Source of the DNA: Escherichia coli
GTDB lineage: Bacteria; Pseudomonadota; Gammaproteobacteria; Enterobacterales; Enterobacteriaceae
Length of the DNA: 64,000 bases
Assembly (NCBI RefSeq): GCF_011045215.1
Contig: NZ_CP049201.1
Direction: 5' to 3' (one strand)
Below, one piece after another: positions 1-64,000 of this stretch; the first letter of the stretch is position 1, and the number at the start of each line of letters is the position of its first letter. Both the position numbers and the translations under genes were made by a program. The notes beneath the pieces are model-generated. The model searched no databases. It had not been told where the DNA came from and saw nothing but the letters and a program-made list of their open reading frames with translations.

Positions 1-420
1 TCTGAACCGTGGCTGGAAGACGAGCTGGTGGTTTTCGCCGCGCCGACTTCGCCGTTGGCCCGTGGTCCGGTCACCTTAGAACAGCTGGCCGCTGCGCCGT
101 GGATCCTGCGTGAACGCGGTTCCGGCACGCGGGAGATTGTCGATTATCTGTTGCTGTCACATTTACCGAAGTTTGAGATGGCGATGGAATTAGGTAACTC
201 CGAGGCAATCAAACATGCGGTGCGTCATGGGTTGGGAATTAGTTGCCTGTCGCGACGTGTGATTGAAGATCAATTGCAGGCAGGCACATTAAGTGAAGTT
301 GCGGTCCCTCTGCCGCGCCTGATGCGTACGTTGTGGCGTATACATCATCGGCAAAAACACCTTTCCAACGCGCTACGGCGCTTTCTGGACTATTGCGATC
401 CCGCAAATGTGCCGCGTTAA
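1..420 (+). CDS. yeiE: LysR-family transcriptional regulator, C-terminal part (5' end lies outside the window)
   Basis: Open frame runs from the window edge to the stop at 420; translation looks like a LysR effector-binding domain; sits upstream of lysP as in K-12. Confidence 0.65.
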
Positions 421-624
421 GTTGCTGTACAAGAACATGCTGGTGCTGTGTCGATTTCGTGACGCAGCGCCTTCAGCATGCATTCGCCAGAAAAGAGATT
501 GGCTGCTTTACTTATAATCCCTGGGCGATCATGAAGGTGTCTTATAACCGTGTATTTCTGCCGGAAGGATTGCCAATCGTCTGCTACAATCGCGCCTCAT
601 TTTTTAGATGGATAGCATTTTTGT

Positions 625-2094
625 ATGGTTTCCGAAACTAAAACCACAGAAGCGCCGGGCTTACGCCGTGAATTAAAGGCGCGTCACCTGACGATGATTG
701 CCATTGGCGGTTCCATCGGTACAGGTCTTTTTGTTGCCTCTGGCGCAACGATTTCTCAGGCAGGTCCGGGCGGGGCATTGCTCTCGTATATGTTGATTGG
801 CCTGATGGTTTACTTCCTGATGACCAGTCTCGGTGAACTGGCTGCATATATGCCGGTTTCCGGTTCGTTTGCCACTTACGGTCAGAACTATGTTGAAGAG
901 GGCTTTGGCTTCGCGCTGGGCTGGAACTACTGGTACAACTGGGCGGTGACTATTGCCGTTGACCTGGTTGCAGCTCAGCTGGTCATGAGCTGGTGGTTCC
1001 CGGATACACCGGGCTGGATCTGGAGTGCGTTGTTCCTCGGCGTTATCTTCCTGCTGAACTACATCTCTGTTCGCGGCTTTGGTGAAGCGGAATACTGGTT
1101 CTCACTGATCAAAGTCACGACAGTTATTGTCTTTATCATCGTTGGCGTGCTGATGATTATCGGTATCTTCAAAGGCGCGCAGCCTGCGGGCTGGAGCAAC
1201 TGGACAATCGGCGAAGCGCCGTTTGCTGGTGGTTTTGCGGCGATGATCGGCGTAGCTATGATTGTCGGCTTCTCTTTCCAGGGAACCGAGCTGATCGGTA
1301 TTGCTGCAGGCGAGTCCGAAGATCCGGGGAAAAACATTCCACGCGCGGTACGTCAGGTGTTCTGGCGAATCCTGTTGTTCTATGTGTTCGCGATCCTGAT
1401 TATCAGCCTGATTATTCCGTACACCGATCCGAGCCTGCTGCGTAACGATGTTAAAGACATCAGCGTTAGTCCGTTCACCCTGGTGTTCCAGCACGCGGGT
1501 CTGCTCTCTGCTGCGGCGGTGATGAACGCAGTTATTCTGACGGCGGTGCTGTCAGCGGGTAACTCCGGTATGTATGCGTCTACTCGTATGCTGTACACCC
1601 TGGCGTGTGACGGTAAAGCGCCGCGCATTTTCGCTAAACTGTCGCGTGGTGGCGTGCCGCGTAATGCGCTGTATGCGACGACGGTGATTGCCGGTCTGTG
1701 CTTCCTGACCTCCATGTTTGGCAACCAGACGGTATACCTGTGGCTGCTGAACACCTCCGGGATGACCGGTTTTATCGCCTGGCTGGGGATTGCCATTAGC
1801 CACTACCGCTTCCGTCGCGGTTACGTATTGCAGGGACACGACATTAACGATCTACCGTACCGTTCAGGTTTCTTCCCACTGGGTCCGATCTTCGCATTCA
1901 TTCTGTGTCTGATTATCACTTTGGGCCAGAACTACGAAGCATTCCTGAAAGATACCATTGACTGGGGCGGCGTAGCGGCAACGTATATTGGTATCCCGCT
2001 GTTCCTGATTATTTGGTTCGGCTACAAGCTGATTAAAGGAACCCACTTCGTACGCTACAGCGAAATGAAGTTCCCGCAGAACGATAAGAAATAA
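625..2094 (+). CDS. lysP: Lysine-specific permease (APC family amino acid transporter)
   Basis: 489 aa ORF, highly hydrophobic multi-helix protein; length and position next to cirA match K-12 LysP. Confidence 0.9.
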   Translation: MVSETKTTEAPGLRRELKARHLTMIAIGGSIGTGLFVASGATISQAGPGGALLSYMLIGLMVYFLMTSLGELAAYMPVSGSFATYGQNYVEEGFGFALGWNYWYNWAVTIAVDLVAAQLVMSWWFPDTPGWIWSALFLGVIFLLNYISVRGFGEAEYWFSLIKVTTVIVFIIVGVLMIIGIFKGAQPAGWSNWTIGEAPFAGGFAAMIGVAMIVGFSFQGTELIGIAAGESEDPGKNIPRAVRQVFWRILLFYVFAILIISLIIPYTDPSLLRNDVKDISVSPFTLVFQHAGLLSAAAVMNAVILTAVLSAGNSGMYASTRMLYTLACDGKAPRIFAKLSRGGVPRNALYATTVIAGLCFLTSMFGNQTVYLWLLNTSGMTGFIAWLGIAISHYRFRRGYVLQGHDINDLPYRSGFFPLGPIFAFILCLIITLGQNYEAFLKDTIDWGGVAATYIGIPLFLIIWFGYKLIKGTHFVRYSEMKFPQNDKK

Positions 2095-2113
2095 GTTTCT
2101 CCCTTCCTTGCTA

Positions 2114-2141
2114 AGCCCTCTCAACCGAGAGGGCTTTTTCA
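2114..2141 (+). terminator. Rho-independent terminator downstream of lysP
   Basis: Hairpin agccctctc-aacc-gagagggct followed by a TTTTT run. Confidence 0.6.
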
Positions 2142-2189
2142 ATTCCATTTCCCTTACAAATCATGCGGATATAAAATTTAACATTTGGA

Positions 2190-2218
2190 TTGATAATTGT
2201 TATCGTTTGCATTATCGT
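2190..2218 (+). promoter_or_regulatory. Putative Fur box(es) in the cirA promoter
   Basis: tgataattgttatcgtttgcattatcgtta resembles overlapping GATAATGATAATCATTATC-type Fur sites, about 170 bp upstream of cirA; cirA is classically iron/Fur regulated. Confidence 0.5.
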
Positions 2219-2385
2219 TACGCCGCAATCAAAAAAGGCTGACAAATCAGAGGCTGGTCCGGCTTTCTGGGATGATCACCTGCATACAAATAAGTCCACC
2301 GCGATGCTGCCGTACGCAAGGGGACGTGAAGAAGATGTGAGCGATAACCCATTTTATTTTCGTAGTTACCTCATGGAGATATGGA

Positions 2386-4365
2386 ATGTTTAGGTTGAAC
2401 CCTTTCGTACGGGTCGGGCTGTGTTTGTCCGCTATTTCTTGTGCATGGCCTGTGTTAGCGGTCGATGATGATGGCGAAACGATGGTTGTCACTGCATCTT
2501 CCGTTGAACAAAACCTTAAAGATGCACCCGCCAGTATCAGCGTCATTACCCAGGAAGACCTGCAGCGAAAACCGGTACAGAATCTGAAGGATGTCCTCAA
2601 AGAAGTGCCTGGCGTACAACTGACGAACGAAGGGGATAACCGTAAGGGCGTTAGTATTCGTGGTCTGGACAGCAGCTACACCCTGATTCTTGTCGACGGT
2701 AAACGCGTTAACTCCCGCAATGCCGTCTTCCGCCACAATGATTTCGATCTGAACTGGATCCCGGTCGATTCCATCGAACGTATTGAAGTGGTCCGTGGCC
2801 CGATGTCGTCGCTGTACGGTTCCGATGCGCTCGGCGGTGTAGTGAATATCATCACCAAAAAAATCGGTCAGAAATGGTCGGGTACCGTTACCGTCGATAC
2901 CACCATTCAGGAACATCGCGATCGCGGTGATACCTATAACGGTCAGTTCTTTACCAGTGGACCATTAATTGATGGTGTGCTGGGAATGAAAGCCTACGGC
3001 AGCCTGGCAAAACGTGAAAAGGATGACCCGCAAAACTCAACGACCACCGATACCGGAGAAACGCCGCGTATTGAAGGATTCTCCAGCCGCGACGGCAATG
3101 TCGAATTTGCCTGGACACCGAATCAAAATCACGATTTTACTGCCGGATACGGTTTCGACCGTCAGGATCGTGATTCCGACTCGCTGGACAAAAACCGCCT
3201 GGAACGCCAGAACTACTCCGTCAGCCATAATGGGCGTTGGGATTACGGCACCAGCGAACTGAAATACTACGGTGAGAAAGTCGAGAACAAAAACCCTGGC
3301 AACAGCAGCCCGATAACTTCCGAAAGCAATACGGTCGACGGCAAATACACGTTGCCGCTGACGGCGATTAATCAGTTTCTCACGGTTGGCGGTGAATGGC
3401 GTCACGACAAACTTAGCGATGCGGTGAACCTGACCGGGGGAACCAGCTCCAAAACGTCTGCCAGCCAGTACGCGCTGTTTGTGGAAGATGAATGGCGGAT
3501 CTTCGAGCCGCTGGCGCTGACGACCGGCGTGCGTATGGACGATCACGAAACCTACGGTGAACACTGGAGTCCGCGTGCCTACCTGGTTTATAACGCCACC
3601 GACACCGTAACGGTGAAAGGGGGCTGGGCGACGGCATTTAAAGCACCTTCTCTGTTGCAACTTAGCCCTGACTGGACGAGCAATTCCTGCCGTGGCGCAT
3701 GTAAGATTGTGGGTAGCCCGGATCTGAAACCAGAAACCAGCGAAAGTTGGGAGCTGGGGCTTTACTACATGGGTGAAGAAGGCTGGCTGGAAGGGGTTGA
3801 ATCCAGCGTTACCGTTTTCCGTAACGATGTGAAAGATCGTATCAGCATCAGCCGTACGTCTGACGTCAATGCTGCACCAGGCTACCAAAACTTTGTCGGT
3901 TTTACAGCGAACGGTGTGCCGGTATTTAGCTACTACAACGTTAACAAAGCACGTATTCAGGGCGTGGAAACCGAGCTGAAAATTCCGTTCAACGATGAAT
4001 GGAAACTGTCACTCAACTACACCTACAACGATGGTCGTGATGTCAGCAACGGCGAAAACAAACCGCTATCCGATCTGCCGTTCCATACCGCTAACGGTAC
4101 GCTGGACTGGAAACCGCTGGCGCTGGAAGACTGGTCATTCTATGTTTCTGGTCACTATACCGGGCAGAAACGAGCCGACAGCGCGACGGCTAAAACACCG
4201 GGCGGTTATACCATCTGGAATACCGGCGCGGCCTGGCAGGTGACTAAAGACGTCAAACTGCGCGCAGGCGTGCTGAACCTTGGCGACAAGGATCTCAGTC
4301 GTGACGACTACAGCTATAACGAAGACGGACGTCGTTACTTTATGGCAGTGGATTATCGCTTCTGA
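2386..4365 (+). CDS. cirA: TonB-dependent outer-membrane receptor for catecholate siderophores / colicin I receptor
   Basis: 659 aa ORF with N-terminal signal peptide, TonB-box-like ETMVVTAS, and C-terminal ...[10 protein letters not shown] ending in an aromatic residue typical of OM beta-barrels. Confidence 0.9.
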
Positions 4366-4396
4366 TGAGAAGATGCCCGGCGAACCGGGCGGACTT

Positions 4397-5266
<870 letters not shown>

Positions 5267-5490
5267 TCATCATACCGTTTATTCAATGTGCTGTGAGTAA
5301 CTTTCACTTCCGTATTTGCATAACGATGTTTTAACATCTGCTGATGAAAGGCAGCGGCAATTACAATAATTATCGCTGTGAATACTGGATTATGTGCGCC
5401 GCCTCACGCACAATAATCAGGCTGTAAATCAGCTTAATAACTTTGCCCCCACGCAGGGCGGAGGCGTCACACCTGCAGGAGAAATCATAA

Positions 5491-6159
5491 ATGCCATCAC
5501 TCAGTAAAGAAGCGGCCCTGGTTCATGAAGCGTTAGTTGCGCGAGGACTGGAAACACCGCTGCGCCCGCCCGTGCATGAAATGGATAACGAAACGCGCAA
5601 AAGCCTTATTGCTGGTCATATGACCGAAATCATGCAGCTGCTGAATCTCGACCTGGCTGATGACAGTTTGATGGAAACGCCGCATCGCATCGCTAAAATG
5701 TATGTCGATGAAATTTTCTCCGGTCTGGATTACGCCAACTTCCCGAAAATCACCCTCATTGAAAACAAAATGAAGGTCGATGAAATGGTCACCGTGCGCG
5801 ATATCACTCTGACCAGTACCTGTGAACACCATTTTGTTACCATCGATGGCAAAGCGACGGTGGCTTATATCCCGAAAGATTCGGTGATCGGTCTGTCAAA
5901 AATTAACCGTATTGTGCAGTTCTTTGCCCAGCGTCCGCAGGTGCAGGAACGTCTGACGCAGCAAATTCTCATTGCGCTACAAACGCTGCTGGGCACCAAT
6001 AACGTGGCTGTCTCTATCGACGCGGTGCATTATTGCGTGAAGGCGCGTGGCATCCGCGATGCAACCAGTGCCACGACAACGACCTCTCTTGGTGGATTGT
6101 TCAAATCCAGTCAGAATACGCGCCACGAGTTTCTGCGCGCTGTGCGTCATCACAACTGA
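5491..6159 (+). CDS. folE: GTP cyclohydrolase I
   Basis: 222 aa ORF, length and neighbourhood match FolE. Confidence 0.9.
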
Positions 6160-6175
6160 TTTAAAGGCAGGAACC

Positions 6176-7333
6176 ATGGAGCGCAACGTCACGCTCGATT
6201 TTGTTCGCGGCGTCGCCATTCTGGGGATCCTGCTATTAAACATCAGCGCCTTTGGGCTACCAAAGGCGGCTTATCTTAATCCCGCCTGGTACGGTGCTAT
6301 TACGCCGCAGGATGCATGGACCTGGGCATTTCTCGATCTCATCGGCCAGGTGAAATTCCTCACGCTTTTTGCGCTGCTGTTTGGTGCGGGCCTGCAAATG
6401 TTGCTGCCCCGTGGCAGACGCTGGATCCAGTCGCGGTTAACGCTATTAGTCTTGCTGGGCTTTATTCACGGTTTATTGTTCTGGGACGGCGATATTCTGC
6501 TGGCTTACGGGCTGGTGGGCTTAATCTGCTGGCGGCTGGTGCGCGATGCGCCATCGGTAAAAAGCCTGTTTAATACCGGCGTCATGCTTTATCTGGTGGG
6601 GCTTGGCGTTTTGCTGTTATTGGGGTTGATTTCCGATACCCAGACCAGCCGCGCCTGGACGCCGGATGCATCGGCTATTTTGTATGAAAAATACTGGAAG
6701 CTTCACGGCGGCGTTGAAGCGATCAGTAATCGTGCCGATGGTGTTGGCAACAGTTTACTGGCACTGGGCGCACAGTATGGCTGGCAACTGGCAGGGATGA
6801 TGCTCATTGGTGCGGCGCTGATACGCAGCGGCTGGCTGAAAGGGCAGTTCAGCTTACGTCACTATCGTCGTACTGGTTTTGTGCTGGTGGCGATTGGGGT
6901 GACCATTAACCTTCCTGCCATCGCCCTGCAATGGCAGCTGGACTGGGCGTATCGCTGGTGTGCCTTCTTACTTCAAATGCCGCGGGAACTGAGTGCGCCG
7001 TTTCAGGCGATTGGCTATGCGTCGCTGTTTTATGGCTTCTGGCCGCAATTGAGCCGCTTTAAGCTGGTGCTTGCGATCGCCTGCGTCGGACGGATGGCGC
7101 TGACCAACTATCTATTGCAAACGCTGATTTGTACCACGCTTTTTTACCACCTCGGTTTGTTTATGCATTTTGACCGCCTGGAGCTGCTGGCGTTTGTTAT
7201 TCCGGTATGGCTGGCGAATATCCTCTTCTCTGTTATCTGGCTGCGTTACTTCCGCCAGGGGCCGGTGGAATGGCTCTGGCGTCAGTTAACTTTGCGTGCT
7301 GCCGGACCGGCAATATCTAAAACATCAAGATAA
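6176..7333 (+). CDS. yeiB: Inner-membrane protein, DUF418 family
   Basis: Track ORF 6047..7333 overlaps the folE 3' end; the internal Met (MERNVTL...) at 6176 gives 385 aa, which is the K-12 YeiB length. Polytopic membrane protein. Confidence 0.75.
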   Translation: MERNVTLDFVRGVAILGILLLNISAFGLPKAAYLNPAWYGAITPQDAWTWAFLDLIGQVKFLTLFALLFGAGLQMLLPRGRRWIQSRLTLLVLLGFIHGLLFWDGDILLAYGLVGLICWRLVRDAPSVKSLFNTGVMLYLVGLGVLLLLGLISDTQTSRAWTPDASAILYEKYWKLHGGVEAISNRADGVGNSLLALGAQYGWQLAGMMLIGAALIRSGWLKGQFSLRHYRRTGFVLVAIGVTINLPAIALQWQLDWAYRWCAFLLQMPRELSAPFQAIGYASLFYGFWPQLSRFKLVLAIACVGRMALTNYLLQTLICTTLFYHLGLFMHFDRLELLAFVIPVWLANILFSVIWLRYFRQGPVEWLWRQLTLRAAGPAISKTSR

Positions 7334-7474
7334 CGATCTGGATCACATTCGTTAACAAAACGGCTGTAACCGTTTCCATTGCTGTGACTCGATTCACGAA
7401 GTCCTGTATTCAGTGCTGACAAAATAGCCGCCAGCAAGCAGTCATTTACTGCAATCTCATAACAGGTAGTGAAT

Positions 7475-8515
7475 ATGATCACCATTCGTGATGTAGCGCG
7501 TCAGGCTGGCGTCTCTGTGGCAACGGTTTCCCGGGTGCTCAATAACAGCACGCTGGTCAGTGCCGATACGCGTGAAGCAGTAATGAAAGCCGTGAGTGAG
7601 CTGGATTATCGGCCAAACGCCAATGCCCAGGCGCTGGCAACTCAGGTTAGCGACACCATTGGCGTGGTGGTGATGGACGTTTCTGATGCGTTTTTCGGCG
7701 CGCTGGTAAAAGCGGTGGATCTGGTCGCCCAGCAGCATCAGAAATACGTGCTAATCGGCAATAGCTATCATGAAGCGGAAAAAGAACGTCACGCCATTGA
7801 GGTGTTAATTCGCCAGCGTTGTAATGCGTTGATTGTTCACTCAAAAGCATTGAGTGACGATGAACTGGCGCAATTTATGGATAACATTCCCGGTATGGTG
7901 TTAATCAACCGCGTTGTGCCGGGGTACGCCCATCGTTGCGTTTGCCTGGATAATCTCAGCGGTGCCCGAATGGCGACGCGCATGTTGCTGAATAACGGTC
8001 ATCAACGTATTGGTTATCTTTCTTCCAGTCACGGCATTGAAGATGACGCCATGCGTAAAGCAGGCTGGATGAGTGCGTTGAAAGAGCAGGATATTATTCC
8101 GCCGGAAGGCTGGATTGGCACTGGCACGCCGGACATGCCGGGCGGTGAGGCGGCGATGGTTGAACTGCTGGGGCGCAATCTACAACTTACCGCTGTATTT
8201 GCTTATAACGACAATATGGCCGCTGGCGCACTGACAGCATTAAAAGATAATGGCATTGCGATTCCGTTACATCTCTCAATCATCGGTTTCGATGATATTC
8301 CCATCGCCCGTTACACCGACCCGCAATTAACGACCGTGCGTTATCCCATTGCTTCAATGGCTAAATTAGCCACCGAACTGGCCTTGCAGGGTGCAGCAGG
8401 CAATATTGATCCTCGTGCCAGCCACTGTTTTATGCCGACGTTAGTGCGTCGCCATTCTGTCGCAACGCGCCAGAATGCGGCGGCGATCACTAACTCAACA
8501 AATCTGGCGATGTAA
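7475..8515 (+). CDS. galS: LacI/GalR-family repressor (mgl/gal isorepressor)
   Basis: N-terminal HTH ([24 protein letters not shown]) plus periplasmic-binding-protein-like sugar domain; directly upstream of mglBAC. Confidence 0.85.
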
Positions 8516-8527
8516 CCGCTTTCAATC

Positions 8528-8543
8528 TGTGAGTGATTTCACA
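8528..8543. promoter_or_regulatory. Putative CRP binding site in the galS-mglB intergenic region
   Basis: tgtgagtgatttcaca is a perfect TGTGA-N6-TCACA palindrome; the mgl promoter is known to be cAMP-CRP dependent. Which promoter it serves was not resolved. Confidence 0.4.
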
Positions 8544-8794
8544 GTATCTTAACAATGTGATAGCTATGATTGCACCGTTTTAACGTTGTAACCCGTATGT
8601 AACAGTGAATAATCACTTTCACCGAGGTAATAGCGTCATAACAACAATTAAAGCCGTTTTCTGGAGCGTTACCGGGCATGGAAGAACGAATTTTACAAAG
8701 TGAGCTTCGGCGTTCAGTAACACTTCATTAACTCTACTGCCCCGCCGAGCATTTATCTCAAGCACTACCCTGCATAAGAAAAACCGGAGATACC

Positions 8795-9793
8795 ATGAAT
8801 AAGAAGGTGTTAACCCTGTCTGCTGTGATGGCCAGCATGTTATTCGGTGCCGCTGCACACGCTGCTGATACTCGCATTGGTGTAACAATCTATAAGTACG
8901 ACGATAACTTTATGTCTGTGGTGCGCAAGGCTATTGAGCAGGATGCGAAAGCCGCGCCAGATGTTCAGCTGCTGATGAATGATTCTCAGAATGACCAGTC
9001 CAAGCAGAACGATCAGATCGACGTATTGCTGGCGAAAGGGGTGAAGGCACTGGCAATCAACCTGGTTGACCCGGCAGCTGCGGGTACGGTGATTGAGAAA
9101 GCGCGTGGGCAAAATGTGCCGGTGGTATTCTTTAACAAAGAACCGTCTCGTAAGGCGCTGGATAGCTACGACAAAGCCTACTACGTTGGCACTGACTCCA
9201 AAGAGTCCGGCATTATTCAGGGCGATTTGATTGCTAAACACTGGGCGGCGAATCAGGGTTGGGATCTGAACAAAGACGGTCAGATTCAGTTCGTACTGCT
9301 GAAAGGTGAACCGGGCCATCCGGATGCAGAAGCACGTACCACTTACGTGATTAAAGAGCTGAACGACAAAGGCATTAAAACTGAACAGTTACAGTTAGAT
9401 ACCGCAATGTGGGACACCGCTCAGGCGAAAGATAAGATGGACGCCTGGCTGTCTGGCCCGAACGCCAACAAAATCGAAGTGGTTATCGCCAACAACGATG
9501 CGATGGCAATGGGCGCGGTAGAAGCACTGAAAGCACACAACAAGTCCAGCATTCCGGTGTTTGGCGTCGATGCTCTGCCAGAAGCGCTGGCGCTGGTGAA
9601 ATCCGGTGCACTGGCGGGCACCGTACTGAACGATGCTAACAACCAGGCGAAAGCGACCTTTGATCTGGCGAAAAACCTGGCCGATGGTAAAGGTGCGGCT
9701 GATGGCACCAACTGGAAAATCGACAACAAAGTGGTCCGCGTACCTTATGTTGGCGTAGATAAAGACAACCTGGCTGAATTCAGCAAGAAATAA
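8795..9793 (+). CDS. mglB: Periplasmic galactose/glucose-binding protein
   Basis: 332 aa ORF with signal peptide ending ...AHAADTRIG; first gene of the ABC transporter operon. Confidence 0.9.
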
Positions 9794-9801
9794 GACTGAT
9801 T

Positions 9802-9824
9802 GGGCGCAGTCTATTACTGCGCCC
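9802..9824 (+). other. Intra-operon stem-loop between mglB and mglA
   Basis: Hairpin gggcgcagt-ctatt-actgcgccc immediately after the mglB stop; may act as an RNA stabiliser or partial terminator giving differential expression. Confidence 0.45.
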
Positions 9825-9853
9825 TTATTGTATGACCAACAAGGTAAAATTAT

Positions 9854-11374
9854 ATGGTCAGCTCAACGACTCCGTCCTCCGGGGAATACTTGTTGGAAAT
9901 GAGCGGTATCAGCAAGTCCTTTCCTGGTGTTAAGGCACTTGATAACGTTAATTTAAAAGTCCGGCCACATTCTATCCATGCATTAATGGGGGAAAACGGT
10001 GCAGGAAAATCGACATTATTAAAATGCCTGTTTGGTATTTATCAAAAAGACTCCGGCACCATTTTATTCCAGGGTAAAGAGATCGATTTTCATTCTGCCA
10101 AAGAAGCACTGGAAAATGGTATTTCGATGGTACACCAGGAGTTAAACCTGGTATTACAACGTTCGGTGATGGATAACATGTGGCTGGGGCGATATCCCAC
10201 CAAAGGCATGTTTGTCGATCAGGACAAAATGTACCGCGAAACCAAAGCGATTTTTGATGAACTGGATATTGATATCGATCCGCGTGCGCGCGTTGGCACA
10301 TTATCCGTTTCGCAAATGCAGATGATCGAAATCGCCAAAGCGTTTTCCTATAACGCGAAAATTGTGATTATGGATGAACCGACTTCTTCGTTAACCGAAA
10401 AAGAGGTCAATCATCTATTCACTATTATTCGTAAATTAAAAGAGCGCGGCTGCGGCATTGTCTATATCTCGCATAAAATGGAAGAGATCTTCCAGCTATG
10501 TGATGAAGTCACGGTACTGCGCGACGGTCAGTGGATAGCCACCGAACCGCTGGCAGGGCTGACGATGGACAAGATCATCGCCATGATGGTTGGGCGTTCT
10601 CTGAACCAACGTTTCCCGAATAAAGAAAACAAACCCGGCGAAGTGATCCTCGAAGTGCGTAACCTCACGTCGCTGCGCCAGCCGTCGATTCGCGATGTCT
10701 CGTTTGACCTGCATAAAGGGGAGATCCTCGGTATTGCCGGACTGGTGGGGGCGAAACGTACCGATATTGTTGAGACGTTATTTGGTATTCGCGAGAAATC
10801 GGCTGGCACCATTACGTTGCACGGCAAAAAGATCAATAACCATAATGCCAACGAAGCCATAAACCACGGATTTGCACTGGTAACTGAAGAGCGCCGCTCA
10901 ACGGGAATTTATGCCTATCTGGATATTGGCTTTAACTCGTTAATTTCCAATATTCGCAACTACAAAAATAAAGTTGGTTTACTGGATAACTCGCGGATGA
11001 AAAGCGATACCCAGTGGGTCATTGATTCGATGCGGGTAAAAACACCGGGGCATCGGACGCAAATAGGTTCGCTCTCAGGTGGCAATCAGCAAAAAGTGAT
11101 TATTGGTCGCTGGCTGTTAACGCAACCAGAAATATTAATGCTCGATGAACCGACGCGCGGTATTGATGTTGGGGCGAAGTTTGAGATTTATCAGTTAATT
11201 GCCGAACTGGCGAAGAAAGGCAAGGGGATTATTATTATCTCCTCTGAAATGCCAGAGTTGTTAGGGATAACAGACCGTATTCTGGTTATGAGCAATGGCC
11301 TCGTTTCCGGAATTGTCGATACAAAAACAACAACGCAAAACGAAATTCTGCGTCTTGCGTCTTTGCACCTTTAA
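9854..11374 (+). CDS. mglA: Galactose/methyl-galactoside ABC transporter ATP-binding protein (duplicated ABC domain)
   Basis: 506 aa ORF with Walker [10 protein letters not shown] and a second ABC half with signature LSGGNQQK. Confidence 0.9.
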
Positions 11375-11389
11375 GATTAGGGGCTTCCC

Positions 11390-12400
11390 ATGAGTGCGTT
11401 AAATAAGAAAAGTTTTCTTACTTACCTGAAAGAGGGCGGTATTTACGTCGTTCTTTTAGTTTTGCTGGCGATTATTATTTTCCAGGACCCAACATTTTTA
11501 AGTCTGTTGAACTTAAGTAATATTCTCACCCAGTCATCGGTGCGTATTATTATCGCGCTCGGCGTGGCAGGGTTAATTGTCACCCAGGGGACCGACCTTT
11601 CTGCAGGTCGTCAGGTGGGGCTGGCGGCAGTAGTAGCGGCGACGTTATTGCAGTCCATGGATAACGCCAACAAAGTGTTCCCGGAAATGGCGACGATGCC
11701 GATTGCGCTGGTTATTCTGATTGTCTGTGCCATTGGTGCGGTGATCGGTTTGATCAACGGTCTGATTATCGCTTATCTCAACGTGACGCCGTTCATTACC
11801 ACGCTTGGCACGATGATCATCGTCTATGGCATCAACTCGCTCTATTACGACTTTGTCGGGGCGTCGCCAATTTCTGGTTTTGACAGTGGCTTCTCTACCT
11901 TTGCTCAGGGCTTTGTCGCGCTGGGGAGTTTCCGTCTCTCTTACATCACCTTCTACGCGTTGATTGCGGTGGCGTTCGTCTGGGTGTTGTGGAACAAAAC
12001 CCGCTTCGGTAAGAACATTTTTGCCATTGGCGGTAACCCGGAAGCGGCAAAAGTATCTGGTGTCAACGTCGGCCTGAACCTGCTGATGATCTACGCGTTG
12101 TCTGGTGTGTTCTATGCCTTCGGCGGGATGTTAGAAGCCGGACGTATCGGTTCTGCCACCAACAACCTCGGCTTTATGTATGAACTGGATGCTATCGCGG
12201 CGTGCGTGGTAGGCGGTGTATCGTTCAGCGGCGGTGTGGGGACGGTGATTGGCGTGGTGACCGGGGTAATTATTTTTACCGTCATCAACTATGGCCTGAC
12301 GTATATCGGCGTAAACCCATACTGGCAGTACATCATCAAAGGGGCGATTATTATCTTCGCCGTAGCGCTGGATTCACTGAAATACGCGCGTAAGAAGTGA
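11390..12400 (+). CDS. mglC: Galactose/methyl-galactoside ABC transporter permease
   Basis: 336 aa polytopic membrane protein immediately after mglA. Confidence 0.9.
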   Translation: MSALNKKSFLTYLKEGGIYVVLLVLLAIIIFQDPTFLSLLNLSNILTQSSVRIIIALGVAGLIVTQGTDLSAGRQVGLAAVVAATLLQSMDNANKVFPEMATMPIALVILIVCAIGAVIGLINGLIIAYLNVTPFITTLGTMIIVYGINSLYYDFVGASPISGFDSGFSTFAQGFVALGSFRLSYITFYALIAVAFVWVLWNKTRFGKNIFAIGGNPEAAKVSGVNVGLNLLMIYALSGVFYAFGGMLEAGRIGSATNNLGFMYELDAIAACVVGGVSFSGGVGTVIGVVTGVIIFTVINYGLTYIGVNPYWQYIIKGAIIIFAVALDSLKYARKK

Positions 12401-12452
12401 TATGATTGTGGTCCGCATTCGGTCATAAACGCACATAACATCATGATCTGTG

Positions 12453-12870
12453 TGGTTTTGTAGGCCGGATAAGGCGTTCACGCCGCATCCGGCGACAGGA
12501 GCCAAATGCCGGATGCAACGCTGGCGCGTTTTATCCGGCCTACAATGAGCTCAACATACTGATTTGTATGGTTTTGTAGGCCGGATAAGGCGTTCACGCC
12601 GCATCCGGCGACAGGAGCCAAATGCCGGATGCAACGCTGGCGCGTTTTATCCGGCCTACAATGAGCTCAACATACTGATTTGTATGGTTTTGTAGGCCGG
12701 ATAAGGCGTTCAAGCCGCATCCGGCGACAGGAGCCAAATGCCGGATGCAACGCTGGCGCGTTTTATCCGGCCTACAATGAGCTCAACATACTGATTTGTA
12801 TGGTTTTGTAGGCCGGATAAGGCGTTCAAGCCGCATCCGGCGACAGGAACCAAATGCCGGATGCGTCTCT
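12453..12870. repeat. Tandem BIME/REP array, about 3.6 copies of a 116-bp unit
   Basis: Unit beginning tggttttgtaggccggataaggcgttca(c/a)gccgcatccggcgacagga... recurs at 12453, 12569, 12685 and 12801 with near-perfect identity; each unit holds two inverted REP palindromes. Confidence 0.85.
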
Positions 12871-12874
12871 GGTT

Positions 12875-14116
12875 TTACAACGTTACCGGGTGTTCTTTCT
12901 CGCCTTTCTTAAACTTCACTTCCCCGAGCTCAATACAACCCACCGGGCAGACGTGACCACAAAGCAGACAACCCACACATTTCTCGGTATTACAATGCGG
13001 TGTGCGGGTTTTCTCGCTCCATTCCATCGCCTGGTGACCGCCGTCGTAACAGGAAATATAACAGCGTCCACAGCCAACACATTTATCAAGATTGATACGG
13101 GGATAGACAATATAACTGCGGTCTAAATCTTCCGCCGGGACAATATTGTTATTCGCCAGACCTACCATCTCCTGCAACGAATCAAATCCCTGATCGGCGA
13201 GATAATGCGATAACCCGCTCGCCATATCTTCTACGATGCGATAGCCGTACTGCATAATGCCGGTGGTGACCTGTAACGTTGCTGCGCCGAGCAATAAAAA
13301 CTCCGCCGCATCCTCCCAGGTTTCAATGCCGCCGATACCGCTGATTGGGAAATCGCGCAGTTCTGGATGGGTGCGCATTTGCTGAATGAAGCGCAGGGCG
13401 ATCGGTTTTACCGCTTTACCGGAATATCCGGAAATACTCGATTTTCCGTTAACGATCGGCATACCGATTTTCTGATTAAGATCGATATTGGTGATGGATT
13501 TAACAGTGTTAATCGCCGCAATGCCATCTGCGCCGCCGCGCTTCGCCGCCAGCGCCACTTCGCACATATCACCGATATTCGGCGTCATCTTCGCCAGCAT
13601 TGGCAGCGTGGAACCCCGTTTCACTGCCCGACAATATTTTTCTACCAGCTCCGGGCTTTGCCCGACATCGCTACCCATCGCATGAGAAGTCATTTGCGGA
13701 CAGGAGAAGTTACACTCGATCATATCCGCGCCAGCTTCTTGCACCAGGCGCGCCAGCTCCTCCCATTGCTGCTCATTTTCCCCCATGATCGAAGCGATCA
13801 ATACTTTGTCCGGGTAATCTTCCTTCAGCCGACGCAGGGCGGCCAGATTCTCTTCCAACGGATGTTCAGCAATCTGCTCCATATTTTTGAAGCCGATAAA
13901 ACCGATATCTTCTTTCACCAGATGATCAAAACGCGGCGAGACTTCGTTGGCGATAAAAAAGCCGATCGTTTTAAACACCACGCCGCCCCAACCTGTGTCG
14001 TAGGCTTTGGCACACATCTCATAGCAGTTGCCTACCGGCGAAGAAGAGAGGCAGAACGGGTTGGGAAACTTCACGCCGCAAAAAGTAATCGAAAGATCTT
14101 TCGTTAACATGAGCAA
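12875..14116 (-). CDS. preA: NAD-dependent dihydropyrimidine dehydrogenase subunit PreA (DHOD-like TIM barrel plus 4Fe-4S ferredoxin domains)
   Basis: 413 aa ORF with C-terminal Cys clusters ([23 protein letters not shown]); overlaps the preT stop by 13 nt. Confidence 0.85.
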
Positions 14117-15342
14117 GCTCCCTCTAAATAGTGATGAATCGCCTCGGCGGCTTCTTTCCCGGTTTTCACGGCATAGACCACGGTTTTGTCACCCTCAACA
14201 ATATCGCCAGCAGCAAAGACTTGCGGATCGCGGGTCTGATAATTTTGTGTTTTGATGGTGTTACGCTGCGGCTCTAACTCCGCAAAGGCATCCAGTCTGG
14301 CATGCTGACCGACGGCGAGAATAATTTTATCTGCCACCATCGTCAGTTCGCCCGATAACCGTACATGCTTAAATGTGACTTTATTGCCTTCCACGGCTAC
14401 TGGCGTGAATCCATCGATGATCGAAACGCCCAGCTCCCGGGCGCTGGCAAACTCTTTTTCGCTTGCCGGAAACTCATCTAACTCTTCACGCGCTACGCAA
14501 GTTACCGCCTGACAGCCGAGAACTTTCAGCGTGCTGGCTACGTCCATCGCGACATCACCGCCGCCGATAATTAATGCGCTTTGTGGAATGCTGATATCGC
14601 CTTGCGCCTGTCGTGCACGTAGCAGGAAGTCGACGGCAATCTCAACGTCGCTATGCTCAAACAGCGGTAGCCCGGAACCGCTTGATAACCCCACGGTGAC
14701 CAGTACCGCGCGGTTTTCCGCTTTCAGTTGCTCCAGGGTGAGTGTTTTACCGATTTCGTTATTGCACTTAATGGTCACGCCCATTTTTTCAATACGGGCG
14801 ATCTCTGCATCCAGCACTGATTGCGGTAACCGGAATTGCGGAATACCGTTACGCAACCAGCCACCGGGGTGCGCTTCTTTCTCATAAATCGTGACGTCAT
14901 AACCCTGGTTTGTCAGTGTCACACTGGCCTGCAACCCGGCAGGACCTGCGCCAATAATCGCGACTTTGCCGAGCGTTTTAGTACCGGGCTGATAAATTTC
15001 CATCCCGGTTTGTTGTTCAAAATCAGTAACAAAACGCTGTAAGCGGCCGATATCAATGGGAGCATCAACCCCGGCACGGGTACAACCGCTTTGGCATAAT
15101 TTCTCCGTCGGGCACACTCTGGCACAAACGGCACCGAGGGCATTATTTTCGCGAATTGTCTCGGCAGCGCCTTTAAAATTACGAAAGTAGATTGAGCGAA
15201 TAAATTTCCCCGGATCGGTCTGTGCCGGGCAAGCCTGACTACAGGGAGCGTCGTGACATAATAAACAGCGAGAGGCTTCTTTAATCGCCAGTAAAGGCGT
15301 AAGAGCCGGAGTGAGTTCATCCAGATAATTTTGTTGCGGCAT
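14104..15342 (-). CDS. preT: Dihydropyrimidine dehydrogenase subunit PreT (FAD/NAD(P)-binding oxidoreductase)
   Basis: 412 aa ORF with Rossmann motif IIGAGPAG and an N-terminal Cys-rich region. Confidence 0.85.
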
Positions 15343-15535
15343 GTGATCTTCCTTAATGCTATGAGTAATTAAGGCGAACGCTAAATAAATATTGCGTGCT
15401 GATATTAAGGCTATGCGCGTGGGGAAATTTAAACTGTGAAAGGATTCACAAATAGCTGCGGTTCAGAATGTTATATCCGCAGCTTATTGAGTGTAGTAAT
15501 AATTATTCTCAATAATTAACAGAAAAGAGAAAATA

Positions 15536-17531
<1,996 letters not shown>

Positions 17532-17660
17532 GGCGTTGCCTCATAATCATGTAATGGGATAACAGTTTACGAACCCGTTATGGCTTTATATGTGATCTGA
17601 ATCTCATTAATTATGCAACGCGTGAAACTTACATCAAAAATGCGCGACGCATCGCAAATT

Positions 17661-18787
<1,127 letters not shown>

Positions 18788-18989
18788 TTAATTCGTAAAA
18801 CGTGCTACCGATCACATTAAGAAATCAGCGCTTATTTTTTCGCTCCCCGGTATTACGCAATGAGCAGCGAACTCAGGCATACATCAAGCATAGAGAGGGA
18901 TTGCAGTTTGCAGCAATCCCTCTTTGCAGACCTTTAATCCGCTGACCATAGGCGCTAACATAGCGCCTCATTTTTTTGCGGGTGATGAT

Positions 18990-19940
18990 ATGCGTGTGTT
19001 ACTGGCACCGATGGAGGGTGTGCTTGATTCTCTGGTGCGTGAATTGCTGACCGAAGTTAACGACTACGATCTGTGCATCACCGAGTTCGTCCGCGTGGTG
19101 GATCAACTGCTGCCGGTAAAAGTCTTTCATCGCATTTGCCCTGAGTTACAAAACGCCAGCCGGACACCATCCGGTACGCTGGTGCGCGTTCAGTTGTTAG
19201 GTCAGTTCCCACAATGGCTGGCAGAGAACGCCGCCCGTGCGGTGGAGTTAGGTTCCTGGGGCGTGGGTCTCAATTGCGGCTGCCCGTCGAAAACGGTCAA
19301 CGGTAGCGGTGGTGGGGCGACGTTACTCAAAGATCCTGAACTCATCTACCAGGGGGCAAAAGCGATGCGTGAAGCTGTACCGGCGCATTTGCCCGTCAGC
19401 GTGAAAGTGCGTCTGGGCTGGGACAGCGGTGAGAAGAAATTTGAAATCGCCGATGCGGTTCAACAGGCTGGCGCTACGGAGCTGGTGGTGCATGGGCGGA
19501 CAAAAGAGCAGGGTTACCGCGCGGAGCATATTGACTGGCAGGCGATTGGCGAGATTCGCCAGCAGCTGAATATTCCGGTGATTGCCAACGGTGAAATCTG
19601 GGACTGGCAGAGTGCGCAACAATGCATGGCGATCAGCGGCTGCGACGCAGTGATGATTGGTCGCGGGGCGCTCAATATTCCCAACCTGAGCCGGGTAGTA
19701 AAATATAACGAACCGCGAATGCCGTGGCCGGAGGTGGTTGCTTTGCTGCAAAAATATACCCGTCTGGAAAAGCAGGGCGATACCGGGTTATATCACGTAG
19801 CGCGGATTAAACAGTGGTTGAGTTATTTGCGTAAAGAATACGATGAAGCAACGGAATTATTTCAGCATGTTCGGGTGTTGAATAATTCCCCTGATATTGC
19901 AAGGGCTATTCAGGCAATTGATATCGATAAGCTGCGATAA
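18990..19940 (+). CDS. dusC: tRNA-dihydrouridine(16) synthase
   Basis: Dus-family TIM-barrel flavoenzyme; internal start [11 protein letters not shown]... fits better than the track start at 18924. Confidence 0.85.
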
Positions 19941-20029
19941 TAGTGGAATCGCAGTTTATCAGAGACAATGAATCGCTTATTCAGCTTCATCATCTTGTTG
20001 CGCTCCTTTCATGAGCTAAGCCACATATT

Positions 20030-20240
20030 GCCACTGGCGCAAGGAGCGCGCAGGGGGAGGACAATCGCCTCCTCCCCCTGCACCCCCGGGCTCTGGCGAA
20101 CAAAATCGCCGCTGCGCGGTACCTTCAGCTTATCCCCTTCGGCTACCGGGTCGGGCGCGAGGAAACGTCCTTGTAAGACGCGCCCTCAGCCCACATCCAT
20201 GTGGGCTGCCCCGGCCTTCGGGGAACGCTTCAGCAATTTT
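20030..20240. repeat. GC-rich palindrome-dense intergenic element of unknown class
   Basis: Several perfect hairpins in about 210 bp: cagggggagga-caatcgcc-tcctccccctg, ggcgcg...cgcgcc, gcccaca-tcca-tgtgggc, cccg-gcctt-cggg. Confidence 0.4.
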
Positions 20241-20327
20241 GACGCCACCAACACCGGAGCTGTTTGCAAATCAAGTACACAAAATATCTAGTTCCTGACC
20301 TGACAACTTATATGTCATATCTGATTT

Positions 20328-20411
20328 TTAAAATATCATCTTAAATACGCCAGTCACCACCAGTAGCCCAATCAGGAAAATAATCAATACAGCCCAGAGT
20401 ATAATTTTCAT
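20328..20411 (-). CDS. yohP: 27-aa small hydrophobic membrane protein
   Basis: Reverse-strand ORF MKIILWAVLIIFLIGLLVVTGVFKMIF with SD aaggaa 7 nt upstream; matches my recollection of E. coli YohP. Below the ORF-track size cutoff. Confidence 0.55.
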   Translation of the reverse strand: MKIILWAVLIIFLIGLLVVTGVFKMIF

Positions 20412-20634
20412 TGGCGTTCCTTTATTTGTGAGTGCTGAATAAGTATAGGAAAAAACGAAGCCCTTTGCCGTTATCCATAAACGATTAAGATAAATCGGAA
20501 GATATCATTCGCTTAGTGTATATTTTTCTGGATATGTCGTTTTATTGCTACTGATGTATTGCCACGCGAAACTAAAAAATATATCGCAACACACGGTAAT
20601 CTCCGCGCACCTTTTCTTACCTGATTATTCCCCC

Positions 20635-22071
20635 ATGAATCGTGATTCCTTTTATCCAGCCATCGCCTGTTTTCCGCTGTTACTGATGCTGACCGGGTGT
20701 GCGCCTATGCATGAAACCCGCCAGGCGTTAAGCCAGCAAACGCCCGCTGCACAAGTTGATACCGCATTACCCACGGCGCTGAAAAATGGTTGGCCAGACA
20801 GCCAATGGTGGCTGGAGTATCACGATAATCAGCTCACTTCCTTAATTAACAATGCACTACAGAACGCACCGGATATGAAGGTGGCTGAACAGCGCATTCA
20901 GCTAGCTGAAGCCCAGGCGAAGGCAGTTGCTACTCAGGATGGTCCGCAGATCGACTTTTCTGCGGATATGGAGCGGCAAAAAATGTCGGCAGAAGGGCTA
21001 ATGGGGCCGTTTGCTCTGAACGATCCGGCCGCAGGTACGACCGGTCCGTGGTACACCAACGGAACTTTTGGCTTAACGGCGGGCTGGCATCTCGATATCT
21101 GGGGAAAGAATCGGGCGGAGGTTACTGCCCGCCTGGGTACGGTTAAAGCACGGGCGGCGGAACGCGAGCAAACCCGCCAATTGCTGGCTGGCAGCGTAGC
21201 CCGCCTGTACTGGGAGTGGCAAACCCAGGCGGCGTTAAACACGGTCTTGCGGCAAATCGAAAAAGAGCAGAACACCATTATCGCGACCGATCGCCAGCTA
21301 TATCAGAACGGGATTACTTCTTCAGTTGAAGGTGTGGAAACCGATATTAATGCCAGCAAAACCCGGCAGCAGCTCAACGATGTCGCGGGGAAAATGAAAA
21401 TTATTGAGGCACGGTTAAGCGCACTTACAAATCACCAGACAAAGTCATTGAAGCTTAAACCGGTCGCGTTGCCGAAAGTGGCAAGCCAGCTTCCTGATGA
21501 ACTGGGGTACTCCTTACTGGCCCGGCGGGCAGATTTGCAGGCGGCGCACTGGTACGTTGAGTCATCGCTAAGCACCATTGATGCGGCAAAAGCGGCATTT
21601 TATCCTGACATCAACCTGATGGCCTTTCTGCAACAGGATGCGTTGCACTTAAGCGATCTGTTCCGTCATTCCGCGCAGCAAATGGGTGTTACGGCAGGCC
21701 TGACGCTACCCATTTTCGATAGTGGTCGTCTTAACGCCAATCTCGATATCGCAAAAGCCGAAAGCAACTTGTCTATCGCCAGCTACAACAAAGCGGTGGT
21801 TGAAGCGGTAAATGACGTGGCGCGGGCGGCCAGCCAGGTTCAGACACTGGCGGAGAAAAACCAGCATCAGGCGCAAATTGAGCACGATGCCTTGCGTGTG
21901 GTAGGTCTTGCGCAGGCGCGCTTTAACGCGGGCATCATTGCTGGTTCCCGCGTCAGCGAAGCCAGAATCCCCGCGCTGCGTGAGCGGGCCAATGGCCTGT
22001 TATTGCAAGGGCAGTGGCTGGATGCCTCCATTCAACTCACTGGTGCGTTGGGCGGGGGTTACAAACGCTGA
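20635..22071 (+). CDS. mdtQ: Outer-membrane efflux factor lipoprotein (NodT/OprM family)
   Basis: Internal start MNRDSF... gives 478 aa with lipobox LLLMLTGC; OMF-like coiled-coil/barrel composition. Confidence 0.75.
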   Translation: MNRDSFYPAIACFPLLLMLTGCAPMHETRQALSQQTPAAQVDTALPTALKNGWPDSQWWLEYHDNQLTSLINNALQNAPDMKVAEQRIQLAEAQAKAVATQDGPQIDFSADMERQKMSAEGLMGPFALNDPAAGTTGPWYTNGTFGLTAGWHLDIWGKNRAEVTARLGTVKARAAEREQTRQLLAGSVARLYWEWQTQAALNTVLRQIEKEQNTIIATDRQLYQNGITSSVEGVETDINASKTRQQLNDVAGKMKIIEARLSALTNHQTKSLKLKPVALPKVASQLPDELGYSLLARRADLQAAHWYVESSLSTIDAAKAAFYPDINLMAFLQQDALHLSDLFRHSAQQMGVTAGLTLPIFDSGRLNANLDIAKAESNLSIASYNKAVVEAVNDVARAASQVQTLAEKNQHQAQIEHDALRVVGLAQARFNAGIIAGSRVSEARIPALRERANGLLLQGQWLDASIQLTGALGGGYKR

Positions 22072-22123
22072 TGATATGTGCCTTCTATACTTAACGTTTA
22101 TTCAGCGTTAAGTGGAGAACTCG

Positions 22124-22885
22124 ATGGCACAGGTCGCGATAATTACCGCCTCCGATTCGGGGATCGGCAAAGAGTGCGCGTTATTACTGGCGCAGCAGGG
22201 GTTTGATATTGGCATTACCTGGCACTCAGATGAAGAAGGGGCAAAAGATACCGCGCGTGAGGTAGTTAGCCACGGCGTACGTGCGGAGATCGTGCAGCTG
22301 GATCTCGGTAAACTGCCAGAAGGTGCGCAGGCGCTGGAGAAACTCATTCAACGGCTGGGGCGTATTGATGTGCTGGTGAATAATGCGGGCGCAATGACCA
22401 AAGCGCCGTTTCTTGATATGGCTTTCGATGAGTGGCGCAAGATTTTTACCGTTGATGTCGATGGTGCATTTTTATGCTCACAAATTGCGGCCCGCCAGAT
22501 GGTGAAACAAGGGCAGGGCGGTCGCATCATCAACATTACGTCGGTACATGAACATACGCCGCTGCCGGATGCCAGCGCCTACACAGCCGCTAAACATGCG
22601 CTCGGTGGGTTAACCAAAGCGATGGCGCTGGAGCTGGTCAGGCATAAGATTTTGGTGAACGCAGTCGCGCCTGGGGCGATCGCCACGCCAATGAATGGCA
22701 TGGATGACAGCGACGTGAAGCCCGACGCGGAGCCTTCGATTCCTCTGCGGCGTTTTGGTGCAACGCATGAGATTGCCAGCCTGGTAGCGTGGCTGTGCTC
22801 AGAGGGCGCAAATTACACCACCGGGCAGTCGTTGATAGTGGATGGCGGCTTTATGTTGGCGAATCCGCAGTTCAACCCAGAATAG
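22124..22885 (+). CDS. yohF: Short-chain dehydrogenase/reductase
   Basis: TASDSGIGK Rossmann motif and YTAAK catalytic motif. Confidence 0.8.
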   Translation: MAQVAIITASDSGIGKECALLLAQQGFDIGITWHSDEEGAKDTAREVVSHGVRAEIVQLDLGKLPEGAQALEKLIQRLGRIDVLVNNAGAMTKAPFLDMAFDEWRKIFTVDVDGAFLCSQIAARQMVKQGQGGRIINITSVHEHTPLPDASAYTAAKHALGGLTKAMALELVRHKILVNAVAPGAIATPMNGMDDSDVKPDAEPSIPLRRFGATHEIASLVAWLCSEGANYTTGQSLIVDGGFMLANPQFNPE

Positions 22886-22928
22886 CGCAGTGAGGTGCGT
22901 GGTTATTTCAATGGGTAAAATTTTGGTA

Positions 22929-23006
22929 GGCATGATAAGACGCACAAGCGTCGCATCAGGCATGGTGCCCCGGATGTCGGATGCGGCGCGAACGCCTTAT
23001 CCAGGG
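22929..23006. repeat. BIME (two REP palindromes)
   Basis: ggcatgataagacgcacaagcgtcgcatcaggcatg plus cggatgtcggatgcggcgcgaacgccttatccagg between convergent yohF and yohD. Confidence 0.6.
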
Positions 23007-23014
23007 CAATGGTT

Positions 23015-23593
23015 TTACGCCTGATTATCCGGCTTTTTCTTCCCGCGTCGTTTCAGCCACCAGCGCACGCCTACCACCAGAACCACGACCAGAATCAACC
23101 AGACCCAGTGCTTCAAATGCTGGTCGAGATTGTGCAACCACGGCGCAATCACCTGACCACCAGCGTAACCGATAGTGGTAAAAATCAACGCCCAGGCAAA
23201 TGCGCCGAGAATATTCAGTGGCAGAAAGATTTTCGGCGGCAGCAGGCTGGCACCAATCAGCGTCGGGCCAATCACCCGAAAGCCATACATAAAACGCGTA
23301 CCAATGACAAACAGATACGGATGGCGTTGGATAAGTTTCTGCGCCCGCTCAATTTTATCCTGATGTTTCGAGAAACGGCGTAACAGCTTGCCGCCAAACC
23401 GCCGTCCGCACAGATAGAGCACCTGGTCGCCAATCATGCCGCCAAGCGCCACAGAAAGTACCACCAGCGGGAACTTTAATAGCCCCTGATGCGCCGCAAC
23501 GCCTCCCAGCAAAGTCACGGTTTCACCTTCCGCCAGGCTACCGATCACCAGCGCGGCATAACCATATTGTGAGATGAGTGTATTGAGATCCAT
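23015..23593 (-). CDS. yohD: DedA-family inner-membrane protein
   Basis: Internal start MDLNTLISQYGYAALVIGSL... gives 192 aa; DedA-like. Confidence 0.75.
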   Translation of the reverse strand: MDLNTLISQYGYAALVIGSLAEGETVTLLGGVAAHQGLLKFPLVVLSVALGGMIGDQVLYLCGRRFGGKLLRRFSKHQDKIERAQKLIQRHPYLFVIGTRFMYGFRVIGPTLIGASLLPPKIFLPLNILGAFAWALIFTTIGYAGGQVIAPWLHNLDQHLKHWVWLILVVVLVVGVRWWLKRRGKKKPDNQA

Positions 23594-23762
23594 AGGCCAG
23601 TCTGTCTCCCTTTGGTTGCCTGTAAGCATACACCCTGTAAATCATTCACGCTGAAAAAGGACATACATAAGACGGTGCAAATTACATGAGCGAACAAAAA
23701 ATAATCACAAGCTGACTTATACTTGAACTGTCAGGTTCATGAACTCACAACAAGGGGGCGGT

Positions 23763-24350
23763 ATGAGCCATGTCTGGGGACTGTTTTCCCATCCCGATCG
23801 TGAAATGCAGGTGATTAATCGCGAAAACGAAACGATTTCTCACCATTACACCCACCACGTTTTGCTGATGGCGGCGATTCCGGTGATTTGCGCCTTCATT
23901 GGCACTACACAGATTGGCTGGAATTTTGGCGATGGCACTATCCTGAAGTTATCCTGGTTTACCGGACTGGCGCTGGCTGTCCTGTTTTATGGCGTTATGC
24001 TCGCTGGGGTCGCGGTGATGGGGCGGGTCATCTGGTGGATGGCGCGTAATTATCCGCAGCGTCCGTCACTTGCGCACTGCATGGTCTTCGCGGGCTACGT
24101 TGCAACTCCGCTGTTTTTAAGCGGTCTGGTGGCGCTTTATCCGCTGGTCTGGTTGTGTGCGCTGGTCGGCACGGTGGCACTGTTTTACACCGGTTACCTG
24201 CTTTACCTTGGTATTCCGAGCTTCCTGAATATCAACAAAGAGGAAGGCCTTAGCTTCTCCAGTTCGACGCTGGCGATTGGCGTGCTGGTACTGGAAGTGC
24301 TGCTTGCCCTTACCATTATACTATGGGGCTACGGTTATCGTTTGTTCTAG
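23763..24350 (+). CDS. yohC: Yip1-family inner-membrane protein
   Basis: Internal start MSHVWGLF... gives 195 aa polytopic membrane protein. Confidence 0.7.
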   Translation: MSHVWGLFSHPDREMQVINRENETISHHYTHHVLLMAAIPVICAFIGTTQIGWNFGDGTILKLSWFTGLALAVLFYGVMLAGVAVMGRVIWWMARNYPQRPSLAHCMVFAGYVATPLFLSGLVALYPLVWLCALVGTVALFYTGYLLYLGIPSFLNINKEEGLSFSSSTLAIGVLVLEVLLALTIILWGYGYRLF

Positions 24351-24523
24351 AAAGTTCTTTGACGTTGCATTGCTGGCGTAAATGTCAGCAATGCAGCATT
24401 TCCTCACGATTCTCCTTTGACGATCGCACTTTTTGCTCGTTATGATGGCGTCGCTAGCCTCAGTAAATCCTTACTCCGGCGGTGCGCAACCCGTGCGCGT
24501 GAACCACTATCTGAATGCTCATC

Positions 24524-25456
24524 ATGCCGAAATTTCGAGTTTCTTTATTTAGCCTGGCCCTGATGCTGGCTGTGCCTTTGGCACCGCAGGCCGTTGCGAA
24601 AACGGCAGCCGCTACCACCGCTTCACAACCGGAAATTGCCTCCGGTAGCGCGATGATTGTTGATCTGAATACCAACAAAGTGATCTATTCGAACCACCCG
24701 GATCTGGTGCGTCCGATTGCGTCTATCAGCAAATTAATGACCGCGATGGTTGTGCTGGATGCACGACTGCCGCTGGATGAAAAACTAAAAGTGGATATCA
24801 GCCAGACGCCGGAGATGAAAGGGGTCTATTCGCGCGTACGACTGAACAGCGAAATCAGCCGTAAAGATATGCTGTTGCTTGCGTTGATGTCTTCAGAAAA
24901 CCGCGCGGCGGCAAGCCTTGCGCACCATTATCCCGGTGGTTACAAAGCCTTTATTAAGGCGATGAATGCGAAAGCGAAATCGCTCGGAATGAACAACACG
25001 CGCTTTGTTGAACCGACCGGATTGTCGGTGCATAACGTTTCAACCGCCCGTGACTTAACCAAACTGCTTATTGCCAGCAAACAATATCCGTTGATCGGGC
25101 AGTTAAGTACTACCCGGGAAGATATGGCAACCTTCTCTAACCCGACGTATACGCTGCCGTTCCGCAATACTAATCATCTGGTGTATCGCGATAACTGGAA
25201 TATCCAGCTAACCAAAACCGGCTTTACCAATGCGGCGGGCCATTGTCTGGTGATGCGTACGGTTATCAATAATAAACCGGTGGCGCTGGTAGTGATGGAT
25301 GCGTTTGGCAAATATACCCATTTTGCCGATGCCAGCCGCCTGCGTACCTGGATTGAAACCGGTAAAGTGATGCCTGTTCCGGCAGCAGCGTTGAGCTATA
25401 AAAAACAAAAAGCCGCCCAAATGGCGGCGGCGGGGCAGACGGCACAGAACGATTAA
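24524..25456 (+). CDS. pbpG: D-alanyl-D-alanine endopeptidase (PBP7)
   Basis: Signal peptide, SISKLMT (SxxK) and SENRAA (SxN) penicillin-binding motifs. Confidence 0.85.
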
Positions 25457-25460
25457 GTGA

Positions 25461-25497
25461 ATTACGGATGGCGATACTCTGCCATCCGTAATTTTTA
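25461..25497. terminator. Bidirectional rho-independent terminator between pbpG and dld
   Basis: Hairpin attacggatggc-gatactct-gccatccgtaat followed by TTTTT. Confidence 0.6.
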
Positions 25498-27210
25498 CTC
25501 CACTTCCTGCCAGTTTTTCCGCTTACTGGTTTTACCGATCCCCGGATTCATACTGTTGGTCGGATCGTTCTCGCGATAAAACTTCTGCAACGTCTCCGGT
25601 GCTTTATACAAATGACCGACGTTATGCTCGGCAGGGTATTGCGCACCGCGCTGCTGAAGCAGTTCCAGCATCTGTTCTTTCAACGCATGCACATCCACGC
25701 CTTTTTTCACTATGTAATCCTGATGGAAGACATAGCACATAAAATGGCCGTAATAGAGCTTGTGCACCAGCTGGCTGTCGATCTCCGGCGGTAAATGCTC
25801 ATACCACTCGGTGTCGTTACGCCGCAGAGCGATATCCAGCGCCAGAATGTCTTCGACTTCATCGGAATGCACCGCCTGATAACGAATTGCTGCGCCCGCA
25901 GCGGCGAAACGGTGTAAAAACGCTTTGCTGCCTTCCTCCGGCGTACAGACAAAGAAATCGCCCTCGGCCTGTTTGAAATAATCCACCAGCCACGATTTGG
26001 CTTCACCAACGCCATCGCCCGCCATTTTTAACAGCAGATGATGCTCGTATTTATCGCGCCAGTTTTTCATGCGCGGCGGTAAATGGCTGGGGAACAGGTG
26101 ACCGAATTTTTGCATCGCACGGTCAGTAAAATGCGGACGGAAGAATTTCACTTTCTCCAGCATCGCATCGGTGCGTCCCTTGAGATTAAAGAAGAACGGC
26201 ATCTTGTCGGTGCCTAACTTATCAATCATCAGGAAGGTGTCTTTGCCGTATTTTTCCGCAATATCGTAGATATCCCGGTGCATATATTCCCCGGCAACCG
26301 GCAGATTTTCGAAGTTAGCCAGAATATGACGGCGGATTTCGGTCAGCACTTCCGGCTGGTTGGTGCCGATATAAAACACCTGCTGATTTTTTTCCGCTTC
26401 GAAGGTATCAAGACGTACTGCAAAGACGGCCAGCTTCCCGGCGCAACCAGAAGATTCAAATAACCGATCCGGATCGGCGTTATAACGTGCGGGCGTGTCG
26501 GCTTCAATATCACGAACGCGGTGGACATAGTCATAATCGTGGGCGTGACGACCATCGTGACGCACATCGTCATCTTTGATGCGATCGTCATCCAGCTTGC
26601 TAAGGATCTGCTCCGGCGTTTCGCCCAGATCAATCCCGAGATGGTTCACCAGCGTCAGCTTGCCATCTTCATTTATACGCGCGAATAACGACATTTCGGT
26701 ATACGCCGGGCCACGTTGCACCAGCGAGCCGCCGGAGTTGTTACAAATACCGCCGATGACCGATGCGCCTATACACGATGATCCAATCACCGAGTGCGGT
26801 TCGCGTCCCAGCGGTTTGAGGGCTTTTTCCAGCGAATAAAGCGTGGTGCCCGGATAGGCCAGCACCTGTTCGCCCTTGCCGAGAACGTGCAGCTTGTCGA
26901 GACGCAGGGTGCTGATGATAACGACATCTCGATCATAGTCGTTACCGTTTGGCGTCGATCCTTCGGTCAGGCCTGTATTGGCAGCCTGCATCAGAATAAT
27001 TTTGTCGGCGGTGACGCAGGCTTTCAGCACCCGCCACAATTCCAGTAGTGAGCCAGGGAAAACGACAGCCAGCGCGTCGCCCTGACCAGAACGGAAGCCC
27101 TTGCGATAGCGGGCCGTTTTTGCGGGATCGGTGAGCAGGTGTGAATGACCGACCAGACGGGCAAGTTCATTCAAAAAGGCTTTATTATCAGTTGTTGTCA
27201 TGGAAGACAT
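25495..27210 (-). CDS. dld: FAD-dependent D-lactate dehydrogenase (membrane-associated, respiratory)
   Basis: Internal start MSSMTTTDNKAF... gives 571 aa, the K-12 Dld length. Confidence 0.85.
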   Translation of the reverse strand: MSSMTTTDNKAFLNELARLVGHSHLLTDPAKTARYRKGFRSGQGDALAVVFPGSLLELWRVLKACVTADKIILMQAANTGLTEGSTPNGNDYDRDVVIISTLRLDKLHVLGKGEQVLAYPGTTLYSLEKALKPLGREPHSVIGSSCIGASVIGGICNNSGGSLVQRGPAYTEMSLFARINEDGKLTLVNHLGIDLGETPEQILSKLDDDRIKDDDVRHDGRHAHDYDYVHRVRDIEADTPARYNADPDRLFESSGCAGKLAVFAVRLDTFEAEKNQQVFYIGTNQPEVLTEIRRHILANFENLPVAGEYMHRDIYDIAEKYGKDTFLMIDKLGTDKMPFFFNLKGRTDAMLEKVKFFRPHFTDRAMQKFGHLFPSHLPPRMKNWRDKYEHHLLLKMAGDGVGEAKSWLVDYFKQAEGDFFVCTPEEGSKAFLHRFAAAGAAIRYQAVHSDEVEDILALDIALRRNDTEWYEHLPPEIDSQLVHKLYYGHFMCYVFHQDYIVKKGVDVHALKEQMLELLQQRGAQYPAEHNVGHLYKAPETLQKFYRENDPTNSMNPGIGKTSKRKNWQEVE

Positions 27211-27405
27211 TTTCCACTCCTTGTGGTGGCGAAAAAATATCACAAACTAGAATAGCGCCTTGTATGACAATTCAGCGAGTGAATATTTTGAAAATTCAGA
27301 CAATAAACTGAGCATTCTTTTTCTCTCTCCATCATGCTTATGGCAAACTACGGTTTTTGCACCATTTTCGCTGCCACGTCGGGCAACAAAGGAAGAAAAA
27401 TCCAT

Positions 27406-29703
27406 ATGAAATGGCTATGTTCAGTAGGAATCGCGGTGAGTCTGGCCCTGCAGCCAGCACTGGCGGATGATTTATTCGGTAACCATCCATTAACGCCTGA
27501 AGCGCGGGATGCGTTCGTCACCGAACTGCTTAAGAAAATGACAGTTGATGAGAAAATTGGTCAGCTGCGCTTAATCAGCGTCGGCCCGGATAACCCGAAA
27601 GAGGCGATCCGCGAGATGATCAAAGACGGTCAGGTTGGGGCGATTTTCAACACCGTAACCCGTCAGGATATCCGCGCCATGCAGGATCAGGTGATGGAAT
27701 TAAGCCGCCTGAAAATTCCTCTTTTCTTTGCTTACGACGTGCTGCACGGTCAGCGCACGGTGTTCCCGATTAGCCTCGGTCTGGCCTCGTCTTTTAACCT
27801 CGATGCAGTGAAAACGGTCGGACGTGTCTCTGCTTATGAAGCGGCAGATGATGGCCTGAATATGACCTGGGCACCGATGGTCGATGTCTCGCGCGATCCG
27901 CGCTGGGGACGTGCTTCCGAAGGTTTTGGCGAAGATACGTATCTCACCTCAATAATGGGTAAAACCATGGTGGAAGCGATGCAGGGTAAAAGCCCGGCAG
28001 ATCGCTACTCGGTGATGACCAGCGTCAAACACTTTGCCGCATACGGTGCGGTAGAAGGCGGTAAAGAGTACAACACCGTCGATATGAGTCCGCAGCGCCT
28101 GTTTAATGATTATATGCCGCCGTACAAAGCGGGGCTGGACGCAGGCAGCGGCGCGGTGATGGTGGCGCTGAACTCGCTGAACGGCACGCCAGCCACCTCC
28201 GATTCCTGGCTGCTGAAAGATGTTCTGCGCGACCAGTGGGGTTTTAAAGGCATCACCGTTTCCGATCACGGTGCAATCAAAGAGCTGATTAAACATGGCA
28301 CGGCGGCAGACCCGGAAGATGCGGTGCGCGTGGCGCTGAAATCCGGAATCAACATGAGTATGAGCGACGAGTATTACTCGAAGTATCTGCCTGGGTTGAT
28401 CAAATCCGGCAAAGTGACGATGGAAGAGCTGGACGATGCTGCCCGCCATGTACTGAACGTTAAATATGATATGGGATTGTTTAACGACCCATACAGCCAT
28501 TTGGGGCCGAAAGAGTCTGACCCGGTGGATACCAATGCCGAAAGCCGCCTGCACCGCAAAGAAGCGCGTGAAGTGGCGCGCGAAAGCCTGGTGTTGCTGA
28601 AAAACCGTCTCGAAACGTTACCGCTGAAAAAATCCGCCACCATTGCGGTGGTTGGCCCGCTGGCGGACAGTAAACGTGACGTGATGGGCAGCTGGTCCGC
28701 AGCCGGTGTCGCCGATCAATCTGTTACTGTGCTAACAGGGATTAAAAATGCCGTCGGTGAAAACGGTAAAGTGCTGTATGCCAAAGGGGCGAACGTTACC
28801 AGTGACAAAGGCATTATCGATTTCCTGAATCAGTATGAAGAAGCGGTCAAAGTCGATCCGCGTTCGCCGCAAGAGATGATTGATGAAGCGGTGCAGACGG
28901 CGAAACAATCTGATGTGGTGGTGGCTGTGGTCGGTGAAGCTCAGGGGATGGCGCACGAAGCTTCCAGCCGTACCGATATTACTATTCCGCAAAGCCAACG
29001 TGACTTGATTGCGGCGCTGAAAGCCACCGGTAAACCGCTGGTGCTGGTGCTGATGAACGGGCGTCCGCTGGCGCTGGTGAAAGAAGATCAGCAGGCTGAT
29101 GCGATTCTGGAAACCTGGTTTGCGGGGACTGAAGGCGGTAATGCAATTGCCGATGTATTGTTTGGCGATTACAACCCGTCCGGCAAGCTGCCGATGTCCT
29201 TCCCGCGTTCTGTCGGGCAGATCCCGGTGTACTACAGCCATCTGAACACCGGTCGTCCGTATAATGCCGACAAGCCGAACAAATACACTTCGCGTTATTT
29301 TGATGAAGCTAACGGGGCGCTTTATCCGTTCGGCTATGGTCTGAGCTATACCACTTTCACCGTCTCTGATGTGAAACTTTCTGCGCCGACCATGAAGCGT
29401 GACGGCAAAGTGACGGCCAGCGTGCAGGTGACGAACACCGGTAAACGCGAAGGGGCCACGGTAGTGCAGATGTACTTGCAGGATGTGACGGCTTCCATGA
29501 GCCGTCCAGTGAAGCAGCTGAAAGGCTTTGAGAAAATCACCTTGAAGCCGGGCGAAACTCAGACCGTCAGCTTCCCGATTGATATCGAGGCGCTGAAGTT
29601 CTGGAATCAACAGATGAAATATGACGCCGAGCCTGGCAAGTTCAATGTCTTTATCGGCACTGATTCCGCACGCGTTAAGAAAGGCGAGTTTGAGTTGCTG
29701 TAA
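27406..29703 (+). CDS. bglX: Periplasmic beta-glucosidase (GH3)
   Basis: Internal start MKWLCSVGIAVSLALQPALA (signal peptide) gives 765 aa; GH3 architecture. Confidence 0.85.
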   Translation: MKWLCSVGIAVSLALQPALADDLFGNHPLTPEARDAFVTELLKKMTVDEKIGQLRLISVGPDNPKEAIREMIKDGQVGAIFNTVTRQDIRAMQDQVMELSRLKIPLFFAYDVLHGQRTVFPISLGLASSFNLDAVKTVGRVSAYEAADDGLNMTWAPMVDVSRDPRWGRASEGFGEDTYLTSIMGKTMVEAMQGKSPADRYSVMTSVKHFAAYGAVEGGKEYNTVDMSPQRLFNDYMPPYKAGLDAGSGAVMVALNSLNGTPATSDSWLLKDVLRDQWGFKGITVSDHGAIKELIKHGTAADPEDAVRVALKSGINMSMSDEYYSKYLPGLIKSGKVTMEELDDAARHVLNVKYDMGLFNDPYSHLGPKESDPVDTNAESRLHRKEAREVARESLVLLKNRLETLPLKKSATIAVVGPLADSKRDVMGSWSAAGVADQSVTVLTGIKNAVGENGKVLYAKGANVTSDKGIIDFLNQYEEAVKVDPRSPQEMIDEAVQTAKQSDVVVAVVGEAQGMAHEASSRTDITIPQSQRDLIAALKATGKPLVLVLMNGRPLALVKEDQQADAILETWFAGTEGGNAIADVLFGDYNPSGKLPMSFPRSVGQIPVYYSHLNTGRPYNADKPNKYTSRYFDEANGALYPFGYGLSYTTFTVSDVKLSAPTMKRDGKVTASVQVTNTGKREGATVVQMYLQDVTASMSRPVKQLKGFEKITLKPGETQTVSFPIDIEALKFWNQQMKYDAEPGKFNVFIGTDSARVKKGEFELL

Positions 29704-29777
29704 TGCTTTAGCAAGGGCGCGACGTTTGCGCCCTTTGCCTGATGTTCATATCTTAACTTGCTGAATTTTCGCCCTTT

Positions 29778-29811
29778 GTAGGCCGGATAAGGCGCTCGCG
29801 CCGCATCCGGC
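29778..29811. repeat. REP element
   Basis: gtaggccggataaggcgctcgcgccgcatccggc downstream of bglX. Confidence 0.6.
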
Positions 29812-29954
29812 AGGAAACGCCGGACCGAATATGCCTCTTAAGTATTTATCTGATTCAGCAACTGAATCCGTCCGCTCAGGCTAACTCTGTCATTATCAAC
29901 TATGCTTTTCTCTTAATTCGCTGAAAACAACAGTAAAAGAATGAGGAAAGCATC

Positions 29955-30872
29955 ATGCCACTCTCAAAGGTCTGGGCAGGTTCACTGGTTATGTTGGCAG
30001 CCGTGAGCCTGCCGCTACAGGCAGCTTCTCCCGTTAAAGTCGGTTCAAAAATCGATACTGAAGGCGCGCTGCTCGGCAATATCATTTTGCAGGTACTGGA
30101 AAGCCACGGCGTACCGACGGTCAATAAAGTGCAACTCGGAACGACTCCTGTGGTGCGCGGGGCGATTACTTCCGGTGAACTGGATATCTATCCGGAATAT
30201 ACCGGTAATGGCGCTTTCTTCTTTAAAGATGAAAACGATGCGGCATGGAAAAACGCGCAGCAAGGTTACGAGAAAGTCAAAAAACTCGATGCAGAGCAAA
30301 ACAAGTTAATCTGGCTGACGCCCGCACCTGCAAATAACACCTGGACCATCGCCGTGCGTCAGGATGTGGCAGAGAAAAACAAACTCACTTCGCTTGCTGA
30401 CCTGAGTCGTTATCTGAAAGAGGGCGGCACCTTCAAACTGGCAGCCTCGGCAGAGTTTATCGAACGCGCCGATGCCTTACCCGCGTTTGAAAAAGCCTAT
30501 GGCTTTAAGCTCGGTCAGGATCAGTTGCTGTCACTGGCCGGCGGCGACACGGCGGTAACGATTAAAGCCGCTGCCCAACAAACATCCGGCGTTAATGCGG
30601 CGATGGCTTACGGTACCGACGGCCCGGTCGCGGCACTGGGGCTGCAAACCTTAAGCGATCCGCAAGGCGTGCAACCTATCTACGCGCCTGCGCCAGTGGT
30701 GCGTGAATCGGTGTTGAAGGAGTATCCGCAAATGGCACAGTGGCTACAGCCAGTCTTCGCCAGCCTCGATGAAAAGACGTTACAGCAACTGAATGCCAGT
30801 ATTGCCGTTGAAGGACTTGATGCCAAAAAAGTGGCTGCCGACTACCTGAAACAAAAAGGGTGGACGAAGTAA
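29955..30872 (+). CDS. osmF: Periplasmic glycine betaine/osmoprotectant-binding protein
   Basis: 305 aa with signal peptide; first gene of a four-gene ABC transporter cluster. Confidence 0.8.
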   Translation: MPLSKVWAGSLVMLAAVSLPLQAASPVKVGSKIDTEGALLGNIILQVLESHGVPTVNKVQLGTTPVVRGAITSGELDIYPEYTGNGAFFFKDENDAAWKNAQQGYEKVKKLDAEQNKLIWLTPAPANNTWTIAVRQDVAEKNKLTSLADLSRYLKEGGTFKLAASAEFIERADALPAFEKAYGFKLGQDQLLSLAGGDTAVTIKAAAQQTSGVNAAMAYGTDGPVAALGLQTLSDPQGVQPIYAPAPVVRESVLKEYPQMAQWLQPVFASLDEKTLQQLNASIAVEGLDAKKVAADYLKQKGWTK

Positions 30873-30878
30873 TTACCC

Positions 30879-32036
30879 GTGGCTTATTTCCGTATTAATC
30901 CTGTTCTGGCGCTGCTGCTGTTGCTGACGGCAATCGCAGCGGCGCTGCCGTTTATCAGTTACGCGCCTAATCGTTTAGTCTCGGGTGAGGGGCGTCATCT
31001 CTGGCAGCTGTGGCCGCAAACGATCTGGATGCTGGTGGGCATCGGTTGCGCCTGGCTGACAGCCTGTTTTATTCCCGCTAAAAAAGGCAGCATTTTTGCA
31101 CTCATTCTGGCGCAATTCGTCTTCGTATTGCTGGTGTGGGGAGCTGGAAAGGCGGCGACCCAACTGGCGCAAAATGGCAGTGCGCTGGCGCGTACCAGCC
31201 TCGGCAGTGGTTTCTGGCTGGCTGCGGCGCTGGCATTGCTGGCCTGTAGCGATGCCATCCGCCGAATCTCCACGCATCCGCTGTGGCGCTGGTTGTTGCA
31301 TATGCAGATTGCCATTATTCCGCTGTGGTTGCTGTACTCCGGTACGCTTAACGATCTCTCGCTAATGAAAGAATACGCTAACCGTCAGGATGTGTTTGAC
31401 GACGCGCTGGCACAACATCTGACGTTGCTATTTGGTGCGGTGCTGCCTGCGTTAGTGATTGGTGTGCCGTTGGGCATCTGGTGCTACTTTTCCACCGCGC
31501 GGCAGGGGGCGATTTTTTCTCTGCTCAATGTCATTCAGACCGTGCCTTCGGTGGCGCTATTTGGCCTGTTGATTGCGCCACTTGCCGCGCTGGTTACGGC
31601 CTTTCCGTGGCTCGGGAAGCTCGGCATAGCAGGAACCGGAATGACACCCGCACTGATTGCGCTGGTGCTCTATGCCTTGCTGCCGCTGGTGCGCGGCGTG
31701 GTAGTCGGCTTGAACCAGATCCCGCGCGATGTGCTGGAGAGCGCCAGAGCGATGGGCATGAGCGGGGCGCAGCGTTTCCTGCATGTTCAGTTACCACTGG
31801 CGTTACCGGTATTTCTGCGCAGCCTGCGGGTGGTAATGGTGCAAACTGTAGGCATGGCGGTGATTGCGGCGTTAATCGGCGCAGGCGGGTTTGGTGCGCT
31901 GGTTTTCCAGGGGCTGCTAAGCAGCGCCATTGATTTAGTGTTGCTGGGGGTGATCCCGGTAATTGTCCTGGCGGTGCTGATCGATGCGCTGTTCGATTTA
32001 CTTATCACACTGTTGAAGGTGAAACGTAATGATTGA
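30879..32036 (+). CDS. yehY: Osmoprotectant ABC transporter permease
   Basis: 385 aa polytopic membrane protein; 8 nt overlap with yehX. Confidence 0.8.
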
Positions 32037-32955
32037 ATTTAGCCATGTCAGCAAACTGTTTGGCGCACAAAAAGCCGTTAACGATCTCAATCTCAATTTT
32101 CAGGAAGGGAGTTTTTCGGTGCTGATTGGCACATCTGGCTCCGGCAAATCCACCACCCTGAAAATGATTAACCGCCTGGTGGAGCATGACAGCGGAGAGA
32201 TCCGCTTTGCCGGAGAAGAAATTCGCTCGCTGCCAGTACTGGAGTTGCGCCGCCGTATGGGCTATGCCATTCAATCTATTGGCCTGTTTCCCCACTGGAG
32301 CGTGGCACAAAACATTGCCACCGTGCCGCAATTACAAAAATGGTCGCGGGCGAGGATTGACGATCGTATCGACGAATTAATGGCGCTACTGGGGCTGGAG
32401 TCAAATTTACGTGAGCGTTATCCACATCAGCTTTCCGGTGGTCAGCAGCAACGTGTGGGAGTGGCGCGTGCACTGGCTGCCGATCCGCAAGTCTTACTGA
32501 TGGATGAACCTTTTGGCGCACTGGACCCGGTAACGCGCGGCGCGTTGCAACAAGAGATGACGCGCATTCACCGTTTGCTGGGGCGCACTATTGTGCTGGT
32601 CACTCATGATATTGATGAGGCGCTACGGCTGGCAGAACATCTGGTATTGATGGATCACGGTGAAGTGGTGCAGCAGGGGAATCCGCTGACGATGCTGACT
32701 CGTCCGGCGAATGATTTTGTCCGCCAGTTTTTTGGACGTAGTGAACTGGGTGTGCGCCTGCTTTCGTTACGTAGTGTGGCGGATTACGTGCGTCGCGAAG
32801 AACAAGCAGAAGGTGAGGCACTGGCAGAAGAGATGACGCTACGCGATGCGCTCTCTCTGTTTGTCGCGCGGGGATGCGAGGTGCTGCCGGTGGTGAACAC
32901 GCAGGGCCAGCCTTGCGGCACGCTGCATTTTCAGGATCTGCTGGTGGAGGCGTAA
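32029..32955 (+). CDS. yehX: Osmoprotectant ABC transporter ATP-binding protein
   Basis: Walker [10 protein letters not shown], signature LSGGQQQRV, Walker B LLMDEP. Confidence 0.85.
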
Positions 32956-32959
32956 GCGT

Positions 32960-33691
32960 ATGAAGATGTTGCGCGATCCGCTGTTCTGGCTCATTGCTTT
33001 GTTTGTGGCACTGATTTTCTGGCTGCCTTACAGCCAGCCGCTGTTTGCTGCCTTGTTCCCACAACTGCCACGACCCGTTTATCAGCAAGAAAGTTTTGCA
33101 GCTCTGGCACTGGCTCATTTCTGGCTGGTGGGAATTTCGAGTTTGTTTGCGGTGATCATTGGTACTGGTGCCGGAATTGCTGTCACTCGCCCGTGGGGCG
33201 CGGAATTTCGCCCACTGGTGGAAACTATTGCCGCCGTTGGACAGACTTTTCCGCCCGTCGCGGTGCTGGCGATCGCCGTTCCGGTGATCGGGTTTGGTCT
33301 GCAACCAGCGATTATCGCCTTGATCCTTTACGGTGTGCTGCCCGTCCTGCAGGCGACACTTGCCGGGCTGGGAGCGATTGATGCCAGCGTGACAGAAGTT
33401 GCGAAAGGTATGGGAATGAGTCGTGGTCAGCGACTGCGTAAGGTCGAGCTACCGCTGGCGGCTCCGGTGATTCTGGCGGGCGTGCGAACTTCGGTGATTA
33501 TCAACATTGGTACGGCGACGATCGCCTCAACGGTAGGGGCCAGCACGCTGGGTACGCCCATCATCATCGGGCTTAGCGGATTTAATACCGCGTATGTGAT
33601 CCAGGGGGCGTTACTGGTGGCACTGGCGGCGATCATCGCAGACCGCCTGTTTGAAAGGCTGGTGCAGGCGCTTAGCCAGCACGCAAAATAA
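32960..33691 (+). CDS. yehW: Osmoprotectant ABC transporter permease
   Basis: 243 aa membrane protein, completes the transporter. Confidence 0.8.
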
Positions 33692-33838
33692 AGGTATAAC
33701 CTGCGAGCATGACGCCACCAATTCCGCCTAACGCCATAAACAGGAACAGGGCGATGACCCCAATTTTAGCTATGCGCATAATGCACTCCTTATGTTAACG
33801 AAAGGATTGTACAGTAAAGCGCATTTGTTAACGAATCA

Positions 33839-34570
33839 TTAAATGCCGAGTGGGAAAATATCATAGCCTTGTTCTTGCCAACTGGTGAGTTGCTGTTGTT
33901 GGGCGGAGGTTCGATTTTCACCGCACCACACCAGCAATGTACGGCCTTCGAACAGTTCAGGGCGTAGTTGATTGAGCGAGTGGGCGAGGACATCAATGCG
34001 CCATCCTTGTTGACTGGCAATCCAGCCCTCCAGCCACAGACGGGTGGTATCGTGAATATTCCAGCCAACCACCAGCGCATCTTTACCCTGTTTTTTACGT
34101 GCCGAAGCCAGACAGATGGCGATGTAGTTGATCAGTACGCCGTCGAGGATCGCCAGCAGCGCCTGGAGAGTCGGTTGTTGGCACTGAAGCCGTCGGCGCA
34201 GAGGAATAAACAGATGCGTGGTGAGCGTCTGGGCGGGGTAATCCTGACCGCGCTCTTTGATCCACGTTCGCAGGCTATGCAGATTGCCGCTTTGCAAGTA
34301 AGTCAGTAATGTTTCTTGCTGATCGCGCCAGCCGTTCTGCACATCAACATTTTCATTACTGAGCAGCATTTTAACTTTGCTGACCTGCACGCCGTTGTCG
34401 ATCCAGCGTTTGATCTCGCGGATCCGGTCAATATCGGCATCGTTGAACAGCCGATGACCGCCGTCTGTCCGTTGCGGTTTCAGCAATCCGTAACGCCTCT
34501 GCCACGCGCGTAACGTGACAGGGTTAATATCACAAAGCAACGCCACTTCACCAATTGTGTAAAGCGCCAT
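33839..34570 (-). CDS. mlrA: MerR-family transcriptional regulator (curli/csgD regulator MlrA)
   Basis: N-terminal MerR HTH (MALYTIGEVALLCDINPVTLRAWQRRYGL); 243 aa. Confidence 0.8.
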   Translation of the reverse strand: MALYTIGEVALLCDINPVTLRAWQRRYGLLKPQRTDGGHRLFNDADIDRIREIKRWIDNGVQVSKVKMLLSNENVDVQNGWRDQQETLLTYLQSGNLHSLRTWIKERGQDYPAQTLTTHLFIPLRRRLQCQQPTLQALLAILDGVLINYIAICLASARKKQGKDALVVGWNIHDTTRLWLEGWIASQQGWRIDVLAHSLNQLRPELFEGRTLLVWCGENRTSAQQQQLTSWQEQGYDIFPLGI

Positions 34571-34791
34571 CGTCTCACCCTTGCTCGCGAGGTCCCGGTT
34601 TAACTTTAGACGCAGTTTTGCGAACCAGGTAGTTTTACCCGTTTTTTGTGCATCTATAGGGTGATTTTATTTTTGCCAGGCGATTTTGAGTGATCGTACT
34701 CACGAATTCTCATTTTTCTGCAAGAGTTCAAAGAAAGTTAAACGCAGGCAATGTATGTTACGCGTTTTAAAGGGAAGTGTGGTTTGCGGGT

Positions 34792-36477
34792 ATGTACGAT
34801 TTTAATCTGGTGTTGCTGCTGCTTCAGCAGATGTGCGTTTTTTTAGTCATTGCATGGTTAATGAGTAAAACGCCATTATTCATACCGTTAATGCAGGTCA
34901 CGGTTCGTCTGCCGCATAAATTTCTCTGCTACATCGTCTTTTCCATCTTCTGCATCATGGGCACCTGGTTTGGGTTGCACATTGACGATTCTATTGCCAA
35001 TACCCGTGCGATAGGCGCGGTAATGGGCGGCTTACTCGGCGGTCCGGTCGTCGGTGGGCTGGTTGGCCTGACCGGCGGGTTACATCGATATTCGATGGGG
35101 GGCATGACCGCGCTAAGTTGCATGATCTCGACCATCGTTGAAGGATTGCTCGGCGGCCTGGTACACAGCATCCTGATCCGTCGCGGGCGCACTGATAAAG
35201 TCTTTAACCCCATTACCGCTGGTGCCGTCACGTTCGTCGCTGAAATGGTGCAAATGCTGATCATCCTGGCGATCGCCCGACCTTATGAAGATGCGGTGCG
35301 TCTGGTGAGTAATATTGCTGCGCCAATGATGGTCACCAATACCGTCGGCGCGGCGCTGTTTATGCGTATATTGCTCGATAAACGCGCGATGTTTGAAAAA
35401 TACACTTCGGCTTTTTCTGCCACTGCGCTGAAAGTGGCAGCCTCGACGGAAGGCATTTTGCGCCAGGGGTTTAACGAAGTGAACAGCATGAAAGTGGCAC
35501 AGGTGCTGTATCAGGAGCTGGATATTGGTGCAGTCGCGATTACCGATCGAGAGAAATTGCTGGCCTTTACCGGAATTGGTGACGATCACCATTTACCCGG
35601 CAAACCGATTTCTTCGACTTACACCTTAAAAGCGATTGAAACCGGTGAAGTGGTCTACGCTGATGGCAACGAAGTACCTTATCGTTGCTCTTTGCATCCG
35701 CAATGCAAACTGGGGTCGACGCTGGTAATTCCGTTGCGTGGTGAAAATCAGCGGGTGATGGGCACCATCAAATTGTATGAAGCCAAAAACCGTTTATTTA
35801 GTTCAATCAACCGCACGTTGGGTGAGGGGATTGCGCAATTGCTTTCGGCGCAGATCCTTGCCGGGCAATATGAGCGGCAAAAAGCGATGCTCACCCAGTC
35901 AGAGATCAAACTGCTTCACGCCCAGGTGAATCCCCATTTTTTGTTTAATGCGCTTAACACCATTAAAGCGGTGATCCGCCGCGACAGCGAACAGGCCAGC
36001 CAGCTGGTGCAGTATCTTTCCACTTTTTTCCGCAAAAACTTAAAGCGGCCTTCGGAGTTTGTTACTCTCGCCGACGAAATTGAACATGTGAACGCTTATC
36101 TGCAAATTGAAAAGGCGCGCTTCCAGTCGCGGTTGCAGGTCAACATTGCTATTCCGCAAGAATTATCCCAGCAGCAATTGCCCGCGTTTACCCTGCAACC
36201 GATAGTGGAAAACGCCATTAAACATGGGACATCACAACTGCTGGATACAGGGCGAGTGGCAATCAGCGCCCGACGTGAGGGGCAACATTTGATGCTGGAG
36301 ATCGAAGACAATGCCGGTTTGTATCAACCGGTAACCAATGCCAGTGGGCTGGGGATGAATCTGGTGGATAAGCGTTTACGTGAACGGTTTGGCGATGACT
36401 ATGGGATAAGCGTCGCCTGTGAGCCTGATAGTTACACCCGAATAACGTTACGACTACCATGGAGGGACGAGGCATGA
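34792..36477 (+). CDS. btsS: LytS-type sensor histidine kinase (pyruvate-responsive BtsS)
   Basis: 5TM-LytS N-terminus, GAF-like middle and His-kinase region ([16 protein letters not shown]). Confidence 0.8.
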
Positions 36478-37193
36478 TTAAAGTCTTAATTGTCGATGAT
36501 GAACCGTTAGCACGGGAGAACCTGCGCGTATTTTTGCAGGAGCAGAGCGATATTGAAATCGTTGGAGAGTGTTCAAACGCCGTGGAAGGGATCGGCGCGG
36601 TGCATAAACTGCGCCCGGATGTGCTGTTTCTCGATATCCAGATGCCGCGCATCAGTGGTCTGGAAATGGTGGGGATGCTTGACCCGGAACATCGTCCGTA
36701 TATCGTTTTTCTCACCGCGTTTGACGAATACGCTATTAAAGCCTTTGAAGAACATGCCTTTGATTATCTGCTGAAGCCAATTGATGAAGCGCGACTGGAG
36801 AAAACGCTGGCGCGATTGCGTCAGGAGCGCAGCAAGCAGGATGTTTCGTTGTTACCGGAAAATCAACAGGCGCTGAAATTTATCCCTTGTACGGGGCATA
36901 GTCGGATTTATTTGCTGCAAATGAAAGATGTGGCATTTGTCAGCAGTCGGATGAGCGGTGTCTACGTTACCAGCCACGAAGGGAAAGAGGGCTTTACCGA
37001 ATTGACATTACGTACCCTGGAAAGTCGTACACCACTACTGCGCTGCCATCGTCAGTATCTGGTTAACCTCGCGCATTTACAGGAGATTCGTCTGGAAGAT
37101 AACGGCCAGGCCGAGTTGATTTTGCGTAATGGCTTAACCGTGCCGGTCAGCCGCCGTTATCTGAAAAGCTTAAAAGAGGCGATTGGCCTGTAA
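36474..37193 (+). CDS. btsR: LytTR-family response regulator (BtsR)
   Basis: Receiver domain ([11 protein letters not shown]...DIQMP) plus LytTR DNA-binding domain; ATGA start/stop overlap with btsS. Confidence 0.8.
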
Positions 37194-37239
37194 AAGACTG
37201 CTAAAATGGCTTTTTGCCTCATCAACACCTGAAGGCCTC

Positions 37240-37710
37240 ATGCTAAGTAACGATATTCTGCGCAGCGTGCGCTACATTTTGAAAGCCAATAATAATGACC
37301 TGGTGCGTATTCTGGCGCTGGGTAATGTCGAAGCCACCGCGGAACAGATCGCCGTCTGGCTACGTAAAGAAGACGAAGAGGGTTTTCAGCGTTGTCCGGA
37401 CATTGTTTTGTCGTCATTCCTCAATGGCCTGATTTATGAAAAACGCGGCAAGGATGAGTCTGCTCCGGCACTGGAGCCGGAACGTCGCATTAATAACAAC
37501 ATCGTGCTGAAAAAATTACGCATCGCGTTTTCGCTGAAAACCGATGACATTCTGGCGATCCTCACCGAACAGCAGTTCCGCGTTTCGATGCCGGAAATTA
37601 CAGCGATGATGCGCGCACCGGATCATAAAAACTTCCGCGAATGCGGCGATCAATTTTTACGTTATTTTCTGCGTGGACTGGCAGCGCGCCAGCATGTGAA
37701 GAAAAGCTAA
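37240..37710 (+). CDS. yehS: DUF1456 protein
   Basis: Internal start MLSNDILRSV... gives 156 aa (the K-12 YehS length); shows an internal duplication-like pattern. Confidence 0.6.
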   Translation: MLSNDILRSVRYILKANNNDLVRILALGNVEATAEQIAVWLRKEDEEGFQRCPDIVLSSFLNGLIYEKRGKDESAPALEPERRINNNIVLKKLRIAFSLKTDDILAILTEQQFRVSMPEITAMMRAPDHKNFRECGDQFLRYFLRGLAARQHVKKS

Positions 37711-37750
37711 GACGGGTATGGCGGCCATGCGAAACATGGCCGCCGACAGA

Positions 37751-38212
37751 TTATTTCACTTCTTTAAAACCAGCGGCTTTCATCACCTGTTCCATTTGCG
37801 CCATAGTGATACCTTTTTTGGCATCTTCAGCAGAAACGTTGATTCCTGAAATACCCTGCAGGGCTTTAAAATCCACTTTTTCCATATCGATAGTCACGTT
37901 TTCCTGCGCGTAGGTATCGGTATAGGTTAATTTTTCTTCAACACCCGCGATGTTTTTGTATTTGGCGCTTAACGGCTCAAGTGTCTTGGCAGCATCTTCT
38001 TTGGTGGTAGCACCAATGGAGGCAAATTGAATTTTGGTTTCAGAAGATTGCTTAAGCACCTTGTCACCTTTGTAGACATAGGTAATGGCAATTTCAGTGC
38101 CGTTCAGATTGGCGCTGAATTTCTTCGATTCTTCTTTGTCACCGCAGCCAGCAAGAGAGAAAACCAGAACAGATGCAACAACAAGGGAAAACAGCTTATT
38201 GAAAGCCTTCAT
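37751..38212 (-). CDS. yehR: Lipoprotein (DUF1307)
   Basis: Signal peptide with lipobox LAGC; 153 aa from internal start MKAFNK.... Confidence 0.65.
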   Translation of the reverse strand: MKAFNKLFSLVVASVLVFSLAGCGDKEESKKFSANLNGTEIAITYVYKGDKVLKQSSETKIQFASIGATTKEDAAKTLEPLSAKYKNIAGVEEKLTYTDTYAQENVTIDMEKVDFKALQGISGINVSAEDAKKGITMAQMEQVMKAAGFKEVK

Positions 38213-38336
38213 GTAAAACTCCATTTTATTTAATCAAGGAACTGGTGACTCTCACCAGGGGCTATATAGGATATGCCTAATACCGTGGCGTGAGCAGTCC
38301 GGAACTGGAGTAGAACTCTTAGTAAAAAGCACTATT

Positions 38337-40340
38337 TCATCCTTGTTGCTGAAGCATGGGGAATAATTGTTCGCACAGCAAAACACCGTTATTCATTGCT
38401 TCTACCCGTGCCTCGCTTTCTGTATTACGAAATTGTCCCAACACATGTGCCAGCCGATAAAAACCCACCGCGGTGAGGTCATTCGCCAGCAACTCTGCCT
38501 GACCAATAGCACTCTGTTCCTGATAGCGCCAGCCGTTATGGAGCAGTTGAATAAGTAATGCCTGGCAGCGCATCAGCAACTGATGAGCAGTAGACGGCAC
38601 AGGCAGAACGCTGGCAGAAGGTAGTGATGCCACCACAGGCGCAGTTTCTGCGTCCAGCGCCCAGGCACGAGTCTTTGTCATCATTACCTGTGGTTCCAGT
38701 GTCAATTGCCCATCAACAAAACTGACAAAGCCAGAAACCAGACACACGGGGTCGTCTGTTTGTTGCAAAAGCGCCGCCATGCGTTCAACGGCATAAGGCG
38801 CGCTGGCTGAGGCTGGCAGTGATAACGTCAGCAGATTATCTTCACCTTCGCCGCTGATTACCTGCGCATCCAGCGTTTGGCGGCTGCTATCCCAACCGAG
38901 TGAAATACACTCAGCGACCGGCAGAATAAATAAGTTATCGACCTGATTAAGAGGCCGTATGCAGGCGGGGGGACGCTGGCGTAAATATTCCCGCAAAGCC
39001 ACAATGCCCGGCTGGCGCAACGGCGCGCTCAACATTTGCCAGGCATCTGGCGACAGTGGAACAACACTACTCAAGCGGTTACGGGTCGCGAACAGCAGTT
39101 CGCCTTCGGCACTGCGACGCGCTGCTTGTGAAACAATTTGTCCACCTGCCAGTGCGCCAGCCTGAAAACTAAACAGCCGACGTTTTGCCGCGGGAGCGTT
39201 TTCTTGTTCGCTTCTCGGCCAACTACGCGAAAGATGCAAAATACTGCCGGTGTCGGGATCGGTAAACCAGATGCGTAAACCATAATGCTTAATATCCTGC
39301 CAGCAACGCATACCTAAAGACACCAGCCGCAGATGATCAAGCTTTGCTTCTCCGGCAATGCCAGAGCCAACGCCCGTGCGCCACGGCACAGGAGGAACTT
39401 CACCAACACTGTCGCGCCGGGCCATCTCTTGTGCGCAATTTAATCGACTGTTTAATGCCGCAAGCTGACGTAAGCATTCTCCGGCATGATAGTGGCTGGC
39501 GCGAGTGTGGAAGGCATCAACGCTTGCCCGTAGCTGTCGTAGTGATTCACTCACCCATCGCCAGTTGCAGCGTTCCGCCGCCTGCTGTGCGCGGCTGAAA
39601 GCGGCCTCGTAATGGATTGGCGGCTGGCTGATGCCGCCCAGCCATAATGCCTGACTTAATTGCTGAACATATTGACGACATGTTTTGCCTTCTTCGCTGG
39701 CAAACGGATCGTCAGATGATGTGACGTGTTCGCTGCGCATCTGCCAGATTAAATGAGTAAATTCCGCTTGCTGAGTTTTGGCCTCGACGAAGGCCTGCAC
39801 AGCCAGTACGACATGTTCGCAAAGTGTGCCTTCAATACAATCACAGCGGGCGAAGCGAATGCTGCTGCGGGAATAAAAACGCACATCACTCATCGGTAAG
39901 CGGGCTGAGGGAATTTTGCCAGGCGCACAGAACAACTCAATGGTGATGCCTTTAGCGACCAGCGCCTGTGCGCGTTTGCGGGTGGCATCGGGAAGGGTAG
40001 CCAGTTCTTCCAGCCAGATTGCCGGATCCCATTCCTCTTCTTTTCCCGTAGGCTGGGCGGTAGCACAAAGTCGTTGATAACTTAACACCAGCATCACGCG
40101 ATGACGGCACATGCCGCTGGCCCCGCAGCTGCACTGAGCCTCTTTCAGTGCCTGGCCGTTCGCCAGCTGGGTACGGACACCGTCACTGAAGGTGGCGATT
40201 AAAGCGCCGTTCTCATGGCTGATCTCCGGGACGTTGCCATTTTCCAGTTCCTTAAGACTGCGCTTAACAAAACCGGCATTGCTTAACGCTGTCAGGGCCT
40301 GCGGTGTCAGTTCTAATAATTCCGGACGTAGTGAATTCAT
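38337..40340 (-). CDS. yehQ: SWIM zinc-finger protein, last gene of the yehLMPQ module
   Basis: Two CxC-x(n)-CxH SWIM-type motifs (CSCGASGMCRHRV and CDCIEGTLCEHVV) near the N-terminus. The start is uncertain: ATG 40340 makes an ATGA overlap with the yehP stop, ATG 40364 is the alternative. Confidence 0.7.
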   Translation of the reverse strand: MNSLRPELLELTPQALTALSNAGFVKRSLKELENGNVPEISHENGALIATFSDGVRTQLANGQALKEAQCSCGASGMCRHRVMLVLSYQRLCATAQPTGKEEEWDPAIWLEELATLPDATRKRAQALVAKGITIELFCAPGKIPSARLPMSDVRFYSRSSIRFARCDCIEGTLCEHVVLAVQAFVEAKTQQAEFTHLIWQMRSEHVTSSDDPFASEEGKTCRQYVQQLSQALWLGGISQPPIHYEAAFSRAQQAAERCNWRWVSESLRQLRASVDAFHTRASHYHAGECLRQLAALNSRLNCAQEMARRDSVGEVPPVPWRTGVGSGIAGEAKLDHLRLVSLGMRCWQDIKHYGLRIWFTDPDTGSILHLSRSWPRSEQENAPAAKRRLFSFQAGALAGGQIVSQAARRSAEGELLFATRNRLSSVVPLSPDAWQMLSAPLRQPGIVALREYLRQRPPACIRPLNQVDNLFILPVAECISLGWDSSRQTLDAQVISGEGEDNLLTLSLPASASAPYAVERMAALLQQTDDPVCLVSGFVSFVDGQLTLEPQVMMTKTRAWALDAETAPVVASLPSASVLPVPSTAHQLLMRCQALLIQLLHNGWRYQEQSAIGQAELLANDLTAVGFYRLAHVLGQFRNTESEARVEAMNNGVLLCEQLFPMLQQQG

Positions 40341-41473
40341 GACTGAAGATTCTCCGCAAGCCATGATGCCAGCTCGCCCGGTGTCATGGCGGCTATTTGT
40401 GCGCCGACATTTACCAGCGCCTGGGCCGTATCGTGGTCATAGCAAGGCGTTGCTGTGCTATCGAGCGCTGCCAGTCCCAGCACTTTGATGCCGCTCTGGA
40501 CACACTTTTTCACCTGATGCGTCAGTAATGATGATGAACCCCCTTCGTAAAAATCGCTCACGAGGATAATGACGCTTTTCGCTGGTTGTTCAATAAGTTG
40601 CCGACCATATTCCACGGCACTGGCGATATTGGTTCCGCCGCCTAATTGCACTTTCATTAATAACTCTACCGGATCGGCAACGTCTGCCGTGAGATCAACC
40701 ACGCTGGTGTCAAACGCCACCAGATGGGTACGAATGCCGGGTAACTGCCATAAACAGGCCGCCATCACCGCAGAGTGGATCACCGAATCGACCATCGAGC
40801 CGCTTTGATCAACCAGTAAGACCAGTTGCCATTGTTCGCTTTGGCGTTTAATGCGGCTGTTAAAGCGGGGGGATTCGATATACAACTTGCCGTGTTGCGG
40901 GTGCCAGTGTTGCAGGTTGGCGCGCAGAGTACTTTTGAAATCAAAGTTTCGCGCCAGTGGAATAAATGAGCGGCGACGGCGATCGCGGACACCAGAAAAA
41001 GCCTGACGAACTTCCTTTGCCAGTCGAGCCATAATTTCTTCAACAACCTGGCGCACTATCCGGCGGGCGGCAGCCAGTACTTCGGGATTCATCAGATGTT
41101 TGGTGTGCAAAACGGCGCGTAGCAGGCTTTCAGAAGGCTGCATACGTTCCAGCACGTCGAGATTCGTCACCACATCTTCAATGCCATAGCGCAGTACGGC
41201 ATCGCTTTCCAGCCGCTCAATCACCTGTTGCGGAAACAGCGTGTGAATACTGTTGATCCACTCAGGGGTGGTGAGATTTGAGCCACCTAATCCACCGGAG
41301 CGTTCACCACGCTGGAGCCGTTCAGGATCGCGCCCATACAGCCACTCCAGCGCGTGGTCTACCTGCCGGGCATTGTCATCCAGCCCACAAAGGGTCGTTT
41401 CTGCCGCTTCGCCAAGAATTAATCGCCAGCGTTGTAGCTCACGGGTAGTCAGAAGATCGTTCAGTTCAGACAT
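40337..41473 (-). CDS. yehP: von Willebrand factor A (VWA) domain protein
   Basis: MIDAS-type motif LVLLVDQSGSM...T...D and a VWA-like fold signature; internal start MSELNDLL gives 378 aa and an 8-nt overlap with the yehM stop. Confidence 0.7.
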   Translation of the reverse strand: MSELNDLLTTRELQRWRLILGEAAETTLCGLDDNARQVDHALEWLYGRDPERLQRGERSGGLGGSNLTTPEWINSIHTLFPQQVIERLESDAVLRYGIEDVVTNLDVLERMQPSESLLRAVLHTKHLMNPEVLAAARRIVRQVVEEIMARLAKEVRQAFSGVRDRRRRSFIPLARNFDFKSTLRANLQHWHPQHGKLYIESPRFNSRIKRQSEQWQLVLLVDQSGSMVDSVIHSAVMAACLWQLPGIRTHLVAFDTSVVDLTADVADPVELLMKVQLGGGTNIASAVEYGRQLIEQPAKSVIILVSDFYEGGSSSLLTHQVKKCVQSGIKVLGLAALDSTATPCYDHDTAQALVNVGAQIAAMTPGELASWLAENLQS

Positions 41474-43745
41474 GGAAAACTCCCCAGTGTTGCAGCGATG
41501 CCAGTGCCTGCTGTTCGAGTTGTTGATGATGTGCAATGGCTTGCGGAGGATAATGCAACGGCATTTGCAGCGCTGAAACAGGAAGCTGCGCAAGCTGGTA
41601 ATGCTCAAGCACCTGATGCGCCAGTGTCCCGCGTTCTCGTGGCGGTAGCCAGGCCATCGCCGCGCGCAAATCGGGCAAGGCGTTAATAAAATCGTCGTCA
41701 CTCAGTTGATTTAAATGACTACTGAAACCGGCGATAAATGCTGGTTGGCAGGCCAATTGATGACGGGCGAGCGCCAGCAAACCGTGCAGCGCCTCGCCGG
41801 ATTGTGCCGGGGATAACTGCGCCAGCATCGTCAGCGCCGCTTCGGCACTGGCGTTGGGATGTTCCAGACGCATCAGTGCGCCAAGAGCCGCGCCGCGATC
41901 CAGCGCCGGGACATGAATCGCCTGACTGCGGCGCTCCAGTAAGGCTACCGCCGCAGAAAGAAAAACGCCGGGTAAATTAACGCCGCTATGTAGATCGCGC
42001 AGGATATGGCAAAGCGCCTGCCAGCTATGCATGTGAGCGTGAAACTCCTTTTCATCTGGTCTGCCGTTAGATTCACACAGCCACAGCGTGCGATCGATAG
42101 CCGCGCATAACGTCGTTTGTAATATCTGCGCGCCTTGCATACCGCTAATTTCATCCAGCCGCCATAAGGCATATAGCACTTCCAGCGCCTGGCCCATTTC
42201 GGCAAATTGATTTTCCTGGGCGATTAATAATGTGAGTTGCTCCAGTAATTGCTCACTAAAGCTCGCCAGGCCCGCTAACGCCGCCTGGCTTAGACATGCG
42301 GTAATGCTGCCGATTCCACCCGCGTCCAGCATATCGGCTTCTAATTTATTGCGTGCGGCTTCCTGGAGCGTGGCACCAAAGCAGGCGGCCTCAATTAATG
42401 CCGCATGCTGGCTAAGCGGCTGGGTTAATTTCCACTGTTCTTCACCGTTACCCGCAAGCGTCAGTGTACTTCCGTGCTGGCGCACAATGCCGGGAATCTC
42501 CAGTATTGCCAGCCGATGTAACACCTGACTTTGCGCTAGTCCATTGGGGTTAAAGCGATTTAAGGTAAGCTCCACCGGAAGAGAGATTGCGGTACGTTCC
42601 AGTTCGCAGGTGACATCTTTTGGCAGAGGCGGTTGTGGCGTAGAAGGGGCAAGTTTACCGAATCCGTCACCCGCTAATGTGTCTATCAACGTTAGCAGAA
42701 TCGGATCGGTGTCGGGATGAATAACTCCGCGATAGCTCCACGGCAACGGCGCGTTCAGGGCTTCTTTAATCAGCGAGCCTGCTATGGCATCCAGCCAGTC
42801 AGTGCGTAACGGTAGTTTATGTCCGCGCAACTGTGCCAGCGCCATCGCATGCAGATGAGCGGCAGCCATATCCGCGGTCGAAGCAGGCAAGTGGTGTTGG
42901 CGCAAACGGGTAAGAACCGTTTTTAGCAGTTGTTCTCCCGCCTGCTGTAAGCCCCACTGCCAGCACCAGCTTTGCCAGACCGGGGCAGGCATTCCTGAAA
43001 GGTATCCTGCCAGCACATCAAGGCGCTTTTCACTGTAGGGTGTGAGATAACAACCTGTAACGGCATCTGCCAGCGAGGGCAATTCTGGCTTGTTAATGTC
43101 CTGCGGGCATTCGCGCCACATTTTTGCCAGTGCCGGAGCGTGCCAGCCACCGCAGACGACTAACACGTCGCCATTATTTTGCTGCACCGCCCATGCAATC
43201 CAGCGAGCCATAAAGGCTTCGCGCTGACGATTGAGTGCATCGCCGGGGAAATCGCCCCGCAGTTGGGCAAAATAGTGCGCCAGTGCAGAGGGTAATGCAG
43301 TTTGCTGGCTTTCATCTTCGAACAAGTGATCCCACAGGGTATCGCTGTTATCCATGCGGGAGGCACGCAGCAGCAAGGTCTGGCTTTCCTCTTGCGTTTC
43401 AGGCGAATCGTCCTCTTCTTCACTCTGTGCCCAGCAAGGCAAATCGATGAAGTAAGTTTGTGCCTGAATACGACGAGCGGCTTGTAGCGCCTGCCACTCC
43501 GGCGAAAATTCAGCAAATGGCGTCCAGGCACCACGCCCGGGGGCTGCACCGTCCTGATACTGGCAATAACTGTAAATAGCTACCGGAAGCTGGTGGGCTA
43601 AAAACAGTTCGTCTACCCGGTCATTAAAATCAGCCGGGCCTTCAATCAACACGTATCGTGGCCGCTGGCTTTCGATTAACGATTTCACCAGCCGGGCGCA
43701 GGCCGGACTATGATGCCGGATGCCGACAATTAACGGCTCGCTCAT
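41466..43745 (-). CDS. yehM: Large (759 aa) protein of unknown function in the MoxR-VWA module
   Basis: Internal start MSEPLIVGIRHH... sits 10 nt after the yehL stop; no domain recognisable by eye. Confidence 0.7.
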   Translation of the reverse strand: MSEPLIVGIRHHSPACARLVKSLIESQRPRYVLIEGPADFNDRVDELFLAHQLPVAIYSYCQYQDGAAPGRGAWTPFAEFSPEWQALQAARRIQAQTYFIDLPCWAQSEEEDDSPETQEESQTLLLRASRMDNSDTLWDHLFEDESQQTALPSALAHYFAQLRGDFPGDALNRQREAFMARWIAWAVQQNNGDVLVVCGGWHAPALAKMWRECPQDINKPELPSLADAVTGCYLTPYSEKRLDVLAGYLSGMPAPVWQSWCWQWGLQQAGEQLLKTVLTRLRQHHLPASTADMAAAHLHAMALAQLRGHKLPLRTDWLDAIAGSLIKEALNAPLPWSYRGVIHPDTDPILLTLIDTLAGDGFGKLAPSTPQPPLPKDVTCELERTAISLPVELTLNRFNPNGLAQSQVLHRLAILEIPGIVRQHGSTLTLAGNGEEQWKLTQPLSQHAALIEAACFGATLQEAARNKLEADMLDAGGIGSITACLSQAALAGLASFSEQLLEQLTLLIAQENQFAEMGQALEVLYALWRLDEISGMQGAQILQTTLCAAIDRTLWLCESNGRPDEKEFHAHMHSWQALCHILRDLHSGVNLPGVFLSAAVALLERRSQAIHVPALDRGAALGALMRLEHPNASAEAALTMLAQLSPAQSGEALHGLLALARHQLACQPAFIAGFSSHLNQLSDDDFINALPDLRAAMAWLPPRERGTLAHQVLEHYQLAQLPVSALQMPLHYPPQAIAHHQQLEQQALASLQHWGVFHV

Positions 43746-43755
43746 GCATCTTTCC

Positions 43756-44844
43756 TCACGGCAGGCGGTGGCGGGCTTGATAATAAGCCTGCCAGTGAGC
43801 TTCTTTATGTGTGGCGACACGCTGTTCGAAGTAACGGCGCAGACGAGCGCGATCTTCTTCGTTATCTTTGACGATGGTTCCGGCAATACAGTCCACCAGG
43901 TCGGCAGGCTCCCCCGCGCGATTCGCTAAAAACCAGGCGCGGACGCCCACGGCGTGGGCCACGTTCACGGCTTCAGCGGTGGACATAATCGCTGTTAGTG
44001 TATCCATTGACGTTTTCTTTTCGCCGTTGGCACGCAGATCGCGGAAGGTGCGGACCAGTAACTCCAGTACCGCGTCAGGCACTTTATGCGGAATACCGCT
44101 ATGGGCCAGCAAACGCGCCGAAGCACTGGCGACAAGCTCCAGCTCTTGGGCGAAATCCATAATCGGAAAGACAGTTTCAAAATCGAAGCGACGCTTTAGC
44201 GCAGCACTCATTTCATTGACGCCGCGATCGCGGGTATTGGCAGTGGCAATAATATTAAAGCCTTCTCGCGCATAGAGCTGACTGGCTTCACCAGTGAGTT
44301 CCGGCACCGTCATCACCCTGTCAGAAAGCATACCTAACAGACAGTCTTGCACTTCCAGCGGTGTACGCGTTATCTCTTCAAAACGGACGATTTTGCCGTC
44401 GCGCATTCCCTGGTAAAGCGGGGCAGGGACCAGCGCTTCCGTTGATGGACCATGATTGATAAGCAGGGCGTAGTTCCAGCCGTACTTGATTTGATCTTCG
44501 GTAGTAGATGCGCCGCCCTGGATGGTTAACCCGGCATCGCCGCTAATAGAGGTTGCCAGTAATTCAGACAGGAGAGATTTTGCGGTGCCAGGTTCCCCCA
44601 CCAACATCAAACCGCGTCCGGTGGCAAGAGTGACTAACATACGTTCGACAGCGGAGGGACTAATCACCACTTTACGGCTAATATTTTGCGCGCTATCGCC
44701 AAGGATAAAAGCACGGGCCGCAGGCAAACTTAACTGCCAACCGGGCGGGCAAGGTGCGTTATCATTTTGTTTTAATTTTGCCAGTTCATCGGCGTATAAC
44801 ACAGCAGCAGGCGGACGCTGCAGATGATTATTCTGCGGTGACAT
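43756..44844 (-). CDS. yehL: MoxR-like AAA+ ATPase
   Basis: Walker A GEPGTAKS is encoded at 44575..44598 (read directly from the DNA); Walker B-like and sensor regions follow; internal start MSPQNNH... preceded by an SD gives 362 aa. Confidence 0.8.
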   Translation of the reverse strand: MSPQNNHLQRPPAAVLYADELAKLKQNDNAPCPPGWQLSLPAARAFILGDSAQNISRKVVISPSAVERMLVTLATGRGLMLVGEPGTAKSLLSELLATSISGDAGLTIQGGASTTEDQIKYGWNYALLINHGPSTEALVPAPLYQGMRDGKIVRFEEITRTPLEVQDCLLGMLSDRVMTVPELTGEASQLYAREGFNIIATANTRDRGVNEMSAALKRRFDFETVFPIMDFAQELELVASASARLLAHSGIPHKVPDAVLELLVRTFRDLRANGEKKTSMDTLTAIMSTAEAVNVAHAVGVRAWFLANRAGEPADLVDCIAGTIVKDNEEDRARLRRYFEQRVATHKEAHWQAYYQARHRLP

Positions 44845-44952
44845 ATATTCATCCCTGAAATGTATTAATGAAATAAACGATATTTTACGCGCAATAAATG
44901 TTTGGCGCATTAGTTGTTTGAGCGAAAAATATCTGGAAAGCAGATTACAGTA

Positions 44953-44990
44953 AATAAAAAAACCTGCTGGTGAGGCAGGTTCTTTTATTT
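44953..44990. terminator. Bidirectional rho-independent terminator in the yehK-yehL intergenic region
   Basis: 7-bp stem aacctgc/gcaggtt flanked by an A run upstream and a T run downstream, so it gives a U tract on either strand. Confidence 0.5.
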
Positions 44991-45276
44991 ACTATTTTCA
45001 GGCCTAACACCACAGCCTGTGCAACATCGTGTTCCAACGAACGAATTATAACCACGGCTGGACCCCGTTGCAATTAAGATAATGAGATTTATAATCCAGA
45101 CCGTTGGGACGTTGCGCCGGATCGAACCTATTTCAAGTCCTGGCTACCGGACGGGTGGTGCTGCAGGTGGTGCCCTGATCCGGAGTGCAACATCGTGGTC
45201 CAACATACGTAAACCAGTATCGACAGGCAGTGTAAGGGTAAGGTGCTGGTGTTGCGCTCCTTAATAAGGAGAGCGG

Positions 45277-45366
45277 ATGGACTCGCTGACACAAAAGTTA
45301 ACCGTGCTCATTGCTGTACTGGAGCTATTAGTAGCTCTGTTACGTTTGATTGATTTGTTGAAGTAA
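45277..45366 (+). CDS. Unannotated 29-codon hydrophobic/amphipathic peptide ORF (candidate small toxin-like membrane peptide)
   Basis: ATG preceded by SD aaggag (5 nt spacing); MDSLTQKLTVLIAVLELLVALLRLIDLLK; putative promoter ttgcaa-N16-tataat at 45068..45095; hairpin aaggggga-N7-tccccctt at 45389..45411. Confidence 0.35.
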   Translation: MDSLTQKLTVLIAVLELLVALLRLIDLLK

Positions 45367-45475
45367 CGGGCAAATTGAAACGCATCTAAGGGGGAAAACC
45401 GCTTCCCCCTTTAATAAAGCTATACTCGTCATACTTCAAGTTGCATGTGCTGCGACTTGAATTATCTAGAGTATA

Positions 45476-45793
45476 TTATTCTATTTCTTGGTTGAATATA
45501 TTCTGTAGTTCACGATTAAAAATTGCTATTACAGTTTCAGGTGATTCACCTCGTAATTTCCGCTCATCAATACACTCATCTCTTATATAAATCAACGCAT
45601 CATTTATTAGCGGGTCAGCATCTTCTCGATCACGTTGATGAAATGTTGGATGTAGCCGGAATCGCTCCAGTCGATAGACGGAACCTGTAAATAATTCAGA
45701 GCATTTATGGATCTCAAGTCTGAAGGAAAACGGATCTTCAGGTACAGGGACCTCATAATCGTAAATAGCAACCAGCTCTTTTTGCACGATCAT
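45476..45793 (-). CDS. yehK: Small acidic protein of unknown function
   Basis: 105 aa ORF 60 bp downstream of yehI on the same strand. Confidence 0.6.
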   Translation of the reverse strand: MIVQKELVAIYDYEVPVPEDPFSFRLEIHKCSELFTGSVYRLERFRLHPTFHQRDREDADPLINDALIYIRDECIDERKLRGESPETVIAIFNRELQNIFNQEIE

Positions 45794-45853
45794 CGCTTTC
45801 CCCGCTGGTAAGTCGTGTTGATAACGGGCAGTTGCATCACTGCCCGCTGTGTT

Positions 45854-48800
45854 TTAATGGAAAATGACGTCAGCTGCGCTTAACGCCTCACTCAAATCAA
45901 ACACATCGAGTTCGGCAAAAGTGACGGATTTATTGTTACGGTAAACCCGAAGAGAATGGAAGCTCATCAGCGCTTTGCTATCAGCACTGTAGTGGTTAAA
46001 ACCGGGTGAAAACTTAAGGACCAGCCGGTACTCACCCAGGTCATAGACAAATGCGTCCTCATAGCCTGACTCCCAGCCTTTGTATCGCATTCCCATAAGT
46101 TGCCCAACGGTAGCGGATTTACCTTCCCAGCGAGTCAGGCTGTTACTGGTTGACTCGTCAGGTGTGAGCAGCACCGTGCGGCGCGACAACTGGCGAAAAG
46201 GCGGCATAATTTCGTAATCGGCAAAAAGCTGTGCAAATTCACTGCGCATTTCTACTGTCATTTCTAACGGGTGGGCAATGCCAATCAGAGCGTCCGCAGG
46301 CAGGTCAATTGGCTCATCTTGCGCATTGCAGAACTCCCCCTCTGCGGCCACACGAAAGGCGTTGAGTAAACAACGCGGTTCATTTGCCGGATAAACCCCC
46401 CATATTAATCGCTGGGTAACCAGACGGGTAAAGGGATGATTAACAAACAGAGAATGAAAATCTGCCAGCGACCAGCGTCGGGTGGTACGTAGGGCCGTTT
46501 CAAGACGCGGGAGCAGGTTTTTGCTCACCTGAGTGGCATCTTTTTTTAGCCCTTTTAGTTGGGCCAGTGCCTCGGGCGCTTTCAGTTGATCGTCATCGGC
46601 GCGCAACCGGGGAACGCTTTTCTGGCGAACGTTTTGCTGATCAAAGATAATCGGGTTGAGGTTTTCATCGAAGCGAACGGTAAACTGCCGGGGACCAAAA
46701 TCAAAAATCAACGCCTGCGGATCATCAAGGCCAAGGGTTGGGACTAATCTGTCCGCTAGCTCTTCCTGGCTTAGCCCGCGATTTTCTGCGACCACCTGAA
46801 GAAATTCCGCCGCGTTATCACGTAAGGGGCGGGATTTAGCCCGTTGCGATATATGATGCAGCTGTATCAGCGCCATATCATTATTCATCAGGGTAAGGAT
46901 GTTCAGGCCGCTGACAGCACGGGCAGATTTGCCTTCTTGTGGCCAGGCGAGGATCTGTGTCGTCAGATCCCGTGCCGTGCTTTCGTCACCAAAGAGACTT
47001 AACGCCAGAAATGCCCAGTTGTCTTTTGCGGGGGCACCAGCTTGTTGCCACGCAGTGAAGAGATCCCAGGCAAAAGCTGCCAGCGTTTGTGGCTGGCAGA
47101 ACGTTTTCAGTTGTTCCAGCCCGCTATAAAAACGTCCCCCCTGGGTAAAGCGCAGCATTTCGCCGAAAATTTCCAGAGCGTCATCGGTAACAGTTTGATT
47201 ATTAGTGATAAGGCGCGGCCTGGACCACATTTGCGGATGCCAGAAATCAGGGGCTTTTGGAATGCGTGCCGGGTAAATCTCTATTGGACTCTGTTTAAGT
47301 AATTGTTCCAGGGCAGGCCATAGATCTGTACGCTGCCAACGATTGGCTAAAGTTTGTAGCAATTCGCCATGCCCATGTTCGTAAAGTAAACGCAGGGCAA
47401 GTAATGCAGCTTCGCTTTTATCGCTGGATTTGGTGAAGACAAGAGGGATAAGTGCAGTAGCCGTATGTTCCGGCCAATGTAAAATCCACTGGCGAGCCAG
47501 ATTACGCTGGCCCGCAAAACGGTGCCAGACGCGGGCAATGGGCAGGGCCAGTTCTGTTGCGCCGAAATTTAAAATTAACGGAAATGTTTCTTTTGGACGA
47601 TGTGAAAAAGCCAACAGCAGACCTGGTAGCGCATCCAATCCGAGGATACTGAGAAAATAGTCCTCACCCGCGAACAGATGCTTTTTCTCATTGATACGCA
47701 GCCAGAAGGTCAAAGCTATCTCACGCGGCAACTGTGCCAATAAATACAGGTTCCAGACACTCTTTTCCGGACGATAACGTGAGTAGTTGTCATTTTCCCA
47801 TATGTTAATTAACGCTTCTACGTGACCACTGCGAAGCGCCTGTTCTGCTAATGGTGCTTCCGGGGAGTTCCAGCCATTCAGGATCTCTTCAACCCGCCCC
47901 TGGTAGTAATGCCACTCAACAATGAGTGAATTGCGTGCAGCATCCAGTTTTCCGGGGAGTATATAATTCAAAAACAGCCATACATCATCCCCAAAACCCA
48001 GTTCCTGTAATACAACTCGCCCACTTTTTTGTTCCATGCGTTCCGCAAGAGATTCCGTGCTGAAATAACGGGCAGGCTCAGTGGCGGCAAGCCTCTCTCG
48101 TTCGCCTGGTTGCCAGTAAACTTGCGGAGTTAATTCGAGCCGTGCCAAATCAAGACGTGGAGCTGTCATTTTTTTCTTACTACGCCACGGTGGTGAAACG
48201 AGGATTTCAGGCAGATTGCTGTTATCGGTGCCATCAATAACCGGTTTTGGCAGTGCCGATAAATAACTCTTCAGCACTGCCCTGGCTTGAGTACTTAACC
48301 ACGGCATCACTTCTGCTGCCAGTTGTGGCTGCGATGCCATCAGCGTTTGTAACAGCGTACGCCAGTATTCATCGCGTGCTTTTTGCTGTGCAGGCAGCTT
48401 TTTGTCTTCGATGATTGGATAACCAGGGCGGGCTGGTGGTTCTGTTAACGCCAGCAGTTCTGCCAGTGCGGCGAGCGTCGCATGGGGGAAGTTTTTATGG
48501 TATTTAGCTACACGTTGCAGGCTGGGTTTGTTTTTATCAGCCACCAGTAGCAAGGTGCGGATGACTTGCGGATGGTTAATTTGTACCAGCAGACTGCCGC
48601 AATCTTCTTTATAGGCATACATCGCGAGGCGCGGAATGGCTGCCAGTCCTTGTTCGCGCAAAAGGGCGGCGCAGGCCGCGTAGCCGAAGTGGTTTTCATG
48701 CGACATGTAGCTGGCTTCTCGATCGCTAAATATATCCTGGCTCCAGTAGTGTTCGAGTTTTCTCACCGCTGTGGGGTCATTAGCTACAACTTTTAACCAC

Positions 48801-49486
48801 TCCTTAGAATGAAAATGAGTTCGCGGGCATTCAAGGCCTACCAACTCATTGGCTATTTCTGGTTTTTCCGGGAGGATCAGCGCAATAAAAGGGCGGCGAA
48901 CTTTGGTTATTCCTGGTAGTGCGGCAATGAGTTTGTCGGCGCAACGCTGCCAGCAGCTTTCCTCTGCCAGAGAGAGGTGTTTACGCAGTCGGAGATCGAA
49001 TTCGTTATAGGTTTCTGAGCGATAACCATAGCCATAGTCCTCGTTCTGATACTGCAATGTGACTACCAGAGGATCACTCTCATAACACCGTGCAATAAAC
49101 TGGCGTGCAATCACCACCTCAGTCGCATATTCCAGCCCCTCTTGTTGGACGATTTCGTCGAGCAACTGTTGGCTGTCATTTTGCGCGATACAGGCTAGCG
49201 CCGCCATTGTCCGGGCCGGGATTGAGGGTTTGTGTTCGCCGATCAAGTTGATGGCCTGCGTGATGGCGGACTGCCACTCCAGTGAAAAATTTTCATAACG
49301 CCAGACAATGTTTTTTTTCTTCTCAGCTTTTTGTAGCAATTCATCACCCAGTGTCTGAATGATGCTTTCAGTGATAACAGGCACTGGTTCGCCCGGCCAA
49401 TTGCGATGGCTGAGTGGTGTTTTACCCTTTTTATATTTCAGTTCCAGTTGGGCGTTATCAGCCAGCCACGGTAATTCCTTGTCCAT
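45854..49486 (-). CDS. yehI: Giant DUF4132-family protein (MolR paralog lacking the N-terminal WGR segment)
   Basis: 1210 aa; C-terminal ~450 aa aligns by eye with the C-termini of the two upstream paralogs. Confidence 0.8.
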   Translation of the reverse strand: MDKELPWLADNAQLELKYKKGKTPLSHRNWPGEPVPVITESIIQTLGDELLQKAEKKKNIVWRYENFSLEWQSAITQAINLIGEHKPSIPARTMAALACIAQNDSQQLLDEIVQQEGLEYATEVVIARQFIARCYESDPLVVTLQYQNEDYGYGYRSETYNEFDLRLRKHLSLAEESCWQRCADKLIAALPGITKVRRPFIALILPEKPEIANELVGLECPRTHFHSKEWLKVVANDPTAVRKLEHYWSQDIFSDREASYMSHENHFGYAACAALLREQGLAAIPRLAMYAYKEDCGSLLVQINHPQVIRTLLLVADKNKPSLQRVAKYHKNFPHATLAALAELLALTEPPARPGYPIIEDKKLPAQQKARDEYWRTLLQTLMASQPQLAAEVMPWLSTQARAVLKSYLSALPKPVIDGTDNSNLPEILVSPPWRSKKKMTAPRLDLARLELTPQVYWQPGERERLAATEPARYFSTESLAERMEQKSGRVVLQELGFGDDVWLFLNYILPGKLDAARNSLIVEWHYYQGRVEEILNGWNSPEAPLAEQALRSGHVEALINIWENDNYSRYRPEKSVWNLYLLAQLPREIALTFWLRINEKKHLFAGEDYFLSILGLDALPGLLLAFSHRPKETFPLILNFGATELALPIARVWHRFAGQRNLARQWILHWPEHTATALIPLVFTKSSDKSEAALLALRLLYEHGHGELLQTLANRWQRTDLWPALEQLLKQSPIEIYPARIPKAPDFWHPQMWSRPRLITNNQTVTDDALEIFGEMLRFTQGGRFYSGLEQLKTFCQPQTLAAFAWDLFTAWQQAGAPAKDNWAFLALSLFGDESTARDLTTQILAWPQEGKSARAVSGLNILTLMNNDMALIQLHHISQRAKSRPLRDNAAEFLQVVAENRGLSQEELADRLVPTLGLDDPQALIFDFGPRQFTVRFDENLNPIIFDQQNVRQKSVPRLRADDDQLKAPEALAQLKGLKKDATQVSKNLLPRLETALRTTRRWSLADFHSLFVNHPFTRLVTQRLIWGVYPANEPRCLLNAFRVAAEGEFCNAQDEPIDLPADALIGIAHPLEMTVEMRSEFAQLFADYEIMPPFRQLSRRTVLLTPDESTSNSLTRWEGKSATVGQLMGMRYKGWESGYEDAFVYDLGEYRLVLKFSPGFNHYSADSKALMSFHSLRVYRNNKSVTFAELDVFDLSEALSAADVIFH

Positions 49487-49495
49487 GCTCTTTCC

Positions 49496-52400
49496 TTATT
49501 CAAACAGGGCTTCAATATCGTTAATTAGCTCGCTGGCGGTGATGGCATCGAGTACGGAGAACAGCGCTTCCTGTGTTGAATTACTCCCCCAGCCATAGCT
49601 TTCCGCTTTGCCTTCCCATAGCCACAGCTTGCTTAAGAGCTGCTCAGCGCTAAGTTCGGCTGGTGACATACCCACTGCAAAGCCTTCATCGATTTCCATG
49701 ATTAACGACCAGCGGCCCAGAGGTTTGATCATCCAGCCGATCCAGCCTCCATCCTGTGGTTCGCCCTTTATCCAGCCTTTATTCGCCAGCCCCATTACCC
49801 GACCGCTCGGGCATTTTCTGCCTGCCCAGCGGGTCAGTTCGCTGGCGTTGCGCTCGGCTTCTGTCAGGGCGTAACTGTTACGGTCAAGCTGGCGGAACGG
49901 TGGTAACAGTTCGTAGTCGGCAAAAAGCTGACCAAAGGCGGCAGCATCCGTCGGTGATATTTCCAGAACGTGAGGAATACCAATAGAGATATCGCCTTCC
50001 GGCAGGGTGAAAAGATCATCGTCAGCGGTGCTGTAGCTGTTATCTTCCGCTACGCGAAAGCAAGCCTGCAGCTGGTTTTCGGCGCTATAAACGCCCCAAA
50101 TCAGACGGCGGGTTAAGTGGCGAACCAGCGGATGCTCAACCAGGAAGAGCTGAAAGTTTTCCGGTGACCAGCGGCGACGCAGGCACATGGCGGATTCCAG
50201 CCTTGCTACCTGCTGGGCGGCGACGGTACGCGCATCTTTTTTCAGCAGTTTGTAGCGGTTAACAGCATCGTTCGCCTGTGATTCATCATCGCTTTTGTTT
50301 GGTTTGGGCAGGTCTTTCAGACGGCTGCCAGAAACATCACGCACAAACGGTTTTAAGGTTTCATCAAAGCTGACGGTGAACTGGCGTGAGCCGAAATCCA
50401 GCAGCAACGAACCGTTATCATCCAGACCGAGATCCGGTGCTAACCGATCTTCAAGCTCTGCCACCGTGAGTTCGCGGCTTTCGGCAATGTCGGCAATTTT
50501 TTCTTTTGCCCGCTCCTGTAATGCTTTGAATTTCAGTTTCTGGGCAATACCGTTAAGCTGCATCAGGGCGATATCACTACCGATAGCGGCGAGAATATCC
50601 AACCCAACGGTGGCGCGTTTATGCTGGGATTCACCAGGCCAGGCGCGTATTAATGGCGTCAGTTTGCGGGCGGTGTCATCGTTACCAAGAACGCCTAACG
50701 CAGTGAACGCCCAACTCTCTTTCGACGGTGCGCCCGCAGTCAGCCAGGCGGTAAACAGATCCCAGGCAAATTCAGCCAGTGAGTCGGCGGTACAGGCATC
50801 TTTCACCTGCAATAATCCCGGATACAGGGCCTCTTCCTGAGGGAAGCGGAGCATTTCACCGAGGTGCTGGAGTGCGCTATCTGGCAGTACCTTGCTGCTA
50901 TTTTTGAGTTTCGGGCGAGTCCATAATGGAGGTTGATAAAACAACGGTAAAGGGGGGATTTTCGCCGGGTATTTACCCACAGGACTGTTGTCGTTATTTT
51001 TATTTTGAGTTTCCCAGGGCGGCGAGACTAGTACCATTGGTAGAATTTCTGAGTTTGCAAAATCTTCATTGCGACTATTCAGCAATTGCTGACATTGTTG
51101 CAATAAATTTACCGCTTGCGACGATAATCCGATGACTAATTTTTCGACCAATAAAGGATTTGCATTAAGTAATGAAACCAGCAACGTATGTTTGCGTTTA
51201 TCATCTTTTTTTACCAATGCTTCGGCTAATGCCGCTATCGTGGCAGAAGGAAAATTTTCGGCACTTTTTATTAGTCGTTCATAACAGCGTTTATTAGTAT
51301 CGGCGGCTTCGATGAGTGCCGTAATGGCCAACGGATGATTAATACATTTCAGTACGTCACCGCAATTATCTTCTTCAGCATAGGGAGCCAGGCGAGCCAG
51401 TGCCGCTATACCTTGCTCCCGTAATACCGTAGCTGACCAACTGGCACCATAGGTGTTAAATACATCAATGTATTGATAGTTCTCCAGTATTTCGAGCGTG
51501 AATGGATCTGTCGCTACCAGTTTCAACATTTCAAGTTGTGGAACATCTGCGACCTGGTGTAAACGATGTACGATCTCATGGGCCACTTCGGGTATTTCTG
51601 GCATTAAAATGGCAATTAACGGTTGGCGATAGAGTGATATATCTGGTAACGCAACGAGTAATTTTGCAATGCAATTTTGCCATACTTCTTCTTCTGCTAG
51701 TGATAAATGTTTACGCAGACGTAAACTAAATTTGTCGTTATTCCTTCTATAACTGTCCTTGCTGCTATCTGCATAATTAATAAAGAAAGTCAAATGTTCA
51801 TCTTTATAGTCAAAATCGAAATCAATTTGCCACCAGAAGATGACAGTTTCAGTTGCGTATTCGATACCGAAGGTGCTTACAATTTCATCCAGCAACTCGG
51901 ATGAGGTTTCATCATTCCAGCCCTGACAAAAACATATTTCCAGAAAAGTAAGTACCGCCATAGTACGCGCGGGTATCTTAGTCTTTTGGGCCTTAATTAA
52001 GCTGATTGCCTGGCTAATCGCATCAGCCCATTCATCAGAGCATGAGCTGTAATCGAAAGTCAGATTTTTATAATAATGATAAGTACGATTTGCCAATCGG
52101 GAAATTAAATTTTGTTTCTCGGGTTTGGTTGGTTTTTTTACTGGCTCTCCCGGCCAAAGGCGGTGGCTGAGGGCATGGCGGGCAATATTCGGGGGAAGAA
52201 TAATGGGATCGTTGTCTGCCAGCCAGGGTAAACCATTAGTTGCTGCCTGGCGATTTATTGAGGCTTTTTCCTCTGTGACCAGGACTTTCTTTGCTGAGGC
52301 ATCATGTGAGTGAGCGTTAGCGTCTACTTGCTCCACATACCCCTTCTTCACCTTCTCCGCAATCAGCTTCAGTGCTGCTTTTTCCGCCGCCGCAGTATCT

Positions 52401-52528
52401 GCAAAGCTTTTTACCTGACTTTGCCCGTTGGTACCGACTTTACCCCAGTTAATATGCAGCTCGTTTCCCTGCTGCTCCACCGCCCAGAATTTATGTGATT
52501 TTTCGTCCTGATAAATATAGGTTTTCAT
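49496..52528 (-). CDS. WGR-domain / DUF4132 protein, middle MolR-family paralog
   Basis: 1010 aa; N-terminal 65 aa nearly identical to the upstream paralog; C-terminal half ~70% identical to it; central part AT-rich and divergent. Confidence 0.75.
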   Translation of the reverse strand: MKTYIYQDEKSHKFWAVEQQGNELHINWGKVGTNGQSQVKSFADTAAAEKAALKLIAEKVKKGYVEQVDANAHSHDASAKKVLVTEEKASINRQAATNGLPWLADNDPIILPPNIARHALSHRLWPGEPVKKPTKPEKQNLISRLANRTYHYYKNLTFDYSSCSDEWADAISQAISLIKAQKTKIPARTMAVLTFLEICFCQGWNDETSSELLDEIVSTFGIEYATETVIFWWQIDFDFDYKDEHLTFFINYADSSKDSYRRNNDKFSLRLRKHLSLAEEEVWQNCIAKLLVALPDISLYRQPLIAILMPEIPEVAHEIVHRLHQVADVPQLEMLKLVATDPFTLEILENYQYIDVFNTYGASWSATVLREQGIAALARLAPYAEEDNCGDVLKCINHPLAITALIEAADTNKRCYERLIKSAENFPSATIAALAEALVKKDDKRKHTLLVSLLNANPLLVEKLVIGLSSQAVNLLQQCQQLLNSRNEDFANSEILPMVLVSPPWETQNKNNDNSPVGKYPAKIPPLPLFYQPPLWTRPKLKNSSKVLPDSALQHLGEMLRFPQEEALYPGLLQVKDACTADSLAEFAWDLFTAWLTAGAPSKESWAFTALGVLGNDDTARKLTPLIRAWPGESQHKRATVGLDILAAIGSDIALMQLNGIAQKLKFKALQERAKEKIADIAESRELTVAELEDRLAPDLGLDDNGSLLLDFGSRQFTVSFDETLKPFVRDVSGSRLKDLPKPNKSDDESQANDAVNRYKLLKKDARTVAAQQVARLESAMCLRRRWSPENFQLFLVEHPLVRHLTRRLIWGVYSAENQLQACFRVAEDNSYSTADDDLFTLPEGDISIGIPHVLEISPTDAAAFGQLFADYELLPPFRQLDRNSYALTEAERNASELTRWAGRKCPSGRVMGLANKGWIKGEPQDGGWIGWMIKPLGRWSLIMEIDEGFAVGMSPAELSAEQLLSKLWLWEGKAESYGWGSNSTQEALFSVLDAITASELINDIEALFE

Positions 52529-52540
52529 TGTTAAATCCTT

Positions 52541-55500
52541 TTAATCAAACAGTGATTCAATGTCGTTAATCAGCTCGCTGGCGGTGATGTCGTCGAGCAT
52601 GGAGAAAGTGGGTGAGGATTGTTTACCATAGCGATCATAAGGGGCGGTGATTTTTACGCTTTCGACAGGCAGCAGGTCGCTATACCCCGTTTCGCCATAA
52701 ATTAATGAAAAAGGTTCCGTTTCAAGTTCGAGAGCACCATAAGGGGTAGATTTGCGCATCGCATAGACGCTGCCGCTTTCTTCCAGACGTTGCCAGCCTC
52801 GGCGTTCCAGCCCGACAATGCGTCCGGCCTGGCAGAGACGTCCGTTCCAGCGTGACAATTCATGGACATTACGTTCGTTATCAGCAAGGTGGTAACTACC
52901 ACGTTCGAACTGTTGGAAAGGGGGAAGCAGTTCGTAATCAACGTAAATTTGCCTGAATGCAGCGGCGGATTCAGGGGGGATTTCCAGCACATGCGGTATA
53001 CCGATGTTTCCTGCTGGCAGCGTGAATAACTCATCCTGCGCATCGCTGTAAGTGCTGTCTTCTGCCACGCGAAAACAGGTGATAAGAGCGTTTTCATCGT
53101 TATAACCCCCCCATAACAGCCGTCGGGTTAAGTGACGTACCAGCGGATGCTCCACCAGAAACAGGCGGAACTGCTCTGCCGTCCAGCGTCTGCGCTGGCA
53201 CATAGCCTGTTCCAGACGGGTAATTTGCTGGCTGGCGATAGCACGAACATCTTTTTTCAACTGTTTGAAGAGATTAACTGCGTCAGTTGCCAGTGTTTTA
53301 TCATCGCTCTGGTTTGGCTTAGGTAAATCTTTCAGGACTTTGCCGTTTGCATCGCACACTACAGGTTTTAAGGTTTCGTCAAAACCAACGGTGAATTTGC
53401 GGGGGCCGAAATCCAGTGTCAGCGAGCCACTGCTATCAAGCCCTAAATCTGGAGCCAGGCGGTCTTCCAGTTCAGCCATAGTCAGCCCACGGTTTTCAGC
53501 AACTATGTTGATTTTCTCGCGGGCATGTTCCTGTAATGCTTTGAATTTAATTTTTCGCGCGATGCCATTAAGCAGCATTAGCGCAACATCGCTGCCAATA
53601 TCAGCTAATACATCCAGCCCGGACACCGCCCGTTTATGCTGGGATTCCCCAGGCCAGGCGCGGATAAGCGGGGTTAATTTACGCGCGGTGTCGTCATTGC
53701 CTAAAATCCCAAGCGAAGTAAATGCCCAGTTTTCTTTTGCGGGTGCGCCAGCTTCTGTCCAGGCGGTATACAGATCCCAGCCAAATTCAGCCAGTGATTC
53801 GCGGGTGAAGATTTCTCTAATGATATCCAGCCCAGCGTAGGCGGTAATGTCGCGAGGAAAGCTCAGCATAGTGCCGAGGTGGCGCATAGCGTCATCTGAC
53901 AGAGGCAGGTTGTTACTTTTAAGCCGTGGTCTGCGCCACAAGGTGAACTGATAAAAGCCGGACAGTGGGGCGATTTTAGCGGGATATTCTTCCAGTGGGT
54001 CGCTATCGAACAATGTTGCCAGCGCAGCTAAAACATCAGGTTGGTTGTATCCCTGGGCGATTTCCTCAATCGTTTCTCGCTGGTTTAAATTCACCAGCAG
54101 ACGAAGCGCCTGGCGGGCACAATCACGATCTTTTCCCTGTTTGCCCAGGGCCACAGGAAGTAGCCCGGCGGCGGCATGGCGTGGGTAGTCAGTTAGCCAG
54201 TTTCGCGCATCTTCATAAGACATTTTTTTCTGTAGCTGTTGCGCCATCGGTAAGGCCAGTTCACTGACACCGAGGAAGAAGGTGAAGAAGCACAGGCGTC
54301 GTGGATTACGTTGCAGACAGGTCATAAATGCAGGTATGGCGGCGCTACCAAAAATTGCCAGAATATTTTCCTCACCAGAGTAGTTATCTTCTTTGACTAT
54401 CTGGTTAAGAAAAGAAATGGCCTGTTGACCAGGCAGGTAACAGAGGGCCATGAGATCCCAGCTTTTGTATGCATTGTTATGGTATTGCGCAAATTCAGCA
54501 TTGAGTGCTGGAAAATCGAAGCGTAGCAGGGCATCAACGGCGCTTTGTGGGGCCGGAATTTTTTCGTATATTTTCTCTCCGCTTTCCCGCCATTTTTCAA
54601 AACCAAGATGCCACAGTATTTGTTGCTCCGGTGTAAGCGGTATTAATTGTTTCTCCCAGCTTGCTTTTTTCATCGGCGGCAGGTCGGTAAACAATGTTTG
54701 TTTTGTCGCCTGCTGTTGGGCTATTTGCTGGAAGCGGGTGACAAGGTAAGTACGGGTTAGTCTTTTGGCAATCTCGGGAGTGACATCAGAAACAGAAGGA
54801 ACTGGAAGCACAGGAAGATCAAACACAGGCGTATTTTTCTTTTTCTCTTTGGTCATCCAGGGCGGCGAAACAAGCAGTTGTGGCAACATATCCGCAGTGG
54901 CGTATTCACACACTTCAGTCACAGGTTGCAGGCGACATTCAGATAAGATGCCAGCGGCTTTGGCATTCACCCAGGGAATGACGTCGCATACTAACTCTGG
55001 CGTGGCGGTAATCAGTTTGACAAGCGCTTTACGCCACTCTTTATCTTCATGTATTGCCAGCAAAGTAGCATAAGCCGCAATAGCCGCAGCGGGATGCTTT
55101 TGACTGGCCTTGCTTAAGTATTCCAGGTGCTTTTTCTTACCAATTACACCGAGGATCAGAATTTGAATCGCATCCGGGTGATTAGTTTTCCATAGCCATT
55201 TGACAAGATTTTCAGTCTCGCTGATGCGTTCGAAGAGATAAGTGGGATTGTCAGAATGGTCTTCCGTAAACTCAAGAAGTATCCGGCTTACACCGCGCAC
55301 CCCATTATTTGCCAACAACATTGCCAGATAAGCGCGAAAATTACGAAAATCACGATACAACGGTGGGAAGTCGTATTTTTCCACTGTACTCAGAGCAGTA
55401 TCATCGGTTATCACCAGTCTTAACCAGGCCATCGCCGGGACGTTTTGGTCTGCATAGCGTAGAGCTATAGCATGGGCGATATCCGGGCGTTCAGGGAGCA

Positions 55501-56350
55501 GTAACGCCGCAAAAGGTTGCCGTGCGGGGGATAGCGTCGGAATGGCGGTGAGTACTTTATCTACACAGCGTTGCCACTCATCTTCTGAAGCGAGTGAAAG
55601 ATGATGACATAGACGTTGATGCCAACTAGGTAGCGATTCTGCTTCGTGATTAGGTGGAATGATGGTGGTTACTGCGCCTTTTACTGGTTTATATTTGAGT
55701 TGAAGGGCAAAAAGGGCGATTTCAACGGCGCTTTCCAGACCACAGCGAATGACTAAGTCATCGACCAGTTCATCTGCAGAGTAAGAGTTCCAAAAACTCC
55801 AGAGCAATGCTGCATCAGATTGCGCACTCCCTGTCTGTTGATTATCCAGAATTCGCCTTTGTAACTCAGCAAAAGCCTGCTGCCAGTTTTCAGGATAAGA
55901 GCGGTAATTGTTGTCGGGATCATATGCCCTGGTGTTATCTGCAATACGCTTCCATATCTCACCGTCTTTGCGCAGATAATTGATCTCTCTGGGGCGAGAG
56001 CGATGAGGAAAAGCAAATCGGTTAATATCGTCAGTTACCGGAATAACTGCATCATCAGCCAGCCACGGGCGTTGGTTTTTACTCTCAGGGGAAGATTCAA
56101 CTTCAGGAGTGGCTTTGGTGATGGGGGAGATATGCACGTTTGCTGAAGCATTTTCCACATAGCCTTTTTTCGTTTTCTCTGCGATCAGCTTAAGCTCCGC
56201 TTTTGCCGCTGCCGCAGCATCTGCAAAACTTTTTATCTGGCTTTGCCCTTTGGTGCCAACTTTTCCCCAACTGATATGCAACTCGTTTCCCTGTTGCTCC
56301 ACCGCCCAGAATTTATGTGATTTTTCGTCCTGATAGATAAAGTGTCTCAT
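52541..56350 (-). CDS. molR: WGR-domain / DUF4132 protein, intact MolR-like
   Basis: 1269 aa uninterrupted ORF starting MRHFIYQDEKSHKFWAVEQQGNELHISWGKVGT... (WGR-like); lies between metG and yehI, where K-12 carries a molR pseudogene as I recall. Confidence 0.75.
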   Translation of the reverse strand: MRHFIYQDEKSHKFWAVEQQGNELHISWGKVGTKGQSQIKSFADAAAAAKAELKLIAEKTKKGYVENASANVHISPITKATPEVESSPESKNQRPWLADDAVIPVTDDINRFAFPHRSRPREINYLRKDGEIWKRIADNTRAYDPDNNYRSYPENWQQAFAELQRRILDNQQTGSAQSDAALLWSFWNSYSADELVDDLVIRCGLESAVEIALFALQLKYKPVKGAVTTIIPPNHEAESLPSWHQRLCHHLSLASEDEWQRCVDKVLTAIPTLSPARQPFAALLLPERPDIAHAIALRYADQNVPAMAWLRLVITDDTALSTVEKYDFPPLYRDFRNFRAYLAMLLANNGVRGVSRILLEFTEDHSDNPTYLFERISETENLVKWLWKTNHPDAIQILILGVIGKKKHLEYLSKASQKHPAAAIAAYATLLAIHEDKEWRKALVKLITATPELVCDVIPWVNAKAAGILSECRLQPVTEVCEYATADMLPQLLVSPPWMTKEKKKNTPVFDLPVLPVPSVSDVTPEIAKRLTRTYLVTRFQQIAQQQATKQTLFTDLPPMKKASWEKQLIPLTPEQQILWHLGFEKWRESGEKIYEKIPAPQSAVDALLRFDFPALNAEFAQYHNNAYKSWDLMALCYLPGQQAISFLNQIVKEDNYSGEENILAIFGSAAIPAFMTCLQRNPRRLCFFTFFLGVSELALPMAQQLQKKMSYEDARNWLTDYPRHAAAGLLPVALGKQGKDRDCARQALRLLVNLNQRETIEEIAQGYNQPDVLAALATLFDSDPLEEYPAKIAPLSGFYQFTLWRRPRLKSNNLPLSDDAMRHLGTMLSFPRDITAYAGLDIIREIFTRESLAEFGWDLYTAWTEAGAPAKENWAFTSLGILGNDDTARKLTPLIRAWPGESQHKRAVSGLDVLADIGSDVALMLLNGIARKIKFKALQEHAREKINIVAENRGLTMAELEDRLAPDLGLDSSGSLTLDFGPRKFTVGFDETLKPVVCDANGKVLKDLPKPNQSDDKTLATDAVNLFKQLKKDVRAIASQQITRLEQAMCQRRRWTAEQFRLFLVEHPLVRHLTRRLLWGGYNDENALITCFRVAEDSTYSDAQDELFTLPAGNIGIPHVLEIPPESAAAFRQIYVDYELLPPFQQFERGSYHLADNERNVHELSRWNGRLCQAGRIVGLERRGWQRLEESGSVYAMRKSTPYGALELETEPFSLIYGETGYSDLLPVESVKITAPYDRYGKQSSPTFSMLDDITASELINDIESLFD

Positions 56351-56490
56351 TCTGCATCCCTGTAATTTTATCCAGTTAAATGCAGATGCTACCAGTATTT
56401 ATGCGGGTTAGAGAGAGACAAAATCGCAAGAAAACAACTTTAGGAATTTATAAAGAAAAGGCGCTGTCGATGCAGCGCCTTGAAGGGGGA

Positions 56491-58524
56491 TTATTTCACC
56501 TGATGACCCGGTTTAGCACCAGCATCCGGGCTTAGCAGGAAAATATCTTTCCCGCCAGGACCGGCAGCCATCACCATGCCTTCAGAGATACCGAAGCGCA
56601 TTTTACGTGGTGCCAGGTTAGCCACCATAATGGTGTGACGACCAATCAGTGCCTGCGGATCCGGGTAAGCAGAACGAATGCCGGAGAAGACATTACGCTT
56701 TTCGCCGCCGAGATCCAGCGTCAGGCGTAGCAGTTTGTCAGAACCTTCAACAAACTCTGCGTTTTCAATCAGCGCCACGCGCAGGTCAACTTTGGCGAAG
56801 TCGTCAAAGGTGATGGTTTCCTGAATCGGATCATCTGCCAGTGGGCCAGTAACTGGCGCGGCAGCTGCTTTCACTTCTTCTTTAGACGCTTCCACCAGTG
56901 CTTCAACCTGCTTCATATCGATGCGGTTATATAGCGCCTTGAACGGATTCACTTTGTGGCCCAGCAGCGGTTGCTGGATACCATCCCAGGTCAGTTCCGT
57001 ATTGAGGAATGCTTCTGCACGCTCGGTCAGTTTCGGCAGTACCGGCTTCAGGTAAGTCATCAGCACGCGGAACAGGTTTATGCCCATCGAGCAAATTGCC
57101 TGCAGGTCAGCATCGCGGCCTTCCTGTTTCGCTACCACCCACGGAGCCTGTTCATCGACATAGCGGTTAGCCAGATCAGCCAGCGCCATAATTTCGCGCA
57201 CTGCTTTACCAAATTCGCGGCTTTCCCACGCTTCACCAATCACTTCAGCGGCATCAGTGAAGGTTTTGTACAACTGCGGGTCAGCCAGTTCGCTTGCCAG
57301 CACACCGTCAAAACGCTTGTTGATAAAGCCCGCATTACGAGAGGCCAGGTTAACCACTTTATTAACGATATCGGCATTCACGCGCTGAACGAAATCTTCC
57401 AGGTTGAGATCGATATCATCAATGCGCGAAGAGAGTTTCGCAGTGTAGTAGTAACGCAGGCTGTCGGCGTCAAAATGATTCAGCCAGGTGCTGGCTTTAA
57501 TAAAGGTACCGCGAGACTTGGACATTTTCGCGCCGTTCACCGTCACATAGCCGTGAACAAACAGGTTGGTCGGCTTGCGGAAGTTGCTACCTTCCAGCAT
57601 TGCTGGCCAGAACAGGCTGTGGAAGTAAACGATATCTTTACCGATGAAGTGGTACAGCTCGGCGGTGGAGTCTTTCTTCCAGTATTCATCGAAGCTTACG
57701 CTATCGCCGCGCTTGTCGCACAGATTCTTGAAAGAACCCATATAGCCAATCGGTGCGTCCAACCAGACGTAGAAATATTTGCCCGGCGCGTTCGGAATTT
57801 CAAAACCGAAATAAGGGGCATCGCGGGAGATATCCCACTGTTGCAGGCCAGATTCAAACCACTCCTGCATTTTATTTGCCACCTGCTCCTGCAACGCACC
57901 GCTGCGGGTCCATGCCTGCAGCATTTCGCTGAAAGAGGGCAGATCAAAGAAGAAGTGTTCAGAATCACGCATTACCGGGGTGGCGCCAGAAACCACCGAT
58001 TTCGGCTCGATCAGTTCAGTCGGGCTGTAGGTCGCACCGCAGACTTCGCAGTTATCGCCGTATTGATCCGGGGATTTACATTTCGGGCAGGTGCCTTTCA
58101 CAAAACGGTCCGGCAGGAACATGCCTTTTTCCGGATCGTACAGCTGAGAGATGGTGCGGTTTTTAATAAAACCGTTTTCTTTCAGGCGAGAGTAGATAAG
58201 TTCTGACAACTGGCGGTTCTCTTCGCTGTGCGTCGAGTGATAGTTGTCATAGCTGATGTTAAAGCCTGCGAAATCAGTCTGATGCTCCTGACTCATTTCG
58301 CCAATCATCTGCTCCGGGGTGATACCAAGCTGCTGAGCTTTCAGCATGATCGGTGTACCGTGGGCATCGTCGGCGCAGATGAAGTTGACCTCGTGGCCGC
58401 GCATTCGCTGGTAACGGACCCAGACATCAGCCTGGATGTGCTCCAGCATATGGCCGAGGTGGATTGAGCCGTTAGCGTACGGCAGTGCGCACGTCACCAG
58501 AATTTTCTTCGCGACTTGAGTCAT
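56491..58524 (-). CDS. metG: Methionyl-tRNA synthetase
   Basis: Class I HIGH motif ([11 protein letters not shown]), KMSKS motif, zinc knuckle CPKCK...CEVCG, C-terminal tRNA-binding domain; 677 aa from internal start MTQVAKK.... Confidence 0.9.
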
Positions 58525-58655
58525 AGTAGGCATTACTTCTTAATAGTGAAAAGGGGTTAGATAGTACCAAATGGGAAAATGTTAAGTAAGTACTTCTCTA
58601 TATTCTTCAGGTAAACTATCAGCTGATGGTTTATCTATACAAAAAAGGAGTCGGG

Positions 58656-59765
58656 ATGAACGAACAATCCCAGGCCAAATCACCAGAAGCCTTGCGCGCA
58701 ATGGTCGCCGGGACACTGGCCAATTTTCAGCACCCAACCCTGAAGCATAACCTCACCACGCTGAAAGCGTTGCACCATGTCGCCTGGATGGACGACACGT
58801 TGCATGTGGAACTGGTTATGCCATTCGTCTGGCATAGCGCGTTTGAAGAGTTAAAAGAGCAATGTAGCGCCGAACTGCTGCGTATCACCGGGGCGAAAGC
58901 TATCGACTGGAAACTGTCGCACAATATCGCCACCTTAAAACGCGTGAAGAATCAGCCGGGTATTAATGGCGTGAAGAACATCATTGCGGTCAGTTCCGGT
59001 AAAGGCGGCGTGGGTAAATCCTCCACGGCGGTAAACCTGGCGTTGGCACTGGCGGCGGAAGGGGCGAAAGTCGGCATTCTGGACGCCGATATCTACGGTC
59101 CATCAATTCCCACCATGCTGGGCGCAGAAAATCAGCGTCCAACTTCGCCGGACGGTACCCATATGGCACCGATTATGTCTCATGGCCTGGCAACCAATTC
59201 AATTGGTTATCTGGTCACTGACGACAATGCGATGGTGTGGCGTGGACCGATGGCGAGCAAGGCGTTAATGCAGATGTTGCAGGAAACCTTGTGGCCGGAT
59301 CTCGACTATCTGGTGCTTGATATGCCGCCAGGCACCGGTGACATTCAATTGACGCTGGCGCAAAACATTCCAGTAACTGGTGCAGTCGTGGTCACCACCC
59401 CGCAGGACATCGCGTTGATCGATGCGAAAAAAGGCATTGTGATGTTCGAGAAAGTCGAGGTTCCGGTGCTCGGTATTGTCGAGAACATGAGTGTGCATAT
59501 TTGCAGTAACTGTGGTCACCATGAACCGATTTTCGGTACCGGTGGTGCAGAGAAACTGGCTGAAAAATACCATACACAGCTGCTGGGGCAGATGCCGTTA
59601 CACATCTCCTTACGTGAGGATCTCGATAAAGGCACGCCAACGGTTATCAGCCGTCCGGAGAGCGAATTTACCGCTATCTACCGCCAGCTGGCTGACCGCG
59701 TTGCAGCTCAGCTCTACTGGCAGGGTGAAGTCATTCCAGGCGAGATTTCCTTCCGCGCGGTCTAA
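58656..59765 (+). CDS. apbC: Fe-S cluster carrier ATPase (Mrp/NBP35 family)
   Basis: Deviant Walker A SGKGGVGKSST and CxxC motif (CSNCGH); 369 aa from internal start MNEQSQ.... Confidence 0.85.
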   Translation: MNEQSQAKSPEALRAMVAGTLANFQHPTLKHNLTTLKALHHVAWMDDTLHVELVMPFVWHSAFEELKEQCSAELLRITGAKAIDWKLSHNIATLKRVKNQPGINGVKNIIAVSSGKGGVGKSSTAVNLALALAAEGAKVGILDADIYGPSIPTMLGAENQRPTSPDGTHMAPIMSHGLATNSIGYLVTDDNAMVWRGPMASKALMQMLQETLWPDLDYLVLDMPPGTGDIQLTLAQNIPVTGAVVVTTPQDIALIDAKKGIVMFEKVEVPVLGIVENMSVHICSNCGHHEPIFGTGGAEKLAEKYHTQLLGQMPLHISLREDLDKGTPTVISRPESEFTAIYRQLADRVAAQLYWQGEVIPGEISFRAV

Positions 59766-60026
59766 CGCCTATTAACCATTCTGGTTATTCTTCATACACC
59801 GCAGAGATGTTATATTGATGCGGTGTATTTGTTTTTGCCGCATTAATGAACACTTATTTAATACTGCGAATATTCAGTGGATCTTAGTCCGAAACTGTAC
59901 AAAGTCGATTGATCGTACAGGCAATGCTTCATTATCATCCTTCGTGCTGTGTAGTGGATGTACAGCTATAGTTTGTTATGCACTCATTCTATCCAGGCAT
60001 AACCTTTACTACAGGGATAACGTTCA

Positions 60027-60308
60027 ATGAATAAGTATTGGCTGTCAGGAATTATTTTTCTTGCCTATGGATTGGCTTCTCCCGCGTTCTCTTCAGAGAC
60101 TGCAACATTAACGATTAATGGCAGGATCAGTCCCCCAACATGCAGTATGGCTATGGTTAATAGTCAACCTCAACAGCATTGTGGTCAGTTAACGTATAAT
60201 GTCGATACCCGTCATCAGGTTTCTTCGCCCGTCAAAGGTGTAACGACAGAAGTGGTTGTTGCAGGTAGTGATAGCAAACGTCGAATCGTGTTAAATCGCT
60301 ACGATTAA
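60027..60308 (+). CDS. yehE: Small secreted protein (DUF2574), upstream of the yeh fimbrial genes
   Basis: 93 aa with signal peptide. Confidence 0.6.
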   Translation: MNKYWLSGIIFLAYGLASPAFSSETATLTINGRISPPTCSMAMVNSQPQQHCGQLTYNVDTRHQVSSPVKGVTTEVVVAGSDSKRRIVLNRYD

Positions 60309-60340
60309 TTTGGCAACCTGATTTTAATTGCATTTAGAAA

Positions 60341-60378
60341 GCCGAAATCATTTATATAAATGATTTCGGCTTTTTTTA
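60341..60378 (+). terminator. Rho-independent terminator after yehE
   Basis: Hairpin gccgaaatcatttatataaatgatttcggc followed by TTTTTTT. Confidence 0.7.
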
Positions 60379-60379
60379 T

Positions 60380-60600
60380 TGATATCAACAATACCATTTA
60401 CATAAATCTACATTAATTAATAGATGCGATAAATATTTAATACTCTTAAGTATTTGTTGTATTTATATTGCAATGGTTAATTTGTTTTAAATCAATAAAA
60501 CAATATGTTTACATTGCGGCAACTTTTTTGATGTGAGAAATTTGTTTCCAAGAGATACAGACTCTTAACAACCAAAAATAAATTTTATTAAGGAACATAT
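60380..60600. promoter_or_regulatory. AT-rich curved-DNA-like promoter region of the yeh fimbrial operon (likely H-NS target)
   Basis: Roughly 80% A+T with phased A/T tracts directly upstream of yehD. Confidence 0.4.
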
Positions 60601-60601
60601 T

Positions 60602-61144
60602 ATGAAACGTTCAATTATTGCTGTCGCTGTCTTTTCTTCTTTTTTTATGAGCGCTGGAGTATTTGCTGCAGACGTTGATACCGGAACATTAACTATTAAA
60701 GGGAATATTGCAGAATCTCCGTGTAAATTCGAAGCGGGTGGTGATTCAGTAAGTATTAATATGCCGACTGTACCAACCACTGTCTTTGAAGGTAAAGCTA
60801 AATATTCTACCTATGATGATGCAGTCGGTGTAACCAGCAGCATGTTAAAAATTAGCTGCCCGAAAGAAGTTGCTGGTGTAAAACTCTCGTTGATTACCAA
60901 CGATAAAATAACTGGTAACGATAAGGCGATAGCCAGTAGCAACGATACTGTGGGTTACTATCTCTATTTAGGTGATAACAGCGATGTCCTGGATGTTTCT
61001 GCACCTTTTAATATTGAGAGTTATAAAACAGCGGAAGGTCAATATGCTATTCCGTTTAAAGCAAAATACCTGAAACTGACAGATAACTCAGTGCAATCAG
61101 GTGATGTATTATCTTCTCTGGTTATGCGTGTGGCGCAGGATTAA
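60602..61144 (+). CDS. yehD: Fimbrial major subunit (pilin)
   Basis: 180 aa with signal peptide and Cys pair typical of chaperone-usher pilins. Confidence 0.75.
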   Translation: MKRSIIAVAVFSSFFMSAGVFAADVDTGTLTIKGNIAESPCKFEAGGDSVSINMPTVPTTVFEGKAKYSTYDDAVGVTSSMLKISCPKEVAGVKLSLITNDKITGNDKAIASSNDTVGYYLYLGDNSDVLDVSAPFNIESYKTAEGQYAIPFKAKYLKLTDNSVQSGDVLSSLVMRVAQD

Positions 61145-61224
61145 TAAATAAAATTGCAAGTTTCTCCAGGTAATAAACATGGCCGCTATCCCCATGGCGG
61201 CTTTTTAATTTAAGAGGCATTAAG

Positions 61225-61899
61225 ATGAAAGGATTATTATCTTTACTCATTTTTTCTATGGTCCTTCCTGCACATGCCGGAATTGTTATCTACGGGACGC
61301 GCATTATTTACCCGGCAGAAAATAAAGAAGTTATGGTGCAGTTGATGAACCAGGGAAACCGTTCTTCGCTGCTGCAGGCGTGGATTGATGATGGCGATAC
61401 GTCGTTACCACCAGAAAAAATTCAGGTTCCTTTCATGTTAACGCCACCAGTGGCAAAAATAGGGGCAAATTCCGGCCAGCAAGTAAAAATCAAAATTATG
61501 CCGAATAAACTGCCCACTAATAAAGAAAGCATTTTTTATCTGAATGTTCTGGATATTCCACCAAATAGTCCAGAACAAGAAGGTAAGAATGCACTGAAGT
61601 TTGCGATGCAAAACAGAATCAAATTGTTTTACCGGCCGGCGGGTATTGCTCCGGTAAATAAAGCGACCTTTAAAAAGTTACTGGTAAATCGCAGTGGCAA
61701 TGGATTGGTGATAAAAAATGACTCAGCTAATTGGGTGACGATTTCGGATGTCAAAGCTAATAATGTTAAAGTCAATTATGAAACTATTATGATTGCCCCC
61801 TTAGAAAGTCAGAGTGTTAATGTCAAAAGTAATAATGCAAATAACTGGTATCTGACCATTATCGATGACCACGGCAACTATATTAGTGACAAAATTTAA
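61225..61899 (+). CDS. yehC: Periplasmic fimbrial chaperone (PapD-like)
   Basis: Signal peptide then GTRIIYP.. motif characteristic of PapD-family chaperones. Confidence 0.75.
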   Translation: MKGLLSLLIFSMVLPAHAGIVIYGTRIIYPAENKEVMVQLMNQGNRSSLLQAWIDDGDTSLPPEKIQVPFMLTPPVAKIGANSGQQVKIKIMPNKLPTNKESIFYLNVLDIPPNSPEQEGKNALKFAMQNRIKLFYRPAGIAPVNKATFKKLLVNRSGNGLVIKNDSANWVTISDVKANNVKVNYETIMIAPLESQSVNVKSNNANNWYLTIIDDHGNYISDKI

Positions 61900-61914
61900 T
61901 TGCAGGAGCTGCCT

Positions 61915-64000
61915 ATGTTGAGAATGACCCCACTTGCATCAGCAATCGTAGCGTTATTGCTCGGCATTGAAGCTTATGCAGCTGAAGAAACCTTTGATAC
62001 CCATTTTATGATAGGTGGAATGAAAGACCAGCAGGTTGCAAATATTCGTCTTGATGATAATCAACCCTTACCGGGGCAGTATGACATCGATATTTATGTC
62101 AATAAGCAATGGCGCGGGAAATATGAGATTATTGTTAAAGACAACCCGCAAGAAACATGTTTATCAAGAGAAGTTATCAAGCGGTTAGGCATTAATAGCG
62201 ATAACTTCGCCAGCGGTAAGCAATGTTTAACATTTGAGCAACTTGTTCAGGGTGGGAGCTATACCTGGGATATCGGGGTTTTTCGTCTCGATTTCAGTGT
62301 CCCGCAGGCCTGGGTGGAAGAACTGGAAAGTGGCTATGTTCCACCGGAAAACTGGGAGCGGGGTATTAATGCGTTTTATACCTCTTATTATGTGAGTCAG
62401 TATTACAGTGACTATAAAGCGTCGGGTAATAGTAAGAGTACATATGTACGTTTTAACAGCGGGTTAAATTTACTGGGGTGGCAACTGCATTCTGATGCCA
62501 GTTTCAGTAAAACAAATAACAATCCAGGGGTGTGGAAAAGCAATACCCTGTATCTGGAACGTGGATTTGCCCAACTTCTCGGCACGCTTCGCGTGGGTGA
62601 TATGTACACATCAAGCGATATTTTTGATTCTGTTCGCTTCAGAGGTGTGCGGTTGTTTCGTGATATGCAGATGTTGCCTAACTCGAAACAAAATTTTACG
62701 CCACGGGTGCAGGGGATTGCTCAGAGTAACGCGCTGGTAACTATTGAACAGAATGGTTTTGTGGTTTATCAGAAAGAGGTTCCTCCTGGCCCGTTTGCAA
62801 TTACAGATTTGCAGTTGGCCGGTGGTGGAGCAGATCTTGATGTCAGCGTGAAAGAGGCGGACGGTTCGGTAACCACCTATCTGGTGCCTTATGCAGCCGT
62901 GCCAAATATGCTGCAACCCGGCGTGTCGAAATATGATTTTGCGGCGGGTCGTAGCCATATTGAAGGGGCGAGCAAACAAAGTGATTTTGTCCAGGCGGGT
63001 TATCAGTATGGTTTTAATAACTTATTGACGCTGTATGGTGGCTCGATGGTCGCGAATAATTATTACGCGTTCACTTTGGGGACTGGCTGGAATACACGCA
63101 TTGGTGCCATTTCCGTCGATGCCACGAAGTCGCATAGTAAACAAGACAACGGCGATGTGTTTGACGGGCAAAGTTATCAAATTGCCTACAACAAATTTGT
63201 GAGCCAAACGTCGACGCGTTTTGGTCTGGCGGCCTGGCGTTATTCGTCGCGTGACTACCGGACATTTAACGATCACGTTTGGGCAAACAATAAAGATAAT
63301 TATCGCCGTGATGAAAACGATGTCTATGACATTGCCGATTATTACCAGAATGATTTTGGTCGCAAAAATAGCTTTTCCGCCAATATGAGCCAGTCATTGC
63401 CAGAAGGTTGGGGTTCTGTGTCATTAAGTACGTTATGGCGAGATTACTGGGGGCGTAGCGGCAGTAGTAAGGATTATCAGTTGAGTTATTCCAACAACCT
63501 GCGACGGATAAGCTATACCCTCGCGGCAAGCCAGGCTTATGACGAGAATCATCATGAAGAGAAACGTTTTAATATTTTTATATCGATTCCCTTTGATTGG
63601 GGTGATGACGTTTCGACGCCTCGTCGGCAAATATATATGTCTAACTCAACGACGTTTGATGATCAGGGGTTTGCCTCAAATAATACGGGATTATCAGGAA
63701 CAGTAGGGAGTCGGGATCAGTTCAATTATGGTGTCAACCTGAGTCATCAACATCAGGGAAATGAAACGACAGCTGGAGCGAATTTAAACTGGAACGCGCC
63801 GGTGGCAACAGTGAATGGCAGTTATAGTCAGTCGAGTACTTATCGACAGGCTGGAGCCAGTGTTTCAGGGGGCATTGTCGCCTGGTCGGGTGGCGTTAAT
63901 CTGGCGAACCGTCTTTCCGAAACGTTTGCTGTGATGAATGCGCCAGGAATTAAAGATGCTTATGTCAATGGGCAAAAATATCGCACAACAAACCGTAATG
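61915..64000 (+). CDS. yehB: Fimbrial outer-membrane usher (PapC/FimD family), 3' end lies outside the window
   Basis: ATG at 61915 opens a frame that runs uninterrupted to the window end (no stop, hence absent from the ORF track); usher-like signal peptide and beta-rich composition. Confidence 0.75.
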   Translation, partial: MLRMTPLASAIVALLLGIEAYAAEETFDTHFMIGGMKDQQVANIRLDDNQPLPGQYDIDIYVNKQWRGKYEIIVKDNPQETCLSREVIKRLGINSDNFASGKQCLTFEQLVQGGSYTWDIGVFRLDFSVPQAWVEELESGYVPPENWERGINAFYTSYYVSQYYSDYKASGNSKSTYVRFNSGLNLLGWQLHSDASFSKTNNNPGVWKSNTLYLERGFAQLLGTLRVGDMYTSSDIFDSVRFRGVRLFRDMQMLPNSKQNFTPRVQGIAQSNALVTIEQNGFVVYQKEVPPGPFAITDLQLAGGGADLDVSVKEADGSVTTYLVPYAAVPNMLQPGVSKYDFAAGRSHIEGASKQSDFVQAGYQYGFNNLLTLYGGSMVANNYYAFTLGTGWNTRIGAISVDATKSHSKQDNGDVFDGQSYQIAYNKFVSQTSTRFGLAAWRYSSRDYRTFNDHVWANNKDNYRRDENDVYDIADYYQNDFGRKNSFSANMSQSLPEGWGSVSLSTLWRDYWGRSGSSKDYQLSYSNNLRRISYTLAASQAYDENHHEEKRFNIFISIPFDWGDDVSTPRRQIYMSNSTTFDDQGFASNNTGLSGTVGSRDQFNYGVNLSHQHQGNETTAGANLNWNAPVATVNGSYSQSSTYRQAGASVSGGIVAWSGGVNLANRLSETFAVMNAPGIKDAYVNGQKYRTTNRN

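Follow-up and report, generated by a model that had tools for sequence, protein, structure and literature searches.

[quoted passage not shown]

Results and discussion

Two divergent small genes lie between yehL and yehK

The window, by which we mean the whole 64,000-nucleotide stretch of E. coli DNA that was analysed, contains a spacer of ~630 nt between yehL, the upstream end of which lies near 44844, and yehK (45476..45793). Both of these genes are on the minus strand, as are the other large neighbours, yehM and yehI; the names of all four come from annotated homologous genomes. The spacer holds a toxin gene, zorP, on the plus strand and a small RNA gene, orzP, on the minus strand, and the coordinates of their features are given in Table 1. 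The toxin gene had been picked out in an earlier note, made from the letters of the DNA alone, and the elements described there were recovered. The 29-aa ORF and its translation were confirmed at 45277..45366 (+), antisense to the flanking operons as claimed, and the near-consensus Shine-Dalgarno (SD) sequence with 5-nt spacing corresponds to AAGGAG at 45266..45271, 5 nt 5' of the ATG. The predicted sigma-70 promoter, TTGCAA-N16-TATAAT, was found at 45068..45095 (+) with 10/12 consensus matches, and the leader of ~180 nt expected from it measured 174 nt. The downstream GC hairpin, given as 8 bp, is present at 45388..45411, where 9 bp with 5 G-C pairs were counted (arms 45388..45396 and 45403..45411, 6-nt loop).

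The start of the zorP mRNA was placed at the G at 45103, 7 nt past the -10 hexamer, on the basis of the published 174-nt untranslated region. This puts the ribosome-binding site (RBS) exactly at +164..+169, and the antitoxin target at the 3' end of +73..+102; zorO, the paralogue of zorP, is reported to have a 174-nt untranslated region with its RBS at +164..+169 (PMC5397157). The probable 3' end lies just past the hairpin, in agreement with the published transcripts of ~280 and ~310 nt (PMC3919570). The hairpin is part of the minimum free energy (MFE) fold and is kept in other copies, with a loop variant, in the alignment of related strains; a simple scan did not call it a canonical terminator, as its T-run is weak. 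An ORF of 60 aa at 45082..45264, within the zorP leader, was rejected, as its start lies 5' of +1; the published analysis of the zorO leader found no AUG or RBS-preceded start (PMC5397157).

The orzP promoter, TTGCAA-N17-TATAAT at 45073..45045 (-), shares its palindromic -35 hexamer with zorP. The two promoters (45038-45103) are mirror images about this one TTGCAA, and both RNAs start with GUUGG.

Table 1. Features of the zorP-orzP locus in the window
Feature	Position	Strand	Basis or remark
orzP sRNA gene, ~83 nt	44956..45038	-	Rfam RF02083; +1 = G at 45038
OrzP terminator hairpin, AACCUGC / GCAGGUU, then U7	44961..44981	-	Rfam structure line, fold, inverted repeat
orzP -10, TATAAT	45045..45050	-	promoter scan; sequence as in Table 3 of PMC11264685
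Palindromic TTGCAA, -35 of both divergent promoters	45068..45073	both	consensus scan, first hexamer on each strand
zorP -10, TATAAT	45090..45095	+	promoter scan
zorP mRNA	45103..45413	+	174-nt 5' UTR, ORF, 3' hairpin; 3' end inferred
5' 28 nt, putatively removed by processing (Δ28)	45103..45130	+	predicted to pair with the EAP region in full-length RNA
EAP region (+73..+102)	45175..45204	+	coordinates transferred from PMC5397157 and PMC11264685; GGAGUG motif conserved
EAP segment GGAGUGCAACA (+80..+90)	45182..45192	+	complementary to UGUUGCGCUCC
OrzP target site (+83..+102)	45185..45204	+	pairs with OrzP +1..+20; direct repeat D1, duplex energy
UGUUGCGCUCC, strand closing the SD (+148..+158)	45250..45260	+	inverted repeat I3
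SD-sequestering hairpin	45257..45271	+	CUCCUU 45257..45262 (+155..+160), loop AAU, AAGGAG 45266..45271 (+164..+169)
zorP ORF	45277..45366	+	29 aa and stop codon; encodes MDSLTQKLTVLIAVLELLVALLRLIDLLK
3' hairpin	45388..45411	+	AAGGGGGAA / UUCCCCCUU, loop AACCGC; probable transcript end or stabiliser

Identity of the toxin and of its antitoxin

The peptide MDSLTQKLTVLIAVLELLVALLRLIDLLK was, by exact look-up, an exact match to 'Small toxic protein ZorP' (UniProt ZORP_ECO57) of E. coli O157:H7. ZorP is defined as ZorO T3S (PMC11264685), and serine in place of threonine at residue 3 is the sole difference between the window peptide and ZorO. The ALLRL motif needed for ZorO toxicity (PMC6669753) occupies ZorP residues 20-24. 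The 29-aa genes z3289 and z3290, each with a divergent sRNA of ~85 nt, were first described between yehI and yehL in strain EDL933, and the toxicity of Z3290/ZorP and the transcript of sRNA-2/OrzP were shown for the O157:H7 genes (PMC2887945). They were given their new names, zorO/orzO and zorP/orzP, in PMC3919570, and zor/orz have been studied experimentally since 2010 by the Fozo laboratory (PMC2887945, PMC3919570, PMC5397157, PMC11264685).

Rfam was scanned over 43500..46500 and over the whole 64-kb window. The family RF02083 ('OrzO-P RNA antitoxin family') gave a full-length match at 44956..45031 (-) with a score of 99.9 bits (gathering score 60, E = 1e-16). This match was unique, and no second copy of zor or orz was found when looked for in the 64-kb window. 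Published Orz transcripts are ~85 nt long (PMC2887945), and Orz sRNAs differ most at positions +9..+11 (V1), which read GAA in OrzO and ACG in OrzP (PMC3919570). The published position of V1 therefore places the OrzP +1 at 45038, 7 nt past the -10 hexamer (45050..45045). With this start the 5' end of the sRNA is GUUGGAACACGAUGUUGCAC, V1 is ACG, and the arrangement GUUGGAAC-ACG-AUGUUGCAC is that of the OrzP type. For this typing the window was aligned with K-12, the two-copy strain O111:H8 and four strains that have a single copy. In the alignment the window runs colinear with the O111:H8 copy on the yehL side, and the yehK-side copy of that strain reads GUUGGUAC-GAA-AUGUUGCAC, the OrzO type.

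The gene had been described in the earlier note as self-contained, and this did not hold, as zorP is one half of a two-gene module with OrzP. A search of the opposite strand for an antisense sRNA had also been proposed there. The minus strand does carry such an sRNA, and its gene begins at the left edge of the interval 45000-45420 given in the note; it is, however, not a true antisense of the ORF or of its untranslated region, as OrzP is divergently transcribed and pairs in trans with the leader at +83..+102.

In its details the module agrees with zorP-orzP of O157:H7 EDL933 (z3290/sRNA-2), with the same peptide, OrzP 'ACG', promoters, 174-nt leader, SD position and yehK-yehL site (PMC3919570, PMC2887945), the chromosomal site yehI/yehK-yehL being as published (PMC2887945). 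It differs in that the window has a sole copy, whereas EDL933-like strains carry it in tandem with zorO-orzO, as seen in O111:H8; the P-type unit of the window instead directly adjoins the flank on the yehK side, which is a remnant of a dispersed repeat. The paralogous zorO-orzO (z3289/sRNA-1) has the same architecture, leader length, SD hairpin, pairing of the 5' end with the EAP, and ALLRL motif. The feature of the window is almost certainly a single-copy zorP-orzP type I toxin-antitoxin module between yehK and yehL, and this module is already known, named and experimentally characterised, rather than a new gene.

The claim that the gene is unannotated was right for RefSeq/PGAP only, as zorP and orzP are present in UniProt (ZORP_ECO57) and Rfam (RF02083). 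No RefSeq/PGAP feature was found at the locus in nine related genomes examined, and neither NCBIfam nor PADLOC had a model matching the 29-aa peptide. zorP thus looked unannotated because RefSeq lists nothing and NCBIfam lacks a model of the peptide, an absence that has no bearing on its function. As zor/orz are already named, held in Rfam and UniProt and dissected experimentally, the finding carries little weight as a discovery. Both genes are nevertheless omitted by RefSeq/PGAP in all related genomes inspected, so that scans of raw sequence will keep 'rediscovering' them. The proposal of a type I toxin gene like tisB or dinQ, with a long and structured leader, was borne out by the membership of zorP in the zor/orz family, and the locus is a useful positive control because a type I toxin was correctly recognised from sequence alone.

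The OrzP terminator lies within a 19-nt, 95% palindrome (44949..44993) flanked by an A-run and a T-run. This element is terminator-like on both strands and might in addition keep minus-strand transcription that starts in yehK from reading through into yehL. Weak Rfam matches to Thr and Trp leaders and to isrH were set aside, as they scored far under the gathering scores and fell on the terminator hairpin and the dispersed repeat.

Conservation and distribution of zor/orz

The comparison covered fifteen zor copies: that of the window, those of eight E. coli genomes, and those found in three further Escherichia species. The copies outside E. coli were found with a pattern made up of the RBS and the N-terminus, one genome being scanned per species, and the only matches were in E. 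whittamii, Escherichia sp. E1V33 and Escherichia sp. MOD1-EC7003. Twelve ORF nucleotides vary among the 15 copies; ten of the changes are synonymous, one exchanges TAA and TAG, and one is S3/T3, and the peptide is invariant apart from S3/T3. Loss of the frame in close relatives had been named in the earlier note as evidence that would speak against the gene, and the frame was instead conserved in all 15 copies. The -35 hexamer, both -10 hexamers and the SD are also invariant, and the promoters, the RBS and the length of the ORF match the published consensus exactly (Table 3 of PMC11264685).

Distribution was assessed by searching 5426 complete E. coli genomes with 44900..45480. Some match was present in 5424/5426, a count that overstates carriage of the locus because the end of the query is a dispersed repeat with matches at multiple sites per genome; 3392/5426 contained 80% or more of the query. 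K-12 and many other strains have the first 237 nt only, comprising orzP, both promoters and ~31 nt of the zorP leader. These counts reproduce the published picture, in which 25% have one pair, 42% two pairs and ~30% orz only, including 'orzPmg' in MG1655 (PMC11264685). The yehL-yehK spacer, ~630 nt in the window, is 1239 nt in O111:H8 and 306 nt in K-12. Against 45134-45460 of the window, the deletion junction of K-12 joins ATTT to GAATTAT; one of its sides is close to the Δ28 processing site, and the other falls within the dispersed-repeat remnant. In several strains (L004, L006, L007) the annotation gives yehK and/or yehI as pseudogenes with a frameshift or an interruption, while zor/orz are intact.

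By blastn, zor was present on several plasmid records. A tblastn search of plasmids with the ZorP peptide gave no match, the probable cause being the low-complexity filter.

The dispersed repeat occupies 45421-45475, in the gap that separates the zorP hairpin from the end of yehK, and occurs at a median of 5 places per genome, with a weak isrH-like Rfam match. Strain 2A has a version of it that is ~70 nt longer at the same spot. The two versions look like the short and the full form of an ERIC/IRU element.

Pairing of OrzP with the zorP leader

OrzP +1..+20 pairs with 45185..45204 through 19 of 20 nt (6 + 13), with one internal A·G mismatch. The predicted duplex energy is -34 to -39 kcal/mol, against -23.7 ± 2.8 kcal/mol for shuffled sRNA 5' ends. 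According to the published rule, pairing requires 15 or more nt when it is continuous, and 17 or more when it is discontinuous with one mismatch (PMC3919570, PMC11264685), and the 19 paired nt of OrzP and zorP satisfy its second form despite the A·G mismatch. OrzO, with GAA at V1, forms a continuous duplex of 18 nt, whereas OrzP, with ACG, forms the 6 + 13 nt duplex. Cross-pairing between the O and P types was predicted to be 7-15 kcal/mol weaker than cognate pairing, and OrzP does not repress zorO (PMC3919570).

Variation of zor/orz among the 15 copies is greatest in the pairing region. Four pairing alleles occur among them, each cognate pair keeps 18-20 bp, and the predicted cognate duplexes of the four alleles are 7-18 kcal/mol better than the non-cognate ones. 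This trans-covariation directly supports the pairing of OrzP with zorP.

Two Orz 5' ends beyond the O and P types, GUUGGGGCGCCAUGUUGCA and GUUGAGAUGCCAUGUUGCA, were seen in E. coli (L006, L008, L009), with the target GCAACAUGGCGACUCAAC and 19-20 nt paired in each case; at least one of them is probably the published 'Q' type. Of the direct repeats shared by the orzP region and the zorP leader, only D1, which is the pairing site, is meaningful; D2 and D3 are short and lack colinearity, and were put down to chance.

Leader structure and proposed mechanism

In the consensus fold of the 15 leaders, +1..+22 is paired with +74..+102, and the MFE fold agrees. The SD is closed by CUCCUU in both folds, and the sequence of this hairpin is invariant in the 15 copies. 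Occlusion of the RBS is published for the zorO leader (PMC5397157), the structure of which was probed experimentally, as is the processing of zorO (PMC5397157). Loss of the 28 nt raised the predicted unpaired probability of the EAP from 0.28 to 0.37 and that of the OrzP target from 0.33 to 0.44, while the SD was predicted to stay closed (0.08 in the full-length RNA, 0.11 in Δ28). Double-sided changes were found in 0/58 predicted pairs of the leader among the 15 sequences, a result that neither supports nor contradicts the fold because the diversity of the 15 leaders is too low. The zorP and OrzP 5' ends pair with one common segment of the leader, and the cis-inhibitory 5' end of zorP resembles a built-in copy of the antitoxin.

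Processing, the EAP, the role of RNase III and the block of translation are known from the zorO/OrzO paralogue (PMC3919570, PMC5397157). Overproduction of ZorO leads to stasis, from which cells are rescued by the first 18 nt of OrzO in a manner that needs RNase III and not Hfq (PMC3919570). Translation of zorO is inhibited by the full-length leader and favoured by the Δ28 form; it depends on the EAP except when the SD has been opened, and OrzO blocks it in the absence of RNase III as well (PMC5397157). [quoted passage not shown] ZorO resides in the inner membrane and causes its depolarisation, a fall in ATP and the formation of hydroxyl radicals (PMC6669753, PMC9860968). Extra copies give better growth in aminoglycosides, independently of toxicity, and the amount of ZorO produced from a single copy in its native context is too low to be detected (PMC9860968).

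By analogy, zorP would be transcribed from the sigma-70 promoter at 45068..45095 as an mRNA of ~310 nt, the 174-nt leader of which would keep the toxin silent in two ways, through the SD hairpin and through the pairing of its 5' ~28 nt with the EAP (+73..+102). Removal of the first 28 nt would open the EAP and promote initiation at the still-structured SD, the EAP acting as a ribosome standby site in the published model. The first 20 nt of OrzP (~83 nt) would pair with +83..+102 and block activation, and this pairing would direct RNase III-dependent decay. ZorP, as a 29-aa hydrophobic helix, would enter the inner membrane, where depolarisation and a fall in ATP would bring growth to a stop. 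Repression by the sRNA and its dependence on RNase III are known from OrzO acting on zorO (PMC3919570). While the identity and anatomy of the genes, the pairing, and the conservation of the frame and of cognate pairing are observed here, we infer from near identity that the published steps, including Δ28 processing, operate for the zorP/orzP copy of this strain.

Other readings of the locus

Judged by themselves, the ORF, SD, promoter and hairpin are not beyond chance: 3.5 kb of this DNA contain 58 ORFs of 20 aa or more, and the 2 promoter-like sites of the scan compare with 1.5 expected from shuffles. With short ORFs and promoter-like hexamers this frequent, the features could be envisaged as a chance intergenic ORF with fortuitous SD-, promoter- and hairpin-like sequences. 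This reading is refuted, and its probability is negligible, because the peptide is identical to a named protein that is toxic in experiments (PMC2887945), an Rfam-level antitoxin adjoins the ORF, and the substitutions have the pattern of a coding sequence; the conserved frame, the identity with a named protein and the adjacent antitoxin therefore establish zorP as a real gene. A real gene could still be a relic that looks intact and is functionally silent, the peptide not being made naturally and only the sRNA mattering, as in orz-only strains. That ~30% of E. coli, including K-12, keep and express orz alone (PMC11264685), and that native ZorO is undetectable from one chromosomal copy (PMC9860968), would be in line with such a relic. 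However, the peptide is under strong purifying selection, the 15 copies from four Escherichia species differing by 10 synonymous changes and a single conservative one, and this makes a relic very unlikely. No variation in the SD, start codon, promoter or ORF length occurs in the same copies, and the conservation of ORF length (99.5%) and RBS (99.8%) in 2,439 published loci (PMC11264685) also argues against it.

The identity of zorP/orzP would be kept, and only the activation step changed, if the freed EAP segment GGAGUGCAACA paired with UGUUGCGCUCC and so released the SD after processing, in an anti-anti-SD switch resembling the mutually exclusive structures of dinQ. OrzP would then repress by occupying the EAP and thereby keeping the switch from forming. 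The inverted repeat concerned (I3) has 11 pairs, including one G·U, with a predicted helix energy of -17.8 kcal/mol, and 2/1000 shuffles of +29..+140 reach such complementarity to the anti-SD strand. Forcing the helix was predicted to free the SD at a cost of +6.0 kcal/mol in the full-length RNA against +3.6 kcal/mol in Δ28, and the pair probability was 0 in the former against 0.05-0.16 in the latter. A published GAG-to-CUC mutation in the same motif lowers the toxicity of Δ28 (PMC11264685), an effect that such a switch would also explain. In contrast, lead and RNase T1 probing detected no change of the RBS stem in Δ28 (PMC5397157), the helix is absent from the predicted MFE structure, and the anti-SD strand is invariant in the 15 copies and thus gives no covariation. 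In the O-type allele the helix contains an internal A·G mismatch (-13.9 kcal/mol), and with six inverted repeats in 481 nt a chance match is possible. The alternative models discussed in PMC5397157 do not include pairing of the EAP with the anti-SD. That GGAGUGCAACA may act as an anti-anti-SD, rather than as a standby platform only, is thus improbable, and the switch is put forward as a low-probability refinement of the standby model. If it were true, the 5' end of the mRNA (GUUGG...GUUGCGCC) and OrzP (GUUGG...GUUGCAC) would be mimics that compete for the same element, in cis and in trans, and zor, as a three-way RNA switch, would resemble dinQ more than tisB.

Comparison with tisB and dinQ

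The earlier note had called the peptide TisB-like, and this applies in class and mechanism and not in demonstrable sequence homology. As in zor, the divergent sRNA of tisB-istR-1 uses its 5' end to pair with a site that precedes a structured SD by ~100 nt, and only the 5'-processed tisB mRNA is translated well, for which a standby model is also invoked (PMC5397157). TisB is, like Zor, a 29-aa membrane-depolarising peptide. The full-length zorO mRNA is still weakly translatable, unlike that of tisB (PMC5397157). In a comparison with TisB, the local BLOSUM62 score of ZorP was 45 (z = 3.2 against shuffles of a leucine-rich peptide), which we regard as compositional.

The dinQ-agrB pair, found on the E. 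coli chromosome and on IncX plasmids, belongs to the same divergent-sRNA subclass as zor/orz. Whereas tisB is SOS-controlled and dinQ LexA-regulated, no LexA box (CTGT-N8-ACAG, at most 1 mismatch) was found around the zorP promoter in 44940..45110; LexA-box-like matches across the whole window numbered 18, which is chance level. The leader of a dinQ-like gene on a Salmonella IncX1 plasmid is 73.5% identical to zorP +28..+140 over 113 nt (E = 7e-5), with its start codon in the same register as that of zorP, and this likeness hints at a common ancestry of zor and dinQ leaders. A similarity of the zor and dinQ leaders has been remarked before (PMC11264685). The Orz target sequence is not conserved in the IncX1 leader, and the ZorP and plasmid DinQ-like peptides gave no BLASTP alignment (shuffle z = 2.25). 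The shuffle z values of ZorP against DinQ-like peptides, TisB and ShoB, at 2-3, were treated as compositional. The dinQ-like gene, MIDKAIIVLGALISLLELIRYLLQLMG, is annotated on NZ_CP039600.1 (L013, 901-1134), and its 3' sequence 'CCTTTAATAAA' is similar.

Other features of the window

Elsewhere in the window, Rfam gave three tandem naRNA4 matches (RF02564) on the plus strand, at 12463-12540, 12579-12656 and 12695-12772, with scores of 79-86 bits and a period of 116 nt; the array (12463-12772) is a repeat array of the REP/BIME type. A Peptidase-S11 motif (RF03039) was found at 24439-24519 (+), scoring 72.8 bits against a gathering score of 34.8.

Follow-up and report, generated by a model that had tools for sequence, protein, structure and literature searches.

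A direct repeat in an intergenic spacer of the Escherichia coli chromosome is, with a probability of roughly 95%, the base-pairing module of a chromosomal type I toxin-antitoxin locus, zorP/orzP, whose mechanism is read by analogy with the zorO/OrzO pair. The repeat lies in a 64,000-nucleotide stretch of contig NZ_CP049201.1 (hereafter the window), within a spacer of about 630 bp between yehL (minus strand) and yehK (45476-45793, minus strand), the flanking genes being named through near-identical RefSeq E. coli genomes. The yehL-yehK spacer carries no RefSeq annotation in any of the 11 genomes fetched. What the present analysis establishes is the anatomy of the locus, its family membership, its match to published coordinates and the way in which seed and target covary.

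The zor-orz locus, its seed-target pairing, the V1 specificity element and its distribution in E. coli are already known, and the repeat adds nothing beyond them; single-copy, multi-copy and orz-only configurations have been published by Fozo and colleagues. The analysis provides an exact map of the toxin-antitoxin module in a region left unannotated in all of the RefSeq genomes fetched, and illustrates that a divergent type I locus can be recognised, from sequence alone, by a direct repeat flanking its promoter. Covariation across genera, together with the relation among mRNA 5' end, seed and target, gives modest comparative support to the published standby and processing model.

The repeat and its two roles

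The two 27-nt copies, ctgtgcaacatcgtgttccaacgaacg (45017-45043) and gagtgcaacatcgtggtccaacatacg (45183-45209), are identical at 22 of 27 positions on direct reading of the sequence, and a repeat search returned a 25-nt direct repeat (45019-45043 and 45185-45209; 88% identity, spacing 166). Both the identity and the coordinates given in a preliminary description of this DNA are thereby borne out, as is its placement of one copy upstream of a small-gene promoter (TTGCAA at 45068, TATAAT ending at 45095) and of the other within the leader. The core of the repeat spans 20 nt, 45019-45038 against 45185-45204, with 19 of 20 positions identical. This core, GTGCAACATCGTGTTCCAAC, occurs at only two sites in the 64-kb window (with zero and one mismatch, in a search that allowed up to three mismatches on both strands); the chance expectation is 0.01 matches, and none of 100 dinucleotide shuffles gave two. 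The repeat is confirmed as real and beyond chance. Its functional extent is the 20 nt of the core: positions 45039-45043 fall in the gap between the -10 box of orzP and its start site and are untranscribed, and positions 45017-45018 do not match between the copies.

The upstream copy (45019-45038, minus strand) is the seed of the antitoxin RNA OrzP, nucleotides +1 to +20, 5'-GUUGGAACACGAUGUUGCAC-3', and the downstream copy (45185-45204, plus strand) is the OrzP target at +83 to +102 of the zorP leader, 5'-GUGCAACAUCGUGGUCCAAC-3'. Because orzP and zorP are divergently transcribed, the antisense complementarity of their RNAs reads as a direct repeat in the DNA. The earlier suggestion, by which the copies are target sites of an antisense RNA like those of type I toxin-antitoxin loci, had the right kind of system but does not hold for both copies: the upstream one is the seed within orzP itself, a gene that matches the antitoxin family RF02083 at 99.9 bits, and the downstream one alone is a target.

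The antitoxin gene

The orzP gene, encoding the sRNA antitoxin OrzP of about 83 nt, occupies 44956-45038 on the minus strand, beginning at the start site (45038) and ending where the U-run stops (44956). The Rfam family of OrzO-P RNA antitoxins matches 44956-45031 on the minus strand well above its gathering score of 60 (E 1.1e-16), over the full model (positions 1-76 of 76), and the score is equal in K-12 and in strain E105. At its 3' end lies an intrinsic terminator hairpin with U-run (44957-44985, minus strand), which the Rfam structure line depicts as a 12-bp terminal stem followed by the U-run, and which is corroborated by an inverted repeat and by a terminator-like site at 44961-44981 in a consensus scan. 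Minus-strand Thr_leader and Trp_leader matches and a plus-strand OrzO-P match, all of 22-26 bits on this same hairpin, were dismissed as falling far below gathering. The start was placed 7 nt past the last base of the -10 box TATAAT (45045-45050, minus strand; consensus scan), in agreement with the published numbering.

Orz RNAs carry a V1 specificity triplet at +9 to +11, which is GAA in OrzO and ACG in OrzP (Wen et al. 2014, PMC3919570). Counted from a start at 45038, the sRNA of the window reads GUUGGAAC-ACG-AUGUUGCAC, and because ACG falls at +9 to +11 it is, by this triplet, OrzP, of the P subtype. Positions 44950-45055 are identical to the sequence of OrzPmg of K-12 MG1655, an RNA seen by northern blotting and reportedly 100% identical to OrzP of EDL933 (PMC11264685).

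Promoters, leader and toxin

The hexamer TTGCAA at 45068-45073 is its own reverse complement, and a consensus scan predicts it on both strands as the -35 element of two divergent promoters; TTGCAA is likewise the published -35 of both zor and orz (PMC11264685). Each promoter is sigma-70-like and scores 10/12, the minus-strand one combining TTGCAA (45073-45068), a 17-nt spacer and TATAAT (45050-45045), and the plus-strand one TTGCAA (45068-45073), a 16-nt spacer and the zorP -10 box TATAAT (45090-45095; consensus scan). With the -35 shared in this way, RNA polymerase presumably engages only one of the orzP and zorP promoters at a time.

From a start at 45103, about 7-8 nt past the -10 box and positioned by promoter geometry and the published numbering, the zorP 5' untranslated region runs to 45276 on the plus strand, a length of 174 nt that equals that published for zorO (PMC5397157). 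The ribosome-binding site AAGGAG (45266-45271, plus strand) falls at +164 to +169, the same position as published (PMC5397157). Transfer of the published zorO values (PMC5397157) through the identical geometry of the untranslated region places the region named EAP (for 'exposed after processing'), a putative ribosome standby site, at leader +73 to +102 (45175-45204, plus strand). The conserved GGAGTG motif (PMC11264685) is found at 45182, and the OrzP target forms the EAP region's 3' end, 73-92 nt upstream of the zorP ATG. Under the two start sites adopted here all of these landmarks coincide, namely the V1 ACG, the length of the leader, the positions of the ribosome-binding site and EAP region, and the distance of the target.

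The zorP coding sequence (45277-45366, plus strand, from the list of open reading frames) specifies a 29-aa hydrophobic toxin, MDSLTQKLTVLIAVLELLVALLRLIDLLK, which is the same protein as that of copy 1 in O157:H7 and O111:H8; ZorP has been described as ZorO carrying T3S (PMC11264685). No model in Pfam or NCBIfam matched the peptide, and both libraries appear to be without a Zor model. A probable zorP terminator hairpin (45390-45418, plus strand), recognised by eye as GGGGGAA/TTCCCCC followed by TTTAATAAA, went uncalled by the consensus scan because its T-run is short.

Seed-target pairing and the proposed mechanism

Nucleotides +1 to +20 of OrzP pair with +83 to +102 of the zorP leader at 19 of 20 positions in the pattern 6(1)13, the lone mismatch being an A.G between sRNA +7 (45032) and position 45198, and the longest contiguous stretch comprising 13 pairs. 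The calculated energy of this duplex is -32.7 kcal/mol, as compared to -15.4 +/- 2.6 kcal/mol (minimum -25.0) for 500 shuffled seeds. According to a published rule, repression requires either 15 or more contiguous nucleotides of pairing or, where there is one internal mismatch, 17 nt or more (PMC3919570). The P pair satisfies this rule by the discontinuous route only (19 nt, one mismatch), a route worked out on OrzO mutants; mismatches at certain positions, such as the first V1 base, abolished repression (PMC3919570). By the same rule, a survey of more than 2,000 E. coli strains credits 99.8% of Orz RNAs with the ability to repress the cognate zor (PMC11264685).

The sister pair supplies the functional background. 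The zorO toxin arrests growth and OrzO rescues it, the first 18 nt of OrzO are enough for repression, and compensatory V1 mutations in zorO and OrzO restore repression, for which Hfq is dispensable and RNase III is required for the full effect (PMC3919570). The ribosome-binding site of zorO is sequestered, removal of the first 28 nt of the mRNA opens the EAP region and raises translation, and OrzO pairing at the EAP region blocks translation (PMC5397157). Because the geometry of the P pair equals that of zorO/OrzO, we infer the same mechanism for it. Two divergent sigma-70 promoters with one common palindromic -35 would drive OrzP leftward and zorP mRNA rightward, the latter bearing its 174-nt leader and encoding a predicted 29-aa membrane toxin. 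In the unprocessed zorP mRNA the RNA's own 5' end (+1 to +22) would cover the target site in cis, and loss of the first 28 nt would expose it. The OrzP seed, by occupying the standby region of the leader, would block ribosome loading, and the OrzP-zorP duplex would lead to RNase III-dependent decay of the toxin mRNA, the predicted outcome being that ZorP production is prevented. For the P pair, repression, action through the standby site, dependence on RNase III and processing are expectations taken from the zorO/OrzO literature. Folding of the leader in silico gives a mean P(unpaired) for the target of 0.31 in the full leader and 0.44 after removal of 28 nt, a modest difference obtained from single-sequence folding and not relied on.

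Covariation across zor-orz units

Comparison was based on 11 E. coli genomes spanning the range of similarity and on a scan of one genome per species, in which an 18-mer around the ribosome-binding site and ATG served as query. The scan returned eight loci, with about nine chance matches expected in 298 Gb, and four of the eight (L013, L018, L019 and like, in Lachnospiraceae and Actinomycetota metagenome-assembled genomes) were discarded as chance matches that contain unrelated long open reading frames and are without zor features. The units fall into six seed/target types: P, O, Q and the E2348/69 type in E. coli, one in Superficieibacter electus (L012), and one in a further contig, L016. Automated extraction left out some units with a variant -35 or ribosome-binding site context (the O unit of L005, and L011).

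Cognate seeds and targets pair at 19-20 of 20 positions, whereas non-cognate combinations reach at most 9 contiguous pairs. Compensatory double changes within E. coli occur at +5, +6, +9, +10 and +11, a clean count; with both outgroups included they extend to 16 of 20 positions, a figure that is indicative only, mixing orthologous and non-orthologous columns, with the register of S. electus shifted 5 nt relative to E. coli. Tandem P and O units are found in O157:H7 and O111:H8, where the P unit has the exact seed, target and mismatch of the window; other strains have P+Q, O+Q or P+O+Q arrangements, and the cryptic Escherichia clades and E. whittamii have P and O units. The seeds and targets of S. 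electus and L016 (GCGCGACAAUACAAACUCAG, GCGCGACAAUACAACUUAGC) are unlike the P type at most positions and are perfectly matched within each unit. The preliminary description had named as telling against a function for the repeat its absence from orthologous regions that retain the open reading frame; every examined locus that keeps the open reading frame was found to keep a cognate repeat. In K-12 the open reading frame and the target have been lost, and the sRNA copy alone is kept.

The A.G mismatch at +7 is present in every P-type unit sampled (L001, L003-L007, L009, L015 and L017), extending to the units of E. whittamii and a cryptic Escherichia clade. Position +7 is mismatched in the Q and E2348/69 types as well (A.A and G.A), and the O type alone pairs there. 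The conserved mismatch may be a selected tuning feature.

Several of the loci deserve brief description in their own right. Outside Escherichia, zor-orz lies at about 8240-8660 of the S. electus locus and on the minus strand of contig JAEWTL010000060 (L016); the 29-aa toxins are MDTLTQKLIVLIAVLELLLALLRLIDLLK and MDMLTRKLIVLIAVLELLLALLRLIDLLK, respectively, and the leader core and ribosome-binding site are conserved. The 'Bacillota MAG' label of L016 probably reflects misbinning of an enterobacterial contig. The O8:H8 strain 16F5M1D1 (L005) has three tandem units, P, O and Q, at 1500-3100, and strain VTB97448v (L006) has, upstream of its P and Q units, one more unit (1380-1460) that is truncated and consists of orzP only; the gene adjacent to the array in both strains is annotated as a 117-aa hypothetical protein, not as the 105-aa YehK. 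The segment of K-12 MG1655 at 2057-2245 of its locus (L002) corresponds to 44956-45136 of the window and retains orzP in full, together with the zorP promoter and some 30 nt from the start of the leader, approximately the segment that is removed by 5' processing. There the leader is joined directly to the right arm of the yehK-side palindrome, the target, EAP region and toxin open reading frame being deleted. The resulting orphan antitoxin, OrzPmg, has been published (PMC11264685).

Alternative explanations for the repeat

The covariation bears directly on the other ways in which the repeat might be explained. The preliminary description also raised the idea of binding sites for a regulator, and copies that flank a divergent promoter region, in direct orientation and 166 bp apart, could in principle be joined by looping as operator sites of a DNA-binding regulator of the small-gene promoter. 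The upstream copy, however, is part of a transcribed gene whose sRNA matches a curated family of RNAs, and the sequence of the repeat varies between loci while its copies stay complementary as RNA. Six distinct repeat sequences were found, each matched to its own partner only; tandem paralogues in O157:H7, O111:H8 and O8:H8 differ between units and match within a unit, and the repeats of Superficieibacter and L016, which differ from the P type at most positions, are matched still. One regulator could not recognise all of these variants, a regulator gene linked to the locus is absent, and compensatory RNA mutations explain regulation without a protein, Hfq being unneeded (PMC3919570). Because the sequence changes while the copies stay complementary, the repeat is better read as a site of RNA-RNA pairing, and an operator function is very improbable.

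Type I and trans-acting sRNAs can have several targets, and a third antisense RNA encoded elsewhere might in principle act on both copies, a reading for which no support was found here. Neither the 20-mer nor its reverse complement is found at any other place in the window at up to three mismatches. The upstream copy, which lies in orzP and upstream of the zorP start, has the non-transcribed sense relative to orzP and so would not exist as RNA of the same sense as the downstream copy, and the locus supplies a complementary RNA of its own; this explanation has next to no chance of being right. Hardly more credence is due to a match by chance, or to a local duplication that has left an inert relic. 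The sRNA seed may well stem from duplication, and the copies are similar at three of the five untranscribed positions past the orzP start (45039-45043). Against this stand the very low chance expectation, the maintenance of complementarity by compensatory change across species, which demands selection, and the function of the sister pair, which has been shown experimentally (PMC3919570, PMC5397157).

A third, inverted copy at the 5' end of the zorP mRNA

The first 22 nt of the zorP mRNA (+1 to +22; 45103-45124, plus strand) form a third, inverted copy of the repeat and are the predicted cis partner of the target site that OrzP recognises. This stretch is contained in the 28 nt that zorO loses by its published 5' processing. 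Applied to eight leader variants, RNAalifold pairs +1 to +6 with +97 to +102, +9 to +13 with +86 to +90, and +15 to +22 with +73 to +81, and a single-sequence fold of the window leader agrees in pairing the 5' end with the target region. Compensatory changes are seen in 7 of the 34 consensus pairs; among those in the terminal helix are GC to AU and UA to CG. For the duplex that the zorP 5' end forms in cis with the target site the calculated energy is -25.1 kcal/mol, against -32.3 kcal/mol for the OrzP duplex in trans, and the cis helix carries an A7.G96 mismatch, the same as that at +7 of the sRNA. Cis sequestration of the EAP region has already been published (PMC5397157); the comparison of the cis helix is in keeping with the published 'closed until processed' model, to which it lends modest support.

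The 5' end of zorP, GUUGGGAC-GUUGC, resembles the OrzP seed, GUUGGAAC-ACGAU-GUUGC, and the orzP and zorP start sites are nearly symmetric about the palindromic -35 hexamer. The resemblance recurs, in other letters, in Superficieibacter and L016; the three elements are altered together there, and the mRNAs start with CUGAGUUU and GCUAGGUU and the pairing stretches of the sRNAs with CUGAGUUU and GCUAAGUU, respectively. The leader 5' end in both, like the seed and target, differs from the E. coli P type at most positions. One speculative reading, which we consider rather unlikely, is that the antitoxin arose as an inverted duplicate of the toxin promoter and its cis anti-standby leader; selected tuning by the +7 mismatch is a related point, held just as tentatively. 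Were the inverted duplication true, the sRNA would be a detachable copy of the mRNA's built-in silencer. Since both RNAs must pair with the same site, the resemblance of the two 5' ends could also be convergence on a common target. Similarity between the orzP and zorP promoter spacers was sought as evidence of duplication and none was seen. The words 'palindrom' and 'duplication' are absent from the zor-orz papers, as far as these are readable as text.

Comparison with known type I systems

The closest relative of the locus is zorP/orzP of E. coli O157:H7 EDL933, known as the z3290 locus (Fozo 2010; Wen 2014, PMC3919570). The sRNA family is the same, the seed is identical to that of copy 1 in strain E32511, and both loci also have ACG at V1, the A.G mismatch between +7 and the target, the same ZorP protein, a 174-nt untranslated region and a yehL-proximal position. 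The arrangements differ in that P is the sole zor-orz unit in the yehL-yehK spacer of the window (about 630 bp), whereas in O157:H7 and O111:H8 the P unit is followed by a zorO/orzO unit (spacer of about 1240 bp); the window and O157:H7 zorP coding sequences show a few synonymous differences. The zorO/orzO pair itself shares the divergent genes, an sRNA 5' end that pairs with +83 to +102 of a 174-nt leader, the EAP and standby logic, a sequestered ribosome-binding site, and a 29-aa toxin that differs at one residue. Its seed is different at +6 and at +9 to +11 (V1 GAA, where P has ACG), the target changing to match, and it forms 18 contiguous pairs, including one G.U, in place of the 6(1)13 pattern. 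OrzP does not repress zorO (PMC3919570), and the O and P pairs are thus insulated.

Among other systems, tisB/istR-1 and shoB/ohsC are mechanistic parallels, divergent loci whose short seeds act on standby sites in the leader. In tisB/istR-1 the common traits are a divergent sRNA whose complementarity of about 20 nt lies far upstream of a sequestered ribosome-binding site, competition of istR-1 with standby ribosomes, RNase III cleavage of the duplex, and a full-length tisB mRNA that is inactive, its 5' part hiding the standby site until 5' processing activates it (PMC5397157). The sequences and toxin family are unrelated, however, tisB is under LexA/SOS control, and the complete inertness of its full-length mRNA contrasts with the weak translation of full-length zorO. 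The shoB/ohsC and dinQ/agrB loci are likewise divergent type I loci in which 18-21 nt of complementarity between sRNA and leader appear as a direct repeat (PMC3919570), with other toxins and other sRNA families, and a segment of the zor untranslated region has 71-74% similarity to plasmid dinQ leaders (PMC11264685). In hok/sok and ibs/sib a small hydrophobic toxin is also repressed by an antisense RNA, but there the antitoxin is encoded on the strand opposite the toxin gene, which it overlaps with full complementarity. The orzP and zorP transcripts (44956-45038 and from 45103, respectively) do not overlap, the shared promoter lies between them, and their complementarity is limited to 20 nt.

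The locus has each of the sequence features of the zor-orz family that were considered: the RF02083 match, a divergent 29-aa open reading frame with its ribosome-binding site, agreement with the pairing rule, V1, the leader and promoters, and the location. It is, by these features, a zor-orz locus of the P subtype, for which toxicity, rescue and RNase III dependence are predicted by analogy.

Genomic neighbourhood

The flanking genes lie on the minus strand and are poorly characterised: yehL (43756-44910), encoding an AAA-type ATP-binding protein, yehM (41466-43886), with DUF5682, and yehI (45854-49486), with DUF4132 and 1210 aa. The longest open reading frames in the window start upstream of the RefSeq starts, as for yehL, where the open reading frame is 384 aa and the annotated protein 362 aa. 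The orzP terminator lies on the same strand as yehL, some 110 bp upstream of the annotated start of that gene.

Directly downstream of zorP, and adjoining the yehK stop codon, is a 55-bp near-palindrome (45421-45475) with 25-nt arms that are 80% complementary and a 5-nt gap. It has a weak, partial match to the Rfam family isrH (22 bits, below gathering). The whole 581-bp query matched a median of 5 places per genome, and the near-palindrome segment matches other sites in E. coli chromosomes, for example at 288 kb in ETEC H10407. Because the segment recurs elsewhere in E. coli chromosomes, the near-palindrome is probably a dispersed palindromic repeat, present once in the window.

What the first reader, a model, noticed from the sequence alone, without database searches (positions are those of the whole stretch)
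45476..45793. yehK: small acidic ORF tightly linked to the giant yehI gene
A 105-aa protein is encoded 60 bp after yehI on the same strand, with no obvious intervening terminator. Small partner proteins of this kind next to a large sensor or effector often act as immunity or regulatory factors.
Basis: inference. Interest (0 to 1): 0.35.

Follow-up and report, generated by a model that had tools for sequence, protein, structure and literature searches.

The report
yehK: orphan Rhs-toxin immunity gene
The small acidic E. coli gene yehK is real and conserved, but its relatives in other bacteria sit directly behind one type of Rhs toxin tip, so it is most likely a stand-alone "orphan" immunity gene against a competitor's toxin, not a partner of its large neighbour yehI.

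Summary
A 105-aa acidic ORF (pI 4.8) lies at 45476-45793 on the minus strand, 60 bp after yehI. It is E. coli yehK, it is present in 5203 of 5426 complete genomes, and it is under purifying selection (dN/dS about 0.15).

An exhaustive profile search found a small family with no Pfam, NCBIfam or PADLOC model. None of its 65 non-Escherichia loci encodes a DUF4132 protein. In 25 of the 61 loci with enough upstream sequence, the YehK-like gene starts -16 to +32 bp (once 248 bp) after an Rhs/YD-repeat protein. That protein ends in one conserved, basic, Cys-rich domain of about 66 aa (GRWxCxAxCNV...AKR...RHCxCxC), which also has no Pfam or PDB match.

A reverse search with the toxin tip found an Rhs gene on a Thiodictyon plasmid. 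The gene 8 bp downstream of it is a YehK-family member. The tip is 48-77% identical between carriers whose Rhs cores are only 25-36% identical.

Klebsiella oxytoca has the same yeh cluster, but there yehI is followed directly by yehL and there is no yehK.

Best reading: yehK is an orphan copy of a new Rhs-toxin immunity family, fixed in Escherichia between yehI and a zorO/orzO toxin-antitoxin locus. It is a new member of a known kind, of moderate interest.

The parts
45476..45793 (-). yehK coding sequence: 105 aa, acidic, predicted fold of four beta-strands plus a C-terminal helix. It is an orphan member of the Rhs-tip immunity family.
   Evidence: ORF and annotation; family; AF2 pLDDT 89.5; dN/dS 0.13-0.16; pI 4.78. 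The family's nearly invariant residues R25, E27, R46, P49, F51 and D65 are all present in YehK.
45823..45848 (-). 10-bp G+C-rich hairpin (GCGGGCAGUG-n6-CUGCCCGU) in the 60-nt yehI-yehK spacer, with no U-tract on the coding strand. It is probably a leaky terminator or RNA-stabilising hairpin that is read through from yehI.
   Evidence: MFE -27.2 kcal/mol for the 91-nt stretch, z = -2.9; stem conserved in E. albertii; kept with one G-U pair in the distant relative L004.
45797..45804 (-). Shine-Dalgarno-like GGGGAAAG, ending 3 nt upstream of the yehK ATG. In the MFE fold it pairs with the last codons of yehI (UUUUCC), which may indicate translational coupling. This is inference only.
   Evidence: sequence
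45390..45409 (.). Hairpin GGGGGAA-n6-TTCCCCC lying between the convergent yehK (-) and zorO (+) genes. It is a likely shared bidirectional terminator.
   Evidence: sequence read directly. The pattern scan did not list it, so this is inference.

Best explanation
YehK belongs to a previously uncurated family of small acidic cytoplasmic proteins of about 100-120 aa, with four beta-strands and one helix. These proteins are the cognate immunity proteins of one specific Rhs/YD-repeat toxin tip. The tip is a basic C-terminal domain of about 66 aa with 6-9 cysteines (consensus G-R-W-x-C-x-A-x-C-N-V ... P-x-R-V-x-G ... A-C-x-x-A-K-R-x-A ... P-x-G-x-Y-x-R-H-C-x-C-x-C). In toxin-producing bacteria, the immunity gene starts a few bases after the rhs stop codon. 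Its product is expected to bind the tip and neutralise it. This binding is inferred from the general rule for Rhs and CDI systems. The opposite charges (immunity about -9, tip +4 to +8) fit it. In Escherichia there is no toxin gene next to yehK. The gene is an 'orphan' copy that entered the yehI-yehL spacer in an ancestor of the genus. It is probably transcribed by read-through from yehI and has been kept by purifying selection. Its most likely job is to protect the cell from this class of Rhs toxin when it is delivered by competing bacteria. Shown here: the gene is real, the family exists, the family is linked to the toxin tip, there is no link to DUF4132 outside Escherichia, and yehK is absent from the Klebsiella cluster. 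Inferred: physical neutralisation of the toxin, that the E. coli copy is still protective, and co-transcription with yehI.
For: 1. Family. A profile search of 1.84 billion representative proteins gave 55 hits, including relatives of about 100-120 aa at 25-48% identity with shared motifs.
2. Context found by protein look-up. Rhs/YD giants lie upstream on the same strand in L010, L014, L015, L016, L018 and L022, and in L012.
3. Metagenome scan plus HMM analysis. In 25 of 61 non-Escherichia loci with >=250 bp upstream, the conserved Cys-rich tip ends -16 to +32 bp (once 248 bp) before the YehK-like gene.
4. Reciprocal test. A tblastn with the tip alone found one plasmid Rhs gene (Ca. Thiodictyon pTs485). 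The 'hypothetical' gene 8 bp downstream of it matches the YehK HMM at E = 1e-16.
5. Modularity. The tip is 48-77% identical between carriers whose Rhs cores are 25-36% identical. Tip identity and immunity identity co-vary (Pearson 0.79, Mantel 0 of 5000).
6. Charge. YehK has pI 4.78 and the family median is 4.8. The tips have pI 8.7-9.3.
7. E. coli YehK keeps all nearly invariant family residues and has dN/dS 0.13-0.16.
8. No tip domain occurs in the window or in the Escherichia loci.
9. The syntenic K. oxytoca cluster lacks yehK.
10. The rule that the gene directly after an Rhs-CT or CdiA-CT encodes its immunity protein is experimentally established (Poole et al. 2011, PMC3150448).
Against: No experiment links any family member to toxin neutralisation, and no toxicity has been shown for the tip.

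The E. coli gene itself fails the positional criterion, because no toxin lies upstream of it.

Its closest relatives (42-48% identity: L006, L007, L022) are not directly next to the tip. They lie in arrays of small genes or beside a DUF4265 protein.

About half of the family loci with long flanks show no Rhs at all. Examples are the Ottowia-like clade (L009, L028, L029, L032-L034, L039) and L017.

The loci were collected with one motif, [YF]R[LIV]QPTFP[QL], so the 25 of 61 figure describes one sub-group.

The tip-immunity co-variation could reflect shared descent alone.

I could not test whether any bacterium that meets E. coli carries this toxin.

The conserved 60-bp spacing and hairpin after yehI would also fit a function tied to yehI.
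Confidence: 0.6

Rival explanations
1. YehK is a functional partner of YehI or of the whole DUF4132 / MoxR-AAA (YehL) / DUF5682 (YehM) / VWA (YehP) / SWIM (YehQ) cluster. It could be an inhibitor, an immunity factor or a regulator. This is what the first reader proposed.
For: The two genes are invariably adjacent on the same strand with a 60-bp gap in E. coli, E. albertii and a relative whose YehI is 64% identical. The spacer hairpin is conserved. No separate promoter was detected. yehK and yehI have the same dN/dS. They are present or absent together in E. coli.
Against: None of 65 family loci outside Escherichia has a DUF4132 or YehL-like neighbour. The fully syntenic K. oxytoca cluster and a S. 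fonticola yehI ortholog have no yehK. The family's recurrent partner is an Rhs toxin tip. Co-occurrence within a single genus is explained by physical linkage.
Confidence: 0.12
2. yehK is a former immunity gene that no longer acts against any toxin. It has either been put to some unrelated use in Escherichia or is kept only because it is transcribed along with yehI.
For: There is no toxin in the locus. No tip was found in any E. coli record of PLSDB, which includes at least three whole chromosomes filed there that do carry yehK. YehK differs from the main group in the most conserved loop (HPTFHQ in place of QPTFPQ). It is only 25-48% identical to other members.
Against: dN/dS of 0.13-0.16 over dS of about 1 or more rules out neutral decay. 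All nearly invariant residues are retained. The gene is present in 96% of E. coli genomes and in four other Escherichia lineages.
Confidence: 0.22
3. The YehK family proteins are not immunity proteins. They are accessory factors of the Rhs toxin, such as a chaperone, adaptor or activator.
For: The assignment rests only on gene position. Rhs loci also encode adaptors and chaperones.
Against: Known Rhs and T6SS adaptors (the EagR, DUF4123 and DUF2169 types, from established knowledge) are encoded upstream of the effector and track its N-terminal region. The YehK-like gene instead follows the C-terminal tip and tracks it across unrelated Rhs cores. It also persists as orphans and in arrays beside annotated immunity genes, for example the MafI family in L074. 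That behaviour is typical of immunity genes.
Confidence: 0.05

Closest known systems
RhsI / CdiI immunity proteins of polymorphic toxin systems (Poole et al. 2011, PMC3150448; TriX immunity protein of the Xenorhabdus bovienii Rhs toxin TreX, PDB 8s2m)
   Same: It is a small cytoplasmic protein encoded a few bases after the variable C-terminal toxin tip of an Rhs protein, on the same strand. It travels with the tip as a cassette across different Rhs cores. Its charge is opposite to that of the toxin.
Orphan immunity genes and poly-immunity arrays (Rhs orphan clusters of Salmonella and E. coli, PMC3967940 and PMC7043789; the Stenotrophomonas poly-immunity cluster, bioRxiv 10.64898/2026.07.13.738213; acquired interbacterial defence clusters of Bacteroides, from my own knowledge)
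   Same: It is a homolog of a cognate immunity gene found without its toxin and kept under selection. Other family members sit in long arrays of small genes after an Rhs gene (L010, L015, L018, L022).
   Different: E. coli yehK is not in an Rhs locus, an immunity array or a mobile island. It is a single gene fixed genus-wide between a DUF4132 gene and a type I toxin-antitoxin locus, and it is apparently expressed from its neighbour's transcript.
Small partner genes of DUF4132 / WGR (MolR-YehH-YehI) and MoxR-VWA clusters
   Same: In Escherichia it lies directly downstream of yehI, upstream of yehLMPQ, on the same strand.
   Different: It is not conserved with these clusters in any other genus examined.

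Membership tests
Cognate immunity protein of an Rhs (polymorphic) toxin | Encoded immediately downstream of the toxin's C-terminal tip, on the same strand, with a very short gap | tested here: met
   This holds for the family. In 25 of 61 non-Escherichia loci the tip ends -16 to +32 bp (once 248 bp) before the gene. It was confirmed in reverse on Thiodictyon pTs485, where the gap is 8 bp.
Cognate immunity protein of an Rhs (polymorphic) toxin | The same positional feature applied to the E. coli gene itself | tested here: not met
   The tip HMM has no hit anywhere in the 64-kb window or in the Escherichia loci L001-L005. The upstream gene is yehI (DUF4132). E. coli yehK is therefore filed as an orphan and not as a cognate immunity gene.
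Cognate immunity protein of an Rhs (polymorphic) toxin | Tracks the variable tip and not the conserved Rhs core (cassette behaviour) | tested here: met
   Tips are 48-77% identical between carriers whose cores are 25-36% identical. Tip identity and immunity identity correlate (Pearson 0.79, Mantel 0 of 5000) across 17 distinct pairs. Shared descent may contribute to this correlation.
Cognate immunity protein of an Rhs (polymorphic) toxin | Binds the toxin domain and blocks its activity | not testable with these tools
   This needs co-expression rescue and pull-down experiments. Only the opposite charges are seen here.
Orphan immunity gene | Homolog of a cognate immunity gene, with no toxin gene beside it | tested here: met
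   The family HMM scores YehK at E = 1.6e-36. No tip and no Rhs are found in the window.
Orphan immunity gene | Maintained by selection and not decaying | tested here: met
   dN/dS is 0.13-0.16. The gene is present in 5203 of 5426 E. coli genomes. The conserved residues are retained.
Orphan immunity gene | Protects against the corresponding toxin delivered by other cells | not testable with these tools
   This needs competition assays.
Partner of YehI / DUF4132 systems | Co-occurs with DUF4132 genes across taxa | tested here: not met
   None of 65 non-Escherichia family loci has one. The K. oxytoca and S. fonticola yehI loci lack yehK.
Curated immunity families (Pfam Imm*/DUF, NCBIfam, PADLOC) | Significant match to a family model | tested here: not met
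   There is no hit for YehK, no consistent hit among 64 members at E <= 1, no NCBIfam hit for distant members and no PDB sequence relative.

The most novel reading that the evidence does not exclude
All of Escherichia carries a chromosomally fixed, stand-alone immunity gene (yehK) that gives the genus built-in resistance to an undescribed class of small Cys-rich Rhs toxins used by other bacteria. The toxin tip and YehK together form a new toxin-immunity pair whose target and mechanism are unknown.
Probability: 0.45. Interest if true: 0.6.

Novelty: new member of a known kind. Interest (0 to 1): 0.5.

Why it matters
yehK is one of the remaining E. coli 'y-genes' with no known function, family or structure. 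This work gives it a specific hypothesis that can be tested cheaply: it neutralises a defined toxin domain of about 66 aa. The work also defines two new sequence families, an Rhs toxin tip and its immunity protein. If the hypothesis is confirmed, yehK would be an orphan immunity gene that became a core gene of a whole genus, not a strain-variable island gene. That bears on how gut bacteria build up standing defences against contact-dependent weapons. The result also removes yehK from models of the poorly understood DUF4132 / MoxR / VWA / SWIM (yehH-yehQ) cluster.

Tried and rejected
- **Curated family libraries.** Pfam, NCBIfam and PADLOC gave nothing for YehK. PHROGs was not run.
- **Word-indexed homology search.** It found only Escherichia proteins and wrongly suggested a genus-restricted orphan gene. 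The exhaustive profile search overturned this.
- **AF2 with 14 close sequences.** The model had pLDDT 44 and was unusable. It succeeded only with the 64-sequence alignment.
- **Genome-collection scan with the broad alignment.** The motif-restricted scan found only 6 species.
- **Viral contigs.** They contain no relatives, so a phage origin was dropped.
- **Rhs tips not adjacent to the YehK-like gene.** Pfam found no known toxin domain in the tips of L010, L015, L016 and L018, and these tips are unrelated to one another. In those loci the YehK-like gene is an array member and not the cognate gene.
- **Delivery system.** I looked for PAAR or VgrG near two tip-bearing Rhs genes (L036, L074) and found none. 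The delivery route is therefore undetermined.
- **Literature.** 'yehK' mostly matches author names. The only relevant mentions are a weak sigma-S-dependent antisense signal in the K-12 yehI-yehK intergenic region (PMC3141248) and an adaptive SNP in the yehK/yehL intergenic region (PMC6881287). 'b4541' gave no papers.
- **Chance ORF.** Rejected on the basis of dN/dS and family conservation.

Full report
**1. Checking the observation**

The window carries an ATG-initiated ORF of 105 codons at 45476-45793 on the minus strand. The next ORF upstream on that strand is 45854-49486, 1210 aa, with a C-terminal DUF4132 domain. The gap between them is exactly 60 bp.

The region is 100% identical to E. 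coli strain PapM-32-1. RefSeq names the genes there yehK ('protein YehK') and yehI.

The surrounding genes, all on the minus strand, run in this order:
- metG
- two intact WGR+DUF4132 paralogs (52541-56350 and 49496-52528)
- yehI
- yehK
- yehL (AAA_5/MoxR-like)
- yehM (DUF5682)
- yehP (VWA_CoxE)
- yehQ (SWIM)

The protein is acidic, with pI 4.78 and net charge about -9.

The phrase 'no obvious terminator' needs one qualification. The spacer holds a 10-bp G+C-rich hairpin at 45823-45848. It is conserved in E. albertii and in a more distant relative. On the coding strand it has no U-tract. No promoter-like site lies between the genes. Read-through from yehI is therefore plausible but not shown.

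**2. Is it a real gene?**

Yes, on four grounds:
- yehK is present at >=80% coverage in 5203 of 5426 complete E. coli genomes.
- It has orthologs in E. fergusonii, E. albertii and E. marmotae, and in an unidentified relative whose YehI is only 64% identical.
- dN/dS is 0.13-0.16 at dS of about 0.9-1.4, the same as for yehI.
- With a deep alignment, AlphaFold2 predicts a confident fold of four antiparallel strands followed by a C-terminal helix (pLDDT 89.5, pTM 0.79).

**3. The family**

Pfam, NCBIfam and PADLOC have no model that matches YehK. A word-indexed search saw only Escherichia proteins.

An exhaustive HMMER search of 1.84 billion representative proteins, using a YehK profile, found 55 hits at E <= 0.001. 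These include proteins of about 100-120 aa that are 25-48% identical to YehK. They share clear motifs: F-x-F-R-L-E-[IV], G-x-V-Y-R-x-E-x-[YF]-R-[LIV]-Q-P-T-F-P-Q, and D-D-A-L-x-Y-V-x-D.

YehK keeps all of the nearly invariant positions (R25, E27, R46, P49, F51, D65). None of 64 members matches any Pfam family consistently. The family profile has no sequence relative in the PDB.

**4. What the relatives sit next to**

This is the decisive evidence.

Contexts found by exact-protein look-up showed a giant Rhs/YD-repeat protein upstream on the same strand in six metagenomic or genomic loci (L010, L014, L015, L016, L018, L022). It was often followed by a run of small genes (Ank, Sel1, TPR, DUF6869, DUF4279, an Rhs-tip fragment). 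tblastn added a seventh locus, L012.

A metagenome scan with the family's best-conserved motif returned 51 more loci. When I extracted the ORF that ends just before each YehK-like gene, one C-terminal sequence kept recurring. It is a basic stretch of about 66 aa with 6-9 cysteines: G-R-W-[ST]-C-[TA]-A-[SQ]-C-N-V ... P-x-R-V-x-G-x-A-x-G-[KP]-[TS]-E-x-x-A-C-x-[EA]-A-K-R-x-A-x-x-S-x-P-x-G-x-Y-x-R-H-C-x-C-x-C. It follows the Rhs core and a variable linker.

An HMM of this tip hits directly upstream of the YehK-like gene in 25 of the 61 non-Escherichia loci that have at least 250 bp of upstream sequence. The stop-to-start distances are -16 to +32 bp, with one at 248 bp. The carriers are genuine Rhs proteins with RHS_repeat, RHS core and DUF6531 domains. 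The tip has no Pfam, NCBIfam or PDB relative.

**5. Reciprocal and cassette tests**

I searched the plasmid collection with the tip alone. The single hit was an annotated 'RHS repeat-associated core domain-containing protein' on plasmid pTs485 of Candidatus Thiodictyon syntrophicum. The 116-aa 'hypothetical protein' that starts 8 bp after it is a divergent YehK-family member (HMM E = 1e-16). A direct tblastn with a family member had missed it.

Between carriers, the tip is 48-77% identical, whereas the preceding Rhs core is 25-36% identical and the linker 16-41%. Across 17 distinct tip/immunity pairs, the two identities co-vary (Pearson 0.79; Mantel 0 of 5000 permutations). Shared ancestry may contribute to this.

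The proteins have opposite charges: family median pI 4.8, tips pI 8.7-9.3.

Together these match the standard signature of a polymorphic-toxin tip and its cognate immunity gene. That rule has been established experimentally for Rhs and CDI systems (PMC3150448).

**6. What this means for E. coli yehK**

The tip HMM finds nothing in the 64-kb window or in any Escherichia locus. The tip was also absent from every E. coli record in PLSDB, including whole chromosomes filed there that do carry yehK.

No DUF4132, WGR or YehL-like sequence occurs in any of the 65 non-Escherichia family loci.

Klebsiella oxytoca has the same cluster: four DUF4132 genes, then yehL, M, P, Q, R, S and btsRS. Its yehI ortholog (60% identical) is followed by a 230-bp spacer and then yehL. 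The family HMM finds no yehK there. A Serratia fonticola yehI ortholog also lacks it.

yehK is therefore a lineage-specific insertion into the yehI-yehL spacer. It is not a conserved component of the DUF4132/MoxR/VWA/SWIM system.

The same spacer also took up a type I toxin-antitoxin locus (section 8). This suggests that the site tolerates small selfish or defensive genes.

The best reading is that yehK is an orphan immunity gene, fixed in Escherichia and kept by selection. It probably protects against Rhs toxins with this tip when other bacteria deliver them.

The confidence differs between the two parts of the claim:
- Family-level assignment (immunity protein of this Rhs tip): about 0.85.
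- The E. coli copy still acts this way: about 0.55.

**7. Caveats**

- Nothing here is experimental.
- The metagenome loci were collected with one motif, so 25 of 61 describes one sub-group.
- YehK's closest relatives (42-48% identical) lie at the end of an Rhs-linked array (L022), next to a DUF4265 protein (L007), or after an unrelated 184-aa ORF (L006). They do not directly follow the tip.
- A clade related to the Ottowia sp. protein, together with several other loci, shows no Rhs within 10 kb.
- The delivery route of the toxin and its target are unknown. No PAAR or VgrG was seen near two carriers.
- The conserved spacing and hairpin after yehI leave room for a yehI-linked role. I rate that at about 0.12.

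**8. Seen in passing**

[quoted passage not shown] The 29-aa ZorO toxin is at 45277-45366 (+), convergent with yehK. Divergent promoter-like sites lie at 45045-45095. The system is known from E. coli O157:H7 (PMC3919570).
- This stretch varies between strains. Only 3385 genomes cover 80% of 45300-46000, and some strains carry about 600 extra bp.
- A 74-nt element just after the yehK stop codon is repeated about four times per genome.
- In strain FCI56, an IS1 element has replaced yehK and the neighbouring DUF4132 genes.

**9. Novelty and score**

The gene and its position are known, but its function was not. Filing yehK in a new Rhs toxin/immunity family, as an orphan, adds a new member to a well-known kind of system. 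It is a concrete, testable assignment for an E. coli y-gene and defines two uncurated families. It is not a new principle. Interest: 0.5.

Noticed in passing
window 44956-45366: A zorO/orzO type I toxin-antitoxin locus lies between yehK and yehL. The OrzO sRNA is at 44956-45031 (-) (Rfam RF02083, 99.9 bits). The ZorO toxin, 29 aa (MDSLTQKLTVLIAVLELLVALLRLIDLLK), is at 45277-45366 (+), convergent with yehK. Divergent promoter-like sites lie at 45068-45095 (+) and 45073-45045 (-). The system is known from O157:H7 (PMC3919570).
   Followed up: partly
window 45300-46000 compared with E. coli genomes: The stretch downstream of yehK varies between strains. Only 3385 of 5426 genomes cover >=80% of 45300-46000, although 5203 have yehK. 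Some strains (for example 2012C-4221 and UTME-3) match in two pieces spanning 1309 bp, so they carry about 600 bp of extra DNA there. The zorP/orzP tandem duplication described for O157:H7 may account for it.
   Followed up: partly
window 45405-45478: A 74-nt element immediately 3' of the yehK stop codon is repeated, with a median of 4 places per E. coli genome. It has a weak match, below threshold, to part of the isrH sRNA model (22 bits, E = 0.001). Its identity is unknown.
   Followed up: partly
L036 9790-9988; L074 6001-6195; about 25 loci in all (L008, L023, L025, L027, L035-L037, L042, L043, L045, L046, L049-L056, L061, L063, L065): An undescribed, basic Rhs C-terminal toxin-tip domain of about 66 aa with 6-9 Cys (GRWxCxAxCNV...AKR...RHCxCxC). 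It has no Pfam, NCBIfam or PDB relative. Its activity and target are unknown, and the cysteine pattern suggests metal binding.
   Followed up: partly
window 45854-56350: Three intact DUF4132 paralogs stand in tandem: 1269 aa and 1010 aa with an N-terminal WGR domain, and 1210-aa YehI without one. K. oxytoca has four (L020). From my own knowledge, the molR part is split into pseudogene fragments in K-12. The function of the DUF4132 / MoxR-AAA / DUF5682 / VWA / SWIM cluster remains unknown. PADLOC gave only a marginal WGR_XIII hit (E = 0.005).
   Followed up: no
L021 (E. coli FCI56) 6060-6757: In strain FCI56 an IS1A element sits where yehK and the neighbouring DUF4132 genes should be. A single DUF4132 gene, annotated as truncated, is left between metG and yehL. 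This shows how the roughly 200 genomes that lack both yehK and the yehI 3' end can arise.
   Followed up: partly
window 45780-45870 (-): In the minimum-free-energy fold, the yehK Shine-Dalgarno region (GGGGAAAG) pairs with the last codons of yehI (UUUUCC) around the conserved hairpin (z = -2.9). Ribosomes finishing yehI could then unmask the yehK start site. This is speculative.
   Followed up: partly
L009, L028, L029, L032, L033, L034, L039: A clade of YehK-like genes, about 50% identical to P0086 and related to the Ottowia sp. oral taxon 894 protein, has no Rhs gene or toxin tip within up to 10 kb. These look like further independent orphan copies outside Escherichia.
   Followed up: partly
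L074 9610-12122: On Thiodictyon plasmid pTs485, the tip/YehK-like pair is followed by an IS element and then a run of small genes that includes an annotated MafI-family immunity protein and a DUF1493 protein. This is a mixed immunity array.
   Followed up: no
E. coli K-12, yehI-yehL intergenic region (literature): A run-off microarray study lists a weak sigma-S-dependent signal antisense to the yehI-yehK intergenic probe (ratio 1.54; PMC3141248). An E. coli line adapted to deuterated medium acquired a SNP in the yehK/yehL intergenic region (PMC6881287).
   Followed up: no

What the first reader, a model, noticed from the sequence alone, without database searches (positions are those of the whole stretch)
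45854..56350. Tandem array of three giant (1010-1269 aa) WGR/DUF4132 paralogs immediately upstream of yehK-yehLMPQ
Three co-directional ORFs are separated by only 9-12 bp. The upstream two begin with a near-identical WGR-like N-terminus (YIYQDEKSHKFWAVEQQGNELH..WGKVGT). All three share a conserved C-terminal module of about 450 aa (for example ...LAEFAWDLFTAW..AGAP.K..WAF..., ...FADYE..PPF.Q...). I recall only a molR pseudogene plus yehI at this position in K-12, so here molR appears intact and there is an extra middle paralog. Tandem diversified paralogs of a putative nucleic-acid-binding protein next to an ATPase module are a hallmark of sensor or specificity components in conflict systems.
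Basis: partly seen in the sequence, partly recalled or inferred. Interest (0 to 1): 0.72.

Follow-up and report, generated by a model that had tools for sequence, protein, structure and literature searches.

The report
Tandem WGR/DUF4132 genes feeding YehLMPQ ATPase
Three giant related genes sit in a row in this E. coli chromosome; they are real, their front halves vary unusually much between strains, and they belong to an uncharacterised five-part ATPase gene set conserved across several bacterial phyla, whose function is still unknown.

Summary
Three co-directional minus-strand ORFs (1269, 1010 and 1210 aa; gaps of 12 and 9 bp) are paralogs. A and B carry WGR plus DUF4132; C (yehI) carries DUF4132 only.

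The K-12 comparison needs correcting. The K-12-type single gene ('molR') is a chimera of the first ~165 nt of A and the body of B. The extra gene here is therefore the metG-proximal A, found in about 30% of complete E. coli genomes.

The window's B is a rarer allele (7.6% of genomes). Its C-terminal 495 aa are 95% identical to other B alleles. Its N-terminal ~450 aa are only 44-48% identical, low in GC, and lack the ~240-aa central helical segment.

Linkage to yehLMPQ is strongly supported. DUF4132 genes (1 to at least 10 in tandem) lie next to MoxR AAA+, DUF5682, VWA and SWIM genes in Beta-, Gamma- and Alphaproteobacteria, myxobacteria and Streptomyces.

Structure models show a WGR domain, a helical solenoid and a non-catalytic alpha/beta C-terminal domain. 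The best reading is that these are exchangeable recognition or adaptor subunits of a MoxR-vWA machine.

A conflict role is plausible but unproven. There were no PADLOC hits and no phage homologs, and the neighbouring genes are housekeeping.

The parts
52541..56350 (-). Paralog A (1269 aa): WGR, N-terminal helical solenoid, central helical segment and DUF4132 C-module. This is the copy absent from K-12-type strains.
   Evidence: ORF. Pfam WGR 6-69 and DUF4132 1003-1186. It is 91%/85% identical to gene A of SE15/AR_0149 and 44% to the K-12-type gene. The A-specific DNA is in 1643/5426 genomes.
56154..56350 (-). 5' WGR-coding repeat of A. This is one partner of the recombination that produced the two-gene (K-12) state.
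   Evidence: The first 165 nt of the T43/K-12 gene match A at 162/165 and B at 138/165; the next 40 nt match B at 37/40. The upstream DNA is continuous with the metG-molR spacer of two-gene strains.
49496..52528 (-). Paralog B (1010 aa): WGR, divergent N-terminal solenoid and DUF4132 C-module. It lacks the ~240-aa central helical segment. Its C-half is orthologous to K-12 molR/yehH.
   Evidence: The C-terminal 495 aa are 95% identical to other B alleles; the N-terminal 520 aa are 46-48% identical. Sliding-window identities. AF2 model with pLDDT 84.6.
50971..52326 (-). Allele-specific N-terminal cassette of B (aa ~68-519), with a GC dip to 0.41-0.44.
   Evidence: Nucleotide homology to other E. 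coli loci breaks at 50970 and resumes at 52327. GC profile. This cassette is in 410/5426 genomes. Found only in Escherichia; the next-best relatives are 44-46% identical.
45854..49486 (-). Paralog C = yehI (1210 aa): no WGR; solenoid, central segment and DUF4132 C-module.
   Evidence: It is 91-97% identical to YehI of other strains and is annotated yehI in RefSeq relatives.
45476..45793 (-). yehK (105 aa), a small Escherichia-restricted ORF downstream of yehI.
   Evidence: An HMM hit was found only in the Escherichia loci L012 and L013. No family match.
43756..44844 (-). yehL: MoxR-type AAA+ ATPase (AAA_5) with intact Walker A (GEPGTAKS) and Walker B (VRFEE).
41466..43745 (-). yehM: DUF5682 protein. 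Its N-terminal ~330 aa have many invariant polar residues and may be a hydrolase domain.
   Evidence: Pfam DUF5682, E 6e-99. Conservation.
40337..41473 (-). yehP: VWA (CoxE-type) protein with an intact MIDAS motif (DQSGS...GGGT...SDF).
38337..40340 (-). yehQ: protein with SWIM zinc fingers; CxC...CxH motifs at residues about 77-88 and 174-184 of the ORF.
   Evidence: Pfam SWIM, E 1e-3. Conserved Cys/His residues. RefSeq annotation.

Best explanation
The three genes are alternative, non-catalytic recognition or adaptor subunits of a five-component MoxR-vWA ATPase machine. The other components are YehL (AAA+), YehP (VWA/MIDAS), YehM (DUF5682) and YehQ (SWIM).

Each paralog has two parts. The first is a conserved C-terminal module: a helical bundle plus the alpha/beta DUF4132 domain. 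This probably docks on the shared machinery, possibly by offering the invariant acidic loop LPKPxKxDD (B residues 741-748) to the YehP MIDAS site. The second is a fast-diverging N-terminal part: an ARM/HEAT-like solenoid, preceded in A and B by a WGR domain. By analogy with PARP WGR domains, this part would bind a nucleic-acid end or nick, or another ligand, and would set what the machine acts on.

ATP hydrolysis by YehL would then remodel or release the bound complex. Output may run through the conserved N-terminal domain of YehM.

Gene number changes by unequal recombination in the conserved WGR-coding 5' ends. Three genes is the older Escherichia state, and the K-12 two-gene state is an A/B deletion chimera. 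New specificities arise by swapping N-terminal cassettes.

Shown: paralogy, domain content, synteny, the mosaic alleles and the recombination junction. Inferred: docking through the C-module, specificity in the N-half, nucleic-acid binding, and the biological role.
For: - Paralogy and domains.
- Synteny: the DUF4132 genes are co-directional and adjacent to MoxR-DUF5682-VWA-SWIM in Hydrogenophaga and a 'Mycobacterium talmoniae' assembly. The same holds in 50/70 genome loci, and in 23/29 loci with at least 7.5 kb on both sides. It also holds in Streptomyces. In Agrobacterium vitis the DUF4132 gene sits inside the operon.
- Copy number: 1 (33 loci), 2 (8), 3 (7), and 8 to at least 10 in Massilia, with a single ATPase module wherever the downstream end of the array was captured.
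- Conserved C, variable N: in every array the C-modules are more alike than the N-parts, for example 45% vs 30% here and 62% vs 44% in Massilia.
- Sharp allele boundary: among E. coli B alleles the boundary between a variable N-half (31-83%) and a conserved C-half (93-100%) is sharp.
- Motor integrity: the Walker and MIDAS motifs are intact.
- Selection: the genes are under purifying selection, with dN/dS 0.12-0.26 overall and 0.05-0.14 for WGR.
- Recombination junction.
- Ancestral state: the three-gene state is present in E. whittamii and another Escherichia lineage.
Against: - There is no direct evidence of physical interaction or of any ligand.
- YehI and many paralogs lack WGR, so nucleic-acid sensing cannot be general.
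- B lacks the central helical segment that most family members keep, and it may be impaired.
- The DUF4132 proteins could equally be clients rather than adaptors.
- In Escherichia the array is separated from yehLMPQ by yehK and a toxin-antitoxin locus, and yehLM is H-NS-silenced in K-12. Co-expression is therefore not assured.
- The MIDAS-loop idea rests only on conservation.
Confidence: 0.45

Rival explanations
1. Anti-phage or anti-mobile-element immune system. The WGR/solenoid paralogs are a repertoire of invader sensors. On detection, the MoxR-vWA pair activates an effector (YehM or YehQ) that stops infection.
For: - N-halves are hypervariable, with alleles 44-60% identical at one locus within a species.
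- Tandem expansions reach at least 10 copies.
- Pseudogenes, IS and transposon hits are frequent. Examples are K-12, O157:H7, SE15 yehP, AR_0149 yehL/yehM and ST131 TnMB1860.
- yehLM is H-NS-silenced.
- Taxonomic distribution is patchy.
- There is a precedent in the MoxR-vWA ternary conflict systems (PMC7159879).
- A type I toxin-antitoxin is inserted in the locus.
Against: - No PADLOC family matched any of six proteins.
- There is no homolog in 50,697 phage genomes, and homologs are rare on plasmids.
- Sampled neighbours are housekeeping genes (topA, dnaG, rpoD, rpoH, ung, metG); only one RHS gene was seen.
- The chromosomal position is fixed in essentially all E. coli.
- No nuclease, TIR, protease or pore-like effector fold was recognised.
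- Gene-wide dN/dS is below 0.3.
Confidence: 0.22
2. Client model. The DUF4132 proteins are the substrates of a MoxR/VWA maturation chaperone, in the way CobN/ChlH, Rubisco, NorB or CO dehydrogenase are for CobST/ChlID, CbbQO, NorQD or CoxDE. Each paralog would have its own cellular (housekeeping or stress) function. This would fit the legacy label 'molybdate metabolism regulator'.
For: - YehL is AAA_5, and YehP is VWA_CoxE with a weak hit to a cobaltochelatase subunit model.
- The proteins are large (1000-1400 aa), which recalls CobN/ChlH (own knowledge).
- Neighbours are housekeeping genes and the position is stable in E. coli and Comamonadaceae.
- The genes are under purifying selection.
- The legacy name still appears in databases.
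Against: - No cofactor-binding or catalytic fold was found in the models.
- A housekeeping client is not expected to have N-halves 44-60% identical between strains, or to expand to 8 to at least 10 copies.
- The genes are dispensable and often broken.
- The two extra conserved partners (DUF5682, SWIM) have no counterpart in the known maturation systems.
Confidence: 0.2
3. Evolutionary debris. The array is a duplicated, decaying gene cluster under relaxed selection with no present function. The variation reflects drift and recombination.
For: - Pseudogenes occur in K-12 and O157:H7, with frameshifts in yehK, yehP, yehL and yehM in various strains.
- The array is reduced to two genes in about 70% of genomes.
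- B lacks a conserved segment.
- dN/dS is 5-20 times higher than for metG/yehL.
Against: - Three intact ORFs of more than 1000 aa are present here.
- dN/dS of 0.12-0.26 is well below 1.
- All 17 invariant C-domain residues are retained in all three paralogs.
- The same five-gene set is conserved across Proteobacteria, Myxococcota and Actinomycetota.
- The family has 5682 cluster representatives.
Confidence: 0.08

Closest known systems
E. coli K-12 molR (yehF + yehH pseudogene) and yehI, annotated 'WGR and DUF4132 domain-containing protein' / 'DUF4132 domain-containing protein YehI'
   Same: Same chromosomal locus between metG and yehK-yehLMPQ. C is the yehI ortholog (95-97% aa). The C-half of B is the molR/yehH ortholog (95%)..
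   Different: K-12 has two genes, one of them broken. Its molR is an A(5')/B chimera. The window has an intact extra gene A and a B allele with a different N-terminal cassette and no central segment.
MoxR-vWA-centric ternary conflict systems (VMAP, iSTAND, FtsH and beta-propeller types; Kaur, Burroughs, Iyer and Aravind 2020, PMC7159879)
   Same: The core is a MoxR AAA+ plus vWA pair encoded with additional large, variable, partly alpha-helical proteins proposed to sense targets. The components diversify.
   Different: - None of the defining third components was found.
- The partners here are DUF5682, SWIM and DUF4132/WGR, which that paper does not mention (0 occurrences).
- YehP carries no effector domain.
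- The system occurs in unicellular Enterobacterales.
MoxR/VWA maturation chaperones (CbbQ-CbbO, NorQ-NorD, CoxD-CoxE, CobS-CobT with CobN, RavA-ViaA)
   Same: An AAA_5/MoxR ATPase is paired with a MIDAS-containing VWA protein, acting on a large partner protein encoded nearby (own knowledge of these systems).
   Different: No enzyme client is recognisable. There are two further conserved partners. The putative partner is multi-copy and hypervariable.
WGR domain of PARP1/2/3 and of bacterial WGR proteins (PDB 2ra8, 2eoc, 2cr9, 4dqy)
   Different: There is no ADP-ribosyltransferase, ligase or other catalytic domain attached. DNA-break binding is not shown. Paralog C lacks the domain.

Membership tests
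Pfam WGR (PF05406) | Significant match to the WGR profile and the WGR fold | tested here: met
Pfam DUF4132 (PF13569) | Full-length match to the 179-position profile | tested here: met
   All three match model positions 1-179 or 3-179, with E 4e-49, 9e-52 and 9e-47.
DUF4132-MoxR-DUF5682-VWA-SWIM gene set (defined here from synteny) | DUF4132 gene(s) adjacent and co-directional with AAA_5, DUF5682, VWA_CoxE and SWIM genes | tested here: met
   All are present on the minus strand of the window, 38337-56350. The same set is in 23/29 well-flanked loci and in Streptomyces and Agrobacterium.
MoxR-vWA ternary conflict systems (Kaur et al. 2020) | MoxR AAA+ plus vWA co-chaperone pair | tested here: met
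   YehL is AAA_5 with Walker A/B; YehP is VWA_CoxE with MIDAS.
MoxR-vWA ternary conflict systems (Kaur et al. 2020) | Third component is VMAP, inactive STAND, FtsH or a beta-propeller; effector domains are fused to the vWA protein | tested here: not met
   Pfam and NCBIfam find only DUF5682, SWIM, WGR and DUF4132. YehP is 378 aa with VWA only. The paper does not mention these domains.
Known or candidate anti-phage defence systems (PADLOC-DB v2) | Match of the component proteins to a PADLOC model | tested here: not met
   There were 0 families for A, C, YehK, YehL and YehM. B gave only a 50-residue marginal hit (E 0.0047) to WGR_XIII.
Defence-island / mobile-element cargo | Recurrent location next to defence genes, or on phages and plasmids | tested here: not met
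   Among 20 sampled neighbours were topA, sohB, dnaG (x2), rpoD, rpoH, ung, a signal peptidase and regulators, plus one RHS gene. There were no phage hits and hits in 32/72,556 plasmids, mostly megaplasmids or mislabelled chromosomes. The sample is small.
MoxR/VWA maturation chaperones with an enzyme client | A recognisable enzyme or cofactor-binding client encoded with the pair | tested here: inconclusive
   The DUF4132 models show no enzyme-like fold. YehM has enzyme-like conservation but no assignable family.
TraB/PrgY/TIKI-like hydrolases (for YehM N-domain) | Profile-level homology to PF01963 family members | tested here: inconclusive
   The motif order GxRHH...IEGP...RExxMA...CGGxH parallels YbaP GSIH...VEAD...RNLAW...GALH. 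However, hhalign probability is below 1% and Pfam shows only DUF5682.
PARP-type DNA-break sensors | WGR coupled to an ADP-ribosyltransferase catalytic domain; binding of 5'-phosphorylated breaks | tested here: not met
   There is no ART or other catalytic domain by Pfam or fold search. DNA binding is not testable with these tools.

The most novel reading that the evidence does not exclude
A widespread, so far undescribed MoxR-vWA-driven surveillance system. In it, a recombining tandem repertoire of WGR-solenoid-DUF4132 proteins acts as interchangeable sensors of foreign or damaged nucleic acid (or of invader proteins). These sensors would feed one shared ATPase/VWA/DUF5682/SWIM output module, making a bacterial counterpart of a germline-encoded receptor repertoire. 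E. coli populations would maintain deeply divergent sensor cassettes by balancing selection.
Probability: 0.2. Interest if true: 0.85.

Novelty: new variant of a known kind. Interest (0 to 1): 0.58.

Why it matters
yehI, molR and yehLMPQ belong to the uncharacterised part of the E. coli genome.

This work shows that they form one conserved five-component MoxR-vWA gene set. Its largest component is multiplied in tandem, from 1 to at least 10 copies. Within E. coli that component carries N-terminal cassettes as divergent as those of different genera.

This gives a concrete and testable architecture: a conserved docking module, a variable recognition module and a shared motor.

It also explains the K-12 'molR pseudogene' as a recombination derivative, and it identifies natural strains with an intact three-gene locus (PapM-32-1-like) as the right material for experiments.

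If the conflict reading holds, this would add a new class of immune sensor array. If the client reading holds, it would define a new MoxR chaperone pathway.

Tried and rejected
- **PADLOC:** a scan of six locus proteins found nothing usable.
- **NCBIfam:** only the WGR part matched, hitting a Leptospira fibronectin-binding model far below its cutoff; YehL and YehP gave weak GvpN and cobaltochelatase hits.
- **Literature:** four papers mention DUF4132 and none gives a function. DUF5682 has 0 papers. No paper links yehLMPQ to a function.
- **PDB sequence searches:** only WGR matched for the DUF4132 family, and nothing matched for YehM or YehQ.
- **YehM as a TraB/TIKI-like hydrolase:** the motifs agree, but two hhalign tests gave probability below 1%. 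I keep this only as a lead.
- **Recent import of the B N-terminal cassette from a distant donor:** rejected, because the only relatives above 50% identity are Escherichia.
- **General dnaG-rpoD insertion site:** rejected, because it was seen in only 2 loci.
- **Gene-wide positive selection:** rejected, because dN/dS is 0.12-0.26.
- **Promoter and terminator scan:** uninformative beyond the metG terminator and the toxin-antitoxin region.


Full report
**1. What is there**

The window is E. coli chromosome and is 99.9% identical to strain PapM-32-1 over the locus. On the minus strand, downstream of metG (56491-58533), lie three ORFs:
- A: 52541-56350, 1269 aa
- B: 49496-52528, 1010 aa
- C: 45854-49486, 1210 aa

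They are separated by 12 and 9 bp. Next come yehK (45476-45793), a ~565-bp spacer, and then yehL, yehM, yehP and yehQ (38337-44844).

Pfam finds WGR at the N-terminus of A and B (E about 1e-18). It finds a full-length DUF4132 match near the C-terminus of all three (E 1e-47 to 1e-52). C (yehI) has no WGR.

Pairwise BLASTP:

| Pair | C-terminal module | Rest |
|---|---|---|
| A/B | 60% over the last 498 aa | ~85% in the WGR; 36% in the remaining N-half |
| B/C | 45% | 40% |
| A/C | 31% end to end | |

B lacks a central segment of about 240-260 aa that A, C and most family members possess.

**2. Correcting the K-12 comparison**

RefSeq annotations show several states of this locus:
- Most strains, including K-12, have one WGR/DUF4132 gene plus yehI. 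In K-12 the first is split into yehF and the pseudogene yehH.
- Others have two WGR/DUF4132 genes plus yehI.

The single gene of two-gene strains (T43) is 92% identical over its full length to the middle gene B of a three-gene strain, and only 44% identical to A. Its first 165 nt are A-type (162/165 identical to the window's A, against 138/165 to B). The next 40 nt are B-type (37/40 against 27/40). The upstream spacer is continuous with that of A.

The K-12 state is thus a deletion made by recombination between the conserved WGR-coding 5' ends of A and B. Relative to K-12, the extra gene is A, not the middle gene.

A-specific DNA occurs in 1643 of 5426 complete genomes (30%), in identity bands from 81% to 97%. 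The three-gene state is also present in E. whittamii and another Escherichia lineage. This makes it the probable older state.

**3. The window's B is a rare mosaic allele**

Nucleotide homology to other E. coli loci stops at 50970 and resumes at 52327. The interval 50971-52326 (B residues ~68-519) has GC of 0.41-0.44, against ~0.50 around it.

This cassette is present in 410 of 5426 genomes, largely O157:H7/O55:H7 relatives. In a sampled O157:H7 genome B is split and A has an internal stop.

The cassette is 44-48% identical in protein to the corresponding part of other B alleles, whereas the C-terminal 495 aa are 95% identical. A database search finds closer relatives only in Escherichia (88-96%).

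The SE15-type B allele shows the same pattern against the K-12 type: 31-83% identity before residue ~700 and 93-100% after it. A also has a mosaic patch, at 53-58% over residues 481-600 between two alleles.

Orthologous comparisons give dN/dS of 0.12-0.26 for A, the B C-half and yehI. The values are 0.05-0.14 for the WGR, against 0.00-0.02 for metG and 0.02-0.05 for yehL. The genes are constrained, and the diversity comes from cassette replacement rather than from gene-wide positive selection.

**4. Linkage to the ATPase module**

The following loci all place the DUF4132 genes with the ATPase module:
- **Hydrogenophaga:** WGR-DUF4132, DUF4132, AAA_5, DUF5682, VWA_CoxE and a 666-aa protein are adjacent.
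- **A 'Mycobacterium talmoniae' assembly:** three DUF4132 genes precede the same four genes.
- **Species-representative genomes:** a scan returned 70 loci. I annotated their ORFs with HMMs built from the E. coli, Hydrogenophaga and M. talmoniae proteins. Fifty loci contain MoxR. Of 29 loci with at least 7.5 kb on both sides, 24 have MoxR and 23 have all four partners. The exceptions are mainly extra solitary copies in Massilia.
- **Streptomyces:** a linear plasmid carries the same five genes.
- **Agrobacterium vitis:** the DUF4132 gene lies inside the operon, between DUF5682 and VWA.

Copy number is 1 in 33 module-linked loci, 2 in 8 and 3 in 7. In Massilia it reaches 8 to at least 10 tandem genes, with a single ATPase module wherever the downstream end of the array was captured.

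Single-copy systems almost always carry WGR. WGR-less copies such as YehI occur alongside a WGR-bearing one.

In every array the C-modules are more similar to each other than the N-parts are.

The family is large, with 5682 representatives at the 50% clustering level. YehL has intact Walker A and B motifs, and YehP has an intact MIDAS motif.

**5. What the proteins look like**

An AlphaFold2 model of B (pLDDT 84.6) has these parts:
- a WGR domain (residues 1-66)
- a disordered linker (70-98)
- an all-helical repeat region (about 135-500)
- a helical bundle (550-694)
- an alpha/beta region (700-1010)

A separate model of residues 700-1010, built from 82 homologs, reaches pLDDT 95.3.

Invariant residues of the C-domain include an exposed loop, LPKPxKxDD (B 741-748). 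All three window paralogs keep every invariant position.

YehM's N-terminal ~330 residues carry many invariant polar residues. Their order and spacing recall TraB/TIKI-type hydrolases, but profile-profile comparison does not support homology.

YehQ has two CxC...CxH SWIM-type motifs.

**6. Most likely mechanism**

The pattern has three elements: one conserved module, one hypervariable module, and variable copy number upstream of a single MoxR-vWA motor. It is best explained if the DUF4132 proteins are exchangeable recognition or adaptor subunits.

In this reading the C-module is the common handle for the YehLMPQ machinery. The N-terminal solenoid, with or without WGR, determines what is bound. 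In established MoxR-vWA pairs the VWA MIDAS site captures an acidic residue of the partner and the AAA+ ring remodels it (summarised in PMC7159879). The invariant DD loop is a candidate for that contact.

These steps are inferred and none is shown. I put 0.45 on this general architecture.

Whether the biological role is defence or conflict is open:
- **For:** cassette hypervariability, tandem expansions, frequent inactivation by stops, IS elements and TnMB1860, H-NS silencing of yehLM, and patchy distribution.
- **Against:** no PADLOC hit, no phage homologs and few plasmid ones, housekeeping neighbours in the sampled loci, a fixed position in E. coli, and no recognised effector.

The main alternative is that the DUF4132 proteins are clients of a MoxR/VWA maturation chaperone. 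A pure-decay explanation is unlikely given the constraint and the cross-phylum conservation.

**7. Comparison with what is known**

The genes are already annotated (WGR and DUF4132 domain-containing protein; YehI; legacy name 'molybdate metabolism regulator'). The three-gene arrangement is visible in RefSeq, so the array itself is not new.

I could not find any description of the following in the searchable literature:
- the five-component gene set as a unit
- its tandem DUF4132 expansions
- the cassette polymorphism in E. coli
- the chimeric origin of K-12 molR

The nearest described kind is the MoxR-vWA-centred multi-component system. The present set shares the motor pair but none of the defining third components or effector fusions. 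I therefore rate it a new variant of a known kind, with moderate interest (0.58).

Noticed in passing
window 44956-45031 (-) and 45277-45366 (+): A type I toxin-antitoxin sits between yehK and yehL. It consists of the OrzO-P antitoxin RNA (Rfam RF02083, 99.9 bits) and a 29-aa hydrophobic ZorO-like ORF (MDSLTQKLTVLIAVLELLVALLRLIDLLK). This matches the zor-orz locus described between yehI and yehL in O157:H7 and absent from MG1655 (PMC2887945). Only one copy is present here.
   Followed up: partly
window 41466-43745 (-), YehM residues 1-337: The DUF5682 N-terminal domain has invariant residues in the order G8-x-R10-H11 ... E35 ... R175-E176 ... C198-G-G-x-H202. The order and spacing resemble those of TraB/PrgY/TIKI-type proteins such as YbaP. 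hhalign gave probability below 1%, so this is only a lead for an enzymatic output component.
   Followed up: partly
L030 (Comamonas composti) and L026 (Acidovorax MAG); L015 (Erwinia persicina); L052 (Tahibacter harae): In two Comamonadaceae the whole DUF4132-MoxR-DUF5682-VWA-SWIM module lies between dnaG and rpoD. In Erwinia it lies between topA and sohB, and in Tahibacter it is next to ung. The neighbours are housekeeping, often DNA or transcription genes, and the position is not conserved across taxa.
   Followed up: partly
L040+L075 (Massilia rubra NODE_19, contig 53.6-86.1 kb); L017+L042 (M. aquatica); L060+L074 (M. frigida): Massilia species carry 8 to at least 10 tandem DUF4132 genes, most with WGR. 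In the two species where the downstream end of the array was captured (M. aquatica, M. frigida), the array is followed by a single MoxR-DUF5682 (-VWA-SWIM) module. They also have solitary copies elsewhere in the genome.
   Followed up: partly
L085 (Agrobacterium vitis pAvCG678a) 5110-15576: The gene order is AAA - DUF5682 - DUF4132 - VWA - SWIM. The DUF4132 gene is embedded inside the ATPase operon rather than upstream of it.
   Followed up: no
L082 (E. coli O157:H7 strain 4276) 4597-11404: In this O157:H7 genome, gene A has an internal stop and gene B is split into a WGR protein and a partial DUF4132 protein. Only yehI is intact. Other strains show frameshifts in yehK, yehP, yehL or yehM, and IS1 or IS5 insertions in gene A.
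   Followed up: partly
window 43756-44910 upstream region; K-12 literature: yehL and yehM are reported as up-regulated in hns/stpA mutants of K-12, with H-NS bound to the intergenic region upstream (PMC3686432). In ST131 sublineage L1a the blaCTX-M-15 transposon TnMB1860 is inserted into this 'DUF4132 region' (PMC9334617).
   Followed up: no
window 38337-40340 (-): yehQ here encodes about 667 aa, as in most strains (666-667 aa). The K-12 annotation is shorter (1845 nt, 614 aa), which suggests a truncated or differently started K-12 gene.
   Followed up: no

Follow-up and report, generated by a model that had tools for sequence, protein, structure and literature searches.

In the 64,000-nucleotide stretch of Escherichia coli DNA analyzed here (the window), the middle gene of three tandem paralogs appears to combine ends similar to molR with an AT-rich center of different sequence. 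The locus raises two questions: whether this gene is truly a mosaic, and where its center came from. molR appears in textbook lists of LexA-regulated genes and has no established function, and the copy in K-12 appears to be a broken chimera. We found that the middle gene is truly mosaic, though of a fairly ordinary kind. Such a pattern is unsurprising in evolution, as conserved flanks around a mosaic gene are a familiar arrangement.

Mosaic structure of the middle gene

The middle gene is an open reading frame on the minus strand (49496..52528) that encodes 1010 residues and corresponds to RefSeq CDS WP_164476465.1 of strain PapM-32-1. It is located directly upstream of yehI and downstream of metG, and by this position and the sequence identity of its ends it is orthologous to K-12-type molR and the positional counterpart of molR at this locus. 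Judged from its sequence, it is a natural variant of molR/yehH, the short A4 allele. The protein contains a WGR domain, a variable α-solenoid, a conserved helical region and a C-terminal domain with DUF4132. The WGR domain is at the N-terminus (Pfam PF05406, residues 7-69, E 1.4e-18), and the WGR structure in PDB 2ra8 is matched both by profile (E 2.6e-22) and by fold. DUF4132 is found in the C-terminal third (Pfam PF13569, residues 734-919, full model 1-179, E 8.6e-52).

For comparison, the molR gene of strain J3 was used as the K-12-type reference; its core is 99.8% identical to that of MG1655. The middle gene is 89% identical to it over nt 1-202 and 93.7% over the last 1,477 nt, with patchy identity of 64-70% between. 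Counted by site, 11% of positions differ in nt 1-201, 44.8% differ between nt 202 and 1648, and 4.7% differ over the final 1.39 kb. In the protein, the C-terminal third is 93-100% identical, whereas identity drops to 46% in the region encoded by the central 1.45 kb. A recombination breakpoint analysis, as the original prediction had proposed, found sharp breaks. The two-breakpoint maximum chi-square test placed them at gene nt 201 and 1648 (window 52328 and 50881), with a chi-square of 634 compared to a maximum of 22.6 in 200 permutations. Sliding-window identity tables agree with a sharp mosaic. The breakpoints therefore delimit a divergent core of about 1.45 kb (50881..52327, minus strand), corresponding to gene nt 202-1648 and residues ~68-549 and composed of cassette A4 and a short linker. 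The core had been predicted at 50950-52150 (~1.2 kb), correct in location and slightly too short.

The base composition of the core is also distinct, as predicted. In 300-nt windows, GC is 0.36-0.46 over ~50900-52100 and 0.50-0.58 over 49550-50900. By segment, GC is 0.38-0.43 in the core and 0.54 in the 3’ part, compared to 0.507 for the whole window, and GC3 is 0.31-0.43 and 0.53-0.62, respectively. Neither profile is uniform, and the AT-rich string quoted in the prediction is found at 51106-51149. Other cassettes of the family are likewise GC-poorer than their flanks (A1 0.455, A3 0.45, C 0.44-0.49), which indicates that low GC is a property of the variable region and is not specific to A4.

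The segments on both sides of the core are conserved and are putative shared recombination flanks. The 5’ segment (52328..52528, minus strand, gene nt 1-201) encodes the WGR domain and is conserved in every molR allele as well as in g1, the paralog upstream, with 82-100% nucleotide identity among 19 position-2 and g1 genes. The 3’ segment (49496..50880, minus strand, gene nt 1649-3033) encodes the helical region and the α/β C-terminal domain with DUF4132. It is about 95% identical (query nt 1641-3033) to molR of most E. coli.

The A4 core encodes a disordered linker (residues 70-98) followed by a HEAT/ARM-like α-solenoid (residues ~100-500). In the AlphaFold2 model of the protein, the mean pLDDT is 86.6. 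Residues 100-500 are helical, with pLDDT mostly 85-95, and the C-terminal domain reaches 93.8. The core therefore models as a HEAT/ARM-like α-solenoid that is predicted to fold confidently. A Foldseek search with the full model matched only the WGR domain and generic HEAT/ARM solenoids, and a profile search against PDB sequences matched WGR only.

The three-gene array and its probable regulation

The gene upstream of the middle gene, g1 (52541..56350, minus strand), encodes a 1269-residue paralog with WGR and DUF4132. The original prediction had taken it for molR. It is in fact an extra family member that is absent from K-12-type loci, and naming a gene ‘molR’ by its position after metG selects the wrong paralog in three-gene strains. 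The close resemblance claimed for the two ends thus holds for canonical molR and is overstated for g1 in the window, to which the middle gene is 84% identical over nt 1-197, ~70% along 916 nt within the 3’ half and 86% over the last 66 nt. The claim that the center has little resemblance is borne out for both genes, with an amino acid identity of only ~36% to g1. We found g1 in 1,643 of 5,426 genomes (~30%), in identity bands from 80 to 100%; the copy here is 87% identical to that of strain elppa9. The third paralog, yehI (45854..49486, minus strand), encodes 1210 residues with DUF4132 and no WGR. It is 97% identical overall to yehI of J3, and patchy blocks of 75-88% are found in other strains.

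The genes in the array are closely spaced, with 12 nt between g1 and the middle gene and 9 nt between the middle gene and yehI. A consensus scan found no terminator-like site on the minus strand in either gap. The middle gene is probably co-transcribed with g1. A LexA-box-like motif, CTGGATAAAATTACAG (CTGG-N8-ACAG; 56360..56375, minus strand), is located 10-25 nt upstream of the start codon of g1, not of the middle gene. The window contains no site with the strict LexA consensus CTGT-N8-ACAG, only this imperfect box. It probably marks a shared SOS-regulated promoter region of the three-gene array. The LexA regulon lists molR (PMC6590174), and BglJ-RcsB activates it (PMC3950696); this regulation is known from K-12 only. 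The name molR derives from a role in molybdate metabolism proposed in a 1990 genetic report, as cited in PMC7824862 and PMC8533742.

Canonical molR (yehH; the K-12 pseudogene molR_1-3) occupies the same slot as the middle gene, metG ... yehI-yehK-yehLMPQ. The two have in common the WGR N-terminus, the DUF4132-containing C-terminal third and probably the upstream promoter region with the LexA-like box. Unlike K-12-type molR, which directly follows metG, the middle gene comes after g1 and takes the second of three positions in the array. The K-12-type genes carry bases diagnostic of g1 at nt 5-78(-141) and position-2 bases from ~nt 146-168 on. We infer that K-12-type molR is a g1::molR chimera sited directly after metG. 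Recombination between tandem paralogs in the same WGR segment would have deleted the body of g1, which would produce a K-12-type two-gene locus with such a chimera. A conserved partnership with the neighboring yehLMPQ genes (MoxR / DUF5682 / VWA / SWIM) was not seen at two distant homologues; these are solitary, without yehLMPQ-like neighbors, so the link is not general.

Core types and probable cassette exchange

The molR cores in E. coli fall into four types. Counted by megablast identity bands, not by per-genome phylogeny, A1 is found in 4,084 of 5,426 complete genomes, A2 in 745, A4 in 409 and A3 in 156. Together they cover 5,394 of the 5,426 genomes, with about one core per genome (median one copy). 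The K-12 core is A1 and the core in this window is A4. The types were compared in a small panel of 11 position-2 genes. Among these 11 alleles, nucleotide identity between core types is only 45-67%, whereas the flanks are 83-99% identical and the conserved 3’ 1.4-1.7 kb 90-99% identical. All four types share the same 5’ divergence point, at the end of the WGR domain right after ‘...GGGTATGTGGAGCAAG’. At the amino acid level, the A4 core is 41-47% identical to A1, A2 and A3. The divergence among alleles is discrete, in four classes, and not graded.

Long alleles contain a second variable module, cassette C, which has its own boundaries and is of at least three types or missing. In this small panel, the combinations are A1+C1 (J3), A1+C3 (MS20658, P0078), A2+C2 (2017C-4173W12), A3+C2 (E700025) and A4 with no C. 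A4 alleles lack this C/D1 module of ~250 residues; the A4 gene is 762 nt shorter than K-12-type molR and encodes 1010 residues compared to 1264. With four discrete cores in shared flanks and C in differing combinations, the predicted exchange of a variable central domain is well founded.

These data show that molR is a multi-cassette mosaic in Escherichia. The likely reading is that ancient solenoid cassettes are exchanged by recombination in conserved flanks. Homologous recombination in the flanks would move whole cassettes between chromosomes, which would allow deeply diverged cores to persist inside near-identical flanks within one species. No description of cassette polymorphism in molR or yehI was found in the literature searched. 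The publications on the locus concern only its regulation (LexA, BglJ-RcsB), a transposon insertion in ST131 and the neighboring zorO locus.

Several known systems offer analogies. Flagellin fliC, which determines H antigens, is an allelic mosaic with conserved ends and a variable center. In this respect molR is comparable: its alleles all share conserved N- and C-terminal coding segments, and discrete, deeply divergent centers segregate at one locus in one species. By analogy with fliC, these centers may be older than the species, and exchange may occur by homologous recombination in the conserved ends. Unlike the surface antigen, the protein encoded by molR is predicted to reside in the cytoplasm as a WGR-solenoid protein, so host immunity does not readily suggest itself as the selective agent. 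molR also differs from fliC in having two independently varying cassettes and recombining tandem paralogs. In type I restriction-modification systems, target-recognition domains of hsdS are swapped. molR resembles hsdS in that its modular variable domains lie between conserved segments that would serve as recombination substrates, and that two variable modules occur in different combinations in the population. However, it has no relationship to hsdS in sequence or fold, no methylase or restriction partner genes and no clear PADLOC match.

Age, source and possible role of the A4 core

The A4 allele is old and intact, and purifying selection acts on it. Its architecture and breakpoints recur in Escherichia sp. 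E1V33, whose gene also encodes 1010 residues and is 92% identical to it in nucleotide sequence. The dS between the two cores is 0.25, close to the metG dS of 0.33, which indicates that the core has been present in the genus for roughly the time since the species separated. Core differences are 4% between this strain and O157:H7 and ~8% from E1V33. These differences and the dS reject a recent arrival of the A4 core. The 3’ segment, compared to K-12-type molR, has a dS of 0.166, similar to 0.137 for metG, and a dN/dS of 0.09. For the A4 core, dN/dS compared to E1V33 is 0.22 (1,440 nt). Overall, variable segments have a dN/dS of 0.22-0.39, roughly threefold above the 0.08-0.13 of conserved segments. 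A core dN/dS below 1 fits relaxed constraint as well as patchy positive selection.

The protein cluster of the A4 protein at 90% identity has 1,063 members. Among the 15 listed, 12 are intact at 1010 residues, and one is from E. albertii. Inactivation of the locus is nevertheless frequent, and this speaks against a function under strong selection in many lineages: O157:H7 strain 493/89 carries g1, the middle gene and yehI as pseudogenes, the A4 gene is frameshifted in ETEC1716, and molR is disrupted in K-12 (PMC3950696). These cases, and a core dN/dS above that of the 3’ end, would suit a core that is decaying as the gene turns into a pseudogene, AT-rich and divergent through relaxed constraint. 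This explanation is effectively refuted, and we give it a negligible probability: the 1010-residue frame is intact here, in E1V33 and in many isolates, dN/dS is 0.22 at a dS of 0.25 over 1,440 nt, the helical model is confident across residues 100-500, and divergence from other alleles comes in four discrete classes.

The core could instead have been imported horizontally, as an AT-rich segment from an unsampled bacterial lineage pasted into molR at its conserved ends. Its GC of 0.42 compared to 0.54 in the flanks and its low GC3 are as expected from an import, and its amino acid divergence from the other cassettes, with an identity of at most 47%, is deeper than that between yehI orthologs of different genera (58% identity). 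In addition, the A3 core shares 61% identity with the molR ortholog from another genus and only 54% with A1; it is nearer to this ortholog than to A1 or A2, which makes movement of cassettes between genera plausible. Since core types can be as divergent as enterobacterial genera, an old inter-genus import could be the source, as opposed to a long-lived polymorphism. However, the low GC is shared by A1, A3 and C, the core dS to E1V33 is near that of metG, and the database searches point to Escherichia. A HMMER search of 1.84 billion representative proteins found no relative above 50% identity outside Escherichia, and the best match outside the A4 type is 45% identical. A word-indexed protein search of a 5.8-billion-cluster set also found none above 50% outside Escherichia. 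The only match in a scan of GTDB species genomes was Escherichia sp. E1V33, and a phage search gave no match. In the plasmid search, ten records matched. Nine of these are E. coli sequence that carries the yeh-locus genes found here, and several of the nine are as large as a chromosome; the remaining record is an Iodobacter homologue that is 22% identical. A recently acquired foreign segment was rejected; the composition is atypical, but in the collections searched no relative from a donor lineage or mobile element is closer than the host alleles. We thus consider an import quite improbable. Of the predicted ‘horizontal replacement’, the exchange stands, as an ancient event and not a recent one, and the part that invokes a donor lineage stays unproven, as none was found in any collection searched.

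A different origin is a fusion of tandem paralogs. Here a single crossover, unequal or illegitimate, would have linked the 5’ half of a fourth paralog, since lost, with the 3’ half of molR and removed what lay between them. A true breakpoint would be expected only at the 3’ junction, and the likeness at the 5’ end would reflect family-wide conservation of WGR. The WGR segment is indeed conserved in all paralogs and so carries no mark of a specific exchange, and the allele is shorter, with the C/D1 module gone exactly at the 3’ junction. The putative g1::molR chimera would document recombination between tandem paralogs at this locus. Independent short forms also exist, namely a 900-residue family member at array position 1 in another genus and an internal deletion in the A1 gene of P0046. 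Against this, neither the panel genomes nor the database matches include a full-length gene in which an A4-type core is joined to a 3’ end of its own, and the A4 core fills the same slot as A1-A3 with the same 5’ boundary. We regard a fusion as even less probable than an import; it bears only on how the allele arose and would still allow cassette-like exchange afterwards. Gene conversion from a paralog was rejected as the source of the core: a blastn comparison of 11 position-2 with 19 g1/yehI alleles found nothing at or above 78% identity outside the 5’ 200 nt in this panel. Exchange of ancient cassettes in conserved flanks therefore remains our preferred reading.

Natural E. coli thus present four roughly half-divergent versions of one domain, and a paralog that is present or absent, on shared ends. 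The variable core points to the part of the protein that likely contacts a variable partner. The solenoid probably serves as a surface for binding, on which diversifying or balancing selection would act; of the steps in our interpretation, this one has the weakest support. We also considered that the g1/molR/yehI array is a polymorphic sensor family in an undescribed anti-phage or mobile-element conflict system. The swappable solenoids would be specificity determinants kept at intermediate frequency by negative frequency-dependent selection, WGR would read DNA damage or foreign nucleic acid, and pseudogenization would reflect cost. This proposal is possible, but we consider it unlikely. In STAND/Avs-type immune proteins, the sensor is variable; the molR product may be similar to them in being large and in combining a variable helical-repeat region with otherwise conserved domains. 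However, no NTPase or effector domain was recognized in the molR protein, it has no defense annotation, and its distant homologues are solitary genes in housekeeping-type neighborhoods. Among eight yeh-locus proteins compared with PADLOC-DB 2.0, the sole match was marginal and to WGR only (E 0.0047), and in NCBIfam the only matches, at the WGR level or to generic AAA/VWA models, fell below the cut-off. The natural alleles are ready-made swaps for experiments.

Architecture of the metG-yehI interval

The metG-yeh region is reversed in the window, and the genes listed here are all on the - strand: metG (56491..58533), the WGR/DUF4132 gene g1 (52541..56350; 1269 aa), the middle gene (49496..52528; 1010 aa), yehI (45854..49486) and, beyond it, yehK followed by yehL and yehM. 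The gaps between the three large genes, g1, the middle gene and yehI, are 12 and 9 nt. The middle gene is 100% identical to that of strain PapM-32-1.

In 300-nt windows, GC is 0.36-0.46 at ~50900-52100, compared to 0.50-0.58 in the 3' part of the middle gene. GC3 falls from 0.53-0.62 to 0.31-0.43 in the core, and the string quoted in the original prediction is located at 51106-51149. K-12-type loci, represented by strain J3 (core 99.8% identical to MG1655), contain one 3,795-nt gene between metG and yehI. Against it, the middle gene falls 762 nt short in length. The two share 89% identity across nt 1-202 of the middle gene and 93.7% across its final 1,477 nt; the intervening 1.36 kb aligns only in patches of 64-70%. 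Two-breakpoint maximum chi-square analysis of this alignment placed one breakpoint at nt 201 of the gene (window 52328) and the other at nt 1648 (window 50881), with a chi-square of 634; 200 permutations peaked at 22.6. The three segments differ from J3 by 11%, 44.8% and 4.7%. The predicted AT-rich divergent core between molR-like ends is thus confirmed, and measures ~1.45 kb.

The prediction had taken the in-window upstream gene as molR, which was not borne out. Strain elppa9 carries two long genes, and the first shares 87% identity with this gene, g1. Together with the match to J3, this identifies the middle gene as the positional counterpart of canonical molR, the K-12-type gene directly upstream of yehI, and g1 as an additional paralog, which its place after metG makes easy to confuse with molR. 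The close resemblance claimed for the ends therefore holds against J3 molR, and only moderately against g1 (84% in nt 1-197, ~70% across 916 nt in the 3' half and 86% in the final 66 nt; ~36% amino acid identity in the centre). The last 1,393 nt are the sole part matched in most E. coli genomes, at ~95%.

g1 (52541-56350, -) is an accessory gene, carried by 1,643 of 5,426 complete E. coli genomes. Its polymorphism is high: identity bands span 80-100%, and two g1 types are only 68-78% identical over a block of ~800 nt. Synonymous divergence is also unusually high in metG (window 56491-58533 compared with 4425-6458 of the J3 locus, L002; dS 0.137, dN/dS 0.005), so the raised diversity reaches past the DUF4132 genes. 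We conjecture that it is tied to the nearby rfb recombination hot region. A type I toxin-antitoxin pair is found between yehK and yehL (44956-45031, -, and 45277-45366, +), consisting of the OrzO-P antitoxin RNA (Rfam RF02083, 99.9 bits) and a ZorO-like ORF of 29 aa, MDSLTQKLTVLIAVLELLVALLRLIDLLK. It is the z3289/z3290 locus known from O157:H7 and absent from MG1655 (PMC2887945).

Discrete core types between conserved flanks

We aligned 11 genes from the slot upstream of yehI and inspected the junctions, with segments numbered in J3 nucleotides. The first ~200 nt, which code for the WGR domain (Pfam), are common to all 11 alleles, and all diverge from one common point thereafter. Segment A (about 200-1320) is of four types, 45-67% identical to each other in nucleotides: A1 (J3, LWY24, MS20658 and a diverged form in elppa9), A2 (2017C-4173W12), A3 (E700025, DETEC-P1056) and A4 (the window strain, O157:H7, ETEC1716 and Escherichia sp. 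E1V33). Long alleles share 80-94% identity in segment B (1320-1620). For segment C (1620-2060) there are at least three types, and their pairings with A in this panel vary (A1+C1, A1+C3, A2+C2, A3+C2). Segment C is missing from A4 alleles, as are the adjoining ~260 nt. From nt ~2060 (2320 in A4) through the stop codon, identity is 90-99% in all alleles. Among the 5,426 complete genomes, the A1 core is found in 4,084, A2 in 745, A4 in 409 and A3 in 156. The sum of 5,394 amounts to roughly one core for each genome. The solenoid-coding core is therefore replaced, between flanks that stay conserved, in a discrete and multi-allelic manner throughout the species. Homologous recombination in the flanks is probably the mechanism of exchange. 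fliC likewise has conserved ends and a variable centre; the molR mosaic is a known kind of pattern, here in an uncharacterised SOS gene. We found no literature account of molR/yehI cassette polymorphism.

g1 and yehI also contain divergent blocks (69-88% identity), less extreme than the middle-gene cores. Compared with loci L005 (O157:H7 493/89), L009 (Ecol_AZ146) and L011, yehI (45854-49486) shows 80-88% identity over nt 1-800 in O157:H7, 75% over nt 1200-1400 in Ecol_AZ146 and MS20658, and a constant 94-99% in its 3' third. No cassette common to position-2 alleles, those of the slot upstream of yehI, and g1 or yehI alleles was found.

Age and origin of the A4 core

When one genome from each GTDB species was scanned, the A4 core was found only in E1V33. 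Its array matches the window (g1, a 1010-aa gene, yehI), and the 1010-aa gene has identical breakpoints and 92% overall nucleotide identity, compared to 93.7% for metG. Between the two species, dS is 0.25 and dN 0.057 in the core (dN/dS 0.22), dN/dS is 0.08 in the 3' part, and metG dS is 0.33. The 90%-identity protein cluster has 1,063 members; the 15 listed include 12 intact proteins of 1010 aa and a fragment from E. albertii. The A4 short allele is thus old and constrained. These comparisons indicate a functional allele and exclude decay as the source of the core.

The locus has been inactivated repeatedly among comparison strains. In O157:H7 493/89 (L005 9201-19649) the A4 gene is frameshifted, and g1 and yehI are pseudogenes too. 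The A4 gene of ETEC1716 (L008 13008-16039) is also frameshifted, elppa9 (L003 10489-14181) carries a yehI-yehM deletion fusion, and the Ecol_AZ146 gene (L009 1-10660) is truncated by an IS26/blaCTX-M-15 transposon. [quoted passage not shown]

Cassette exchange or horizontal replacement had been proposed for the core, and the four discrete types between conserved flanks agree with exchange. No donor lineage was found in proteins, GTDB species genomes, phages or plasmids. HMMER returned only 105 relatives of the core among 1.84 billion representative proteins, the best outside the A4 type being canonical molR (45% identical). Relatives at 87-89% in a word-indexed search were confined to Escherichia, and phages gave no match. 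Of the plasmid records, ten matched: nine consist of E. coli sequence bearing the yeh-locus genes of the window, and several of these nine have the size of a chromosome; the other holds an Iodobacter homologue with 22% identity. Low GC is not specific to A4, since A1 (0.455), A3 (0.45) and C (0.44-0.49) are also poor compared with the conserved 3' part (0.55). The lack of a donor and the age of the allele speak against a recent import of foreign DNA. Two paralogs fused in a single step may possibly have given rise to the short form, but this scenario is left without a surviving parent.

The A4 core is 41-47% identical to A1-A3 in amino acids. yehI orthologs of E. coli and another enterobacterial genus (locus L013; metG 80% identical in nucleotides) are 58% identical, and the A3 core is 61% identical to the molR of that genus and only 54% to A1. 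Core lineages thus reach as deep as enterobacterial genera, which makes the cassettes ancient. They may either have been kept as polymorphisms or have passed from genus to genus in the distant past.

Protein fold, regulation and array rearrangement

The AlphaFold2 model of the middle-gene product (mean pLDDT 86.6; 44-sequence alignment) contains a WGR domain (residues 1-65), a disordered linker (70-98), stacked helices corresponding to the variable core (about 100-500), a linker (500-550), a conserved helical region (550-695) and an alpha/beta domain containing DUF4132 (700-1010). A fold search matched the WGR domain (2ra8) and otherwise, with weak E-values, only HEAT/ARM solenoids, for example karyopherins and Cand1. 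dN/dS is about three times higher in the solenoid core than in the conserved parts, and well below 1. Diversifying or balancing selection may act on the modeled solenoid as a binding surface. Locus proteins gave no specific PADLOC or NCBIfam match. Two distant homologues are solitary genes, which rules out a general link of the family to yehLMPQ.

molR belongs to the LexA regulon (PMC6590174) and is activated by BglJ-RcsB (PMC3950696). An imperfect LexA box, CTGGATAAAATTACAG, is located at 56360-56375 (-), 10-25 nt ahead of the g1 start codon. SOS induction of the three genes as one unit is therefore probable. The strict CTGT-N8-ACAG pattern is absent from the whole window.

At sites distinguishing g1 from position-2 genes in three-gene loci, K-12-type single genes have g1 bases between nt 5 and 78-141, followed by position-2 bases from nt ~146-168 onward. 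The switch points differ slightly among strains (J3, L002 6599-6800; L010; L011; compared with window 52328-52528 and 56150-56350). This pattern makes K-12-type molR a g1::molR chimera and implies that a crossover between WGR segments removed the g1 body. The three-gene array, found in the window, E1V33 and another genus, is probably the older state. In that genus (L013 1114-11165; Logan SRR13694752), a syntenic array consists of a 900-aa short form, a 1241-aa molR-like gene and a 1198-aa yehI-like gene. The short form has no recognisable WGR domain and no C/D1 module, the ~250 aa of long alleles absent from A4; the family has thus given rise to short forms on more than one occasion.
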